A stretch of 60,402 bases of DNA, filler included, from Basidiobolus ranarum (Eukaryota): the NCBI GenBank assembly GCA_040143965.1. It is 6 parts of 6 records of this genome, joined end to end, with 100 filler letters (N's around TTAATTAATTAA, not from the genome) between each part and the next. Parts side by side here need not be neighbours in the genome. Positions count along the whole stretch, not along the records: positions 40,358 to 50,333 come from JASJQH010007634.1; 5 more parts are not named here. One strand, given 5' to 3'. The notes under the pieces were generated by a model, which searched no databases, had not been told where the DNA came from, and was given only the letters and a program-made list of their open reading frames with translations. Positions 1-60,402 of this stretch are shown here, piece after piece. The first letter of the stretch is position 1, and every line of letters begins with the position of its first letter. The translations under genes and the position numbers were made by a program.

Positions 1-2957
1 TTTTGAAGAGTCCAAGCCACACATCCAAACTGTGAATACTGTTGAACGTTCTGTGGAACAAGCACCAGAGCCGTCGGTTGAACTAGAAAAAACACCCGTC
101 ACTAACTTGGACAGTCATCCAGAAACGTCCGATGAAAAATTAGATAGTATACCAGATTCCATTGAAGAGGCAGAAAAACCTATTGTTAATGAATCGGACA
201 ATGTAGATGAGGAGATAAGCATTGAAGATGAAGCAAAGGAAACCCTAGAAGAGAAAAATGTGGTTTCGAATAAATTAGATGTTATCCTTCCTGCACCAAG
301 CGTACTAAATCATGAGCAAATGAATCATGTATCTTACCCTCCTAACATCCAGGCACCTTCTTCAGTTAGAGAAACAGGAAAGCTTCAGTATGATCGCTCA
401 TTCTTACTGCAATTTTGGGAAGTTTGCAAAGAGAAGCCAGTCAGCATGCCAAGTCTAGAGTCTCTTGGAATCGAGGAGAACACTGAAAGAAAGCCTAGTA
501 GTATAGGTAGAAGAGCTGGAACTACTGGAGGTACTGGGCGTGGTGGCTTTAAAGGACCGAATATCTTTCCTAATGATATGGGGTCATTTAAGCATACCCC
601 TCGCAATAACGAGGAGAGATTCCCAGGCCCTAATATGCACAGGCATAATGTTGGCGGATTCGGTCGTGGTATGGGTCCAAGAACAGCAAGTGGTGGCATG
701 CCCCCACCAGGAATGGGAATGGGAATGGGTAACATCGGTTCAAATCATAACATGAATGTTAATATGGGATCTAGAGGGGATAGCCGCAACTCCCGTTCCG
801 GTAGAGGCGATAAACGCAAACATGAACGTCCACAAATTGGCGGACCTACGATTTCACTCGATGAAGTGGCACCATTGGAAAATTCCGAAAACAGATGGGT
901 GCCTGTCTCTATAAAGCACTCCAATTCTAAGGAAGATGTAGATAAACGAACAGACATTGTGCGTAAACTTAAAGCCCTCTTGAACAAATTGACTTTGGAG
1001 AAGTTCGATGGTATTAGTGAAAAAATCACCGAGTATGGAAATCTTTCCACTCAGGAAAACGATGGAAAAACTCTTCAAACTGTGATTCAAATTACCTTCG
1101 AGAAAGCCACAGATGAGCCCAACTTCGTTTCTATATATGCTTCCTTATGTCGAAGAATGATGGACAAACTGAGTCCTGATGTCAAAGATGAGAATGTCAA
1201 GAATAAGGATGGTAAATATATCATTGGTGGTGCCTTGTTTCGTAAGTATCTATTGAGTAGGTGCCAAGAAGAATTTGAGAAAGGTTGGAAGGTAACTTCT
1301 CAGTTAGATTCGGCTGCCGAGGGCACTGAAGCACTGTTGAGTGACGAATACTATGTTGCCGCCAAGGCTAAGCGTCGTGGTCTAGGATTGATCATGTTCA
1401 TCGGTGAGCTATTCAAGTTGGGAATGCTAACCGAGCGTATTATGCATGAATGTATCAAACGTTTGCTCAGTAATGTTCAATCTCCGGAGGAAGAGGAAAC
1501 GGAGAGTTTGTGTAAGCTTATGACCACTGTTGGTAAGCAACTCGATCGTAAAGAGGCCAAAGCGTATATGGACACTTATTTTGCCCGTGTGAAGGAGATG
1601 TCAGTGAACCATAAGCTGAGTAGTAGAATTCGCTTTATGTTACTTGATATTATTGAGTTACGTGCACATAACTGGATTCCTCGAAGAGAAGCATCCGGAC
1701 CAAAGACCATTTCTCAAATTCACGAGGACGCGCTGAAGGAAAAAGAAGAAACGGCCGAAATGTTAAGGAAAACAACTAGTTCCGGAGGACGAGGTTATGG
1801 ATCTAATCATCACCAGCTTTCTCGCACTGGTTCCGAGCGTAGAGATAAACGACCTGGAGGCTCATCCCACGACGGTTGGAATACTGTCGGAAATAATATT
1901 AGTAACTCCTCTCGAAAGGTCGACCTCTCTGGATTCGGTAACTTCACTCGTAGCAAAGCCGGGACCCAGGTTAGCCTTGGGCCTGGAGGTGGCGTATTTG
2001 GTGTACTTGGAGGGGGCTCTAAAGGTTGGAAGAGCTCTGATTCCAAGGGTAAGGAAGAGACTACAAAACCTAAGCATCATGGCAATAGTATGAACATGTT
2101 CAGTGCTTTAATGTCCTCTGAAAGACCTAAGAAATCAAATGATGTTATCAAGGAGACCCCTACTCAAGAGAGAAAACCTTCCAATCCACTACCCGAAGCC
2201 ACTTCTGTTCCTTCAACAAAGAGTAAATTGAGTAAAGATGAATTGGATGCTAAAGTCAAAGCCATGGTTGAAGAGTACTTCTCAGTTCGTGATGTGAAAG
2301 AAGTGAAACTTTGTATTCGAGATCTAGGTGATGCTGAATACCACGAACATGTGATTTCGGAGTTTTTCTTCGAAACCTTTGACAAAAAGCTAGATCAGAT
2401 CAAGCAGACGAGTGGTCTCTTCAAGATCCTGGCAGCCGAAGGTATCATTGAAAAGAAAGCATTTATTGACGGCATTATTGCGGTAACTACAGAGTTGGAA
2501 GATATCTCCATTGATGTTCCACAGGCATTTAATTACATGGGGGTAATGATGGCAGGAACTCCTCTTGAACTACAAGATCTGTCACGGGTTTTGGAGCCAT
2601 TGACCAAATCGTCAGCTCGGATCTCTCCGGCCTCAAAAGTAGGAGCAGCTTATCTCAAGCAACTAAGAGATGATCAGGTAATGGGAAGACACGGATAAGT
2701 TTAACAATGTGAGAGAGCTCACAATCTTTGCTTTTTCAGGGTGAAAAGAAGCTAGCAACAGAGTACAACAAGTCCAAGTTGGATTTGAAGAAATTTCTCT
2801 CGGCAACCACACAAAGTGATGAAGATTTAGCTACGTATTTGGATTCAAATGTATGTGTTGTTCTACATCTTTCATCTTCACCTTTACCTTCACCAACCCA
2901 TGCACCATATTAACATCCAACTTATTGTAGGGGTTGACTTTCTTGACTCAAGCATAA
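1..2957 (+). CDS. TIF4631: Eukaryotic translation initiation factor 4G (5'-truncated; exons <1-2677, 2740-2850, 2931-2957)
   Basis: eIF4E-binding YxxxxLphi motif (YDRSFLLQF); MIF4G domain (LLNKLTLEKFD, FIGELFKLGML, LSSRIRFMLLD); C-terminal MA3-like domain (MVEEYFSVRD). GT-AG introns 2678-2739 and 2851-2930 give an in-frame TAA at 2955-2957. Confidence 0.95.
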
Positions 2958-3764
2958 GTCTATACTAAGTAACATATATCCTGTAAGGGCCTCTTATCAA
3001 CATCACTGGTTGAGCATTAATCTAACTTCATCTTCATTAAGAGTAAATAATCATGTCCCTTTATAAAATTATCCAAATGTGTATAATCCTCGAAATCCGT
3101 ACCCGTGTGCTTTTTTAACCTCATTTGTTTCGCTGTTGCTTTCCATCTCTCCAGTGGCATTGAGTGAGAACGGGAGATCCAAGGTAAAGTACGCGTCAAT
3201 TTATTGTAAAGAGCAAATTGAGGAATGAAACTGAAAGCACCGAGAATCCGCCATTAATGAGAGTTAGAAAAGCCTTATTTTATATAATATATATTCGATT
3301 ATATCTTTCTAAGAAACCATGTTAATTCCCTTCTTTCTGCCCCTTCTTTCACATCACATATCCGATCAACAATTCTTTTAAACGCCAAAAACACTCCATT
3401 CTTTTTTTTCATTTACACTTTCATTTACAACAAACCTTCAGCCTCCGTCCCATAAACTTCCTTTTCTAAGCTATCGATGTTTTCTCCCATGTGTTCAAAT
3501 GCTTCCAAAATATATATCTTCGCTCTATTAATCGGCATGGATGTACATATAAATACTGCCATCAACAAGATTTATCGAAAGGTAAACAACAGATGGCATA
3601 TGCTATTTTACAGTGGTTAAACCGTGATTGAGACCATGGAATCATTGAAATAGGATATATTAAGGCAATATAAATGAATGAGGGAAGTGGGAAGTTGCTA
3701 GTGTTGGGGATTCTCTTCTATGAACAATTGTTGTTGTTGACTGCACGGTCGAATTCACGTCTTC

Positions 3765-6700
3765 TTAGTGGTCGAATTCATGACCTCTAGTACTTAAAAG
3801 TACGTTTTTATTTTCACCATCCATGCGTTGAATACGATGGACAACCGCCAGATGTCGCAGGATATCTTTTTTCGTAAGCAGTCCATGGAGCTTTCCATTC
3901 TGCGCGAACAATAGGTAGCGTACACCCTTGAAGGTCATTAGTTAGTATTGCATCATATTCTCCCGAAGTACTCTTAATTTACCATTTTACGGAACAATTC
4001 CATCACCACCTCCATAGATAGTTTGTATGAAGCAGTGATTGGAGTCTATATATGTTACAGGGTTAGTGAAGTTCTTTTATCTTCTGCTTATTATATTACC
4101 ATATCCATCCAAGGACGAAGATCCACATACGCCGTCGCCTCGAGAATAGGCAACGCGGTCCCGAAGTAGCATGGACTTGATCCAGATATTCCATCCGTTC
4201 GTTTGGCTTGTTCTTTAAAGAGAAATTAGTCTTGTGAAGCTTCAACCCAAGCCTAAATTCAAACTCTTACCAATGGCGAATCGAAGTTCACTACGCGAGA
4301 TGAATCCAATTAGCATCATATCTCGAAGTGAATTGACCACTGGGAATCCTTTGTAATCGGTGTATTGTATGATCTCATCTAAACGTTATTCAATGAGTTA
4401 AATGATGAAAGGGTGAGGTTCAATGGACACCCTGCATTTACCAAGACTATCCAATGTTGTAGAGTTCGCTGGAATCACCACCAGGTCGTCGATACGGGTC
4501 ATCACTTGGGATCCAATAAAGTCATAACTGTAGGTCTCTTTATTGTCAAGGAATGGATATCCCTGTAGCTTAATTACTCCATCATAGATCCCTCCTTTTC
4601 CGAATGCATCGCCAACCCACTTGCTCAGCATGACTAGAATGATGAAGAGTTAGTTTGAAAGTAAAGCGACTCACTTCATGCACGTCTAAGACAACATACC
4701 TGCAATCATAATAGGCAGGACATAAGTCAAGGCGCCAGTCAGTTCGAACATAATCACCACCAGAGAAACTAAGCTTTGAATTGAATTTCAATTTCTTGTG
4801 AATATCGAATATAACCCCCCACTTACCAGTCATACGAGTAACTCCTCCGAGTGCGGCTGTTGCTCCGACAAGTGCATAGGTTCCAGGAGTAATACAAGAG
4901 CCATCCGGTGGACAACTAGCAAAGAGCCAAAAGTCTGGATTGTATCTACGAATTTTATAAGTACTGGAGTAAACGAACATCTGGATAGGAGTTGGGGCTT
5001 ACCGTTGCCATGCTTCGACCAGAATCCCCAGAGCCCTACCAAAACACGCACCCACAACCATGGAAGGCATGAAAATCCCAGCTGGAAGTCGGATACCGAA
5101 GGTTAGAACTGTGAGAATTATCTTAAGAATAGCCGCCACGATCAATAAACCGACATTCGAAGCGTAGGAATCATGATGACATAGTGTATAGTAGTCATTC
5201 CCCTCACACTCACGAAATAAATTCGAAATGAGCTCCGTCGAGTCTACTCTCATGAAAATATTCAGATAACTTATTAGTGCAGTGATAGCAGCAACGATCA
5301 CTACTTCAGTTATCGGATAATGTCGAATAAATGTAATATTTCTAATCCGAGTTATCCGGAGGTTTAACCTAATTATGAGTGCTCCCAACAACCCTCCTAA
5401 GATACCCAAGAAGATGAAAAATATCATTTCGAAGCCATGCCAATCCCGGGTATACGACGCTTGAAACATCACAAGTTTTCCTGTTCTAAAAGGATTTATC
5501 AACTAGCAGAAAGGTTAGAATCCACGACATACACATTCCACTTTCAATCACACTATACCTGAAGAACTACTGAGGCAACCATAGCACAAAAAAAACTTCT
5601 CCACATAGTAGAATCCGAAAAATAGTAAGAAACCTCCTAAGATTAGATGTAAGTAAAGGGACTTCAGGTGGTTGTGGAGTCGGAACTCTTGGCTGGTTCT
5701 TACCTCCAAACTGAAAAGAACCCCGCCGATAGGTGCACCAAAAGCAACCGAGATACCTCCAGCAGCAGCCGCTGATAGTATTTCTCTTTTCTTAGCTAAA
5801 CATATGGTCTGATGAGCTTTAAGTGCGAATAGATTGAGCAAATTCAAGGAAATTACCTTCGTTGTGACTATATTTGGGGAAAAGGCGAAGGAACACATTT
5901 CCACAACAACAAGTGATGTGAACTAAGGGTCCCTCCTTACCAAGGGATAATCCTGATGCTACAGCAAGAATCTAACATTGGAATGCAATTCGGTTACAAA
6001 GGGCATTTTGCTGAAGATAATCTATGGATTCATACCAATCCCAAGCTCTTAATAACTAAAGTCCAAACTCCCAGGAATCCTTTGATAATGAACCCGCCAA
6101 GAATAGTTTTGATTTCAGCCAAACCATCCCAGATAGCATATGGCGCATAGGCTTTCACAAGAACACCACTTGTTGCAGCAAATCCAATCTAAAAAAGTGG
6201 GCTTGTTTACAAAGTATATCTTGACCAGAGAAAAAGGAGAATAAAAGTTACCCCAGTGACTAAATAAATTGTATAAGATATCCAGAATCTCCCCGCTTCC
6301 GACTTTGGACTCATTACCATACCCCAGGCATTCCAATATTCACAAGGGATACTCTCTGTAGTAATGAGAAAATAAATATCGGTTAAATATAGGCAGTTCA
6401 ACATAATTTCTAACACATAACAAATACCATCAATCTCCCAACAGCAAAATTTTTTATTAAGGTAAAATCCAGTCGTGCAATACCCCTCTCGAATGTCACT
6501 CAGCCACTCAGACGATATATTAATGAGAGCAGCAATCAAACCTGCAGCAAGTCCTGAATAGAGAGAAGAGTGTGATTAAAGGGGTAAACAAGTGACGTAT
6601 AGAACTAATGATATTTACCAACTCCAAAGACAATTATCCAAGCTTGTGTAGCATTGGATAATTGTAACCACTTTCTTTTACTTCCTTTATGATGTTTTAA

Positions 6701-7076
6701 CTTTCTTAAACGAGAACGTTCTTTAGCAAAATCATGAATCCAATCTAATTTTGAGAGACACGGGTTATTCGCAGTTTTCCAGTAAGTTCAACATGTGTAT
6801 GTATGTGCATTGGATATATATGTATGTATGTACGTATTTCGATAACAGTAAAGAAAATAAACGCATACCTATGGTTGTAAAATTGTCATAAGCCACTCTA
6901 CGCTCCAAAACATCTCCACCCCAATCCAAAGCGTCCGTTTCAACATTTGGTTCTTGTGAAAGTCGTCCATCATTAGAACGTGAAGTTCTAATACCGGCTG
7001 GAGAGAAGGAACTAGGTAAAGGACTGGCTGCACGTCTATCAAGGCCTCTTCGTTTAAAAGTGAAGTCACTACTCAT
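3765..7076 (-). CDS. GEF1: CLC-family Cl-/H+ antiporter (Gef1/ClC-3-like), multi-exon, with C-terminal CBS domains
   Basis: Spliced motifs [33 protein letters not shown] and GIY; CBS region FPVV...[12 protein letters not shown] at 7076, stop TAA at 3767-3765. Confidence 0.93.
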
Positions 7077-7442
7077 CTTTTATACAAGACAAATAAGACA
7101 AGGTAAGAATTACAAGAATAAGAACAATGGAAATTACATATCCAAAACCACCTCATATCACAGCCTCAGGAATTGTTATTGATCAAGGATAGTACATAAT
7201 TTATAAATATCCAAGTCTTACTAAATTGGTAAATTTGAAGAATTATATTCAAGCTACTGGATCAGCCATAGAATTTATTAATAAATATTTGAAGTGTGAA
7301 AGGCGATTTGCGTAAATGTATATAGCGATTTCATAATCAACTCTGAAATCTCATGAGTTCCCTGCACTCACGAAAGAAATATATATCAATCGTAGGAAAG
7401 GATATATGCTTTGGTGACAATCCATTAAAATATATAGATTGA

Positions 7443-9384
7443 CTAGCTTTCTTCATCAATTTCGTGCATTCTACCGGATTGCATAGCTTCGACAACAGGG
7501 TTTTTAATCTTAACAACGCCTGTTTTGTTTAGTCTTTCAAACAGGACGAACAGTCTCTCGGCCTCTTGTTCTTTCTCTTCATCTGTCATCGTTGAGAGGT
7601 CAGGAAGCTCATTATCTATGTATTGTCCGGTGACAGGATTTACAGCATATTTCTGAGGACATGAGTCGTCCTCGCCCTGTGAATAGGAAGTAGGATAAGG
7701 GAAGGGGATCCCACGATTCGTTAAGTAGCCTACTGCATTGCCATATCCCACCCGATCCACAAACTTGGAAGAGTCCTGGTCGCACAGGATGAACAGGAAC
7801 TCTCCGGCAGTATCCTTTGTGTGACTCAAAACGCCCGTAGTTAACAATGAGGTTAGAGAGTCAGAAAAACTTCGCCCTTTGCCTAACGGCTTGGAACGGT
7901 CACTGCGATAAAACGAATTAAAAATGTAGAACATAGGATATATATATGCGTAACGAGTTTAACATATTATCCGATAGTAAACACTCTTTCATCAAGAAGC
8001 AAGCATGGGTATTTTCCTTGGCGATATTATTCATAAGGATCAAGAGAGGAGGGAAAAACGTATCTAGAGAGGCCAGAAGATCAGATAAAGATTGGGATTC
8101 TTCTGAAAAACAACTATTCAATATAGATTTCAGCATTTCGATCAATGTCAACACTAGTATGTACGGCTCTTGGGAATCTTGCGGAAACCATAGAGGTTCT
8201 AAACTGGAAATTGACATGTTGAGTAATACATGTATTGCATGAGAATGAGGAGGTGATACAGGAGCGGAGTTTTTGAATGGGATTTCTGTTATCACTCGGA
8301 CTAAGATAGGTATAAGGCTGAATATATAATATAAGTTATGTAAATAATCTCAACGAAAGAACTAAAGTGCTCACCTTGAATACTCCAGCGACATTTTCTG
8401 CTTGGAAACCTCATCATCGTCTGCTTTGTCTTTGTAATCAGAACAGGGGGCATAGTTCGTTACCATGTTGAATAGCATTTTTAGATATTCGCTGATGATC
8501 ATCACACTTCAGATCCCGAATTTATACACTGCCCTATTATCTAAATCAGTATGTTAGTAGCCGATGAAACTTGCAAGAATACTAGTATTAAAGCACTAAC
8601 TTCATCAATGGCGCTTAGAAAGTCGCCGTTGTTTGCCAAAGTGTTCACAACTTTTGGGCTCGAAACAGTTGACAAAAATAGAATCCGTCCAAACAGAAAT
8701 TGCGAATCATTCGACTAAGAAGGAGACTAAAAGGATGTTTATATGTCAGATTTTATATTGGATAGGAATCAATGCTAAAAGAGTATTTACTTGAAATTTA
8801 GATACTAAAAGCTTTTCTCCTTCCAAACTGTGAAAAAATTTCACGGGTTCTGGATTCAAGTAATAAGCAATTCGCCAAACATTTTAAGCTTTCGTGTATT
8901 ACCACGGAATCTCCATAACTTTCACTTAAAAGGTCTGCGTGCCTCAGCAACATACCAATACCCTGACAATAAATATGTTGTAAGAAAATATTCAGGATTA
9001 AGGAAAAAAATTCTACACACTTTAGTAGTATAGAGACTTTTTGCAGCTCCAGAATCGCGGGATAACAACTTCAAACTTTGTAATTCATGTAGTAATGCTT
9101 TACGGCAAAGTAAGATTTAGAAAGTATAGAAAACAGTAGAGTAGATAAGAAGCAAACCTTCTTGGCTCCATGGAGTGTATACTTCATCCCCAGTTAAGTC
9201 AGAAACCAAAGTGGTGACTAGTTTTTGCCTAGACTGTAGCTCGATAGCTAAGCAGAAGTAAAATAAATAGAATTGTTATCTCGAAATATATGTTTAGAAA
9301 GTTACCTTGGTGTCCGACAAGGTTCAAGCTTGCTATGACAGCCTCTGAGCTATCCTTTTCCTGTAAAGAGATATAAGCGTCCAT
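7443..9384 (-). CDS. RIC8: Ric8/synembryn G-alpha guanine nucleotide exchange factor/chaperone, multi-exon
   Basis: Characteristic C-terminus VGYGNAVGYL...NPVTGQ...MTDEEKEQEAERLFVLFERLNKTGVVKIKNPV. The start at 9384 (MDAYISLQ) is inferred from the exon chain. Confidence 0.88.
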
Positions 9385-10003
9385 GCTGTCTATAGAGACG
9401 ACTTGGAGCCTAAATTTATGCATCCATTTTTGGTTTTTAAAGTATCACCTCCCTATAATCAAACCATTAAAAGCTATGCACTTAGTCTACATCCAGCTAA
9501 CAATTTCTGGGATTTTCAGTCTTCAAGGTTGCTGAATTCAATGGTGTGATTATAAATCGATGAAGATCATCAGGTATCCTCTCCTTTGATCGCAATTAAA
9601 TAAGATCGGTAATTGAAGTAACATATTCTCACAAAGCTAGGGATAAGCTTCATTATCTTACAAATAGAGAGTGCCAGTTCTTTACAAAAGCATCACCTGA
9701 CTCATTCATATACATGATGTTCAGAGTATATGCTTCAATGCTGAACACCTGGCATGATTCAACCCTACAGTTTGTTTGTTGATTTTATGAACAATAATCA
9801 AGTTAATTTAGCAGTCGCTCGCTAGTAAATATCAGAACTTATTTTGAAAGTCAATATTATCTTCATAGACGTGGATCAAATCCGATTTTTATTGTCACCA
9901 ACAAACAGATTTGTTTACAGTTGGCTCATTCAAAACGAATGAAAATTCCGGGACTAAATAGATTGGCTTTTTATACGCTTAAAAAAGCATTCGTTCGTAC
10001 ATA

Positions 10004-10103
10004 NNNNNNNNNNNNNNNNNNNNNNNNNNNNNNNNNNNNNNNNNNNNTTAATTAATTAANNNNNNNNNNNNNNNNNNNNNNNNNNNNNNNNNNNNNNNNN
10101 NNN
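10004..10103. other. Artificial contig linker N44-TTAATTAATTAA-N44
   Basis: 100-bp linker with stops in all six frames; identical at all five gaps. Confidence 0.97.
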
Positions 10104-10571
10104 TATCCGACTAAATGAAGAGGAAACTGGAGCGATGAGGATGGGTTTGTAATCGAGGTGAATTATAAACAACCTGAACCGCTTAACTCATTTGTGGGAG
10201 GTATCAGAATATTGTTTGATGTGAAATATTTTCATCATGGCTTGCAAGGTGTCCATCGATTTAATAGACTTATCCAAATTCATTTCCATATCAGATAACT
10301 CACAAGACTGTCCAGTAAGTACAGGGGCTCAAGACTCTCAATTGCATAGGTATAAATTTATTTCAATGTTTACAATATATTCTTAAATCTCCCACAAACG
10401 AGTTAAGCGGTTCAGGTTGTTTATAACTCACCTCGATTACAAACCCATCCTCATCGCTCCAGTTTCCTCTTCATTTAGTCGGATAAATCTTTCGCCTTTT
10501 ACTAAAGATTTCCGTGGAGGGGGAACATTCAATGGAGTTTTCGAATTTTTTCCTGGACTCTCAAGAGTCCC
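10104..10571. mobile_element. Long inverted repeat / foldback non-autonomous DNA element, left arm truncated by contig start
   Basis: 10104-10200 is the reverse complement of 10389-10485 (97 bp, 2 mismatches), with a degenerate inward extension. The right arm may continue to GGACTCTCAAGAGTCCCT|TTA near 10571. Confidence 0.7.
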
Positions 10572-10762
10572 TTTAAACAAAATTAAGAAATTTTATTCAA
10601 AGCATTAAAAGAAACGTATTTATGGACATACGTTACGTGTTTTAAACGGTTGTTGTTATGTTTAAGACAGTGAATAACGTGCGAAATAGACAAACAAAAT
10701 ACAAGAAGACTGGAGTTAATATAATAATGGAGAATGGATAAAAAGTTAGCAAATTTGTTAAT

Positions 10763-12180
10763 TCAGTCAACTACAATATCATTGTTGGAAGGACTTGAGG
10801 CGCTAGTCTTCCAACCACTGACACTCATACGCTTCCACGCAGCCCGAATACCACCAGCAACTCCACTGGAGGTGGAAGTATCTTGATTGCTCAACGAATG
10901 AGCACGAGCTCTTCCACCTTTGTCTTGATTCTCCACAGGAAGTTTCACACTTTCTCCGAAAGAGATACGATTTTTGTCACTACTACCTTCTATCAGCGGT
11001 TTTTCAGTCTCAGGCTTTGGGGTAGGTGTCGTGTAATCGGAGCTTAAAACCTTTTCCATTTCCCCACTTTCTAAAATTCGAGTCAGTATTTTATTGATGT
11101 ACAGTGTTAAAGCTCTGTTTTCATCTTTTAAAGAGCGATTCTCTTCTCTGAAAGCGCCTACATCGTCTCTCAATTTCTCAATTGTGTAAGTAGTATCAAA
11201 GTCAGCTGTGACTGGTGAGGTGGGCGCCGAAAGGATTTCATTTGCCAAAGAGCCCAGTCCTTCTTCTTCTATAGAGTCGATGCGATTCTTGAAACAAACA
11301 AATCATCGATTGGTAAGTTGAAAAGAAATATAGCTTTTGAAATAGTAAACGGATATACCTGTAAGATTGGATTCAACATAAATCTACCATTCATCGTTTT
11401 CTCATGTAGTAGTACTTGATAAGATTCATTTTCCTCCATAAGAGTTTGATTGACTCCCTTGATTTGTAACTTTTCATTCTCCAGAGCAGAGATTTGTACT
11501 AAACACTCTTGAAGACGAGAAGCCGACTCTTGTGCAGCCTGTTTAGATTTTTCCAACTCTTCGCGTATCTCTAGGAGCAACTTATCCTGATTTTTGATCG
11601 TTTTAATGAGTGCGCTATTCTCGTTGACTAAATCAGTAGGCTCCTCGACAGGCTTGATCTGGATATGATTGGAAGTAGCTACAGTCCTAGCAGGGGGAGG
11701 AGCCGAGCGTACTTTGAGTCTTTTTATTTGAGTTTGAAGGGAAGCAAGTTTGTCTGATGTCAACATTCGTTCCTTCTCGATTTGTTTAGTTTCCAACTCA
11801 AATTGTTTCTCACTCTCTTTCGAACGACGTATTAGGGCGGCGTTTTCTTTTCTTAAATCTTCTAGTTGACCATCATTTATAAACAATTGAGTTTCTAATC
11901 TTGTATAGATATTTCGAGCGGCTTGAACTTCTTCCTGTATAGCTGTGTATTTCTTTTTACAAAACGCGTTCTCTTCCGTCAACTCGCGGTTAATATCGGT
12001 GAATTCTTGAATTTGAATAAGTAACTAGAAAATAGATTGAAATTGAGAAAGGTGATGATAGATAAGTAGAAAATATTCACTATGGTTTACCCTCATGTTT
12101 TCATTTTGTATCTTCTCCATCTCTTGACTTATAGCGAATAATTCAAAAGATGGCATACGGGCGAGTCTTGCCTCATTCAT
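10763..12180 (-). CDS. Coiled-coil protein with C-terminal Rab11-FIP RBD-like motif (exons ~12180-12091, 12024-11359, ~11287-10763)
   Basis: Heptad-rich ORFs joined in frame by GT-AG introns; motifs LMEENESYQVLLHEKT and ENRALTLYINKILTRILE. Confidence 0.75.
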
Positions 12181-13245
12181 TTCTTGACTCAGTTATAGAA
12201 TGGGTACAATGGAGGTACGGGCGAGCTTTCTTGTGTAGAAAAAGTGACCGACTGGTTATAAAATACTTGGGTTAGAGGCATAGTAGATTAATGAAAATTC
12301 AATATATACATTTTGGATACGACTATAAAATCACTCACATTTACGTAGATGGACTACAGAACAATATCTATTCTGAGGACAAATTAATCAACGCAGAGTA
12401 AATAGGCTATAATGAATACGAAAGTAGTGAGATGAAAACCACCAAGTTATGAGCATAAAGTTGGAAACCCCAGAAGAAAGTTCGGTAGTTGCTCAAGAAC
12501 TCTTGGAAAAATAAGGGGCGCGAGGGTTTTTTAAACAAGTAAAAGGGTTTCTGAAGGATGCTTACTCTCAAACGGTGGCACATTCGGAGAAAACACCAAA
12601 TGATTCGTTGGAGATACCATCTCGCGTTCCTGCACATGCCAAACAACATACTCCAGTTACCTCAAGAAATTGGTTTAATCCTCTACTTCAAATCGTGATG
12701 ACTGCAAGTAATCCGCCTTGATTAAATTGATGAAGCAACTTGTGCATAATTAGTCACCATTCAAATGCTCTACTTACTATGATGATAATCTACAGAGCAT
12801 ATTTAATCACATCTGATCGAATGTAAAGCCACTCCTTCGACTCTAAAGGCACTGATTGAGACACATTTGTAGGATCTCCACCACGAATAATATTCATGCG
12901 TCAACACTTTCGTATTGTAGCTTGTTCACGATAAAAGAGATTATGCCTCTGATTCATTCCTGATGCCGCAATCGCCTTTTTGGGGTATCTCACAAACGAA
13001 GTGCGTGCTCACATGGAAACAATAATCATGATATGTGATTTTATTAAACATTGAACTGAGGTTATGGGTTATGGTATGTACATATGCCATCACAGATTCC
13101 CCAATTCTCGAGTGACTTCCAAGTTGGTATGCATATAGAGCAAGTATATAACTTTGAAGCACTCAGATCTAGGCTTAAAAGCATGGTAACGTAAAGAATA
13201 CTCCCATTAAGGTATGGAGGTCAAATGGTACGAGAAATAGACTCT

Positions 13246-14510
13246 TCATAGGGGCTTGATGCCAGCAAGTTTGCGAAGTTCTTCAAAGACTATGAAAGTT
13301 ACGATTGTATGTGGACCCATTCGTAGCCAATTCAACATAAACCCGCGATACAGCCCGAGGAATCCTTCGTATTTGATGGTCTTGAACATGCAATCCCATG
13401 TTCCTGTGTACTTATTTTTATCCTTTTGCAACATAAGTCTTGACTTTATCAAATCAATCGGTGAGGTTGTAAGTGCACACATGAAGCCTAAACAGTATAA
13501 TTGATTAGATGATGCTTGGCTAATGGGAATGAAAACTCGAAATCATCCTTTACCTGCCATAAACGAAGCCAGAAAGTGGGTGTACACTGAGTCACCCCTG
13601 TAGTTAAGCCCAATTAGTATTTGCTTAGATTGATCATAACTTGCTAGTTGGGAAGCTGTCAGAAGTACAGCACGTTGGGTGGTCGGTCCAACACCACGGT
13701 ATAGACCCCGAATACCTCCTTCCTCACGATAAATCCGGATAAAAGCATCTAAGGTAGATTTGTATGTGACTGCATTCGCCTTCGCTTGCATCCGGACTAA
13801 GAAAAGAGAGGTGAAAAAGTACTCAGGAAGGGTAGCTTGTTATTATACTCTCATACCTTTAACTAGATCTGTTGGGTTGGTAATACCGGCGCCAACAGCA
13901 CCAGCCACACCTCCAGCAATAACCTTTCTCCACAGGGGAAGGGGTTGATCTTTAGCTTCAGGGCTCGTAAGTAAGTTTTTAAATGGTTCGTAAAGACCCA
14001 TTCTACCGTGGAAGATAAATACAAGGTTGAGAGTCTAATAATGTAGAAAAATTCGCTAAAGAAGACCTACCGAAGTGTGGAGTAACTCCCTTCACGTAAC
14101 AGAGATGGAACTAATCCTTTGTATAGGTAAGCATATCCACTACCGGCCTCTTGCACTAACAGTAAGCGTGCCCGGTTCATATGATTTATAAATCCGAATC
14201 TAGAAACGTTCGCATTCATGAATCCGGGAGTTACGATTCCGTTCATAGGAGCGACAACATTTGAACGAGGGAGTAGCTGGGCGTGAGGATGTGGAGGTGA
14301 ATGCTCTATCATGGTCGAGACGGTGGCTGCTGGACGATGGGTTCGCTCGCCAACTAACTGCAAGCGTACCTTCAAAACGTCAACTGGATTTGTCACCAAG
14401 GACGCAGCCATACAGGCAATACCTCCAAATACAAACCGACTGGATGATTCGTAACGTTGAAAGGTATTTTTGATTTCCTCCGCGGGAATGTTGTGTGCTG
14501 CAGTACTCAT
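13246..14510 (-). CDS. Mitochondrial carrier (SLC25), oxoglutarate/dicarboxylate/UCP-like subgroup, 4 exons
   Basis: Three Px[DE]xx[KR]xR signatures (PVDVLKVR, PTDLVK|VR, PIDLIKSR); contact points REGSYSTLR, RAVLLTASQLASYD and RMGPHT. Confidence 0.92.
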
Positions 14511-16822
14511 TTCAATGGCCGGTTAAGTTGAAAAGAAATTCTCCAAATGGATGAAGGGGAATATCGAGAGTTTTATATGGTAGAAGTTGCTTCTACTCTA
14601 ACAACTTGTGTGAAAATTCCACTGAATTTCCATCCTCACACCAATCAGATAGAGATCGAAAGTACAATTGCAGTAGTGTGTTTATCACCAATGAAATTAT
14701 CTTCAATAACCGGAAATCCATACATGCACAAACCATGTTCACGATCTGGTAAATATAAAGCCACTTTGCGGAGCATCAATTGGTCGGATGTGAATTTTGC
14801 GCTGATTTTAGACTCCATAATGGTACAGTAACAAGTCATTGGTAATGCATAGTTAGCATTGTTAGGGTCACTCCATTTGGTAGTCAAAATCAACTCAAAT
14901 GTCGCGATTTTGACGATTTCCAAATAAGGTAATTTTCGGGCCAAACTTCGGAAGGGGGTAAATATAATAGCATATCATATATTTCTGCTTCGACATCTCA
15001 TAATCGGATTACTCATTCAGCGATGTTTCCGACTGGTTCTGGTAATCAGCAATTCTGCATCTCACAGATTAGTAGCGTTTGAAAGCACTCTATTCTGAGG
15101 AATTGCCATACGTTTATGCCAAGGCAACTTTCGTGGATCTCCAAATATGCATAACATATGCCTTATTAATAGCCATGACTTCTCTACCAGCTCTGAGATG
15201 TACTCACCGCCCTAAATACTGATAATAAGCGACAAAGCTGTTTCAATATGAATGAGCTTGGTCTACTCTCCTAGTGTTTATAAACCCTCATTGTGCGAGG
15301 TAAGCTTTGCACCTAAAGACAGGCTTCAAAGATTGAACTTCATGTGGATTTACGTTGACCCGTTGACAAAATGAATCGATGTAGTCGATCAATTTAGATA
15401 GGCCTATCTCAATATGCTTGAACTCAATCCAATACATAATCTATGTTTATATTGGCTAGCCAAAATCCGAGATTACCGTTTGTGTTGTATCTCATCAATG
15501 TTCAAATCGGAGGACTAAACCCTCATCCAGCATTACCCAAAACAATACCACTATGGTCCTATACAGTCCCTCGACTTACTTTTCTTATCAATCAACCACT
15601 ACCATCTATTCTTTGAAAGATCATCTCGAGTGCCCACCTTTGATGATGATGATTCTGAGCAAGTAAAAACCATATGGCTAACACTAGAGACCTCATTAGT
15701 AGCTCAATTCAGTGAAATTGCGTGTCCTACATCATCTGATGTTACAGGTATAAGTACAAAGTGGGATGGGAGCATTTACTGAGATCTAGCAATTCCAAGG
15801 TAACTGAATTAACGAAATTCACATAAAAATCCTCCTTAAACGACAGATAGATTGGATATATATATTTGGATAATCACTTGAATTCAAAATATCCACCATC
15901 GATGAAGAACTAATCTGGGAGAATAATTGCGAAGATATATATATGCATGGTGAGAGTTGTCGATATATGGAGGTGGTATTGGATATGTTTGGGATAATCA
16001 TAAGATATGGAGCTTGTGCTGACACTATTTTGAGATAGCAAATGCTGAATATAATAATCAAAACATCTTCCATCATATTGCCAGAATTGTGGGGTAAAGA
16101 CTGATCGCGCTTGATATGTTTAGATATTATATCTTTTTCTACTATAAGATCCAAAAATGATATAACAAGTATAAATAAAATCAACTGAATTTTTTGGTTC
16201 AGTGTGTCCCAAACCTACCTCTTCATTAATGCCCTCTGTGTCTCAATGATAATTACAATCTCACTCTAGTTTTCACTCATAAGGCTAGTTATCTAGCATT
16301 CACAGGACACCAAGTCTAACAGCCTAGCAACCTATCTCTCTACCATTACATAGCAAACACTTGCTATTCTTACAACCCATTTTGATCCAGATCTGCTCTG
16401 CCAATACCTCTGCCCAAACAGTTCTAAATTAATGTTCAGGACTTTTTTTCACTATTCTCTCGAGTACAACAATATGATTAATGTAAGTGAAGTTTTGGAT
16501 GGATTTTGGATCTTTGCCATCTCTACATTATCTCAGGATATAATATTTACGGTTAGCTTTAGTATTAGCTATATGCTTTCAAACATATTGCTGTAAGTAT
16601 TTGGGGTACATTGGAAGTATGTAGGGTAATTAAAAGAGATGTGTAATCCGATGGTGCTACGGAAGTTTAGAAATTGTATCAATTCTCAACGTATTCAATA
16701 TATCGAAAATACATATAATGCTTGTAATTTAAGTATGTTAAAAGCATGATTTAGGCACTTCACTGATAAGGTCTCCACATATAGTGCATTATGCTGAATT
16801 GTGTAAAAGTCAACCGTCCTAT

Positions 16823-17489
16823 TGTTGAAGTATTTGGAGAGTTTGTTGGACATGGTTTGGAGAACTAGAAGAATAGGTGGTTTTCACTGATTAATTTATT
16901 GCGTAGAAGTTTGACATTTATAGTTTTGTCAAGAGGTAGACAAGAAACGTATAGAATATGTTAAGGAATGTGTTCACAGTTTGCAGCTTCTAGGACCAGC
17001 TTGCAAAAAATATATTTGAGAACTTCTAAGTAAATTCTGTTGAAATTAGCAATGCATAAGCACCTATATAGTTCTATATAGCTTAGTACTTAGTTATCTT
17101 ATATTTCACTAAGATATTACCCATTATTCTCAATCGGAATATACTTAGAATATTGACACCAACTTAGAAGTTCTCAGATATATAGATTTTTCAAACTTGT
17201 GCTAGAAGCCCCAAACTGTACACACATGTTCCTGGGATCTTCCGTAACAAATTCTACACGTTAGTTTTCTTACATCTTGACAAAACTATAAATGTCAACT
17301 TTCAACTCAATAAAGCAATAAGTGAAAACCACCAACTTCTCTAATTCTCCAAACCACTTCCAACAGGCTCCCAAATACTTCAACAAATTCCTCTTGAGAA
17401 TAGTGGGTGGTATTTTTGTGAAATATGGAGGGACTAATTGATAAGCTATGTATGACTATATAGCTGTTTAGACTATGTTAATTTCAACA
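16823..17489 (-). mobile_element. Solo LTR (Copia family A, diverged subfamily) interrupted by a second solo LTR
   Basis: TGTTG...CAACA termini, 5-bp TSD CCTAT (16818-16822 / 17490-17494). Homologous to the LTRs at 28256, 51059 and 51825; orientation taken from the PPT next to the 28256-28602 copy. Confidence 0.88.
17038..17385 (+). mobile_element. Solo LTR (Copia family A, ~348 bp) nested in opposite orientation
   Basis: TGTTGAAATTAGC...ATACTTCAACA; 5-bp TSD AATTC (17033-17037 / 17386-17390). Confidence 0.9.
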
Positions 17490-19457
17490 CCTATCAGATA
17501 TCAATAACTTCCAAGATTATAGGACTAAACTAATAACATACTTTATACATATCTCAGCCATCTATAGGATCATATATGATCTATGGAAATGTTGACAAAT
17601 GGCAAACACCAAGTCTTCGAACCCTCCTTACTTTTTGCATGCTTGGAGATTGCATCCTTACCAGTAGCGTCACTTATTTCGATGTAATCAAGCTTTGCAC
17701 ACTCAGTAATCACCCTGAGATGAAAGCATGTAGCTCTCGACCGTGTCAAAACAGCTCAATATTCATTGTGAATAAGATTGGTCCACATCAGATAGTTTGG
17801 CAGAGTACTCTGGAGTAGATAATTGGCATCTTCCAGCATGGAATTTCCCTTCACATTGCTTAATTGAACCTCTAGCCAATAACCAAATATAAATATGATA
17901 TGTCTTTGAGAGTAACTTTTGAGGGTGATAGAAGCATATATTTTGATGATAACATGCAAAAGATAAGAAAACAGAGTTTTGAGGCCGCCCAAATAGTTTT
18001 AGATGTTATTTTACTACAGTATGGACTCCATATAACCGGTACACACCGTTCAAAATAGGTAATGAACTGGGCGTATACTTACTATTATGCTAGATTCGTT
18101 GATCCAAATCAAATGTTGGGGCTGTATGATATAGCTAACATATTCACATTTTAGAGCATTGAGGATCGACATCAATTACTACATATACTTAAAAGCATTA
18201 GCCAATTATTATCAACCCAACCAATACAGACTGCATGAACTTCCAAACAATATATACCAAATATTTAAATAGGTAAACACTAAACTAAATGATATGATAC
18301 ATTTGAGATTATTCACAATTGTGTTGGAGCTTCACGGCGTATATAAGATCACAGGAATATTGTGCGTCGGCGTAAGTCGCATAACATGGGTCTTATTTAG
18401 AATGCCCTACATCATCTTCTAACTCCCCGATAGCAGTATGTTCTCGTGATATTTATTAGTTTTGAAGGCTCTAACGTAAAATCTTCTAGAGATTCATTAG
18501 AGAACTATCAGATTGAGTTTGATAGGTTCTCTCTCTGCTGGTTAAGACCAGAACATACATTGTCCGAAACTAGCAATCATGTACACTAAAGTGGTTTTGT
18601 GTGAATTTGATTTGAGAGTGGCTATGGGCAATATGTACCGTTACAGATACTTTGAACACTGATGCAGTTATTACCCAGGTCGACGAATTGTCAGGTATTA
18701 CAGCATTCATTGACAATCTGGCCATTCTGTACGTGTAGCCTCTTTCTTATTCGGGATAGCCTTTGAGCTGAGTTCTTCTAGCTGTAGCTGACTTGCTGAG
18801 GAATTTACCACCACTTCAATAGACCAATCCAAGTACCAGAAAGCACCAAACCAGCCATAACCCATCAACCTTAAATGTTGGGGGGGTGGGGTTCAAAACC
18901 ACGACCCGAGTAAGAGGTAAGGAACTGCAGCTATCATAGCATTTCTTGGACACGACAACTATAGACGTAGCAGTAGCGCATATATATGATTCCACGTGTA
19001 ACAAAAGTGGTACTTAGAATCCAAGTACATAGGAGGTTATATTGTAAATATTCAGTTACGCCTAATGTGGCGGCGAATCTGTGATCTCTGTTTTAGGAAT
19101 TGCATGGTTCATGTAAAATAGGGTTGCCATATCCACGAAGCAATTAGTTTCGGAATTGTGGCGAATCGACTGTGTACATTTTAGGATATTCCTGGAGGCT
19201 AGCTAGTTAGCAGCAGAGTCTTGAGTGAATTAAGATTGTTTATTCCAGAATGAATGGCCAAGGATACTGCCTAGATCATGGCAAAATCAATATTTTCCGC
19301 CATTTCTCAGTTTAGATGCAAATCACTGATTGGATTTCGAACGTTCTAAGATGAACAGCACCATAATTCGAATCTTATAAATCTGTGTTACAAGTGATAC
19401 TTTTCACTTTATGCACCTTCGTATTCTCATTACAAGTCTCTTGGTTACTTACAAAAC

Positions 19458-20099
19458 ATGAAATGGATGCTACTTTTTAGGCACCGTTGTAGATATATGT
19501 TGCATATTCTTTACATACTATTTGTGCTGCCACTCTGTTCCAATGCCTATTTTACTTTAGAGTATCCAACTGGGTCGGAGCATGGAATCTTTCCTTCTCA
19601 CGACTTGTACGGCTCCTTTGATAGAAACGTTTCTCAATCTACTGCCTATGATTATACTGCAGCCATTGTACGCCTTCGCTTTAAAACAGGAGAGCAATGT
19701 TCGTTGCAATATGAGCCAAGTAATATAAATCTTCCGGATGAATGTAGCAAGAGATTGGATGGCTATGTTCTCTATGTCTCCTCGCGCGATATTTTGGATC
19801 ACCAATGTAACGGAATGGCCGAGGTAAGTCATGGAATTGGATGCATCTCCATACGTAGTTGTCCTTTGACGAGTTTGTACTTTGTTCGTAGATTTTTCAA
19901 AAACTCAACATAACAAGAGGCCACAACAGCACTCCTTTACATTTCGATTCTTACGGGCGCTCCTTCCTAGTGGTTCTTTTCTCTTCAATCACTTTGCAAC
20001 ATTTACAATTTGGAGGACCATCGGAATTCTCCGGCAAACATTTCGATTTTACTCCAGTATATGGTCGAACAGCAAATACCGACTTCAATAGTGGTCAAT
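19458..20099 (+). CDS. Secreted/membrane protein with signal peptide and possible PA-like extracellular domain, 3'-truncated by contig end
   Basis: Hydrophobic signal (ILYILFVLPLCSNA), Cys-containing extracellular region; intron 19824-19891 (GTAAGT...GTAG) continues the frame into the contig end. Confidence 0.55.
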
Positions 20100-20199
20100 N
20101 NNNNNNNNNNNNNNNNNNNNNNNNNNNNNNNNNNNNNNNNNNNTTAATTAATTAANNNNNNNNNNNNNNNNNNNNNNNNNNNNNNNNNNNNNNNNNNNN
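20100..20199. other. Artificial contig linker
   Basis: N44-TTAATTAATTAA-N44. Confidence 0.97.
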
Positions 20200-20686
20200 A
20201 TAGTAGCCACATGAGCTTTAGATGAATAGCTAGAGCCGTGATCAGATTTCCCAAATAGAATAGCGTAGAAGATAGTAAGGCTGTTTTTCTTGGACCGTTT
20301 CTTTCCAACCAGGGCCCCATAGTAGCGGCGGATATACCAAAAACACCTACGGCGATGGAAAAAGTGATGGGAGCCATCTTCTCGGTAGAGCCAGGGTGAA
20401 TAGCATTATCAATAGGATCATTGAATACACTCCAAGCATATAAAGATCCGCAACAAAATTGAATACTCACTGCAGCTGGCATGAGATGCCACCTATTAAA
20501 TGGAACACTTCCAATAAGATAACGCTCTCGCTCAATCTGTGCCTGATCTCTGTTCGAGGTTGTAGTACCATAATGCCAGAGAATTGCCCTCAATATTGGA
20601 TTTGAAGAGGTGCGAGGAGAAGGCTCGGAAAGCGAGTGGTGTATTTCCGCACCTTTGATTTCGCCATTGGATTGATTCTCAGACAT
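20200..20686 (-). CDS. MFS transporter, oxalate:formate antiporter (OFA)-like, N-terminal part only
   Basis: IQFCCGSLYAWSVFNDPI and MFS motif A-like GPWLERNGPRK; truncated at the contig boundary. Confidence 0.85.
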
Positions 20687-23525
20687 CTCTAAGCAACCTA
20701 AAACTACTACTAGTAAGTGGGGACGATGGAAGACACAAGAGAAGGAGTTGGAAAGAAACTATTTATATATATTGTACGCAATATCAAGGCTTTATGATCA
20801 GAAAATCTTCGAAATATCAAGAGTTTGAAGGCTGGATAAAGATTTCTATGGAAAATACTATCGTGTCGCGACTTTAAATACAAAACTCATCCAAGCTCTA
20901 ATTCATAGCATAATGCAGAGCATTCTACTTGAATACAAAGCCAATGGAATCTATAAATTTCCGAAACAGGAGCCAATCTTGCACATCAAAAACACGAATA
21001 CATGATATAGGTTTTTTATAGTAACTAGTAAGTGACATAACGGCTCAAGATACATAATAGCTTCTCAGATAAAATGAACCGTGTGATATCGAAAAGGTCG
21101 CAAATGAATTTCGTTACTTGCATATGCTGCAGCATCTCAGCAAATAAAGTTAATTGAGTATTCTTTGCATGTTCCCCATAGCAAATACAAACAGAAACTC
21201 TAAATCTTTTGGCGGCTAATGGTTTTTCCATTAAGCACAATGATCGATTGCCGACTCAAACGCAATAGTCAAATGTACGTTTTGTTGACTGATACTTGCA
21301 TTGACATTTATGTGATGCAAATGGGCTAACAATAACCCATTAGAACAGCTTATCATACCGCTGTCTGACAATAGTAGACCTGTGAGCCAGTTTAAACCTG
21401 CCCTCACATGCTCAGTAATTGAGAGACGGTATAACTATTGTAATAACGAATCTTTCACAGATGGTTCTGAAGCAACGTTGCTAATTTGACTTGTTGAAAT
21501 GGAAGCCTAGAATATATGATACACCTCAGGATAAGAGGAACTCTGACTCTATCTATGAACTTCTGTGGGACCTTCGAAGAGATGTTTCTCCATACATAAG
21601 CTTCAAATATCCGATCCTGATAACTTGATGCACTAGCAGTGGTATTTTCTCCTTCGGTAAGGCAATCCTGTTACATGACGTTAACAAAGATAATATGGTA
21701 TGGTGGAGTATACGATCATGTAATGCTACTCAAATCGAGATGTAGGAGCACAGTGGAGCAAATGATTGATTGTCACAGTGGCAAATAGTTTCCCCGAGCA
21801 TTCAGCAGAGCATGCATATCTCCATCTTCGAGTATTTTGAATGCCTAATACAAAAAGCGCTGATGAATCTATTTTATTGTAAGTATACACAATGTCTAGT
21901 CAAACGCTGAGATGTGTTCGTAGTACTGACCTCATGCCTGTCACAGTTACATCCACTAAACATGAATCAATATCAGCAAATCTGATATTTAAAGAAGCGC
22001 CTATTGTTTTTTAATTTGTTACCATAAACCTTGATGGTCAATTGTTCAACTATTATTACAGAACTGATACACCTGCGATTGCACATTTGTGATAAAAACC
22101 CATGTACCCAGTATATTTCGAATGGACCTTCACTCTTGATAAGGGTTGTCATTCATGCTTGTGCTATATTGAATAAAAAGACACTATGGACATGGTGTGC
22201 AGTAACGACTCCATCTCCATGTATTGCTGAAAAATGCCAACTCTTGACTTATTCCTTGCTTTTTAAACTTCCAAAAATAGCCCAAAGTTCATCGGTGCAT
22301 GTTACCGCATGTGTATAACGAATTAAATTGTTGATTTCCCCAACTATGGTTTCGATTCTCGATATTCTGATCCTGCGAGGTTTAAAATAGGGCATTGACT
22401 ATAATTGTGCTCACATATATACTAAGCAAGCTCAAGATACGTTAATTGTTGACTCCGAAAACCTCGAGCAATTCAATTCGCTCCTTTTTATCTATTCTCC
22501 TTGAATGTACAAGAAACCAGTTTTAGGCAAATATGTCAACCGACTTCTTTTCATCATTGTAAGGATTGTTGTATACAAGCAGGCGAAACTTTTCTTAGCG
22601 ACTGAAGCATATCCTTTAACAGAAATAATCATATTGGATCAGCCTCATCCTCCTTCTGACTTCTCAACGGATAGTTTAGCTTAATTTGGGCTTCTTCAAA
22701 TCACATGGCTTACAGGCTTCACGAGATATTTTGAATTCTGGGAAGGGTTCCAACTCGAGATGAAGCGCATTGACATTGAGCTTGAGATCGCTCTTCATCT
22801 ACCATAATTATGGAGTACTACAATAGATGAGACTATGTAAACAAATTGTTTACGGGTTGCATCTAGGGTCATGTGAGGGGAACACCGGCACTAATCTTGG
22901 CTACATTTCGGCAGTATCTAATGAAAGTACGCTCAGTCTATACAGTTTACTTGAAAATCCATGACAATCAAGACTGCAAATAAGCAATCTAATTTTATAT
23001 GCAAAAATTCATCGAGCTACTTCGTATATAATATTTAGTTCTTGTTTATAGAGCCTTCCTATAAGCTGTTTTTTGCTCAGAAACGGTGGCCTTTTCCAAG
23101 GAAAGCTCAGCATCCGATAACCTTCATAGGAATGATTTAGGAACCTTGGCGACAGAAATATTACATTGAAGTATAGTGCAGATCAATGTCTTGCTTAAAA
23201 AACACGTCGATCACTCTGCAAAATGACTGAATAATACACTATCCTCTATTATCCTCTGATTTTCTACGATCTATCCTCACTTTCGCTACAATTCGATGGC
23301 GTATACTAAATAATTCATATTATCGGAATAATCGTGAGATACTCGCACGAATCAGTTATGTAGGTAAAGTTCCCGGGTAAAATATTTTTGCATCTCATCC
23401 CTGAAACTGAACCAATCAGGTCATCAATCTTGAGAGCAGATTAGGTTTGATAAAATGTAGGTAGCAAGTTAAGGCAATTCCTCTCATTCCCATTCCCCAG
23501 CGGCCGTTAAAAGCCACTATCAAAA

Positions 23526-23986
23526 ATGGTATGTATCTATTACATATAGCTGAATACATCCAACAATATTCGACAAAATCGCACCACCGTGTTAGATATT
23601 TCAACCAGCGGTGTTCGGAAGAACCTATATTACCTTGTCGCTTATTTGTTGTTTTACCAAAGAACATGCTGGTCTGACCATAACTAATTCTTCGTAAACT
23701 ATAGACCAAGGGTACCCAAAGTTTTGGTAAGCGTCACACCAAGAGTCATACTCTCTGCCGTCGTTGCGGTAAGCGCTCTTTCCATAACCAAAAGAAGACC
23801 TGTGCTTCCTGTGGTTATCCCGCTGCTAAACTCAGAAGCTTTAACTGGGGAGAGAAGGCTAAGCGTAGAAAGACTACTGGTACTGGTCGTATGAGACATC
23901 TTAAGAACGTCTCTCGTCGTTTCAAGAATGGCTTCCGTGAGGGTACTCAGGCTCAAAAGATCTCTACCAAAGAGGCTTCTGCTTAA
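23526..23986 (+). CDS. RPL37: 60S ribosomal protein eL37 (exons 23526-23528, 23705-23986)
   Basis: [40 protein letters not shown]...[20 protein letters not shown]...TAG intron directly after the ATG. Missed by the ORF track. Confidence 0.97.
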
Positions 23987-24711
23987 GCCCAGTGATCTAA
24001 ATCACAGAAGAAACTGACATTTCGAAACTATTGTCCTACCATCAATTAGAACAAATAAATACGCGACATTCCAAGGCTTTGTCTTTGCATAGCGCGTCAA
24101 TTGTATGTGTTCATCTCATCTGTTATTTTCGTACAAGTCGTTGACTATTATTAGTATTTTTACCATTCCTAAGACTTGCATCTTAGCTTGACTTTCAACA
24201 TGAAAGCGATATATGGTGTCGTTCCAAGCGCCATCTTTATGTATCGCCACTCCGACTGAAATGTCTTGTGATCATGTAGTAGTTCTAAAATCACAATACA
24301 GCAAGTCGAGTAGATATAGGTGAAAAATTACGGCTAGTAGAGCTGCTGAAAATTTGTATGTCGTTCTGCTCAAATGGTCTGCCCAAGTGAGCATATGTTA
24401 ACATCAAATTTCCTTGTACATATTATCATGGTTTTAATAAACGACAATTTCAATCGGTAATTTGACACAACAACCCTTTAATATACTAAATCAGATCAAT
24501 TTCACGAAAAAAAAGAAGTTTCGAACAAGCTAATATATTCATCATTTAACTTGAAGCACAATAACAGTACGAGACTCGTTTCTACATCTAAATCCTTTAG
24601 TCCCTTTTGTATCTACGTCATTATAGCTCTAGCTACTTGATACATTCTCTTGGTTGGTCGTTAAATCAGTTTTTCAAGCGCAAACTTTTATTTCTTGACC
24701 AACGTTCCAAT

Positions 24712-26092
24712 ATGGATCCCGCAGATGCCGAGGGGTCCTCCAAACTGCTAGTGGATGAGCAAGGTGAGTTTCTTTTTACAACTATTTGAAGCCAAAGATA
24801 GATCCTGTATACTAGATAGAGCGAATTAAGAAACATATATACAGAGTGCAAAATTTGCTTTCTTATTCTTGGCTTACCCAAACATATTGACAAGCTATTT
24901 TTTCGCATGAATTGGCATCAGAATCTATTCACGACTCGGACATCGATTCTGTCAGTGAGTCAGTTACCTGGGTTGCTTGGTTTTGTTCACTCTCAGGGAA
25001 CGAATACTTGATAGAAGTTACGGACACTTTCCTTGAAGATGATTTCAATTTTACTGGCTTAGGTTCTACAGTACCTTTTTACCGAGAAGCTCTGGAGATG
25101 ATTTTGGATATTGAGCCTGGTTTGTTGGCATTTCTGTATGTATTGGAACTATAGTGTTTCTAACCATTTTTTGCCATTCATTTGTTTGCTATCTTTTTAG
25201 AGCGGAAGTACTCTGGAGCTGATACTAGTCTAATTGAGTCGTCCGCCGAACGACTTTATGGTTTAATCCATCAAAGGTATATCTTATCACGTCAAGGAAT
25301 GAATCAAATGGTACGCACAACATATAGAAAGCCACTGCATCAAATAATCACCTATTCAGTACCACTATGCTAACCTCTATATGTGTATTGAAACGGCCAG
25401 GCCAACAAATACGAGCGAGGCGACTTCGGACTTTGCCCAAGGTATTACTGTAATGGAACACCTATGATTCCATCCGGTAGATCTGACTCATTGGGCGTTG
25501 AACCAGTTAAGCTATATTGCCCAAACTGTTTAGATTTATACACACCGCCTAGTTCTCGATTCCAGAGTCTCGATGGTAACTTCAGTTAGACACCACTAAT
25601 GACAAAGCACATAGACTTATCTGAGTTCCTTTAGGGGCCTTTTTTGGGACCACCTTCGCCCATATCTTTTTCATGACGTTCTGCCCAAGCATTTATACTC
25701 ACTTTAATACAGGGACTTATACACCACGTATTTATGGTTTCAAGTTGAATGAACGCAGCAATGCTGGGCCACATAACCGATGGTTGCGTATGCGTTATAG
25801 CTTGAACGACGATTCTAGTGAATCCTTGTCGGAGTCGGACATCTCGTCAGATTCAGAAGGCTGTAGACAAATTGTTCCTGGTTTTAATGGGATGAGATTA
25901 AGAGGAGAAGAAGTGGAAAGTCTAACCAGTCCAGCACAGGGTGAAACCACCTCTCGACATGATGGTGCCAAGTCTGAGCGCTCATCGATGTCCCGTTTTT
26001 CTAGCCGCCAACCACCCGATGGCAGCAGTCTTTCACTCAAAGAAGAGAAGCATGAAAGCGGTGCCCATAATTCCTCAAGTAAGATAGGTTGA
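24712..26092 (+). CDS. CKB1: Casein kinase II regulatory beta subunit, 5 exons
   Basis: WVAWFCSLSGNEY, DDFNFTGL, LYGLIHQRYI, zinc ribbon CPRYYC...YCPNC, DGAFFGTTF, YTPRIYGFKL. The CKB1 versus CKB2 assignment is uncertain. Confidence 0.92.
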
Positions 26093-28181
26093 GAGTTCAT
26101 CTATTTAGTGGGATTTTTATTGATATGAAATTCTCATCAACAGGACATTCCACCCTTTGTATTCTCAGCTAAACCCAGGCATTAACCTAACCCTCGAGTG
26201 AATGGGGTTTTTACATATTTTCGTACACCCATTCCAAAGTAAACCCCCGATCTTGTATCACTGTTTCTTGGTGCATGCAAAACATCAGCAACTTGAACGT
26301 AATCTCAGGAATACTTACATAACACACTAGGCCACATATCCTCATTCGACTGCTCAGGGGCCCCCACTTGCTATGTAGGCTTCTCATCTCGGTTTTTACT
26401 TAGATCCGCCATACTCTTGAGCCCCAATACAAAACTCTAAAAAATGAATTTATCGTGTAACATACATACTCCATCACTCCCGTTATCTGGATTAATTTAA
26501 ATACTATCATCAAATTAAAATTAAGATGAAACGTTGGTGCCTCTATTTCACATTTGGATTCACTTGGGGAACTCACCAGTTCACCTGCTTAGAAGTTGGC
26601 TAATTACGAGCAAGAATCTTGGCCATAATGGCATAGATATTAGGCATTCATCCATGCGCATGTCAATGATATTCACTACACACACATTGCTTTCCCTCTA
26701 CGAGATTGAATTGATCAAACTTGGCATAAGTTGAAACGAAATATACCATAATGATTAAGATGTTATTCAAATTAAATCTCGCAGGATATCCCAAAAGATG
26801 TTTGTAAGTTAAATAAACTTGATATTCACAAGAGATATTTGAGTAAATTTCGAAGCAAAATATAAATGAATAACTTCCCCCGATCAAATAAGATCAAGTT
26901 ATTCGGACACTTCTAGCCCCTGCTTAGTAGCTAGTACCAAGGGTTCCAGTTTTCCGACCTCGGTTTTCATCATTTCGGGGAAAGTTAGGGCATATTGTAT
27001 GAACAATTGCTAACTTCATCCCAAAGAACTTGTACACTTGGAAAATTGGTCGGCCCAATCGAAGGTATGAATAGATATGTACGAAATTCATCGGAATGTG
27101 CAATGTCATTCCTCATCAAATCACTTTTTAATCCTCAAAGTAGAAGGATATCATCAGTTCATACCATTTAGACTTGTAAAATAGTCCAAAATGCTACAAG
27201 TACAGATAGGCCTTTTGTTACATCGTACATAAATCTCGCTTCGAAGGGGGAACAATTCACCGTATATACAGATCAATTGGAAGGTAAGGAAGATATGGGT
27301 GGAAAATTTCAATTTATCTCAACAATTCGAGTACCCTTGAATATCCCCACTTTGAGCCCCTGTAGCTTCCGTCGCTGGTAATAGTTGTAGTTGTAAACAA
27401 ATGACGACTGGTTGTGTGCCTTTCATTGTATATCGGAGTTACGTAATTTTGTAGATCAGTGATCAGCCGTTGTAATACTTGGCCGTGGCAAATTTCTCTT
27501 GTTTCATGGTTGTCTCTACATGATATACACACGTGTCAAGGATTATATCAATGTAGTGTGTTAGATTATACTGACATAAACTGCGTGCAAGCTTTATTAG
27601 AAATAAGAAAAATGCTTACATGGATGCTTTTCAAAGAGGTTTGAGTATTTTTGAACTGGTTGATGCTTTTCCTATATACGCTCTAGTTCATTTAGAGGCA
27701 GTATTCAATAATCCACTGTCAATCATAATATGCATCACATAAGAGTGATAAAGTTTTTATACATACTGGTTTTAAGCCTACAAGCACCAGCTACTTTCTG
27801 GACATCATCACATCAAAGTTACTCTCAGTTGATGAGATCATTGAAAAATCCAAAATTAAAATAGGAATTCTCTATATATATAAATTATTCAAGAATTTAC
27901 CTAGATGAATCTAAAATTTTAAATTGGTCCTACTGAGCCTTCGGATGTCATGTCGTCCTATTGATATTTCAATTACAGCTTTCTTGTGTGCATTCTCTAT
28001 TACTCTTGAAAGTCAAAATGCATCATTTCTGGTATGACTAAAAAATGGTTGATCATACCCTCACAATCCACTACAAATCATGACCATCATAGCGCTGGTT
28101 GTCTTAACCTTGGTACTGTATAACTCTCACATATCCTTTATATCATGATCTTCTATAAAGCTAGAACAAAATAGGAACAGT

Positions 28182-28240
28182 TGTTGAAGTATTTTAGCAG
28201 TTTGTTGGAAACGGCTTGGAGAACTAGAAGAACTGTTGGT
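28182..28240 (-). mobile_element. Terminal fragment of a family-A-related LTR
   Basis: TGTTGAAGTATTTT...GGAGAACTAGAAGAA closely matches the end of the 16823 LTR; cut off by the adjacent full LTR. Confidence 0.7.
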
Positions 28241-28255
28241 GGAGCTTGACATAAC

Positions 28256-28995
28256 TGTTAAAGTATTTGGGAGCCTGTTGGAAGTGGTTAGGAGATTTGT
28301 GAAATTGGTGGTTTTCACTTATTGATTTATTGAGTAGAAAGTTGACATTTATAGTTTTGTCAAGATTTAACAAAACTAACATGTAGAATGTGTTTAGGAA
28401 GGTCCCAGAAACCTGTGCGCGAAGTTTGTGGCTTCTAACCCAAGTTTGAAAAATATATACATCTGAAAATTCCCAAGTTGGTAAAAATATTCCAAGTAAA
28501 TTCCAATTGAGAATAATGGGTAATATCTTAGTAAAATATAAGATAACCAAGTACTAAGCTATATATCACTATATAGATATTTAGCCAATGCTAACTTCAA
28601 CACTTTCCCTCAACTAAATAGTCATATAAACTATTCCTAAGGAAGGTCTAAATTTCTCAAATTTCTATCTAGCTAATGGTTAATATATCAGCAATCATGT
28701 CTTTGGTAGAAAAAAAAGTTAATTCAATAAACCTATTTGCTATAGTTTCTCTAATGAAATGATGTTTAATATCTATGTGTTTGCCTCAATTGTGAAACAT
28801 CGGTTTTCTAGCCAATTAGATACAACTTTGATTATCTTGAAATATTACAGTTGATAAATTTTAAGAATAGCCTAAATTTGTTAAGAGTCTTATTAACCAT
28901 ATCACTTCTTTTGTTACTTTACAGGTGGCCATATATTCTGCTTCTGTTGTTGAAAGTGCTATGGTAGGTTGTTTCTTTGAATTTCAAGAAATAAC
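28256..28995 (-). mobile_element. 3' end of a Ty1/Copia retrotransposon (family A): degenerate RNase H, polypurine tract, 3' LTR (28256-28602)
   Basis: Minus-strand translation IS*NSKKQPTIALSTTEAEYMA...DNQSCI*LA...KHIDIKHHFIRE...DMIADILT; PPT TTGAGGGAAAG (28613-28603) immediately before TGTTG; LTR TG...CA. Confidence 0.92.
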
Positions 28996-30179
28996 TGTTG
29001 AATAATTAATCTTTATTCAACATCTTAGTTAACTTTAGTTATGATGTATATATCAGAAACAGAAAGCAACATATCTATAGCCCCTATATTTTAAATAGGA
29101 ATATCTCTATATCTATACAACAAGTATGCCTTATTAACCCCATTTATTTATTATAGCTTATTACACAAACTCCTGAATATCTCAAACAATTGATTTACTT
29201 GTCTACTATATAAGTCACCATATACTCTTAAGAATAAAGCAACCAAAAACACACTATCATAAGTTGCTTCTAATACCCAAAGTCTACCCCATTATGTCAA
29301 GATCCTCCAATATGGTAGCAGCAAGTGAATTAGAGTCTTCATCCCAAAAAGAGATTAGTAATATTCCAACATTCAATGAGGGGGATTTCCATGAATGGAA
29401 ATTCAAGATGCAACTTGTACTTGAAGGGAAACATGTCTAGCAAGTAGTTTAAACAGATGAAGAAGAAGAAACTTCTGAAGAAGAAAGTACATATTCTGAT
29501 GCTGAAACAAAGAAGCCAACATGTAAAGAAGCCAAGGCAACCTTTGAAGAAAAAGACAGATTGGCATTTAGGGAAATATGTCTAAGACTGGGATTGCAAC
29601 AACTTATGCTAGTCAGAGATGCTGACTCTGCCAAGAATGCATGGGAAATCCTAGTGGAACATCATGAGCAAAAAGGGCTTGCTCACTTGATGATGCTACA
29701 AAGAAAATTCTTAAACTCTTGTATGTCTGAGGATTCAGATATTATGACATATGTAAATGGTGTCAAGAAACTTGCCCAACAACTGGAATCAGTGAATTAT
29801 GAAGTACCTGAAATGGATATAATTCTTACCATAATCAATGGTCTCCCTGAATCATATTCAGCCCTTGTACTCACTTTGGAAGCAATTGGGGATAAGCTTA
29901 CTCAGCATTATCTGATCTCTTGTCTATGTCAAGAAGAATTTAAAAGGAAAGACAAAAGTCAGCTTGCAGATGAAACAAAAACTACACAAGCATTTTATTC
30001 TCAAAATAGCCAACCAGAAAGGAGCACTGTGAAATGTTACAAATGTGGAAAACTGGGACATATAGCATGTTACTGCAGATCAAAGAAGAAATGGGTTTCA
30101 AAGAAAAAGGAAGCATATAACACCACTAAAAGAGGAAATGAACACTATGTACTTATGGCAACCTCTAAATCAGGAAATG
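28996..30179 (+). mobile_element. 5' part of a second Copia element (family B): LTR start plus disrupted gag (29294->30179)
   Basis: Starts with TGTTG, interrupting the RNase H above. Gag motifs FHEWKFKMQLVL, SAKNAWEIL, INGLPESY and zinc knuckle CYKCGKLGHIACYC; in-frame stops at 29438 and 29450; truncated by contig end. Confidence 0.88.
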
Positions 30180-30279
30180 NNNNNNNNNNNNNNNNNNNNN
30201 NNNNNNNNNNNNNNNNNNNNNNNTTAATTAATTAANNNNNNNNNNNNNNNNNNNNNNNNNNNNNNNNNNNNNNNNNNNN
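30180..30279. other. Artificial contig linker
   Basis: N44-TTAATTAATTAA-N44. Confidence 0.97.
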
Positions 30280-30498
30280 GTTAACATTTCATTCCTAATA
30301 TAATATTGTAAGATATACATGCGTCACATGCCAACATCCATTGCTTATGTTTGAGTTTAGATAATGAAACTATTAATAATTTCTTCAAAAATTAATGTTC
30401 CATAATTAAATCTTTGTAGTACTGTCCAAGAAGCAGAATATGTATATCTTTAGACAGTTGAAACAGTTAAAGGAAAACACCAATACAAAGAATTTCAA

Positions 30499-30808
30499 AT
30501 GGACTTCATCAACCGCTCCAATGATATACTGACCAAGCAAAATTTGTTCCAAGCTACCTGGCCAATGCTTCTTTCTTATTTTAGACCTGCAACTAACTTT
30601 TCTGTTTTCTAGTCCCAGGTTGCTAAGCCTGTTTGGTTGAAGGGTCCAAGAGACAAGGTTTTTGTTACTTCCTTCTTTGTATTTCTAGGAGCCGGCCTTG
30701 TTGGTTCATTGTATGGTACTTTTCAGTTAATTCGCGCATGTTCATACTACTCTGTTTTTTCTCTTCTCATGTACTAATATGCTCTCTCTATAGGGAGAGA
30801 AATATTAA
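30499..30808 (+). CDS. COX7: Cytochrome c oxidase subunit VII-like small protein (exons 30499-30552, 30613-30735, 30794-30808), with non-canonical donors
   Basis: MDFINRSNDILTKQNLFQ|SQVAKPVWLKGPRDKVFVTSFFVFLGAGLVGSLYGTFQLIR|GEKY*; resembles fungal Cox7 (QxxFQ...KPxW...PR, single TM helix). Branch sites ACTAAC/ACTAAT are present. Confidence 0.72.
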
Positions 30809-31137
30809 TCTCACTATGTTGTGATAGACTTCTTACATACAATACATAGAGATTAGCACTTGATTCCACTAACTGTTAGCCTTGAGAACATATTTCTATA
30901 CTGTATTTTCTTTGGCACGAGTATGCTATATACATTAACTGCATTGAATCCGATAATTTACTATATTGGTTTGGTTCTTTAAAAAACAATAAATTTTAGA
31001 TTTGATTGATCCAACTAAATGTGCAACTTTGATTAATATTAGTTTTGTAACCTCGTCATCTACTTAATATATTAGGGGCAAGTCACTATCTCAATATTGT
31101 TTGCTCTAGTCGAGGGTTTCTACCATAACACATATAT

Positions 31138-32328
31138 ATGTCAGAAGTAAGTTTTAAATCTTCGGGTTCTCAAGAACTTGAGGCCTACCTATTGCTCGCA
31201 AAATCTGCTAAAGGAGCAGCATGTGTTCAGCTAATTAAAGAAGTCCTTGCCGCACCCAATGTTTATGTTTTTTCAGAAGTACTCAAGATGCCCAATGTGT
31301 CTGCAGTAAGTATCTCTAGAAAGGAGAGAAGAATTAATCCTTCAATTTCAATATTTACACTAACTTTGCTATCATGTATCGTTTAGCTCTCAGAACAACC
31401 TGAAACAGCACAATATTTCTCGCTATTAAAACTTTTTTCGTACGGTACCTACAAAGATTACAAAGGTACTTTTCATTCTAGCAGAAATCTACCACAATCC
31501 ATTGTCACTTTCATTCTTTAATACTTCTTTACAAATAGAGCATGCATCCAATTTACCCGAGCTTACAGAACCTCAACTAAAGAAATTAAAGCTACTATCA
31601 CTCGTATCTCTAGCTGGTGAGAAACATGTAGGAAGCCACATTACTTCTTGCTAAATATCTCCACAAACTTTGATTTATGGAAAGCTCCCACCTTTTTGAT
31701 AATGTTCCTAACTTGAAATTTTATATAGGTTTTGGATTATAACGACTTGATACATTATCTTGACATTGGCAACGTTCGCGAACTTGAAGATCTGATAATC
31801 GATGCCATTTATAAAGGACTGATAAAGGCGAAATTAGACCAGCAGAAGAAACAGGTAGAGATTGAATACACGATGGGAAGAGATTTGCGCCCTGGACAAT
31901 TGGATCAAATGCTAGAGATTCTGACTTCTTGGTAAGTCGTTACCTTCTGTAATGTATCTCCCCTCTAAAGAGCGATCTTTAACTCAATCTTTATACATTA
32001 AGGTCATCCTCATCGTCGGACATACTTCGCTCCATTGATGATAAGATAGCTCAAATCAGAGATGCTTCCAAAGCCTCCATCCGAGCACAAGAAGAGCATG
32101 AAAATAAGGTAGAGCGTATTACGTCTGATATCAAGAATAGCAGTAGAAGCAATAAGGCCAGCGAAGCGCCGGACAATCGAATGGCCGTTGATCAATTCAA
32201 GAGTGCTGAGTATTCCGAGGAGATTTCTAGAAATCGTCTGAGCAAAAGGTTAATTCTTTAACATTGTCATGAAAATTAGTGATCCAATCTAACGATGACT
32301 TAGACGGTTTTTTGCAGGGCGAAGATAA
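31138..32328 (+). CDS. CSN7: COP9 signalosome subunit 7 (PCI domain), multi-exon
   Basis: [15 protein letters not shown]...[47 protein letters not shown]. Confidence 0.92.
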
Positions 32329-33620
32329 TGCACTCTTCAATTGAAAACATATCGTAGTTCTCGATGATCTTCATGGCTTCTATAGCCGAATCAGTAGTTT
32401 GGTGATGAATAAACCTTGATTTCTTGTTTAGCAAGATTTGATTATGATCTTGAATGCTCCCTATCTCACCGTTAATGTTGTGTGAGAGCGAAGCTCATAT
32501 AGCTTTACTAGGAACTATTACATGCAGGTTACGATATATTCGTACGGTCTCGTTCTGAACGTGGATCATTATTACTTGGTATTTAACGGCCATAAACGGG
32601 GAGAATACCATGTATCTAGAGTTCTATTCATATAGGAACTCAGTACGAATGCTACAGTATATCCTGATCACCGGATATCCCATAGTTCTGTCATTTTCAC
32701 AAGGTAGCTAGTGAGGACAGTAGGCAGAATGTGATAGTGATTTGCTTATCAGTTTTTGTCAGTAGTGGCGGGTAAGATAGTAAAAGAACATGTTGCCAAT
32801 GCTCATGAGTCTACGAGGTAAGTAACGACACTAAAAGTCATACCTGCAATCTGTACATACGTCTGTACACATTCAATCAAGTAAATGTATACTTTTTAAA
32901 AGTATACAAAATGCTAAATGAATCAGGACCCAATTCTGCCTAAACTTCGAACAATCTTTCTATTTCGGAAAATGGTGTTTAGGGTCTTTCTATTCAAAGT
33001 GAATGGTGAGCACTCTTGCATTGACTTTCTATGAATGTTTATGTAACATGTTTATTGACTAAATAACAATACTTTTGTATACATGACAAGTTTCCTGATC
33101 AAATATGCGCCTCCACGATCCAAAATTTTAGTGTAAGACGAAAAGTCTCCAAGTCAGTATTAACTCGAGTTCGTTTGATACCTATTTCAGAATTCTGTTA
33201 GCAATAACGTTTATGAGAGAGCGATACGAATAGAGATTGTAAGATAATTGCACATTACATGTGCACGTAGCTCAACAGATGAATCAATTTGTGCAATGTA
33301 GAAATGCAATTGAAGTCCAACTAAGTTCAGTTAAAGTATTGTACCTCATTAATGACTTATGCCCAATCGACATTACATATACTAATATAGGTACAAAGGT
33401 GACACTCAACAATGAGTATCAACCCAAACAATGAATATCAAATTTATCGGGAAATATGGGCTATTTTAGACCCCCCCCCCATCTTGGTGGGCGGCCACAA
33501 GTGAGAAAGATCCATATTGGAATTTTAGAAGCTGTTGGATTTTTTCCCTCTATACGTTGTTCGTATTATTTCTTTTCACTATTGTTTTACTTTCTAAGCT
33601 CTGGATAAGCTACAGCAAAA

Positions 33621-35437
33621 ATGGGGGCCGTCTTTTCCCTATTTAAATCTGTAAGCAGTCATCAATATTAAAGCTTCTATCAATGTAAGTTAGCTAACCC
33701 ATTATCTTTTAAGCGAACCGAGGATGATTATGAAAAGATATTAGCCGATTTGGACGATAAAATCCAAAAAGCTGAAATTCGTCTTTCAGATGTTAAAATT
33801 CGAGAGCGAAAGTTCGTTCTCATCTTCCTCATATATTCTCTCTTTGCGTATGGTCTCTATTTGGTCACCTACTTTGTTTATCTACGGAGTCCCTATGATG
33901 AATTCTATACCTGGTTTTGGAAGCTGATACCAGCTTTTCTGAGTCCACTATTGTATGTTGCTCAATATTACCAATGGTTTCTTTCTCGGTAGCTATGATA
34001 TTGACTTATTTTCTTAGTATATACTGTGTTTCCCGCGGAGTTTCATTCTGGTATAATAGAAAGCGTGTGAACGAAGGTAAGTTTCTCTTGGTCCAAGATG
34101 TATAAAACATCGCACTAATTCAATTTCTAGAAACCCATTTGGAAAACTTGAAGACTAAACAAAGACAAAAGGTATGAAAGTAATATTGAACTGAGAGCAA
34201 GTTAGTTTAATTTCTAATATATGTAATTATTTAGGTCGAAGAACTAAAGAAAAAAACCGCATACTACTCCACCAAAAACCTACTCGATCGTTATGATACG
34301 CCCAATAAGTTGAAGCTAGGCAAACCTGTTGTTATCAATTTCTGAATATTGCTATACTTTGTTCTTGTACTTATTAAGAATTTTAAAGCTTGAAGGCCTC
34401 AAAACTCCGATGCAAAACAACAACCTTGCTCGAGTTCAAGGAAAATTAGTCGCCCCCAACTCAGGTTTGTGACATCAATATCTGTTTATTTCCAACACTT
34501 AATTAAAACCGTAATTTTATCAGCTCCCGTTAATTCCCGAAACATCCCAGCTAAACCACAGGGCGTTAGAATCACTAATACTCCGAATCCCGCTCTTGGT
34601 CCACAAAACCCTCAACCTGAGCTTTCACAACTTCCTAAGATGGCTGTGGTTAACTCGCAACATGGTCCTGCTAATGGAATTACTCGTTAGTATTATTTTT
34701 GGACTCATTACACAGTCACTTTGTTTATTCTTTATAATCTATTATGTAGCTCCCCAAATACCATCTAATCAGAGCAATAACCAAAGTCGCAATTGGTACG
34801 ATAAAATCGTTGATGTTATCGTTGGCGAAGAGGAGCCAAACACCAAATTTGCCTTGATCTGTAAGAACTGTTTTGCACACAATGGATTGGCCTTACCAAA
34901 TGAAATTGATGATATCCGTACGTTAGCATACCCTATTGAACTTAAACATGTTTACTTGAAACGGTATTAACTAGTGATTTCACAGAGTATTATTGTCCCA
35001 AGTGTAATACCTTCAACCCTAGTCGTCGCCCTCAGCCTCAACCTAGTCAGACTCCTAAGAACAAAACTACGAAGCCCAAATTGCAACAAAATCGAATTAG
35101 CAACAAACAGGAGTCTGCTGGTACAATGACTCCTACGCCTGACGAAAAGCTTACGAAAGAGAATGAGAAGTCTCTTATTCCTGAAAACGATATAGTCTCA
35201 TCTAGTGAAGAAAATGTAGACGAGGCTCATGGATCCGAGGTTGAAGAGATTGAGAACTTGGAAGAGGAACTTCAATTAGCCCAGGTTGATGGATCGAGCA
35301 GTGATGATAAGCACAGTACAGCTAGTTCAGATGAAGCTGAAACTCCGGTAGAGTCAGTGCGTGAAATCATACTAAAGAGTAACCTTAAGGAGACTCCCCT
35401 AAGACAGAGAAACCAACAATCTAGAGGAAAGAACTAA
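33621..35437 (+). CDS. LNP1: ER junction-formation protein lunapark, multi-exon
   Basis: N-terminal MG myristoylation-type start, two TM helices, VEELKKKTAYYSTKNLLDRYD, WYDKIVDVIVG, zinc ribbon ALICKNCFAHNGLA...YYCPKCNTFN. Confidence 0.92.
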
Positions 35438-35947
35438 GCATTTCATCGATACTATGCCCCTCCTCGAGTTTTCTTCCTTACGTTAAACCCTAATCCCCTC
35501 TTGTAGTTGCGCGTGTGTTTAAATCTTTATGAATCTCAAACTCACATACAATTGAGCTACCTCGCCTGTTATAAACTTATTTTTGTTAGAATTCCATCCC
35601 TTCGTTATTATTTGCATCATTGAATCTATTCTGTCTCTGCCCTATTGATGCTATACTACATGTTACAATAAACCATTCTGCAACACTTGTTTCTATCAAG
35701 CATGTTTGGTTTACTGGATACAGGTTACTCATTCCAATATATCATAGTCATGAAAGTAACACAATAGTCGGGAATATCTAGAAATGAAACCGCATTATTC
35801 ACCATATAGGGAAAGAGTGAATTTCGATACTAGCTAGTCCAACCCTACAACGAGTAAATAATTGACAATCAACATTTTACATTCCATCATTTCTAGTTAT
35901 TTCATCCTTCTTTCAAAACTTTACCAAAGTCAAATTGTACTTCAAAG

Positions 35948-36270
35948 ATGGGTGGCTACTACGTGATTCCCGGTAAGAAGATTGCTTACGAATACGTAAG
36001 CTTTTCTATGTCCATTTTCTAGCGCTTATCTGATAAATTGAATACTTGTTCATTCAGATCTATATGTACTCGTATCTTTTTAATAGCTTGCTCTTGGTAT
36101 TTTGGGTAGTTTAGGTGTATTAGTTTAGGGAGCTAAAAAGAAAATAGCCGGTCGTCCTAAGGATTTGACCACTGAACCACCATTTAACGCTGCTTCCCCA
36201 GAGGAAGAAGCTTTCACCAAATAATACCTCGACAAGCACAAGAATGACGACACTACTTCAAATGAACATG
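35948..36270 (+). pseudogene. ATP19: ATP synthase subunit k (Atp19) pseudogene with two in-frame stops
   Basis: MGGYYVIPGKKIAYEY|LALGILGSLGVLV*GAKKK...PPFNAASPEEEAFTK*YLDKH; intact intron 35996-36086; TAG at 36126 and TAA at 36222. Confidence 0.8.
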
Positions 36271-37501
36271 ATAAGTTTATCCTTTTTCTAAGTGTTTACG
36301 CTTTCTGTAAATAACCATACAACGCGTTCAATCTACCTTCTTGCGGCGAATCTCACTACAGCATAGAATTTAGCTACTTTCAAACATTAATATCTCTATT
36401 ATTTAGCATATACAGTAAATATTCCAAATTACAGAAATATCAGAAAACATTTTGAGAAATACTCATATCGAACAAGATATAAATCGATTTTCAATCAATC
36501 TTCCTATTTGGCAAAGAAACAACATACATTTCTTTCCCAGTTAACAACGTTGAAATTTGGATTCTTCAGCCCTTCTAGAGAAGACGGAACTTATCAAACA
36601 AGTCAATAGAAAAATGGCTTTTTGAGGATAAGAATATTCGTAGAGGTGCGGCAAAGGTTTCAAGCGTTCATCTTGACGGATTGTGGGCTATTGTTAGTGG
36701 TGAAAGTGGCTTCTGGAATGGATTAGGCTACTAATGCTATGCATTGCATAGTTCTCTATGTACTCTGTATACAAGGTTTGGAGTATGCAAGTAACTTTTG
36801 GGCTGAGTTCTAGAAGTTGGAGCTGGCCAATATCTATTTTTAGATGGTAATCGAATTTGGGTGTGCAGATCTCATATGTTTATGATTCATAGGACCTAAT
36901 TTAATTAGTGATAGTATTTCGATACCATAACACAGTGTAATTTTTTCGGTGGCGTAAACAGACGTATCTCTTCCATTACCCATTTCTGATCGACTCTGTT
37001 GAGTTTAATATATGCAGAATAACGCATTGTAAATCGATGCCGTTGGTTTCAATCAAAGGTAAAGACCATTTCCTAACTTCAAAATCATAACAAATGGGAT
37101 TTACATAAAAAGGTCAATTTACTGGAGTATATAACATTCCCTATCTGCCTCCACTCAAGCTTTGACTCGTTTCAAATGTATTGTATGCAGTTTCTCTTCG
37201 AACAAAATAAATCACTATTTTACAGAATTATGTGTTTCGTTTCATTCCTAACTTCAATAGGCAAGATCGAGCTAAACTTTGTTGTGGTTTCTGCAAGTTT
37301 AATGAGGTTGTTTGTCAAGCATACTTTCGTCCGAATTGAATGGAATAAAAGAGAGATCACTTCTCGTTAGAATACTAAGATTTCTTCATCACACCGCAAA
37401 CTCATCAATACCACATATATCTTCATCGCACATTATTATTCTATTATATTCCCATTCTTGTGGTGCAACCTCGTGTGTCATAGGGATCTCCTTTTACTCA
37501 G

Positions 37502-37870
37502 ATGTCTTTCTTCTCAGTGTTTGGCGAGTGTTATCCAGTTGAGCAGATGGAGGGGCTTGGTATGGAAAGTGAAGAGAGACGACCACGTATGCGAAAACTA
37601 CGTAAGCTCAGTTTACCTGATCTAGAAACGACAAGAGATCAATGGAATGTAAAGGCCAGAGCGACTCGTAGGAAATTAAGTGAATTGCTTCCACACCGAC
37701 CTATCCCAGAAGGCAAGGAGGAGGGGTTTGTTGTCGATTATTCAGATAACCTTGAGAATATGAGAGTCAAACTGCGAGAGACTCCATTTGACAATTTACT
37801 CGAGCCTAGTAAACACAAGGAAGAGATAGCCACTGTGAAATTCACCTTAACCCCTTCTTTGGCTCGTTGA
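37502..37870 (+). CDS. Small hypothetical protein (122 aa), paralog of 38750-39109
   Basis: Intronless ORF sharing DYSxxLExxRxKLRxxxFD and T[VI][KR]FTLTP with the convergent ORF. Confidence 0.75.
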   Translation: MSFFSVFGECYPVEQMEGLGMESEERRPRMRKLRKLSLPDLETTRDQWNVKARATRRKLSELLPHRPIPEGKEEGFVVDYSDNLENMRVKLRETPFDNLLEPSKHKEEIATVKFTLTPSLAR

Positions 37871-38749
37871 TAAAGTATCTCTCTAAAAACCATATCGAGA
37901 TCTACCATAATTGGGATGGATTGTTTTTCTAACTTGGGTAGTGGTTACTCCTAGAGTTTCTGAGCTCCAATTTTATCCTTCCAATCTTTCTGTAACTGGA
38001 AAAGCATTCTAATTTCAATATTTTGTATTGGCCATCTTTTTTCGTGTGAATACTGACCTCTTTTGATAACATATGTACAATCTTGAAAATAACACCCAAC
38101 CTTCTATCACAGTTATCTCGTTTCATTTTAAATATTCCACTCTCCTTAAAAAACTTACATCCCCATATAACCGCAAACATAATTCTATACTCATTTCTAT
38201 TTCAAGGCTATTCGTTGAATAGTTAATCTGTATTAGCCATAACTTTCCATTTACAAGGAAACTTCTCAAAAAAAGAGTAAAATTCGAAAGTCTAAATAAA
38301 AATTGAATATGTACTTTTGGTATTGCATTGCTTGTTGCTCAAAGATAGTATACGGGAGTGATGCTTGGTGCGCGTCAGTTAATTCAAGATTAATCCTGCA
38401 AATTTATTTTGTGAATAACGATCTTACTGCCTTGCCTCTACGGATTATCCATGATAGCAGTTGAATGGCACAGCCAGATGAAGAGAGAATCTGACTTAAA
38501 TGTGTATCTGGAATAGAGGCTTGCGCGAGACGGTGTACGGATTCGTGTGGTTGACTGGAGTCCAGGAATTGTATGATGTAAATATATAAGAGAATGGCCA
38601 GCATCGGACATAGAGTCACAGAGACAATTAAAGCAAAACAAAAGAGGGCCCTGATATTCGCTATGGACTACTCAACGATAGCCAGCAAGTCAACAGAAAT
38701 CACCAATATGTACATTCTCTGTTGATTTGAGTCTCCGCAGCTGAGACAT

Positions 38750-39109
38750 CTAATTGCGAATATTGTTTGGTGTGAGAGTGAATCGGATAGTTTTTACTCT
38801 GGTGCTTTCTATGTCATTTGTAAACCCTAAATCGATGGCTTCATCAAAGTTCACTTTTCTGAGCTTTGCTCGTACACTCTCCAAATCGTTCGAGTAGTCA
38901 AGAATATTGCTCGTATCTAAACAAACAGTAGGTCTTCGATGGACTTTGATGAAAAATGAGGTTTTGACGCGAGCGGAATTTTGACAATTCTCCGGCCTCC
39001 CGTCCAGCAATGGCACCATGGATGGCTTTCTGATTGTTTCTCGAGAATTTGAACAGCGCTCAAGTCTCTCAACTGTGCAACAGCTACTAAAAAATGATAA
39101 GATCCACAT
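38750..39109 (-). CDS. Small hypothetical protein (119 aa), paralog of 37502-37870
   Basis: Same shared motifs; protein-level conservation of both ORFs supports real coding. Confidence 0.75.
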   Translation of the reverse strand: MWILSFFSSCCTVERLERCSNSRETIRKPSMVPLLDGRPENCQNSARVKTSFFIKVHRRPTVCLDTSNILDYSNDLESVRAKLRKVNFDEAIDLGFTNDIESTRVKTIRFTLTPNNIRN

Positions 39110-40074
39110 GACTTTCTCTAACAGTGGACGTCGAGATACGCTACAGTCAAATCGGGAGTCCCATACGAAACGTCAATGCCAAGCTTGAGGTTATATAAGG
39201 TTGTTCGAATAATGTGTCAGCTGATGCCAATGTTCCTCAAGTGGTCGCCCAATAGTAAGACATACACTTGCTTCAATGTCATAGTTGAGTTATTTACTTT
39301 CTCGCCCAACTGAGAACTGTACAATGTCTTTAAATTATCCGGTAATATTTATGACATGTTGTTTAAGACACACTATCTCCGACCATTTCTATTTCAAGAC
39401 GCATTCCACTCGAGGGTTCATGAGCCTGATCATAGACTTACCGTGTCTTGAGCACCTCCGTCTAATGGACTCGATTTGTTTACGACTCCCTCCAGCTATG
39501 AGCATGAAAAATACCTCTCTCTAGCTAATCAAAGAGTTACTCAGTAGATGTCGCTTAGACTTGACCAGTGAGAACCAACATTCGATGGTTTACAAAACAC
39601 TTTGTTCTGTTATCGTGGACTGTCACTCCATTAGATCTTATGTGCAGCCGAAACACGCAGGAGGATCATTTTAGCAGATAGAACCAGATCCGAAGTAAAA
39701 GACCACGTCACAGATTTTAGTTGCATAGTTGATTGATTAGCCAAGTATTTACGGCGATCAGCTATCTCGATATTAGATTGGGCTCGATACTCGAGCATAT
39801 GGATGTCTAAGATGCACATGAAATATTCGATCGAATGAAAAGCTTGAGGTCAGAAACCCACTTGGCTTCCTGGACGTTTAACAAAGCGCAGAATAAAAAT
39901 AGTCATTCAAGGCAAATAATGCGAAAGCCAAATTCTGTCTCAGTCATTTAGCATGGTATTCTCAAACAATATACCTCAAATATGAGTGATTACATGACAC
40001 ATACTTGATATATATGCATGTACTTGGAAGGACCACGTATTCACAGTCAATTTTCAAACTCTAATATCTGGTTT

Positions 40075-40257
40075 TACAGTGTTTTAGCCTAAAATGAGAC
40101 AATTTAAAAAAAATTAGACGCTTCATAAAATATATGGGACGATTGCAAAAAAACTTTGAGACGAGTGAATGTAAAACAAATAAGCAATGTAATTTTTTTT
40201 GTAGACGAAGCGCATTAATGTTCAAAGACTTACACTGTATCTTGAATTAGTGTAACG
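40075..40257. mobile_element. DNA-transposon terminus (TA|CAGTGTTTTAGCCTAAAATGAGAC...) related to the Fanzor element end, truncated by contig end
   Basis: 20/23 identity to the reverse complement of 40844-40866; TA flank at 40075-40076; iterated AAATTAGAC-like subterminal repeats. Confidence 0.75.
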
Positions 40258-40357
40258 NNNNNNNNNNNNNNNNNNNNNNNNNNNNNNNNNNNNNNNNNNN
40301 NTTAATTAATTAANNNNNNNNNNNNNNNNNNNNNNNNNNNNNNNNNNNNNNNNNNNN
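40258..40357. other. Artificial contig linker
   Basis: N44-TTAATTAATTAA-N44. Confidence 0.97.
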
Positions 40358-40715
40358 CATCAATATGCTTCACCAGATGCCAACTGTAAAATGCCATGGT
40401 CTTTTAAGGTACTGTCCGAGATGATACAAAAAGAGAGAAAAGAAAATGAAAGCTAATATTTTTTCGTCCAATAGGTGCACAAACCAAAATTGTTTGAAGA
40501 CCACGCCAACCAGTAGCATTAGACGACTTTGGAACCGAGACCTTGCTGCAGTACTTAATTTCCGACATATCTTAGCTTCGCTTAGAGAAAAAGGTACCCG
40601 TCCTGACCGATTTATGCCCCAAAAAGCAGGTGAAAGAAAAGGCAAGCAAAAGGAAAGCCAAGAATCAAAAAGAATCAAACACTCTTCCTCAGTTATCGCT
40701 GCAGGACACCCATAG
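40358..40715 (+). CDS. Fanzor (eukaryotic TnpB-like RuvC nuclease) C-terminal fragment; exons <40358-40408 and 40475-40715
   Basis: Spliced peptide ...PTVKCHGLLR|CTNQNCLKTTPTSSIRRLWNRDLAAVLNFRHILASLREKGTRPDRFMP: zinc-finger half followed by the RuvC-III NRDxxAxxN motif (Asp codon 40539-40541) typical of TnpB/Fanzor1. GT-AG intron 40409-40474 with GCTAAT branch site; basic NLS-like tail. Confidence 0.82.
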
Positions 40716-40868
40716 TACAGGTAAGACTGTAGGTAAGATTTTAAATTTATTAATGTTGATCGTTCATCCCGGTCATTCGTCTGAATGGTTTTCTATGATT
40801 GTCTAATTTGAATTTCAGCTTGTCTAATTATTTATTGCAATCATCTAATTTTAGGTTAAAACCCTGTA
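40716..40868 (+). ncRNA. Candidate Fanzor omega-RNA scaffold region and right transposon end (TIR ends 40866, TA 40867-40868)
   Basis: 151 nt between the Fanzor stop and the element end, with hairpins TACAG-GTAAGA-CTGTA and GGTCATTC-GTCT-GAATGGTT and GTCTAATT repeats. The position matches where omega-RNAs are encoded in known Fanzor loci; RNA status is inferred. Confidence 0.5.
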
Positions 40869-41183
40869 GGGCCATTATATACATACATACATATATACTA
40901 GATTCAAGTTAACTGAACGTGTCCTAGCATCATCACCTATGGTTCAACAGATCATTGAGCGAATAGATTTCAATGGTGGCTGATTAAGTGGCCAAGTTAA
41001 GATCTCAATATTTTATTATCATTTCATATGTTAGAAACCATGCTTTTATTTGCCGTGACGTTTCTCACAGTAGCCAATAATTGAAACGAATATGGATGCA
41101 GGTGATATCGCGACTAGCATTTGATGTTTGAAATTCAACCATTATATAGAACTATATCCCCTTTTTGAAACTTCACTTTGAAT

Positions 41184-43710
41184 ATGAGTAACAATACACC
41201 AACGACACAAGAAGAGCTCCCCTCCGACGATAGAAATATCCTTATTAAGAATGCTGAAGAAGACTTTGAAAAGTTAATAATAGTGGATTCACCTCCACTC
41301 AAGAATATTCAAGAAAATGTGGATACACTGGTAAGCGAGACACCAAACGAATCCCAAGGTTCTATTGATCAGTCCATTACATTGTTACAAACTAATTCTG
41401 GTCAAGTGGAGCCTTTGGTTGAAGAACAAACCAATCCAGATACCACGAACGAAAATTTTGACTCCATGAAAGAAAAGAATCTTGAGGAGCAACTTCCTTT
41501 CCTTCAAAATAGTGGAATTCAAACAATTTCCCATGAAAACAATATACAAAATCAAGGATCAAACATACCATCTCAAACTTATGACAAAGTAACAGAAGAA
41601 GAACGCGAACTTTCAGAAAACTTGATAAGAAATGAAGCAATTCCAAGTAATTACCTGGAGATCTCCAACTTGGAGCAACAAGTATTACCTGTAGATCCAA
41701 CTCATGATCAAAAAGTTCAAGATCCAGTCAATGAAGTAAACGAATCACGTGGAAATAATACTTACCATGAGCAATATACACCAGTCGAGACTGCATTTAC
41801 CGAAGGTGACTTCAAGCCTAAAGAAACAGAAAATATTTCAAATCATCCTTTCACTGGTGGATTTCAGACGGCACCGCTGGAGTACAATCTCGCCAATAAT
41901 GATGAGAAACCAGCTGAAATAGTCGAATCTAACTCTGGCATAGTGGACTCTAGTAATGCTTCCCCTAGATTACTTGACAAGGGAAAAGGCAAAGAGGTGA
42001 TTAGTCCAGAAGAAAATTCTTCACTTGACTATGCTAGTCATGACAATCATAACAATCCTATGGGCAATAGTGACCTAGAATATCAACTGGATAATGAATT
42101 CGTGGATGCTATACCCATTGAATCACAAATATCGCCTACTTCTCCACACAACAATACCGAAATTGCTGCTGGGGTTGATCCTTTAGATATGCGTTATGAT
42201 TCTCAAGAACACCCAAATGATAATTTATCTACGGAGGTATCCAACTTGCCTGCTGACCCATTCCCAGTTCCAAGCGTTCTTGAAGTGATCCCTTCACATG
42301 TAGCAAGTGATCTTACTGGGTTCACAGACACAAAAGCTACCGATACTCCCTTACCAACTCAACAGCAAGCTATTCAAAGTGTGGGAACCACAGTAGCGAA
42401 AACAGAATATCAAATGAAGAGAGTTGAATGGATGCCTTTGAATTCCACGAATCCGCTGAAACTTTCCATAATCACACAAAATGAAAATGGACCGTGTCCT
42501 TTGCTAGCCTTATGTAACGTCCTCTTACTTCGTGGAGACATCAAAATACAACCGGCTGACAGGCCAGTGGTAGATGACGAGTACTTGACCAGTTTATTAG
42601 GGGAATATCTTCTTGACTTACACTCCACAGAATCTGAAGATATGTCAAACTTTAACAACGCCTTGGCGGTAATTCCTCTATTGCAAAGGGGTTTGGATGT
42701 GAATGTCCGATTCGACAACATTCGTGGATTCGAGAACACACCCGAATTATCTATGTTTGAGGCATTCAAGGTCGATCTGATTCATGGGTGGATTGTTGAC
42801 CCTGAAGAGGATTGGAACACATATAAAATTCTCACGGAGAAATGTGTCAATTACAACACAGCAGTTGATTTAGTGGTCAAAGGAGACGAAGCCGAGAAAG
42901 ATACCAATTTGAGCATCGACGAAAAAGATGCAATCGTTCATGAAGGTATTAACAATTTTTTTCATTTATCTTGCACCATCTAAGTTAGCTTCCCATTATC
43001 ATTACAGCCTTGGTTGTCCGACAGTTTTTGGAGAATACCGCTACCCAGCTTACCTATCATGGCCTATTGGCTATTTCTACTACGTTGCCACAAAATCACC
43101 TTTCGGTCTTATTCCGTAACAATCATGTAATCGATGGGTTTTGGTAGTTATCGATTGGTTACAACAATAACTAAATTTCTCTAGTTTTCCACTCTTTATA
43201 AACGAGCAGATGGAGAGCTATATACATTAGTAACTGACGCGGGATTCTTGGATTCTCCAAACGCGGGATGGGAGAGGCTGAGAGATATTGATCAGATAGA
43301 TTCGGAATTTGTGACTGGCACATTCCAGAAGATTGGGCCTAGTGGTGATTCTACGACTCAATCAGAGACTATAATAAATGAAGATGACTATGCCGATTTA
43401 ACTGAGCAGGAGCGTATGGATCAAGAGTGAGTAATAACCATATTTTTAGTCCATTCCTGACATGTTCTTAACTATGATATTGTGGCAATACAGTCTAGCA
43501 CTTGCCTTGAATTTGCAGCAACAAGAGGAAGATGGGAAGAAACGCGAACAAGCCCAAATCGCCAACCAGAAGCTACAGCAGCATAATGCAAGCGGGCCTG
43601 GTAAAACTCAAGAGCGTCCTGAAGCATCGGAAGCACATGAGCAAGCAACTTCAGTAGCCTCATCATCGATGAATCCAAAGAAAAAGAAAGACAACTGTAT
43701 GATTTGTTAG
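41184..43710 (+). CDS. MINDY-family K48 deubiquitinase (MINDY-1/2, Miy1-like), 4 exons
   Basis: Catalytic QNENGPCPLLA, GLDVNVRF, HGWIVDP, QLTYHGL, FRNNH|FSTL, LVTDAGF; MIU-like SLALALNLQQQE; CaaX terminus KKKKDNCMIC. Confidence 0.93.
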
Positions 43711-44868
43711 CTCTTTCTCTCTTGGGATTACGTTTCCTATTGGATAATAAGGTTTATTTCACTCTTTTTCTCTCATGGTATCATGCACAGTTATTTTATT
43801 CATACTCTTATGTGTCTCAACTCACTCTATGACAATTAGCTTGTTGAGTGTCTATTCATATTCTTTTCGTACTCGGAAATAAAGCAAATCTTTTCATGAT
43901 ATTCCTACGTGAACACAGTGCCGTAACTTAAAGTGAAGGCGGCGCCTCGTTTGGAAGTTATTTGGATGCAGCTATAGATCCATGGACAGAAAATCCAGTA
44001 GCTTTGATGTGGCTATTTGTTTTTATGTGATATTTAGGCATACATTGTATTGATTCGACGTATACCATGTGAATATTTAATGATGCTTATGGTACATTTT
44101 AATACAATCCTAAGACCGATCTCAGCCACAGAATGGATATCCTCGAGGTTGCTGGCATTGTGCTGCCTTCAAGTTTGTTTTCTATTATGTAGGTACACGC
44201 ACTGACACTTTGGGATTTCGATGTCTACGAAGTTTTCCAAATCATGTTTGTCATTCATGAATGCATAAATTGTTACATCGAAGGGGATGAAAGATCGTGT
44301 AGTTGATACCTGTGACGCTATTCCTGATATCACGTGATGTTCCATCATTCCTACGATGAAGTCGTGAATTTAGTTGTTTCGTAACCGGGGAATATATTAC
44401 ATAATAATCAATAAAACCCCGAATTTTTAAAAAATCATTGAAGGGTTTTCTAGGTAGAGAGCGTAATTTTGGCTTGCTCTAATTTTTCCTTCATATCATA
44501 CACGTACACTTCCTAACTTCTCTATAGTGAAAACTGCACTTGGCCAAATTCATAAAACGTTATTCCATTGTCCAAATACATTGTTCCATCTACCCATCTA
44601 CAGTATCAGTTCGGTAATTTTTTACGCCTCATCTTCCCCTTTTTTTTACCATCCGTAATATATTATTTGGTTTAACTTCAGTTACATTTGAAGTATTGAA
44701 CCGTCCTTTTTTCTTACTCAGAGGCTGTTATTCTTCTACTAAAAACCTGCGAGGTTTATTTTTGGAGGAAGGAAATCTCCACAATACCTTTTATCGGTTC
44801 CAGCTTAATAACTGTTTACAGAGTACATAACTACATAACATTCGTTGAAATCGAGAATATTTTAAAAA

Positions 44869-47534
44869 ATGTACGAGGATGACATGACGGCTTCTTTTTT
44901 TCAGTCTAGTTCGGAATACACTTCTCCTTTACAGTCATCTTTTTTCTCAACTACCTCGTTGGACCCAACCTTTGGTGACTTGGCGAACCCTTGGGGACCT
45001 CAAGGTGGAGGTTCAATTAATGTAGAAACTGTTCTTCGTAAGTGAAAAGTTGCGAAGTGGCATCTTATTCTCGTTGAATTAATTTTTCACTCCAAATAAT
45101 TATATAGATGGCATAAGGCTGCCGCTGATTTACGAAACTGCCTTTAGCATGGCCGCTCCAATAGATAATAAGATTACTCTGGAGTCTTTAAATAAAATAC
45201 TAAGTGTTAGTGGGCTGTCTTCTGCCATGGTGGAAAAGGTGCAAATACATTGGATTTTATTCATATTACTTTCACATGTAATACTTACAGTATTGCTTTT
45301 ACTTTAGATATATACTGTTGCACTTCCATTTGATCGTAGCAGCATTGATCTAAATGCGTTTAATGTAGTACTTACATTGGTAGCACTCAGTCAAAAAAAT
45401 ATGGGTAAGGAAGAAGAATGGTTTATTTTGTTTTCCTGTTAACGCCTAAAACTCTTTACCTAAACATGTTTAAAACAATAGATGTGTCACTAGAAAACAT
45501 CATTTCTCACAAACAAGGTAAGCTCTTGACTTGAAAAGCAACTCTGTCCGTGAAATTAAACCAAGCTAATTAATATACTTTTATGATATATTTAGACCTA
45601 CCAGTGCCGTCCTTACCCAATCTCTCAAATATTGATTTCACCAAGAGGCCAGTACACCCAAGAAACCCTTCTAGTTCGCAAATCAAACCTGAGCCCTCTG
45701 CTAGTGAGTCAGATCCTTGGCGAGCTAACGGTGATTCCTCCGCTGTTGCACCGGTGAATTCAATTATACCGGATAAACCTTTAAACTTGTTCCAATCGGA
45801 CGGACCACCCTCGTCATCTAGTCGACTTTCAACTATCTCTAGTAACCTAGAGACATATCAATTGTTTGCTGATAATGATTTAATTTCGATAAAAATCTCT
45901 CCACAGAGAGGGGGTATGATATTTAAGCATATCAATTACGTAGTGGAATCTAAGGTGAGTATCGACAGTCCTTCTACTTGTATTCTTATTTTCAATTAAA
46001 GCCTGTATGTTATTGATGCTGTCTTGGTTTGATCTAGCAACGTCTATCAAGCGTGGTAAGAAGGTATAGCGATTTCTGGTGGCTTTTGGAAGTCTTAACC
46101 AGAAGGTACCCATCTCGTATGCTGCCTACATTGCCACCCAAGAGAATTGGAGGTAAGCTAAGAAAATATCAAGGATGACTTCTAGTAACGATCCAAATAA
46201 CGACTGATTGTTCAGGGGACGAAGCATTTCTCGAACGAAGAAGAAAAGGATTAGCAAGATTTATCAATTTCATTGCACGTCACCCAACCTTAAAAAATGA
46301 TGATGTGGTTATAGTTTTTCTAACTGAGCCATCGGTAACTAATCTTATTTATTGAAAGATCCATCGATTCTTGACTGAACTAACACGAATGTTCGTTCCT
46401 TTGAAGGACATGGGAGGCTATCGAAGATTACATGAAATCAACATTGACGAAGAGTTCAAAAAGGTAGAAGTGACCGATCGAATGAAAACCGGTGTACCTC
46501 ATGATCTCGCGGAGAGATTAAACAAGCTTCGTGAGAGATTGGATGCCTCTGCCGAGTACTATGGTAACCAGTGCACTCTAATGGAGCGTATAACTAAACG
46601 ACAAGAAGGTACGCAATGTGCATTATCAACCCTTGGAGCTATGTACTCATTTGAAATATTCTAGGTTCTGCTGAGGACATGCTTCGGTACAGTAAAGCCT
46701 TGACGTAAGTTACAATAACAACTTGTATTTGCTTGGCTGGCACTTAAACCACACCTTGTTATCTCAATCAGGTCCTTGGCAGGAAATGAGAGCGAATGCC
46801 ATGATGCTGACTGCTACAAGTGTCCACAAATTGCTCATGGATTTGATGTGGTGGCTGGTTGTTTCAAAAAAGTGGGCACCCTTATTAAAGATGAGGTAGG
46901 GACAACTATGATGTGGTAGCTTTAGCCGATCGAAACTGATCGACATTTTTGTTTTCAGGTTGAATCTTCGATCAACGGTGTCGTGGAAAATCTAAGACGT
47001 CAAAAGGAAATTATCGTTGCTTTCAAGGTAGATATTTGAACCATCCCTTCGAGTTGAAATGTATCGAATGGCCCATTTTAAATACGCTTTCATTCTAGGA
47101 ACTTCTTGATCGTAAAGACAAAATCGTGTATGGAGAGACGGATTCTCTTGTTAGTCGCATCAAGTCCAACCAGGAGAAGTTAAATAGTCTTCGAGATTCT
47201 GGCGGAGTTGAGAAAGAAATCCAGAGACTCATCACCATCATCGAACAGGTACCTGTGCTTCTAATGTGGTGGAAAGTATCGTATTCTAATGCTTAAACTT
47301 GCTTTAACATAGGATCAGAAAGAGATCGTAAACTCTAGAAATCATGATATCTTTATCCAATACTCTCTTTGGTGCGAGTTACAGTTTTATCATCAAAACG
47401 CTGCTTTTGTCACTCTATTGTATCAGCATTATGTTAGTGATCAGATTAAGTTTGCTACCGGATTAACACAGGCATGGAAAGATTTATCAATCACCGTAAA
47501 TGACCTACCTATGGATATTAGTCGGTTTTCTTGA
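44869..47534 (+). CDS. MVP1: Sorting nexin Mvp1/SNX8 (PX-BAR), multi-exon
   Basis: [66 protein letters not shown]-terminal [12 protein letters not shown] motif; C-terminal BAR-like helices; stop 47532-47534. Confidence 0.9.
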
Positions 47535-50148
47535 ATAATATTACTCTATTATCACTCGTCTACCACTTAGTTACCTTCTATATACAAGATAAACCCTCAC
47601 CTTCTTCGCTTCTATTTTTTGTTATTTACCGTACACTATTCATATATTTATACATGCCTACACACATGACATCATACTACTTGCTTCATCGATATAAAGC
47701 CATCTGTATCATCTGACTTTCCACTATCCAAGTAAGATCACAGCATTCATGTGATGATATGGGCTTTAAGCTAGGTATAGACTTCTTCCTAGCATCCCAA
47801 CCATCTTTGTACCAAGGCAGATTTGACGAGAATTGGTCCACGAGTCCAGATTCAGGAAGAATTTTACTGATTTGACCAGCCGGATATTCTTTTAAGATGA
47901 TCACCTTTATTGGCAATATATAACTCACAGGAAATGCAAGCTAAGATATCTCTATTTGTAATACATCCGATATCCTTTAAGAATCTCTATTAAACAGAAT
48001 ACAGTGAAATGCAAAGGGTTTCCAAACAATATCCAGTGAATACAGTAGACATGGCTCAAGTGACACAATAGTTTGCTTCTCAATTGTGGATTACTTGGAA
48101 AATCATTTTTCAAGCATACAGTGGCAAGATACATCGGTACTAGATGAGTGATTAGTAGGGGGGAACATGCACTCGTCCAAACCAATGGTCTTCCTGTGAC
48201 TCACATAGATGACTGTTATTCGATTCCGTACACTTAGTTACCTTAGTTACTTTATTTGTACTGGTTGTCCAATTTAGTGATTTATTACATACTACAAGCA
48301 GTGAAAGAATTGATGGATTTGGGAGTTGACTGCATCAATACCAACCGAACCAAACCTTAGAAATCCATGGAATGTTTCGCCACATACTAATACTATCGGA
48401 TGATTCGTAAGGACTTGTACTAGATGGGGCTTGATTTCGTTGGAAATGCATTGGACTTTGAGCAATTAGGGCCACATCTAATAAGTATTCCCAGTACATT
48501 TTCTACATGCGAGAGTGGCCAATGGCAACTGATGTACATGCTACAAGCCAATCAAGTGGAATAGACACGCGTTGTTATGATAATCATGAATTCGCTTTTT
48601 TTTATCCCATTCAAGCATACCATAGCAGTCAGCCATCGAGAAAGCACTTGAATCTCTGGGGAAAGGAGGTAGATTCAATCCATCGCTTCTTAGTTCAATC
48701 CACCAGAGACACAATAATGCGTTTTTGGACGTATTTTCTAATACTAATAGGTGACAGACCCAGATACAGATCAGGAATTAGTCAGTTATGGATCGACACA
48801 TGCATTTATTTGGTTCATTGTTCCATAGATAATTCCAAGTGTTGAACCTGATTTTTGATTTGGACCCTCTTATTCTCTCATTTGACCACCCTTTTATGAA
48901 TATTGTGACACTTGTTAGCTTAGATACAAAGCTTATCTGTAGATAAAGCAATATCCTCTCAAAAGGCAACATGATATCGCTGATCGGTCTGTCAGTTGAA
49001 ATGCTCATTTTTATGCCTTGGATAGAGCATAATTCTAGACAGAAAGGGCACCATGTTCAGTGATTTCCTTATCTTTCCCCTGGCTATGTCGGAGGGCTTC
49101 TCACTTGGAGGCTAGGATTAATCTAGGATTTCAAATGATATGATAATATATACATACCTTTGAGCTTCGATGAGAATTGTGTGACAAGATCAGCCACACG
49201 TAAAGATGCTATGTTTACTAGGCAATTGGGTGCCAATTTACTAAAACAGTTATCGCAAATCAAACAATGAACCTAAATTGAGTAAGCATAAGATTGCACC
49301 TACCGATTATCGATAAATCTCATCAAAATTCCCTAAATAGACAGACTGATAACTATATCCACATGACTGAAGATGGCAATATTTCGTAAGGTTGACAGTG
49401 AGATCTCTCTTCCAGTAAGCATCTGTGTGGAATACTTTTTAACAAAACACTGGTGCTAGAATGGGGCATTCTTGTAATGATTTGTACTAATGGAATAAGG
49501 AAAAACGATGGCCAAATTCCAAACACCTAAATAAGCGTTTATTTAGCTATAAATATGTAGTGCAAATCTGCAATTTTATTTCCTTTTTAGGTATGCTTCT
49601 GTGGTTGCAAATCACTCTTTTACACAGTTAGCTTGGATAGCAAAGGGAATTCTACTATTCTATTTTGTAGTCAGTCGATGCTCTCCCACTAGAAATTCAG
49701 ATGTGCATAGGTATATGGCGTTCAAAACATCACCAGCACTGATGGCCCTTCAAAGGCTTCAAGGACTAGAACAGCCCTACTCTAGCCCAACAAGCACCGA
49801 TTGACTGGATAGAGTAAAGCTGATCCATTTGTTGTTCTACTTGACTCAGTGATCGTACTGCTCTACCTGTAGCCTTATCGGTACAAGTAAGGCGGGGTGT
49901 GAAACCCCTTTTCCAATCACAAATCACTTGTAGTTGAAATTTCGCAATTGATTCTAGATTTTTCAGTTGAGTAAATTTGCGAACGAGTTACATATTCATA
50001 AAAATATATAAGAACATTGAATTCTTTGAGGAGCAGAGAAATCCACTACAGTTTCTTGCGAGATATAATCCCGCTCTCTTTACATCCTTTTATCTTGGCC
50101 ATAGATTGATGTCCCTCACTGGACAATGCTAATTTTGAGTACGTTAAC

Positions 50149-50333
50149 ATGTCTGAATCACCCAAAGAGCGCAAAGCCTCCGCAAATGGCACCACATTTT
50201 TCGACATACTCTGTAATGAAGATCCAGAAGGCGTGTTAGAAAAGGAAAATCAGGAGCCACCAGATGAGATGCTCAACAGCCGTAAAAAAAGTGCTTGCAT
50301 AAAGCAACTCTATCTCAACCGTAAATTACTTCA
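50149..50333 (+). CDS. Unidentified ORF start truncated by contig end (possibly repeat-encoded)
   Basis: ATG-initiated open frame running into the linker; no recognisable motif. Confidence 0.25.
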
Positions 50334-50433
50334 NNNNNNNNNNNNNNNNNNNNNNNNNNNNNNNNNNNNNNNNNNNNTTAATTAATTAANNNNNNNNNNN
50401 NNNNNNNNNNNNNNNNNNNNNNNNNNNNNNNNN
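50334..50433. other. Artificial contig linker
   Basis: N44-TTAATTAATTAA-N44. Confidence 0.97.
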
Positions 50434-50587
50434 TAATTAATAAATAAGAACATATACCCACTCAATTATATTCTAACTTGGCTTATTTATTTATTGACTT
50501 TGTTTAAATTGATAAATAAATATTACACCTTCTGGTGTTTATCATCCCCCCCTAACCCTATGTTGAATAAAGATTATTTATCCAACA
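50434..50587 (-). mobile_element. Start of a family-B-like LTR inserted into a Copia gag
   Basis: Minus strand TGTTGGATAAATAATCTTTATTCAACA matches TGTTGAATAATTAATCTTTATTCAACA at 28996. Confidence 0.6.
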
Positions 50588-51058
50588 GAAAGTTTCCCAT
50601 AGACTATCAAAGCATTTTCTTTATTCCTTTGGTTGGATCCTAATTTGCCTAAATTTTCATCCAGAAGTCTGCCAAATACATAATTTAAGGTCAAATTTTC
50701 AGATTTTGATTCTAGAGCTATTACTGGGCTCTGAAACTTTTGTGGCAAACTACTCAGCACTGTAACCATGATTTCTTGATTAGTAGTAGGTACTCCAATG
50801 CATTCCATTTCATCCACTAAAATAGTGACTCTAATGATTAATGATTTAATGTCTTCTCCTGGCTTTATCTTTAAGTTAAAGAATTGTCTTCTTAGAAACA
50901 TCTTGTTTGCAGCAGGACTTGCTTGGTAGGTGTCTTCTAAGGCTCTCCATACCTTCTTGGCAGTTTCAGTTCTAGAACATTGAATTGGCAAATTTTCTTT
51001 AACATTAAGACAACTTGTTTTAAAGGCACTTTGTTCCTTTTTAACCTGGAGTAAAACT
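50588..51058 (-). mobile_element. Copia gag (UBN2-like) remnant
   Basis: TAKKVWRALEDTYQ...NKMFLRRQFFNLK...VLSSLPQKFQ...GRLLDE; homologous to the gag at 29561-30000. Confidence 0.85.
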
Positions 51059-51405
51059 TGTTAAAGTATTTGGGAGCCTGTTGGAAGTGGTTTGGAGAAT
51101 TAGAGGAATTGTTGGTTTTCACTTATCAATTTATTGAGTAGAAAGTTGACATTTATAATTTTGTCAAGATGTAAACAAACTAACATGTATAATGTGTTAA
51201 GGAAGGTCCCAGGAACATGTGTGCAAAGTGTGGGGCTTCTATCACAAGTTTGAAAAATCTATATATCTGAGATCTTCTAAGTAGGAAAAATGTTCTAAGT
51301 AAATTTCAACTGAGAACAATGGATAATATCTTAGTGAATTATAAGAAAACTAAGGACTAAGCTATATATGACTATATAGGTGTTTAGCCAAAGCTAATCT
51401 CAACA
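51059..51405 (-). mobile_element. Copia family A LTR (no TSD)
   Basis: Full-length TG...CA copy similar to 28256-28602; flanks AAACT/CTAAG do not match. Confidence 0.88.
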
Positions 51406-51798
51406 CTAAGCAAGTCTCTTCCAAGCTGCCAAGAAGATTTCCTATTACTGCAGATACTCCTCCTGCAGCCAACTGGACTGTATGCTACTTCAGCAATGCT
51501 GGTTATCTTCCTATATCTGAGCAAAGAAAATATCTCAAGGAGATAGGTATTTATATGCCAAGAATTATTAACCTTGAATATATTTCTAGAAACCTGTTAG
51601 AATTTATACTAGACCAGGATATTGCTGATCTTTTCATTGAAGTAGTCAAGGATCATCTTGAATGGGACCTCTTTGATCATACTTTTAGACAGCATATTGA
51701 CAGCCCTCTTTTTGCACCTTTTTCATTAGAAAAGGAACTCTTAGCCAGATTTTCTTGTCTGCTAAAAAACTCTCCCTCTCTTCAAGTCACCAATTTTA

Positions 51799-52160
51799 GT
51801 GTTCAGACAATGCTAATTTTAACATTTGGGAGTCTGTTGGAAGTAGTTTGGAGAATTAGAGAAATTGGTGGTTTTCACTTATTGATTTATTGAGTTGAAA
51901 GTTGTCATATATAGTTTTGTCAAGATGTAACCAAAATAACGTGTTGAATGTGTTAAAAAAGGTCCTAGGAGCATGTGTGCAAAGTTTGGGGCTTCTTGTG
52001 CAAGGTTGAAAAAATTTATATATCTGAGATCTAAGTTGGTAAAAATATTCAAGGTAAATTCTGATTGAGAATAATGGGTGATATCTTAGTGAAATATAGG
52101 ATAACCAAGTACCATGCTATTTATGACTATATCGGTGTTTAGACAATGCTAATTCCAACA
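51799..52160 (-). mobile_element. Copia family A LTR (51825-52160) fused to a 26-bp duplicate of the opposite LTR end (51799-51824)
   Basis: GTGTTCAGACAATGCTAATTTTAACA directly precedes TTTGGGAGTCTGTTGG; the copy ends GTGTTTAGACAATGCTAATTCCAACA. Confidence 0.82.
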
Positions 52161-52294
52161 CTAAAATGTATAACTGCTGTTCTTACGAGATTCCCAGTCC
52201 TAACCCTTACTAAGCTATATAAAGTGCAGTCTTGAAAGCAATTGATGGTCTGGGCACTAATTCTGTATAATCAGCACACTGTTTAATCACAAGG

Positions 52295-53182
52295 TTATGA
52301 ATGCATTTCAAGGACATCTCTAACCCAGTTGTTGAACTCGCACATAAGATGTTTCTGATGCTGTCTAATCATCCAGTTTAGGATTAACGCAGGGAACTCA
52401 ACCAGGAGTTTTAATCTCAGCCCTCCTGATTCTTTTCTTATCTGATGCCTCACGCCGCCAATGACAGCTCCACTTTTAGTACGTGCTACCCCAAACAGCT
52501 GTACATCGTATGTAGGATCCTTTTCTGAGCGCAGTCCTTCGGTCTCACCATAACAGATGTAGAACTGGGTGGGGAATGGAGACCCACCAGTTGTCTCAAT
52601 CACCTCCTGGGTATTATTGCCTGTGTTCGCTATCAAGTGGTGGTCAGGGCATGCCATGAGCCTCATTTTGTCATACTTTATGTCATCGTTCAGCATGATG
52701 TGGTTTAGTTTGTCCAAAAACTTGCTGGGCTCTAGATCAACACCGCCTATGGCGATCTCCACCACACTATACTTTCTTCTACCAAATGACAGAAAGCTGG
52801 CAATCTGCATCACAAGCTGGGAGAGGCTGAGATAGAAACCCAACTTCTTACGCATCTTGTCTTTGCCCACCTTGATCTTCAGCTCGGCTAAGCTATTTCT
52901 CTGTTCATCAAGAGTCTGATCGCCATATTCTTCCTTTATGTTCAACAGCCGATGAACAAAGCTAGTTACATGGGCCAATCGCTTCGCCTCCCATTCTCTG
53001 ATCATTTCATACGGGACTAATTTCCCATCAGCATATGTGTTTATCTCCACCCCGCGGCTGCAGGTGGGAAGATTGACGAGATCAGCTAACTTATGAGCCT
53101 CGGATGACATTCCTTGGGAAGCATCCATTTGTTTGGCATAGACATCACTTCCGGAGGTGTGACTTCTTCGGACTTCGCTCAT
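52295..53182 (-). CDS. Intronless 295-aa hypothetical protein, putative PhlG/Bet v1-like metal-dependent hydrolase, bacterial-like
   Basis: Long clean ORF with TATA-like element ~53204-53216; motifs ACPDHH, QEVIETTGGSP, GGVRHQ, VEFP and HLMCEFNNW. Function is inferred. Confidence 0.75.
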   Translation of the reverse strand: MSEVRRSHTSGSDVYAKQMDASQGMSSEAHKLADLVNLPTCSRGVEINTYADGKLVPYEMIREWEAKRLAHVTSFVHRLLNIKEEYGDQTLDEQRNSLAELKIKVGKDKMRKKLGFYLSLSQLVMQIASFLSFGRRKYSVVEIAIGGVDLEPSKFLDKLNHIMLNDDIKYDKMRLMACPDHHLIANTGNNTQEVIETTGGSPFPTQFYICYGETEGLRSEKDPTYDVQLFGVARTKSGAVIGGVRHQIRKESGGLRLKLLVEFPALILNWMIRQHQKHLMCEFNNWVRDVLEMHS

Positions 53183-56100
53183 TGAATTTGTGATATAACT
53201 GGCATATATATAAATAATACAGACCTCACCGTCTTGATTGCCTTTATAATGGCAGGTGTCAAATCCGCAATCACTCGCAGGAAATCTATTGGATCAATAT
53301 TTATATGAATATAGTAATATCTTATACCTAATGTGGCACAGATTCCTCTGGGGTATATTGAGTACAGATTGATTCTCAACATTGCTACTCTCACCAGATG
53401 ATTATTCTATTTAAGTATCTACCCAATCAACATCGAACCAGGAGGAGCACAGGTACAGTATGACAGTATAGGATTAATTAAATCCACTTCATTCTCGGTT
53501 ACATTCGGAATTCGGAACAAACCAACAGACGAGTCTTGCTTAAAAATAGATTCTTTTAGACACGATTTATACTCGACACAATTAATAAATCAACGCGTGA
53601 ATTTTCCCTCTGCTACTTATGCCGCATTTGTACTATGAAAGGGAAATTTGACAAGTCATGACTTTGGGCCGCCCTAATACTGTTGCTCAGGCCTTGACAA
53701 TATACTCGCTTAACCACATACTAAGTTGTTCAAATGACTTTATTTGATCCATGATAAAAAAATTGCGTTAATATACTGATGCACATCATAGATCCACCGG
53801 ATTAGTTAAAGTTGAATTATGAACTTAGTCACTACGGGTCCTGGATCGGTAGTCAAAGCTGATTTACCATGCGAATGGTTAATTGAGTCCCATCCGAATC
53901 TGTGGACTCAAATAGGGATCGAAACCCTCATGGTGACGAAATACTTCAGCCTTTCGGGAATTCTAAAGTGTTGATACTTCATTGTACGATGAATTGTCAG
54001 AATGCTATCAACATGTGTAGAATATCATTGTGGTAACAATCACAAATCCCTCCAATCGATATAAACTTTTTCCAGGATTGAACTGGCGACCTTTAATTTA
54101 CGAGACTGACGTGCTAAGCAGGTATCTGACCGTTGCGTTGCCAAATAAAGTTGACCTTCGTGGTAAATGGAATCACCCTATCACTGGCTGGTCACCTACA
54201 TCTATGAAGCTTCACTCATCTGTGTTAAAGATTGCCGTTCCTACAACGTTCGAAGTGGTAGTATAAAAGTGTCTCACGGGATGTAGTTACTATAGATATT
54301 TATTCAAACTAATATTGATATTCGTAGATTCAATTCGCTGTCCTAACCAAACTCAGCTTTGTTATGTTGTATATGTGATTACCGCTGATTACTAATTCCT
54401 TCATTTCCTTATTGAGCAGCAATAGAGTCTTGCTTACCTAATTGTTATTTCGCTTTAAGATTTCCTTTGAAACCATATCAATGTGCATTCTCACACCTGT
54501 AAATAAGTTAATAAAGTACTGAAGACTACTGTTCCCCTTTTCCTAGACCTACTACTATAGTCACAACTGTATCCCAGCACCTTGACAGTGGTGCTCATCA
54601 ATGTGTGATAACAAAAACTGTTGTCACTTATAGGTAAGAGTACCCATGAAGATACAGGAACGGGAGAAGTTATCCTTCTTTTTCCTTCACATATTAGTGT
54701 GGGGCCGTCTTAAGACAAGGCATAAAGGGAGCAACATATATGCTAGAATAAGGGTGTATGCAAGTAGGCAATAATTATGTACTAAAGCTGATTAAAATCA
54801 AGGGCTTAGAGAATTAGCATTATCACTATGATAATCTTTCCCTAGCAGAAATTTGGCCAAAAAATAAGGGAATCCAAGAAGAAAAACAGCAAAATTCCAG
54901 GTTTTGTTGAACAACTCACAGAAATCGGGGTAAGGGGCTATATCTTAGTATACAAAAATATCGTATTTATTGGCACTCTACTACACTGTTTACGCACTTA
55001 GATTTGTTTCATTGGTTATCACTGAAGTTGCGTGCTTTGTTAGGGCTAATAAAGCCTTTGGACTATGGAGGTACTTTCTTTCTTCAGGCTGGATTTTATA
55101 TACAACGCTTCATATGCCTTGGAGAATACTTACGTCCCTGCACTTGGCGTTGGTATTTGCTCCAAGTTCTATAGTGCAAGTGTAAATATCTTATCGAATG
55201 TATTATATGAAATTCAATGGCACTCAATATGTCGGTGTGGAAAGGTATTCAGATAGAATTTAATACAAGGGTCTTTCACAGCACAATTCAATTTGGTAAA
55301 TAATTCTCCGTTGCCCAACCATTTCATTCTCATCCGCTAGTTACTATTAAACAAACTCCAAATAACTGATTTGTAGGAAAATCCACTTCATGCAGGAACG
55401 TACTAACAAAAGCAATATGACATTCTACATAAATTCTTGACCACATGATAAGAGGAGGTTAGTTAATCCAATTGCTGTTGTTAAATGATTCTAAGTTTAA
55501 TGGTTGCATAAAGTTGCTGTGTAAAGATTAGCATACAAATAAACAAAAATGAATATTAAGATTGGTTGGTTAATAGATTAGTTCGTTGATATGCACTAGC
55601 AAACAAAAATCTGATCGAAGCAATCCATTTGTTGTCACCAAGTTGCAAGTTACTATGCCCATGCTCAGCAAGCCTAATCAATCACCTTGTCCTGTTCTGC
55701 TTGGTCTGGTAAAACTCGTAACAATTGGTTCGCTCATCTCTGGCACCACCGATAAATAGTGGCTCCCCTCTGCCATCAGAGTGCAGGATTTCCTGGTTGC
55801 CCATGTCTTTTTTGACTTTCAACGGTGTCCAAACTCCATCCATGGCGGCGAAAGGCTGAATCCATTTGTCGCTATATAGCGATACTGCAATGGGGAATTT
55901 CCCATTGGAATAATAAACCTCTTTCTGATCAATATGGACTTGCTCATTTGTTGGCCAATATTTGGAAATATTGTTAAGCGCACTGTTTACTAAGAACACC
56001 TCTTATTTTCGAATTACATGATATTAATCAAACTATGGACAACCGAGAGTATATGATTAAATTCAAATGACTGCGATTATTTAGGTTCTTCACTGCATGT

Positions 56101-58339
56101 GATTGCTCTCTGTTTTTACATGAGGTTTTCATTTAGCGATTAGTCGTTAGCGAAACTTCTGTTTCCTTGATGGCATTGAATATACCGTTGTTCATAAGTA
56201 ATACAGTCTAGATTAGTGATTGAATATGTGGAAAATCTGAAAATGATATAATCTGTTTCGAACAATGTCCTTGAGCTTGACCATGTGCAGCCACACAATC
56301 GAAGACGTTGTACTGACTGGTATGCAAATTCAATTGTATTTCAAGTACATTCCCCAATCCTCTCCCAATGAATCTAGGCTGTTCTATTTCCAAAACTACT
56401 GGTTGTTTCACTTCAGTGATTCCTCTGCCCTTGTACTTCTGCAGAGTTCGTTTATACTTAGAGTAATGTTCAGTTTCTGCCACAAGTTTGCATAAGGCCT
56501 TGAAGTAGACTGAGTATCAGTAAACCTGACTCATTGCTAACTCTACTTCTCGTTTACCCGGATGACATACAACAGTCAACTACAATCCCGACCCTATCTT
56601 ATGGAACAACCTTTCATTTAACCATTCAGGAGAGGGCGATTTCACCAGAACAAATGAGTCTGGAATCAGATTATCAAGAATAATGAATTCATGGATATCG
56701 ACGGTTGCAATTGGAATGGGAAAGTAATAACAAGGCATTCGTTATTTATTTCCACGTACACGCGGCAAAGAGCTTTGTTGTTGTGTTGGTAGCTTAGGTA
56801 CTATTAATTTCAATCACTAGACAAGTATGTTAATTTCCAATCAGGACCAACCACCAGATGAGATAATCTTTTGGCAATCCCAAGTCTTTGCCACAATATG
56901 AGAAGATTCAGTCACGCTAAAGTCACCATGGTCACATTTGTGAAGTCGCGTTACTTGTGTCACTAGTAGGTTTGACACAGATTAAGGGATAGCGTTTGGA
57001 TAGGGCGGGGATAGCGTTGGAATTGGGTTGGGACAAACCGAATGACTCTATCGATGAAAAGTGCGTCAAAACCAATGGAAAGAGTCATGGAGCCCAATCC
57101 GCAAATAGTGCAACTCGGAATATTTTCCATCGAACCAACCGTTTATACACTGAAATGTTCTCACATAGTCAAGATCATGTGATACTGGAGTATCACCTAG
57201 ATAAGTAATATCTCCGAAGGGAAGAAATCTCAAAGTTGCTCAATTAACTCATAATCAGGATTTAGCAATGTTCTCATATACACATTATATTTGGACTCAT
57301 TGATATCCCAGATAAGGTGCCAATTTAGCCAAGTTTGTAGCAACTCGAAGTGTCCTCCATAACAATCCACCCTTCAACAGACCCGGGTGAATGTTGAGAG
57401 TGGATTTAGAACACGAACAAGCAGTAGACTTGAGTGACAATGCATTACTATATACAGTTAAAGATAGAATATAGTTACTTTATAGGATGCAATACACAAT
57501 ACGCATAAGAGTGTGAGTTGAATTGAGATGTAGGTAGACAATCGCTAATGCTTCAAGGTAATAAGGCACCCAAGTACACCTAACCACCAACGTACTACCC
57601 ATCCAAAGCACCGTTGGTGGTATGGCCAATGTGAACACTGCACCGATACCCGCCTAGTATGACAAGTATAAAGCTACTTGAAACGCAGCGTGGAGCATCC
57701 AGATATAAAAACTATCCGGTACATCCCACTACATTGATTCAAGAGTGTCTGTCCTAACCCTAAGGGTGTACATTCCAGAGGATCTGACATGGATTGGGGC
57801 AAAATCCGCCATAGATAATAATTAATAAATAATACAATCCTGTTCATTGTAGTCTCTGTGTCATCTCATATGTCACCTGGTATGGGTTGGGGTTAGGATA
57901 TAGTAATCATAGTGGGTGGCAGCATAAAGTTAGCAACATAGTAGCTAGTAGGATAGATCTACCACATACTGGACTATTTCTAGATTACTGTGCATTAACT
58001 CAGTTTACTATAGTAAAGGTTAAATTTTCATAAGAATTTCTACGCTCTGTAAGTAATGTTAATAAATCTTTGCACAGCAATAGGTTGCACCTTTTCAATC
58101 ATGTTACTCCAGTTTCACTCTGCAGTGATCGTAAGGCTCTTGTGGCACATTTCTACCGATGTGTAGTTACTATTTGAGTAAAATTAAAAACATTCTATTA
58201 TCAATATATAAAAGACTTTTACTGTCTGAGCATCGGCATCGCCTATATTCGTACTTTTATTACTACTTCCTTCTCTAGCGGTCACGAATATTACTACTCA
58301 AATCTCTAACCGTCACCTACTAGTGTAAAGGAATCTCAA

Positions 58340-59434
58340 ATGGCCGAACTGACGCCCGAGCAGCACGAAGTTCTAGCTACACTAATCAAAGTATTCTGTC
58401 CTATATCAGCTGTTTGCTCATTGACAGTAATTTTGATTGTGATGTATTTGAGTCGAAAATTCCCAAAAGACGCCAGCAGAATTTCGTTCAGGTTACAACT
58501 GGGCATGTGCTATGCAGATTTATTACTAGTCGCTACAGTACTAATCTCTGCCAATTTGCCAAAAAACGAGCACTTAGACTTGGGCTGTAAACTAACATTA
58601 TTCATATACATCTTCGCCTCAATCATGCTAGTGGCATTCGCTACGTGTATTGCTTTGAACCTAATGTTGGTTTTTATTTTCAATCGTTTGACTCGCAATT
58701 TACAAAAATACTACGTCTCTGCTTCATTAATTCTCTCCGCTGCCTGTGCCGCAATCCCTTTGATCTTCAACAAGTATGGCTACGATGTCCCAACAGATGC
58801 CTGCTGGTTTTATGATCGTGGGTCAGTGCAAGAACTAATCTGGGAATATGCTACTATGTTTTTCTGGATGATTATTGGCATCTTGTTTTGCATGATCGTA
58901 GTGATCATTGTGGCCAGAAAACTTATCCAAGAGAGCAACAAACTTAGCCGATCGTTGACACAGGAACTAAACGAAATGGCTCCCGAGCACTCAAAGCATA
59001 TCATGAAGCGCCGAGCGAAAGAAACTTCGAAAAAGGTCCATCGAGCCGTTCAACGAATTATTGGTTATCCGATAGTTCCTATTCTAACATATACATTCAC
59101 CATTGTAAAAACTCTCTACTCATTCACCCCTGCAAAGCACAATTATGTCATTGATTTCATCCGAGTAATGACTTCTTCTTCACCTGGTGTGTTCAATTTC
59201 ATAGCTTTTATGATGGATCCCATGCTCTATAAAGCTTACCAGCATTGGGTTGGTGGTCCAGTGGCTTCTGATGGAAAGGAAGAATGGCATGACTCTTTTG
59301 AGATGACGACGCATCCCAATAATCAGGAGGACAGTTTCTTTCCTTCAGATAGCAGCCCTATCATTACACTCGACGATGGTGAGCAAGGCTATCAAAGTAG
59401 AGTAACTGTGGCCCAAGTGCTAGCCTCATGCTGA
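58340..59434 (+). CDS. Intronless 7TM G-protein-coupled receptor (cAMP-receptor-like/Git3-like)
   Basis: Seven hydrophobic helices; RISFRL...ADL, Cys at TM3, CIALNL, YGYD...CWF, RIIGYPIVP, GVFNFIAFMMDP. Confidence 0.88.
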   Translation: MAELTPEQHEVLATLIKVFCPISAVCSLTVILIVMYLSRKFPKDASRISFRLQLGMCYADLLLVATVLISANLPKNEHLDLGCKLTLFIYIFASIMLVAFATCIALNLMLVFIFNRLTRNLQKYYVSASLILSAACAAIPLIFNKYGYDVPTDACWFYDRGSVQELIWEYATMFFWMIIGILFCMIVVIIVARKLIQESNKLSRSLTQELNEMAPEHSKHIMKRRAKETSKKVHRAVQRIIGYPIVPILTYTFTIVKTLYSFTPAKHNYVIDFIRVMTSSSPGVFNFIAFMMDPMLYKAYQHWVGGPVASDGKEEWHDSFEMTTHPNNQEDSFFPSDSSPIITLDDGEQGYQSRVTVAQVLASC

Positions 59435-60402
59435 GTATTCACATACCTAATAGAAGAGGTACTACCACCTCCTAACATCATTATCTCTTCTTGCCATAAC
59501 TCGCATTTTACTATAATTTAGTCGATGAGCTCCCCGACACACATCATCAGAATGTAAAGATAGTATAAATATTATTGAAGATGAGGCTGAGCGACGGATC
59601 CATATACTATTGGGCCAACACAATTCAATTCACTCATAAAACTGCATATCTTCTCAAAGTTCTACCAACTGTAACTTCCTGTAAATTTATTAAACAATGG
59701 CGTTGATTTTAAAAGTCTAAATCTCGAAAATCAGAACTTTGGGATATTAAGTGGCTGTTTCCAGATTCGATTACCTAGTGTTGTCTTTCAATTCAAGCAC
59801 TGCCACTTTTCGGCTTGGAGGAATTTGTCTTTATGAAAAGAAAGAATAAGCACTCATTAAGAATTATATATGGAAATGGAATTTCATTTAACTTATTTTG
59901 ATGAAATGAACTGTTCTGTCAATATTAGGAACCCTATCTCAGCATACGATTGCACTGGCTCGAGTTGTACAGAAAACATCTGTCAAATAAACCCAGTGCA
60001 ATCAGAAATGAAAGGTAATTCTTTCTGGAGCAATTCCCGTGTGTTCAAGTCAGTAATGAGCATAATAGGCTTATCGGTCGGTGACAAGGAAGGGAATGAA
60101 TTATTTTGAATACAATATTCTCACTTGGGGTTACAGCCACGTCCCAGATACCATCATAGCGTCTCCATGTTTGTGATATCCCTTTTCTACACTGCTCCAT
60201 GTAACTCGTTTTGTAATCCGCGATGTATTCGTATGGTCCCCCCCCCACCACATTGTGCTACCCCTCATTTAGAATCAGGAAAGGTGGTTTATCAGCCGTG
60301 ACCACTTACTGATCCTTTGCTACCATTCAGGAATGGATCCGTATGGAACCAAATATTCTGTGATATGTGGTAAGTTACAATTTCCAGTTACAGCATAGTG
60401 GG

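What the first reader, a model, noticed from the sequence alone, without database searches (positions are those of the whole stretch)
40358..40715. Intron-containing Fanzor (eukaryotic RNA-guided RuvC nuclease) C-terminus hidden at a contig start
Seen: removing a 66-nt GT-AG intron (40409-40474, branch GCTAAT, contains an in-frame TGA) joins two frames into VKCHGLLRCTNQNC...RLWNRDLAAVLNFRHIL...RPDRF, followed by a lysine-rich tail. Established: a zinc finger followed by NRDxxAxxN is the RuvC-III catalytic segment of TnpB/Fanzor, and fungal Fanzor1 proteins sit in TIR elements and can carry introns and an NLS. Inference: this is a Fanzor1 from an early-diverging fungus, possibly a lineage with no characterised Fanzor. 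The visible part has no disabling mutation and keeps its CpGs, unlike the Copia debris here, which suggests a young or unsilenced copy. RuvC-I/II lie beyond the contig edge, so activity cannot be judged.
Basis: partly seen in the sequence, partly recalled or inferred. Interest (0 to 1): 0.9.

Follow-up and report, generated by a model that had tools for sequence, protein, structure and literature searches.

The report
Fanzor1 gene tail in Basidiobolus
This is the last quarter-or-less of a Fanzor1 gene (a transposon-borne RNA-guided DNA cutter already known to be common in early-diverging fungi), cut off by the end of an assembly contig of the fungus Basidiobolus ranarum, so it is a correct but fairly ordinary identification.

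Summary
Window 40359-40715 (+) is two exons split by a 66-nt GT-AG intron (40409-40474) with an in-frame TGA. Splicing gives a 96-codon open frame.

- **Splice support:** the join recreates ...VKCHGLLRCTNQNCL..., 16/17 identical to a Parasitella parasitica protein. It raises the score against a profile of full-length relatives from 74.0 to 99.7 bits.
- **Family:** that profile hits solved Fanzor1 structures: PpFz1 at E=1.4e-150 and SpuFz1 at 8e-79. Exon 2 alone hits only these two.
- **What is visible:** the second Cys pair of the zinc finger, the WNRD RuvC-III motif and a basic tail. RuvC-I, RuvC-II and the first Cys pair lie beyond the contig start.
- **Contig start:** it is real. The neighbouring MINDY gene is 100% identical to a Basidiobolus ranarum protein on a 9976-bp contig, exactly this piece's length.
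- **CpG:** the contrast with Copia is also real.
- **Cautions:** a 10-nt tandem duplication shifts the tail frame relative to one paralogue. The two annotated paralogues look defective, and no full-length Basidiobolus copy was found.

Verdict: a new member of a known kind, with activity unknown. Interest is low to moderate.

The parts
40359..40408 (+). Last 50 nt of an upstream exon, open to the contig start. It encodes ...INMLHQMPTVKCHGLL plus 2 nt of an Arg codon. PTVKCHGLL matches the P-x-V-x-C-H-G-L-L segment that precedes the second zinc-finger Cys pair in Fanzor1 relatives.
   Evidence: the HMM alignment starts at residue 6 of the spliced peptide; relatives' sequences.
40409..40474 (+). 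66-nt phase-2 GT-AG intron: 5' site GTACTG, branch-like GCTAAT at 40452-40457, in-frame TGA at 40422-40424.
   Evidence: sequence; the join adds 25.7 bits and gives 16/17 identity over the junction to P0010.
40475..40715 (+). Terminal exon. It holds the Cx4C Cys pair, W-N-R-D with the putative RuvC-III catalytic Asp, the LNFRHIL...RPDRF helix region, a basic tail and the TAG stop at 40713-40715.
40476..40493 (+). Second Cys pair (C-T-N-Q-N-C) of the CCCC zinc finger of the TNB/NUC domain. Both Cys sit in columns that are invariant or at least 90% conserved in 16 relatives.
   Evidence: The CCCC finger in SpuFz1 is from PMC10432273 (passage).
40539..40541 (+). GAC codon for Asp22 of exon 2 (WNRD). 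It aligns with the D of WNRD in PpFz1 and SpuFz1. It is inferred to be the third RuvC catalytic residue, which is D606 in SpuFz1.
   Evidence: alignments; invariant column. D606 as the third catalytic residue is from PMC11423790 (passages). The mapping of chain position to D606 is my inference.
40660..40679 (+). Exact 10-nt tandem duplication (AAGAATCAAA twice) in the tail-coding region. Downstream of it the paralogue P0021 matches the other reading frame.
   Evidence: exact repeat; P0021 matches the main frame up to ...KQKESQES; the rest of P0021 matches the frame of 40636-40803, 12/19.
40716..41183 (+). 3' flank up to the ATG of the next gene. By analogy with SpuFz1, the guide-RNA (omega RNA) scaffold and the transposon right end are expected here. 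Neither was located.
   Evidence: No Rfam match. Fold z-score +1.03, with 168 of 200 shuffles folding as well. No repeat elsewhere in the window beyond matches of 29 nt or less. The analogy is from PMC10432273 (passages).
41184..42980 (+). First long exon of the neighbouring host gene, a MINDY deubiquitinase (B. ranarum K7432_010713). It is not part of the element but sets its outer limit and identifies the contig.
   Evidence: 100% identity, 98% of the query covered, PF04424, contig of 9976 bases.

Best explanation
Window 40359-40715 is the 3' end of a Fanzor1 gene. Fanzor1 is the eukaryotic, transposon-borne relative of bacterial TnpB. The gene lies in the genome of Basidiobolus ranarum and is truncated by a real contig end.

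The visible part is two exons joined across a 66-nt intron. They encode:
- the second Cys pair of the TNB-domain zinc finger;
- the RuvC-III helix with its catalytic Asp (WNRD..AAVLNF);
- the RPxRF segment;
- a modestly basic tail that may act as a nuclear-import signal.

Mechanism, inferred by homology and not shown here: a full-length protein would bind a guide RNA transcribed from the transposon's right end, just downstream of the stop codon. It would cut double-stranded DNA that matches the guide next to a short transposon-adjacent motif, using the D-E-D RuvC site.

The element is probably multi-copy in this genome. There are three loci with this C-terminus, two of them at contig ends (inferred for P0021), which would explain why the assembly breaks inside the gene.

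Whether this particular copy is whole and active cannot be judged. I put about 40% on an intact full-length gene beyond the edge and about 60% on a truncated or decayed copy.
For: **Shown**
- Exon 2 alone hits only Fanzor1 among 177,635 distinct solved sequences (PpFz1 2.4e-7, SpuFz1 0.0045).
- 106 representatives reach E<=1e-3, and the match sits at the C-terminal end in the long ones, for example 586-645 of 672 and 732-781 of 807.
- The full-length relatives carry DPGRRD, IDEY.TS, CP.C and WNRD. As a profile they hit PpFz1 at 1.4e-150 and SpuFz1 at 8.1e-79.
- The splice is supported by homology: 99.7 against 74.0 bits, and 16/17 identity over the junction.
- From alignment column 1104 on, 17 of 18 invariant or >=90% conserved columns are kept.
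- The closest hits are B. ranarum K7432_011095 (92% BLASTP identity over 65% of the query; 89%) and K7432_012806 (81%, partial).
- CpG o/e is 0.67, host-like, against 0.0 in Copia gag.

**From the literature**
- The Fanzor motif D-X-[TS][TS]-X-X-C4 finger-X(5,50)-RD (PMC3627910, abstract passage).
- The catalytic D-E-D triad (PMC11423790, passages).
Against: - Only about 96 of an expected 600-800 codons are visible. RuvC-I, RuvC-II and the first Cys pair are off the contig.
- Pfam finds nothing in exon 2 alone at E<=10.
- In 10 relatives Pfam gives only sub-threshold Cas12f1-like_TNB matches, in 5 of 10, at 15-19 bits against a cut-off of 26.3.
- The tail carries a 10-nt tandem duplication that shifts the frame relative to one paralogue.
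- Both annotated paralogues look defective. K7432_011095 lacks the roughly 78 profile columns that hold RuvC-II and the first Cys pair, and has Tyr at the first Cys of Cx4C. K7432_012806 lacks one residue in the RuvC-III helix.
- No full-length Basidiobolus protein appeared. This is weak evidence, because transposon genes are often left unannotated.
- No guide RNA, inverted repeat or second copy of the 3' flank was found.
- Splicing is not shown by RNA.
Confidence: 0.93

Rival explanations
1. The locus is a dead remnant: a 3' fragment or decayed copy of a Fanzor1 element with no intact upstream gene and no activity.
For: - A frame shift in the tail from a 10-nt tandem duplication, relative to paralogue P0021.
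- The other two B. ranarum copies in the protein collections are fragmentary or defective.
- No full-length Basidiobolus relative in three searches.
- In S. punctatus only 19 of 42 Fz loci are full-length (PMC10432273, passage).
Against: - The visible 96 codons have no stop.
- The intron signals are intact.
- 17 of 18 conserved columns are kept, including both Cys and the catalytic Asp.
- The shifted part lies in the non-conserved tail after RPxRF.
- CpG content is host-like.
Confidence: 0.55
2. The frame is a chance open reading and the 'intron' is not real. The NRD-containing peptide only resembles TnpB/Fanzor by accident.
For: - Pfam finds nothing in the 79-residue exon.
- A similar short 'RLWNRE' peptide occurs by chance at 25541-25585 (-), antisense to another ORF.
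Against: - E=3.1e-23 to a B. ranarum protein, and 106 representatives at E<=1e-3 in 1.84 billion.
- Specific hits to solved Fanzor1 only.
- The join adds 25.7 bits and matches relatives residue for residue.
Confidence: 0.01
3. It belongs to another TnpB-derived group (Fanzor2, or a direct bacterial TnpB acquisition) rather than Fanzor1.
For: - One relative (P0036) gives a weak match to NCBIfam guided_TnpB: E=0.0011, 18.3 bits against a cut-off of 100.
- All these groups share the zinc finger plus RD.
Against: - The relatives' profile hit three Fanzor1 sequences and no Fanzor2, TnpB or Cas12 chain among its 5 hits at E<=1.
- The nearest full-length relatives are fungal proteins of 589-807 residues, within or near the reported Fz1 size range (PMC11423790, passage).
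Confidence: 0.02

Closest known systems
Parasitella parasitica Fanzor1 (PpFz1; PDB 9cf0-9cf3)
   Same: - It is the best solved match. Exon 2 residues 1-47 align to chain 1207-1253 at E=2.4e-7, with C-x4-C, WNRD, AAVLNFR.IL and RP..F shared.
- The profile of the window's relatives matches it at 1.4e-150 over nearly the whole protein.
- It is an RNA-guided DNA endonuclease with a 5'-ATN TAM (PMC11423790, passage).
   Different: - Only the last 96 or so codons can be compared.
- The window gene has an intron between ...HGLLR and C..., which is not comparable with an expression construct.
- PpFz1 has a roughly 100-residue FRI insertion in RuvC that binds cyclophilin. Whether the Basidiobolus protein has one is unknown.
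- The host phylum differs: Mucoromycota (recalled) against Basidiobolomycota.
Spizellomyces punctatus Fanzor1 (SpuFz1; PDB 8gkh)
   Same: - The same C-terminal layout: CTN.NCL, then WNRD, then RP..F (E=0.0045).
[quoted passage not shown]
   Different: - It is more distant, at 20.9 bits.
- After the RD, SpuFz1 reads MLSTCN where the window and its clade read LAAVLN.
- No inverted repeat or guide RNA could be found here.
Uncharacterised 'hypothetical proteins' of Coemansia spp., Dispira parvispora, Phycomyces blakesleeanus and Helicostylum pulchrum
   Same: They are the closest full-length relatives by sequence, with 49-67% identity over the exon-2 core. They carry DPGRRD, IDEY.TS, CP.C and WNRDLAAVLNFRHIL.
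   Different: - None has been characterised.
- They are annotated as hypothetical.
- Many are fragments.
Bacterial TnpB (IS200/IS605, for example ISDra2)
   Same: It is the ancestor family: a RuvC nuclease with a zinc finger before the RuvC-III RD, guided by an RNA from the transposon end (PMC10432273 and PMC3627910, passages).
   Different: - No TnpB model reaches its threshold on the relatives.
- The host is eukaryotic, the gene has an intron and the protein is longer.

Membership tests
Fanzor1 (motif of Bao & Jurka 2013: D-X(125,275)-[TS]-[TS]-X-X-C4 zinc finger-X(5,50)-RD) | RuvC-I catalytic Asp | not testable with these tools
   It lies upstream of the contig start at 40358. No whole genome is held. 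It is present as DPGRRD in full-length relatives.
Fanzor1 | RuvC-II Glu followed by [TS][TS]-X-X and the first Cys pair (IDEY.TS..CP.C) | not testable with these tools
   It lies off the contig. The paralogue K7432_011095 as annotated lacks exactly this segment.
Fanzor1 | C4 zinc finger | tested here: inconclusive
   Only the second pair (C-x4-C, 40476-40493) is visible. Both Cys are in conserved columns.
Fanzor1 | RD of RuvC-III, 5-50 residues after the finger | tested here: met
   R21-D22 lie 14 residues after the last Cys. These columns are invariant in 16 full-length and 8 C-terminal sequences. They align with the RD of PpFz1 and SpuFz1.
Fanzor1 | Closer in sequence to Fanzor1 than to Fanzor2, TnpB or Cas12 | tested here: met
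   the only related solved sequences at E<=1 are three Fanzor1 proteins. The other two hits, an ATP synthase b subunit and CagS-like 2g3v at E 0.09-0.23, are noise.
Fanzor1 | Guide (omega) RNA encoded at the 3' end or right end of the element | tested here: inconclusive
   No Rfam match. No fold signal in 40700-40990, z=+1.03. No second copy is available for comparison. RNA runs are not available.
Fanzor1 | Residence in a DNA transposon with terminal repeats and target-site duplication | not testable with these tools
   The left end is off the contig and there is only one copy in the window.
Prokaryotic TnpB (NCBIfam NF040570 guided_TnpB; Pfam PF07282 Cas12f1-like_TNB) | Score above the curated cut-off of the family model | tested here: not met
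   - Exon 2: no Pfam match.
- Relatives: PF07282 at 15.2-18.7 bits against 26.3, in 5 of 10.
- NF040570 at 18.3 bits against 100, in 1 of 3.
- This is a superfamily relation only.

The most novel reading that the evidence does not exclude
Basidiobolus ranarum carries a live, intron-bearing Fanzor1 family, which would be the first from Basidiobolomycota. Its copies keep host-like CpG content in a genome that has wiped every CpG from its Copia elements. That would mean an RNA-guided transposon nuclease that escapes, or is exempt from, the genome defence acting on retrotransposons. It could also be a source of a new Fz1 editor with its own TAM.
Probability: 0.2. Interest if true: 0.45.

Novelty: new member of a known kind. 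Interest (0 to 1): 0.25.

Why it matters
Fanzors are the only known eukaryotic RNA-guided DNA nucleases and are being developed as compact genome editors. Each new lineage can bring a new TAM and a new guide-RNA design.

This fragment shows that the family is present, and probably multi-copy, in Basidiobolus. I found no paper that mentions Fanzor or TnpB together with this genus (supplementary tables of the 2023 surveys could not be read).

On its own, though, it is a truncated piece of a family already reported as widespread in fungi 'incertae sedis'. It adds a data point, not a new principle.

The CpG contrast with Copia hints at how this genome treats DNA transposons and retrotransposons differently.

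Tried and rejected
- **Pfam on exon 2:** nothing at E<=10, because the piece is too short for the family models.
- **Whole-genome search:** no genome is held.
- **Second Fanzor-like hit at 25541-25585 (-):** E 0.16-3.9. Rejected as chance. It is a 10-15-residue 'RLWNRE' match, antisense to the ORF at 25392-25589 (+). That ORF looks to me like casein kinase II beta; this name is recalled and not tested.
- **Rfam on 40358-41300:** no match at E<=1.
- **Folding of 40700-40990:** z=+1.03, with 168 of 200 shuffles folding at least as well.
- **Self-BLAST of 40358-41168 against the window:** only matches of 29 nt or less, in a simple repeat.
- **Bacterial promoter/terminator scan:** 3 sites against 2.8 expected. 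Irrelevant for a eukaryote.
- **Metagenome scan:** 2 loci. L001 is an intronless full-length relative at 63% identity, useful only to show that the intron is not universal. L002 (41% over tail residues 31-78) was dropped as a probable low-complexity match and not examined.
- **MAFFT placement of the first 8 residues of the spliced peptide:** unreliable, because it scattered them over columns 999-1094. I therefore left the six conserved columns in that span out of the 17/18 count.
- **PF26935.1:** this precomputed label sits on 7 of 19 hits and 6 of 6. The local Pfam copy did not return it, so I cannot name it.

Full report
**What the window is.** The 60,402-base window is six pieces joined by N / TTAATTAATTAA / N spacers (5 spacers). 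The pieces are 10003, 9996, 9980, 9978, 9976 and 9969 bases long. The finding sits at the first bases of the fifth piece (40358-50333). The long ORF 450 nt downstream (41184-42980) is 100% identical, over 98% of its length, to the Basidiobolus ranarum protein K7432_010713. This is a MINDY deubiquitinase (PF04424), and its contig is 9976 bases, exactly the length of the piece. So the piece is a whole contig of a B. ranarum assembly, and the 'contig start' is real. NCBI places the species in phylum Basidiobolomycota under Fungi incertae sedis.

**The observation.**
- The frame is open from 40359 and reads ...PTVKCHGLL.
- GT lies at 40409-40410 and AG at 40473-40474.
- A CTAAT branch-like motif lies at 40453-40457, inside GCTAAT at 40452-40457.
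- The intron carries an in-frame TGA at 40422-40424.
- The second exon reads CTNQNCLKTTPTSSIRRLWNRDLAAVLNFRHILASLREKGTRPDRF..., ending at TAG 40713-40715.
- Unspliced, the frame stops at codon 22. Spliced, it has 96 codons and only the final stop.

**Is the splice real?** RNA reads could not be consulted, so the evidence is comparative.
- An HMM of 16 full-length relatives scores the spliced peptide at 99.7 bits, in one unbroken alignment over profile positions 491-581. Exon 2 alone scores 74.0 bits over 503-581.
- The 17 residues centred on the junction are 16/17 identical to a Parasitella parasitica protein (P0010...KVKCHGLLRCTNQNCLK...).
- They are at least 12/17 identical in 26 of the 257 proteins stored at that point.
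- A metagenome relative (L001) reads the same segment in one uninterrupted 748-codon frame. The intron is therefore a lineage feature, not a family constant.
- Introns in Fanzor genes are documented (Jiang et al. 2023, PMC10530073, passages).

**What family.** Pfam finds nothing in the 79-residue exon, but sequence searches are clear.
- The exhaustive phmmer search of 1.84 billion representatives gave 106 proteins at E<=1e-3 and 2 at E<=1e-10. In the long ones the match lies at the C-terminal end.
- The word-indexed search for longer proteins gave 19 hits: 1 Basidiobolus, 16 Coemansia, 1 Parasitella and 1 unnamed.
- Full-length relatives of 589-807 residues show DPGRRD, IDEY.TS, CP.C, CHGLL.C....C and WNRDLAAVLNFRHIL.
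- As a profile, those relatives hit solved Fanzor1 structures: PpFz1 (9cf0) at 1.4e-150, SpuFz1 (8gkh) at 8.1e-79 and Guillardia theta Fz1 (9cer) at 4.7e-9. No Fanzor2, TnpB or Cas12 chain appeared at E<=1.
- The window's exon 2 alone hits only PpFz1 (2.4e-7) and SpuFz1 (0.0045). It aligns C-x4-C, WNRD and RP..F.
- From alignment column 1104 on, the window keeps 17 of 18 invariant or >=90% conserved columns. The exception is Pro for a near-invariant Arg after RF.

The published Fanzor/TnpB signature is D...[TS][TS]xx-C4 finger-X(5,50)-RD (Bao & Jurka 2013, PMC3627910, abstract passage). The window shows the second half of the finger and the RD. The third catalytic residue is an Asp on the RuvC helix, D606 in SpuFz1 (Xu et al. 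2024, PMC11423790, passages). The window's Asp (40539-40541) aligns with the D of WNRD in both structures. That this is D606 is my inference.

**How it would work.** This is inferred by homology.
- In S. punctatus the element is a roughly 2.1-kb unit: one ORF between 30-nt inverted repeats.
[quoted passage not shown] Its last 14-15 nt, beyond the element, act as the guide (Saito et al. 2023, PMC10432273, passages).
- Here the corresponding stretch must lie in 40716-41183, before the MINDY gene.
- I found no Rfam match, no unusual folding (z=+1.03) and no second copy in the window. The guide RNA and the right end therefore remain unlocated.

**State of the copy.**

For integrity:
- The visible frame has no stops.
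- The splice signals are intact.
- The conserved residues are kept.

Against integrity:
- An exact 10-nt tandem duplication at 40660-40679 lies in the tail. The paralogue K7432_012806 (P0021) follows the window's frame up to ...KQKESQES (48/59 identical). It then continues in the window's other frame (12/19). The affected part lies after RPxRF in the non-conserved basic tail, so it need not be disabling.
- The two B. ranarum paralogues in the collections look defective. K7432_011095 (191 aa) aligns to the profile on both sides of a gap of about 78 columns that holds RuvC-II and the first Cys pair (hhalign probability 99.4%). It reads Tyr where the window has the first Cys of Cx4C. It also reads SSNR before it, which equals the translation of the window's intron 3' end, so it is probably a mis-modelled or deleted copy. 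K7432_012806 is partial and lacks one residue in the RuvC-III helix.
- No full-length Basidiobolus protein appeared. This is weak evidence.

I put about 40% on an intact gene beyond the contig edge.

**CpG.**
- The fragment has 10 CpG in 358 nt (o/e 0.67). That is close to the median of all 358-nt windows (0.72), and 58% of those windows are at or above it.
- It is like the host ORFs: MINDY 0.65 and eIF4G 0.74.
- The two Copia-type gag pieces lie at 29453-30179 (+) and 50581-51060 (-), with PF14223 at 1e-29 and 3e-27.
- They sit inside the two longest CpG-free stretches of the window: 28802-30179 (1378 nt) and 50434-51940 (1507 nt). Both are at contig ends, and TpG o/e in the first gag ORF is 1.67.

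'Young or unsilenced' is one reading of it. Another is that whatever process removes CpG simply does not act on this element.

**Novelty.**
- Fanzor1 was described in Spizellomyces, Rhizopus, Allomyces, Phycomyces and Mucor in 2013 (PMC3627910, table passage).
- 3655 Fanzors were catalogued in 2023 (PMC10530073, passage).
- Full-text searches found 0 papers with Fanzor plus Basidiobolus, 0 with TnpB plus Basidiobol..., and 0 with Fanzor plus Entomophthor....
- Yoon et al. 2023 (PMC10711439) has none of the six taxon or intron terms I searched.

**Verdict.** The identification is correct. This is a new member of a known kind, truncated and with its activity unknown.

Noticed in passing
window 28802-30179 and 50434-51940: These are the two longest CpG-free stretches of the window (1378 and 1507 nt). 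Each lies at a contig end and each holds a Copia-type gag ORF: 29453-30179 (+) and 50581-51060 (-). TpG o/e in the first gag ORF is 1.67. Host ORFs and the Fanzor fragment have CpG o/e of 0.65-0.74. This suggests a CpG-removing process aimed at these retrotransposons.
   Followed up: partly
window 40660-40679: An exact 10-nt tandem duplication (AAGAATCAAA twice) in the tail-coding region. It shifts the frame relative to paralogue K7432_012806.
   Followed up: yes
whole window; spacers at 10048, 20144, 30224, 40302, 50378: The window is six whole contigs of a fragmented assembly, in falling order of length (10003 to 9969 bases), joined by N/TTAATTAATTAA/N spacers. Features at piece ends are true contig ends.
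   Followed up: yes
window 41184-42980 (+): A MINDY deubiquitinase gene (PF04424), 100% identical to B. ranarum K7432_010713 and only 64% identical to the B. meristosporus homologue. Its long N-terminal part is low-complexity.
   Followed up: partly
window 2-2695 (+) and 7446-7958 (-): Host genes: an eIF4G-like ORF (MIF4G, MA3 and eIF_4G1 domains) and a Ric8/synembryn exon.
   Followed up: no
window 25392-25589 (+) / 25445-25585 (-): An ORF that looks like casein kinase II beta (name recalled, not tested). Its antisense frame reads ...SRLWNRELGG..., a chance look-alike of the Fanzor RuvC-III motif.
   Followed up: partly
L001 42-2288 (+): A 2615-base metagenome contig with an uninterrupted 748-codon frame. 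It is a full-length, intronless Fanzor1 relative, nearly the same as P0013, with about 330 nt of 3' flank that could hold its guide RNA.
   Followed up: no
protein P0002 (B. ranarum K7432_011095): The annotated 191-aa model joins the mid-part of a Fanzor1 straight to the C-terminus. It skips the RuvC-II and first-CxxC segment, and it reads four residues (SSNR) that equal the translated 3' end of the window's intron. It is probably a mis-modelled or internally deleted paralogue.
   Followed up: partly
(precomputed domains): Many full-length relatives carry the precomputed label PF26935.1. The local Pfam copy does not return it, so its name is unknown to me.
   Followed up: no

Follow-up and report, generated by a model that had tools for sequence, protein, structure and literature searches.

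A candidate omega-RNA at the right end of a Fanzor1-carrying, TA-flanked transposon in Basidiobolus ranarum

The window, that is the whole stretch of DNA analysed here, comprises 60,402 nucleotides of the Basidiobolus ranarum assembly GCA_040143965.1, filler included. Runs of 44 and 44 N bases around TTAATTAATTAA occur in it five times and divide it into six pieces of 10003, 9996, 9980, 9978, 9976 and 9969 nt, in that order. Since these sizes strictly descend, the contig given in a protein database for the 79-aa product encoded in the window measures 9976 nt, exactly as piece 5 does, and piece 4 does not carry on the copia-type gag ORF of piece 3, the six pieces are whole contigs of a fragmented assembly, sorted by size. 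Four of the 12 contig ends lie within two transposon families: the copia gag is found at the end of piece 3, which breaks off in the interior of the ORF with no continuation in piece 4, and again near the start of piece 6, while the Fanzor element is found at the end of piece 4 and at the start of piece 5. Contig ends inside transposons fit assembly breaks at repeats. The segment considered here, for which the original prediction proposed an omega-RNA scaffold and a guide taken from the flanking DNA (40716–40890), begins 358 nt into piece 5 (40358–50333). The N run at 40258–40357 is the spacer between pieces 4 and 5, and the two inverted-repeat arms described below therefore lie on different contigs; nothing upstream of 40258 is known to adjoin the Fanzor locus.

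Piece 5 opens, on the plus strand, within a gene. The 3' part of a penultimate Fanzor1 exon, assigned by its reading frame, occupies 40359–40408, where it ends ...TVKCHGLL followed by the first two bases of an Arg codon, its 5' side being cut by the contig start at 40358. A 66-nt spliceosomal intron (40409–40474, +, GTACTG...AATAG) is predicted downstream from its GT/AG ends; its removal restores KCHGLLRCTNQNC, which is contiguous in intron-less relatives including Parasitella P0009, and yields ...TVKCHGLL-R-CTNQNCLKTTPTSSIRRLWNRDLAAVLNFRHIL... as the spliced reading across the junction. The last Fanzor1 exon (40475–40715, +) contains the second half of the zinc finger, the RuvC-III motif RLWNRDLAAVLNF with its Asp codon at 40539–40541, a Lys-rich tail and the stop codon TAG at 40713–40715.

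The best of the 19 matches to this last exon, found among 83 candidates, is B. ranarum K7432_011095 (92% identity, E 9.7e-23), and two more B. ranarum fragments are 76–81% identical, the B. ranarum paralogues as a whole being 76–92% identical. Other relatives comprise Coemansia proteins of 600–790 aa and one Parasitella protein. At E≤1e-3 the exon matches 106 cluster representatives, and among solved structures it matches PpFz1 of Parasitella parasitica (9cf0, E 2.4e-7) as well as, over 47 residues, SpuFz1 of Spizellomyces punctatus (8gkh, E 0.0045). The C-terminal zinc finger and, after it, the RuvC-III RD motif (KCHGLLRCTNQNC...RLWNRDLAAVLNF) align to PpFz1, to SpuFz1 and to the 106 representatives, so that the reading frame originally proposed to be a Fanzor ORF upstream of the segment is identified, by homology, as the C-terminus of a Fanzor1. 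Judged by these alignments, the fragment is the C-terminus of a diverged, multi-copy Fanzor1 family in Basidiobolus; the part of the gene that would hold the RuvC-I Asp, the RuvC-II Glu and the WED/REC domains lies beyond the contig start. Pfam assigns no significant family to the 96-aa ORF fragment, the sole match being DMTF1_N at E 0.063, under the cut-off; of six relatives, one gives a weak Cas12f1-like TNB match (E 0.0031, likewise under the cut-off) and the other five give none. A Fanzor N-terminus upstream of the spacer was considered and rejected, as none of the 23 ORFs in 30280–40257 carries a TnpB/Fanzor domain and the contigs are separate.

From the stop codon, 151 nt (40716–40866) extend to ...TTTTAGGTTAAAACCCTG, which is followed by TA at 40867–40868, exactly as the original prediction had it in both letters and coordinates. 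The further claim that 40866 is an element terminus with a CAG end and a TA flank is borne out, at the level of the element family, by an inverted repeat: blastn of 40358–41100 against the whole window returns one inverted match, 40822–40868 with 40119–40075 (79% over 47 nt, E 2.5e-4). The right terminal inverted repeat (40822–40866, +) ends ...AAAACCCTG, and its counterpart in the same element family, a TA plus the left terminal inverted repeat (40075–40121, +), is located one contig earlier and could be part of a different copy. The left end reads TA from 40075 and then CAGTGTTTTAGCC... from the terminus at 40077, and the right end reads ...GGTTAAAACCCTG and then TA to 40868; a TA abuts both termini, which lie on different contigs. 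The two repeats are identical at 22 of the 26 outermost bases and at 37 of 47 overall. Their outer 21 nt, TACAGTGTTTTAGCCTAAAAT (40075–40095, +) and TACAGGGTTTTAACCTAAAAT (40848–40868, −), are the only two matches in the window to their IUPAC consensus, which was matched in none of 100 shuffles, and the flanking DNA beyond the TA shows no alignment between the two ends. Past the outer 47 nt the arms show weak similarity, scoring 28 where shuffles average 18.5, and a long inverted repeat over the entire arms was rejected because 131 of 2000 shuffles equal this score.

Within the right arm, the three repeats spaced about 21 bp apart that were noted originally are present, with GTCTAATT at 40801 and 40822 and ATCTAATT at 40843, and a fourth, looser copy, GTCTGAAT, is observed at 40779. 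Together these four subterminal repeats, described by [AG]TCT[ACG]A[AT]T, span 40779–40850 on the plus strand, their 3' ends lying 80, 58, 37 and 16 nt from the right terminus. The degenerate motif has a background of 0.37 per kb per strand, compared with four copies in the last 167 nt, and mirrored copies are positioned 16 and 35 nt from the left terminus, as against 16 and 37 nt on the right. This local arrangement is far from chance. Counted over the whole window, the exact octamer shows no enrichment: 3.6 matches are expected and 5 occur, a number attained in 27 of 100 shuffles. Tandem Repeats Finder reports no array at the repeats. The repeats are probably transposase-binding sites, as had been suggested: mirror-image subterminal copies at both ends are expected of such sites.

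A transposase domain was found neither in a Pfam screen of 26 of the 31 ORFs of at least 110 aa in the whole window nor in one of 23 ORFs of at least 70 aa in piece 4; as the interior of the element is missing, this negative carries little weight. Of the five ORFs outside the 26-ORF screen, 34515–34967 is included in the piece 4 screen, 41169–42980 was essentially screened separately, and the remaining three are antisense, at 40373, 41395 and 42413. We take the CAGTG terminus to be akin to Tc1 ends. The Tc1/mariner (IS630) assignment of the host element would follow from the TA flanks and the CAG(T)G ends and from these only, which distinguishes the locus from the Fanzor1-only Mariner-type elements described in the accessible text of Bao and Jurka 2013 (PMC3627910), such as PUl-4; here no transposase or autonomous partner emerged from the ORF screens. 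Both have a Fanzor1 whose element ends in terminal inverted repeats flanked by TA, and in neither is a transposase gene seen nearby.

The feature of the locus that most closely resembles a known guide RNA lies just upstream of the 151 nt. The supplementary tables available with Saito et al. 2023 (PMC10432273) and Xu et al. 2024 (PMC11423790) give omega-RNAs for five Spizellomyces and two Parasitella Fz1 loci, and all Fz1 omega-RNAs tabulated there have a short leader ending in U-C-C, a 7-bp stem and a TTGTCG or TTATCG loop. Stem-loop 1 has seven base pairs in all three solved Fz1 complexes, where it binds the RuvC/TNB surface (PMC11423790), and in SpuFz1 the leader and the loop bases of stem-loop 1 contact the protein (PMC10432273). 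A hairpin of this kind is found at 40686–40706 (+), with a 7-bp stem TCCTCAG / CTG(C)AGGA, a bulged C at 40702, the loop TTATCG and a preceding UCU at 40683–40685. The seven-pair stem, the TTRTCG loop and the U-C-C-like leader are thus all present, the leader being UCU and the stem having one extra bulge. The hairpin overlies the last codons of the gene, ...S-S-V-I-A-A-G, and its pairs have probabilities of 0.80–0.94 in a 211-nt RNA.

In a scan of both strands of the 60 kb that allowed G-U pairs and one bulge, a single one of 45 TTRTCG loop sites is closed by at least 7 pairs, and block shuffles average 0.47 per stretch; given this shuffle rate for the whole stretch, the chance that one would fall on the right strand no more than about 200 nt downstream of the RD motif is roughly 1 in 1000. 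The 10-mer AGTTATCGCT, which comprises the loop and its closing pairs, is identical in the locus and in both Parasitella RNAs. Compared by eye, without an alignment tool, three of the seven pairs are changed on both sides relative to each Parasitella RNA, and five of seven relative to Spizellomyces locus 20, with pairing kept in every case. The PpFz1 protein stops about 6 residues past the aligned region, and AGTTATCGCT in the PpFz1 locus is thus probably non-coding, which would place its conservation at the level of RNA rather than protein. Among the B. ranarum paralogues, P0125 has the tail ...SSVIAVGYQ and P0020 reads ...PQLSL and then ends; as far as can be read back from protein, both tails are compatible with an unchanged nucleotide sequence apart from C-to-T at the bulged base, and one of the two is read in another frame. 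Of the scaffold elements, stem-loop 1 is the one with a match here in the published fungal Fz1 omega-RNAs. It precedes the segment to which the scaffold was originally assigned, so that this assignment holds only in part: the diagnostic hairpin lies outside 40716–40890 and the candidate bases of stem 2 lie inside it.

The 151 nt themselves carry no folding signal of their own. Relative to shuffles, the folding of 40736–40866 is unremarkable (z −0.06, 84 of 200 shuffles as good), as is that of 40680–40735 (z −1.01, 26 of 200), 40680–40886 (z −0.25, 81 of 200) and 40600–40886 (z −0.29, 67 of 200). Rfam returns three matches in total, at E 3.6–4.5, far under the gathering scores and none at this site. 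Both short hairpins that had been pointed out exist, namely TACAG/CTGTA at 40716–40720 / 40727–40731 and GGTCATTC/GAATGGTT at 40771–40778 / 40783–40790, the latter with 5 Watson-Crick and 3 G-U pairs, but neither exceeds chance thermodynamically.

The lack of a folding signal bears on the reading that the locus is the end of a fossil, in which a copy that has decayed or been internally deleted makes nothing functional and the hairpins are leftovers. It would agree with the presence of only the last 1.3 Fanzor exons on the contig (start 40358), and with the divergence among the 76–92% identical paralogues, of which P0001 carries Tyr at the position of a zinc-finger Cys and is missing about 90 residues in the RuvC-II region. 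Against it, the open frame, the RD motif, the GT/AG intron, stem-loop 1 and the terminal repeat are all intact in the exon that is present, and a contig break within the gene is an outcome to be expected of an assembler facing several near-identical, and hence young, copies. We consider a fossil end unlikely.

Two competing pairings are available to the sequence immediately after the stop codon. Locally, 40716–40731 (+) forms the hairpin TACAG-GTAAGA-CTGTA, a PpFz1-like stem-loop 2 that contains CAGGTAAG, a motif common to both published Parasitella omega-RNAs. Alternatively, the 5' arm of this hairpin plus one base (UACAGG, 40716–40721) may serve as the 5' strand of a long-range stem 2 whose proposed 3' strand is CCTGTA at 40863–40868 (+), which takes in the flanking TA at 40867–40868. 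This 6-bp UACAGG/CCUGUA helix is part of the minimum free energy structure of 40680–40886, and in the 211-nt RNA it has a pair probability of 0.54–0.63, as against 0.26–0.30 for the local hairpin, which forms when the short RNA is folded alone. The complementarity could nonetheless be a DNA-level property of both ends rather than an RNA feature, since in the left arm, too, the terminal 8-mer recurs farther in as an inverted copy, with TACAGTGT at 40075 and ACACTGTA at 40236–40243.

The same inner copies would be expected if 40716–40868 were a separate miniature element, TA-CAGG...CCTG-TA, with an inverted second copy at 40075–40243, that had inserted beside the Fanzor gene and did not form the end of the Fanzor element. 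At its inner edge each arm indeed repeats its terminus in inverted form, as TACAGG/CCTGTA in the right arm and as the 8-mer pair in the left. However, these inner repeats are just 6–8 nt long, the arms share little past their outer 47 nt, and no solo copy is present in the window; moreover, the inner edge of the right arm carries CAGGTAAG, whose occurrence in the Parasitella omega-RNAs argues that this edge belongs to the Fanzor module. We therefore regard a separate miniature element as highly improbable.

We consider it on balance probable, by a modest degree, that the locus represents the final 151 nt of a transposon flanked by TA, bearing terminal inverted repeats and carrying a Fanzor1, and that together with the preceding 30 nt it encodes a candidate omega-RNA. 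The candidate is placed at the 3' end of the Fanzor1 ORF, on the same strand, and reaches the right end of the transposon at 40866. The model is SpuFz1 as described in the accessible parts of Saito et al. 2023 (PMC10432273), where two stems plus a linker make up the scaffold. The base of stem 2 pairs U35-C40 with G70-A75, which corresponds to the inverted-repeat end including the TA; distally, stem 2 (C40-G70) is disordered and can be dispensed with; the guide starts from U76. Five SpuFz1 loci are identical through ...CACTA and then variable for 14–15 nt, and the TAM is CATA (PMC10432273).

By analogy, we infer that transcription would yield an RNA starting near 40683, with the short UCU leader followed by stem-loop 1 (40686–40706) over the last codons. 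The 9 nt CACCCATAG at 40707–40715 (+), which include the stop codon, would then act as the linker between stem-loop 1 and stem 2, judging from their position in comparison with SpuFz1, whose linker has 6 nt. UACAGG (40716–40721) would form the base of stem 2 with the element end and TA (CCUGUA, 40863–40868), and the 141 nt that it would enclose correspond to the subterminal repeats, which may serve as transposase-binding sites at the DNA level and, in the RNA, as a dispensable distal stem 2. The guide would be host sequence from 40869, GGGCCATT..., of about 15 nt, and the predicted guide GGGCCATTATATACAT (40869–40884, +) would come from host DNA that lies upstream of a MINDY deubiquitinase gene. 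Combined with a TAM whose end is the target TA, this guide would lead Fanzor to the empty site. That the guide should derive from the flank at the right end agrees with the published SpuFz1 rule, as originally proposed; the start of the guide at 40867 does not, as the conserved scaffold of SpuFz1 takes in the terminal TA, and by that precedent the guide would begin 2 nt later, at 40869.

The likeness to SpuFz1 and its element Spu-1 (PMC10432273; 8gkh) extends, on the published description available, to the order of a Fanzor1 ORF followed by a right-end RNA (a candidate one here) in an element bounded by inverted repeats, to the U-C-C/U leader, the 7-bp stem-loop 1, the TTRTCG loop (exactly TTATCG in locus 20) and the short linker, and, as we propose, to a stem 2 base made from the inverted-repeat end including TA with the guide directly after the TA. 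In SpuFz1, however, the 75-nt scaffold lies wholly downstream of the stop codon and the repeats are 30 nt long (PMC10432273), whereas stem-loop 1 here reaches back over the last codons and the would-be stem 2 takes in about 141 nt of subterminal repeats; similarity at the protein level is weak, as seen above. The proposed scaffold of about 185 nt is also above the 75–150 nt of the three solved Fz1 RNAs (PMC11423790).

A shorter RNA is suggested by PpFz1 (PMC11423790; 9cf0), the closest solved protein. According to the available description, the PpFz1 scaffold measures 49 nt and has a 4-bp stem-loop 2, after which 4 nt and then the guide follow (PMC11423790). On this pattern, the leader, stem-loop 1, linker, local hairpin (40716–40731) and 4 nt would make up a scaffold of about 50 nt ending at about 40735, and a guide of about 20 nt from 40736 (AGATTTTAAATTT...) would lie inside the transposon, the remaining 130 nt being purely transposon end; the nuclease would then recognise sequence of its own element family and not the flank of the insertion site. 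Common to PpFz1 and the locus are the identical AGTTATCGCT, a 7-bp stem whose differences are compensatory, and a small second hairpin containing CAGGTAAG, similarly spaced at 14 nt in PpFz1 and 17 nt here. In addition, the 'guide' parts of the two Parasitella RNAs are identical at 18 of 22 positions (by eye) although their stem-loop 1 stems differ, which suggests that the sequence after the scaffold is conserved element sequence in the Parasitella lineage too. The local hairpin formed by the short RNA on its own and the absence of a structure signal in 40736–40866 point the same way. The two systems differ in that the PpFz1 guide starts 4 nt past the second hairpin (PMC11423790), whereas here a terminal inverted repeat follows 130 nt further on; PpFz1 also has an FRI insertion, and the corresponding part of the gene lies off the contig here. 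The PpFz1 TAM is given as ATN (PMC11423790).

Such a short RNA would, however, break the flank-derived guide rule of SpuFz1, its local hairpin is outcompeted by the long-range helix in the longer RNA, no second copy of 40736–40755 occurs in the window as a possible target, and the Parasitella RNAs were defined by expression in yeast and not in the native host. We rate it as having a low probability. Of the two, we prefer the SpuFz1-like reading, since it agrees with the inverted-repeat terminus and with the sole native-host RNA data among the literature compared. A more specific proposition, that in Basidiobolus the guide-RNA module and the transposase-binding end are nested, either with about 140 nt of repeats in stem 2 or with a short scaffold and a fixed internal guide, seems to us quite doubtful.

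Searches for further copies returned none that could be compared. Within the window, neither blastn nor tblastn detects another copy of the element. A search with an 11-sequence C-terminal alignment for relatives with accompanying DNA gave no confirmed case among 219 metagenome, 13 viral and 27 genome contig stretches. A metagenome scan with the two shared RNA motifs gave 110 matches at 96 loci, 17 with a stem of at least 6 bp and none with a tblastn match at E≤1e-3 to 7 Fanzor1 proteins; these 96 loci, none of which has a Fanzor ORF, were treated as chance and not as relatives. Our literature search found no paper naming Fanzor together with Basidiobolus, and the readable supplementary files of Saito et al. 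2023 (PMC10432273) hold no Basidiobolus entry.

The arrangement of a Fanzor1 gene, a right-end omega-RNA, inverted repeats and TA flanks is already known from Spu-1 and the Mariner-type elements, as described in the accessible parts of PMC10432273 and PMC3627910. No new kind of system is present here; the locus is a further example of the known Fanzor omega-RNA arrangement. Fanzor omega-RNAs have been experimentally mapped in few organisms so far, and the locus would extend the conserved stem-loop 1, with its 7 bp and TTATCG loop, from chytrid and mucoralean fungi to Basidiobolus, making it a practical landmark for Fanzor1 guide modules in fungal genomes. The 130 nt between the RNA core and the transposon terminus raise the question of where the guide starts in elements with long, repeat-rich ends. 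If the repeats are nested in stem 2, the scaffold would be more than twice the length of that of SpuFz1. If, instead, a fixed internal guide is used, the Fanzor would recognise members of its own transposon family, such as relatives that lack a Fanzor, rather than the empty site, and the near-identity of the two Parasitella 'guides' hints that such an internal-guide logic might hold across zygomycete Fanzor1 elements.

The right end of the Fanzor1-bearing, TA-flanked transposon lies in the upstream region of a MINDY deubiquitinase gene: the host DNA beyond it carries a long ORF on the plus strand with a MINDY deubiquitinase domain (41169–42980; E = 5.6e-47), which starts approximately 310 nt 3' of the element end. 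An (ATAC)5 microsatellite (40879–40898) starts 11 nt beyond the TA flank (40867–40868) and overlaps the last part of the predicted guide, which by analogy with SpuFz1 would run for some 15 nt from 40869. Within the element, the Fanzor stop codon is followed by an imperfect tandem duplication of a 12-nt unit (40716–40739), where TACAGGTAAGAC is succeeded by TGTAGGTAAGAT (9/12 identity), and each copy contains the motif AG|GTAAG, which also resembles a 5' splice-site consensus.

The left arm (40075–40243), which carries an inverted-repeat terminus of the same element family and may belong to another copy, begins with the terminal 8-mer TACAGTGT, of which an inverted inner copy, ACACTGTA, is found at 40236–40243. 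The right arm has the mirror counterpart of this pair in TACAGG/CCTGTA. In addition, the left arm contains AGAC cores at 40097, 40116, 40159, 40203 and 40226.

By Pfam, other loci of the window are ordinary eukaryotic genes, namely eIF4G (MIF4G/MA3; 2–2695), a CLC chloride channel (5002–5922), Ric8/synembryn (7446–8349), a mitochondrial carrier (14070–14522), CSN7 (31129–31383) and lunapark (34515–34967), and the G+C content of ~38% together with short introns is consistent with a fungal nuclear genome. The window comprises six entire contigs, strictly falling in size from 10003 to 9969 nt, separated by N44-TTAATTAATTAA-N44 spacers (10004–10103, 20100–20199, 30180–30279, 40258–40357 and 50334–50433), such that any feature spanning a spacer is not contiguous genome. 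Contigs of the B. ranarum assembly tend to break at repeats: a gag ORF of a copia-type retrotransposon (29453–30178, plus strand; Pfam Retrotran_gag_2, E = 1e-29) continues past the end of the third contig, and another (50581–51060, minus strand; Retrotran_gag_2, E = 3e-27) lies ~150 nt in from the start of the sixth.

In the published table (PMC10432273), the 22-nt 'guides' listed 3' of the 49-nt scaffold at Parasitella loci 58 and 59 are identical by eye at 18 of 22 positions, and the stems of stem-loop 1, the first hairpin of the published fungal Fanzor1 omega-RNAs, are unlike each other at these loci. The Parasitella DNA 3' of the short scaffold may represent conserved element DNA rather than random flank.
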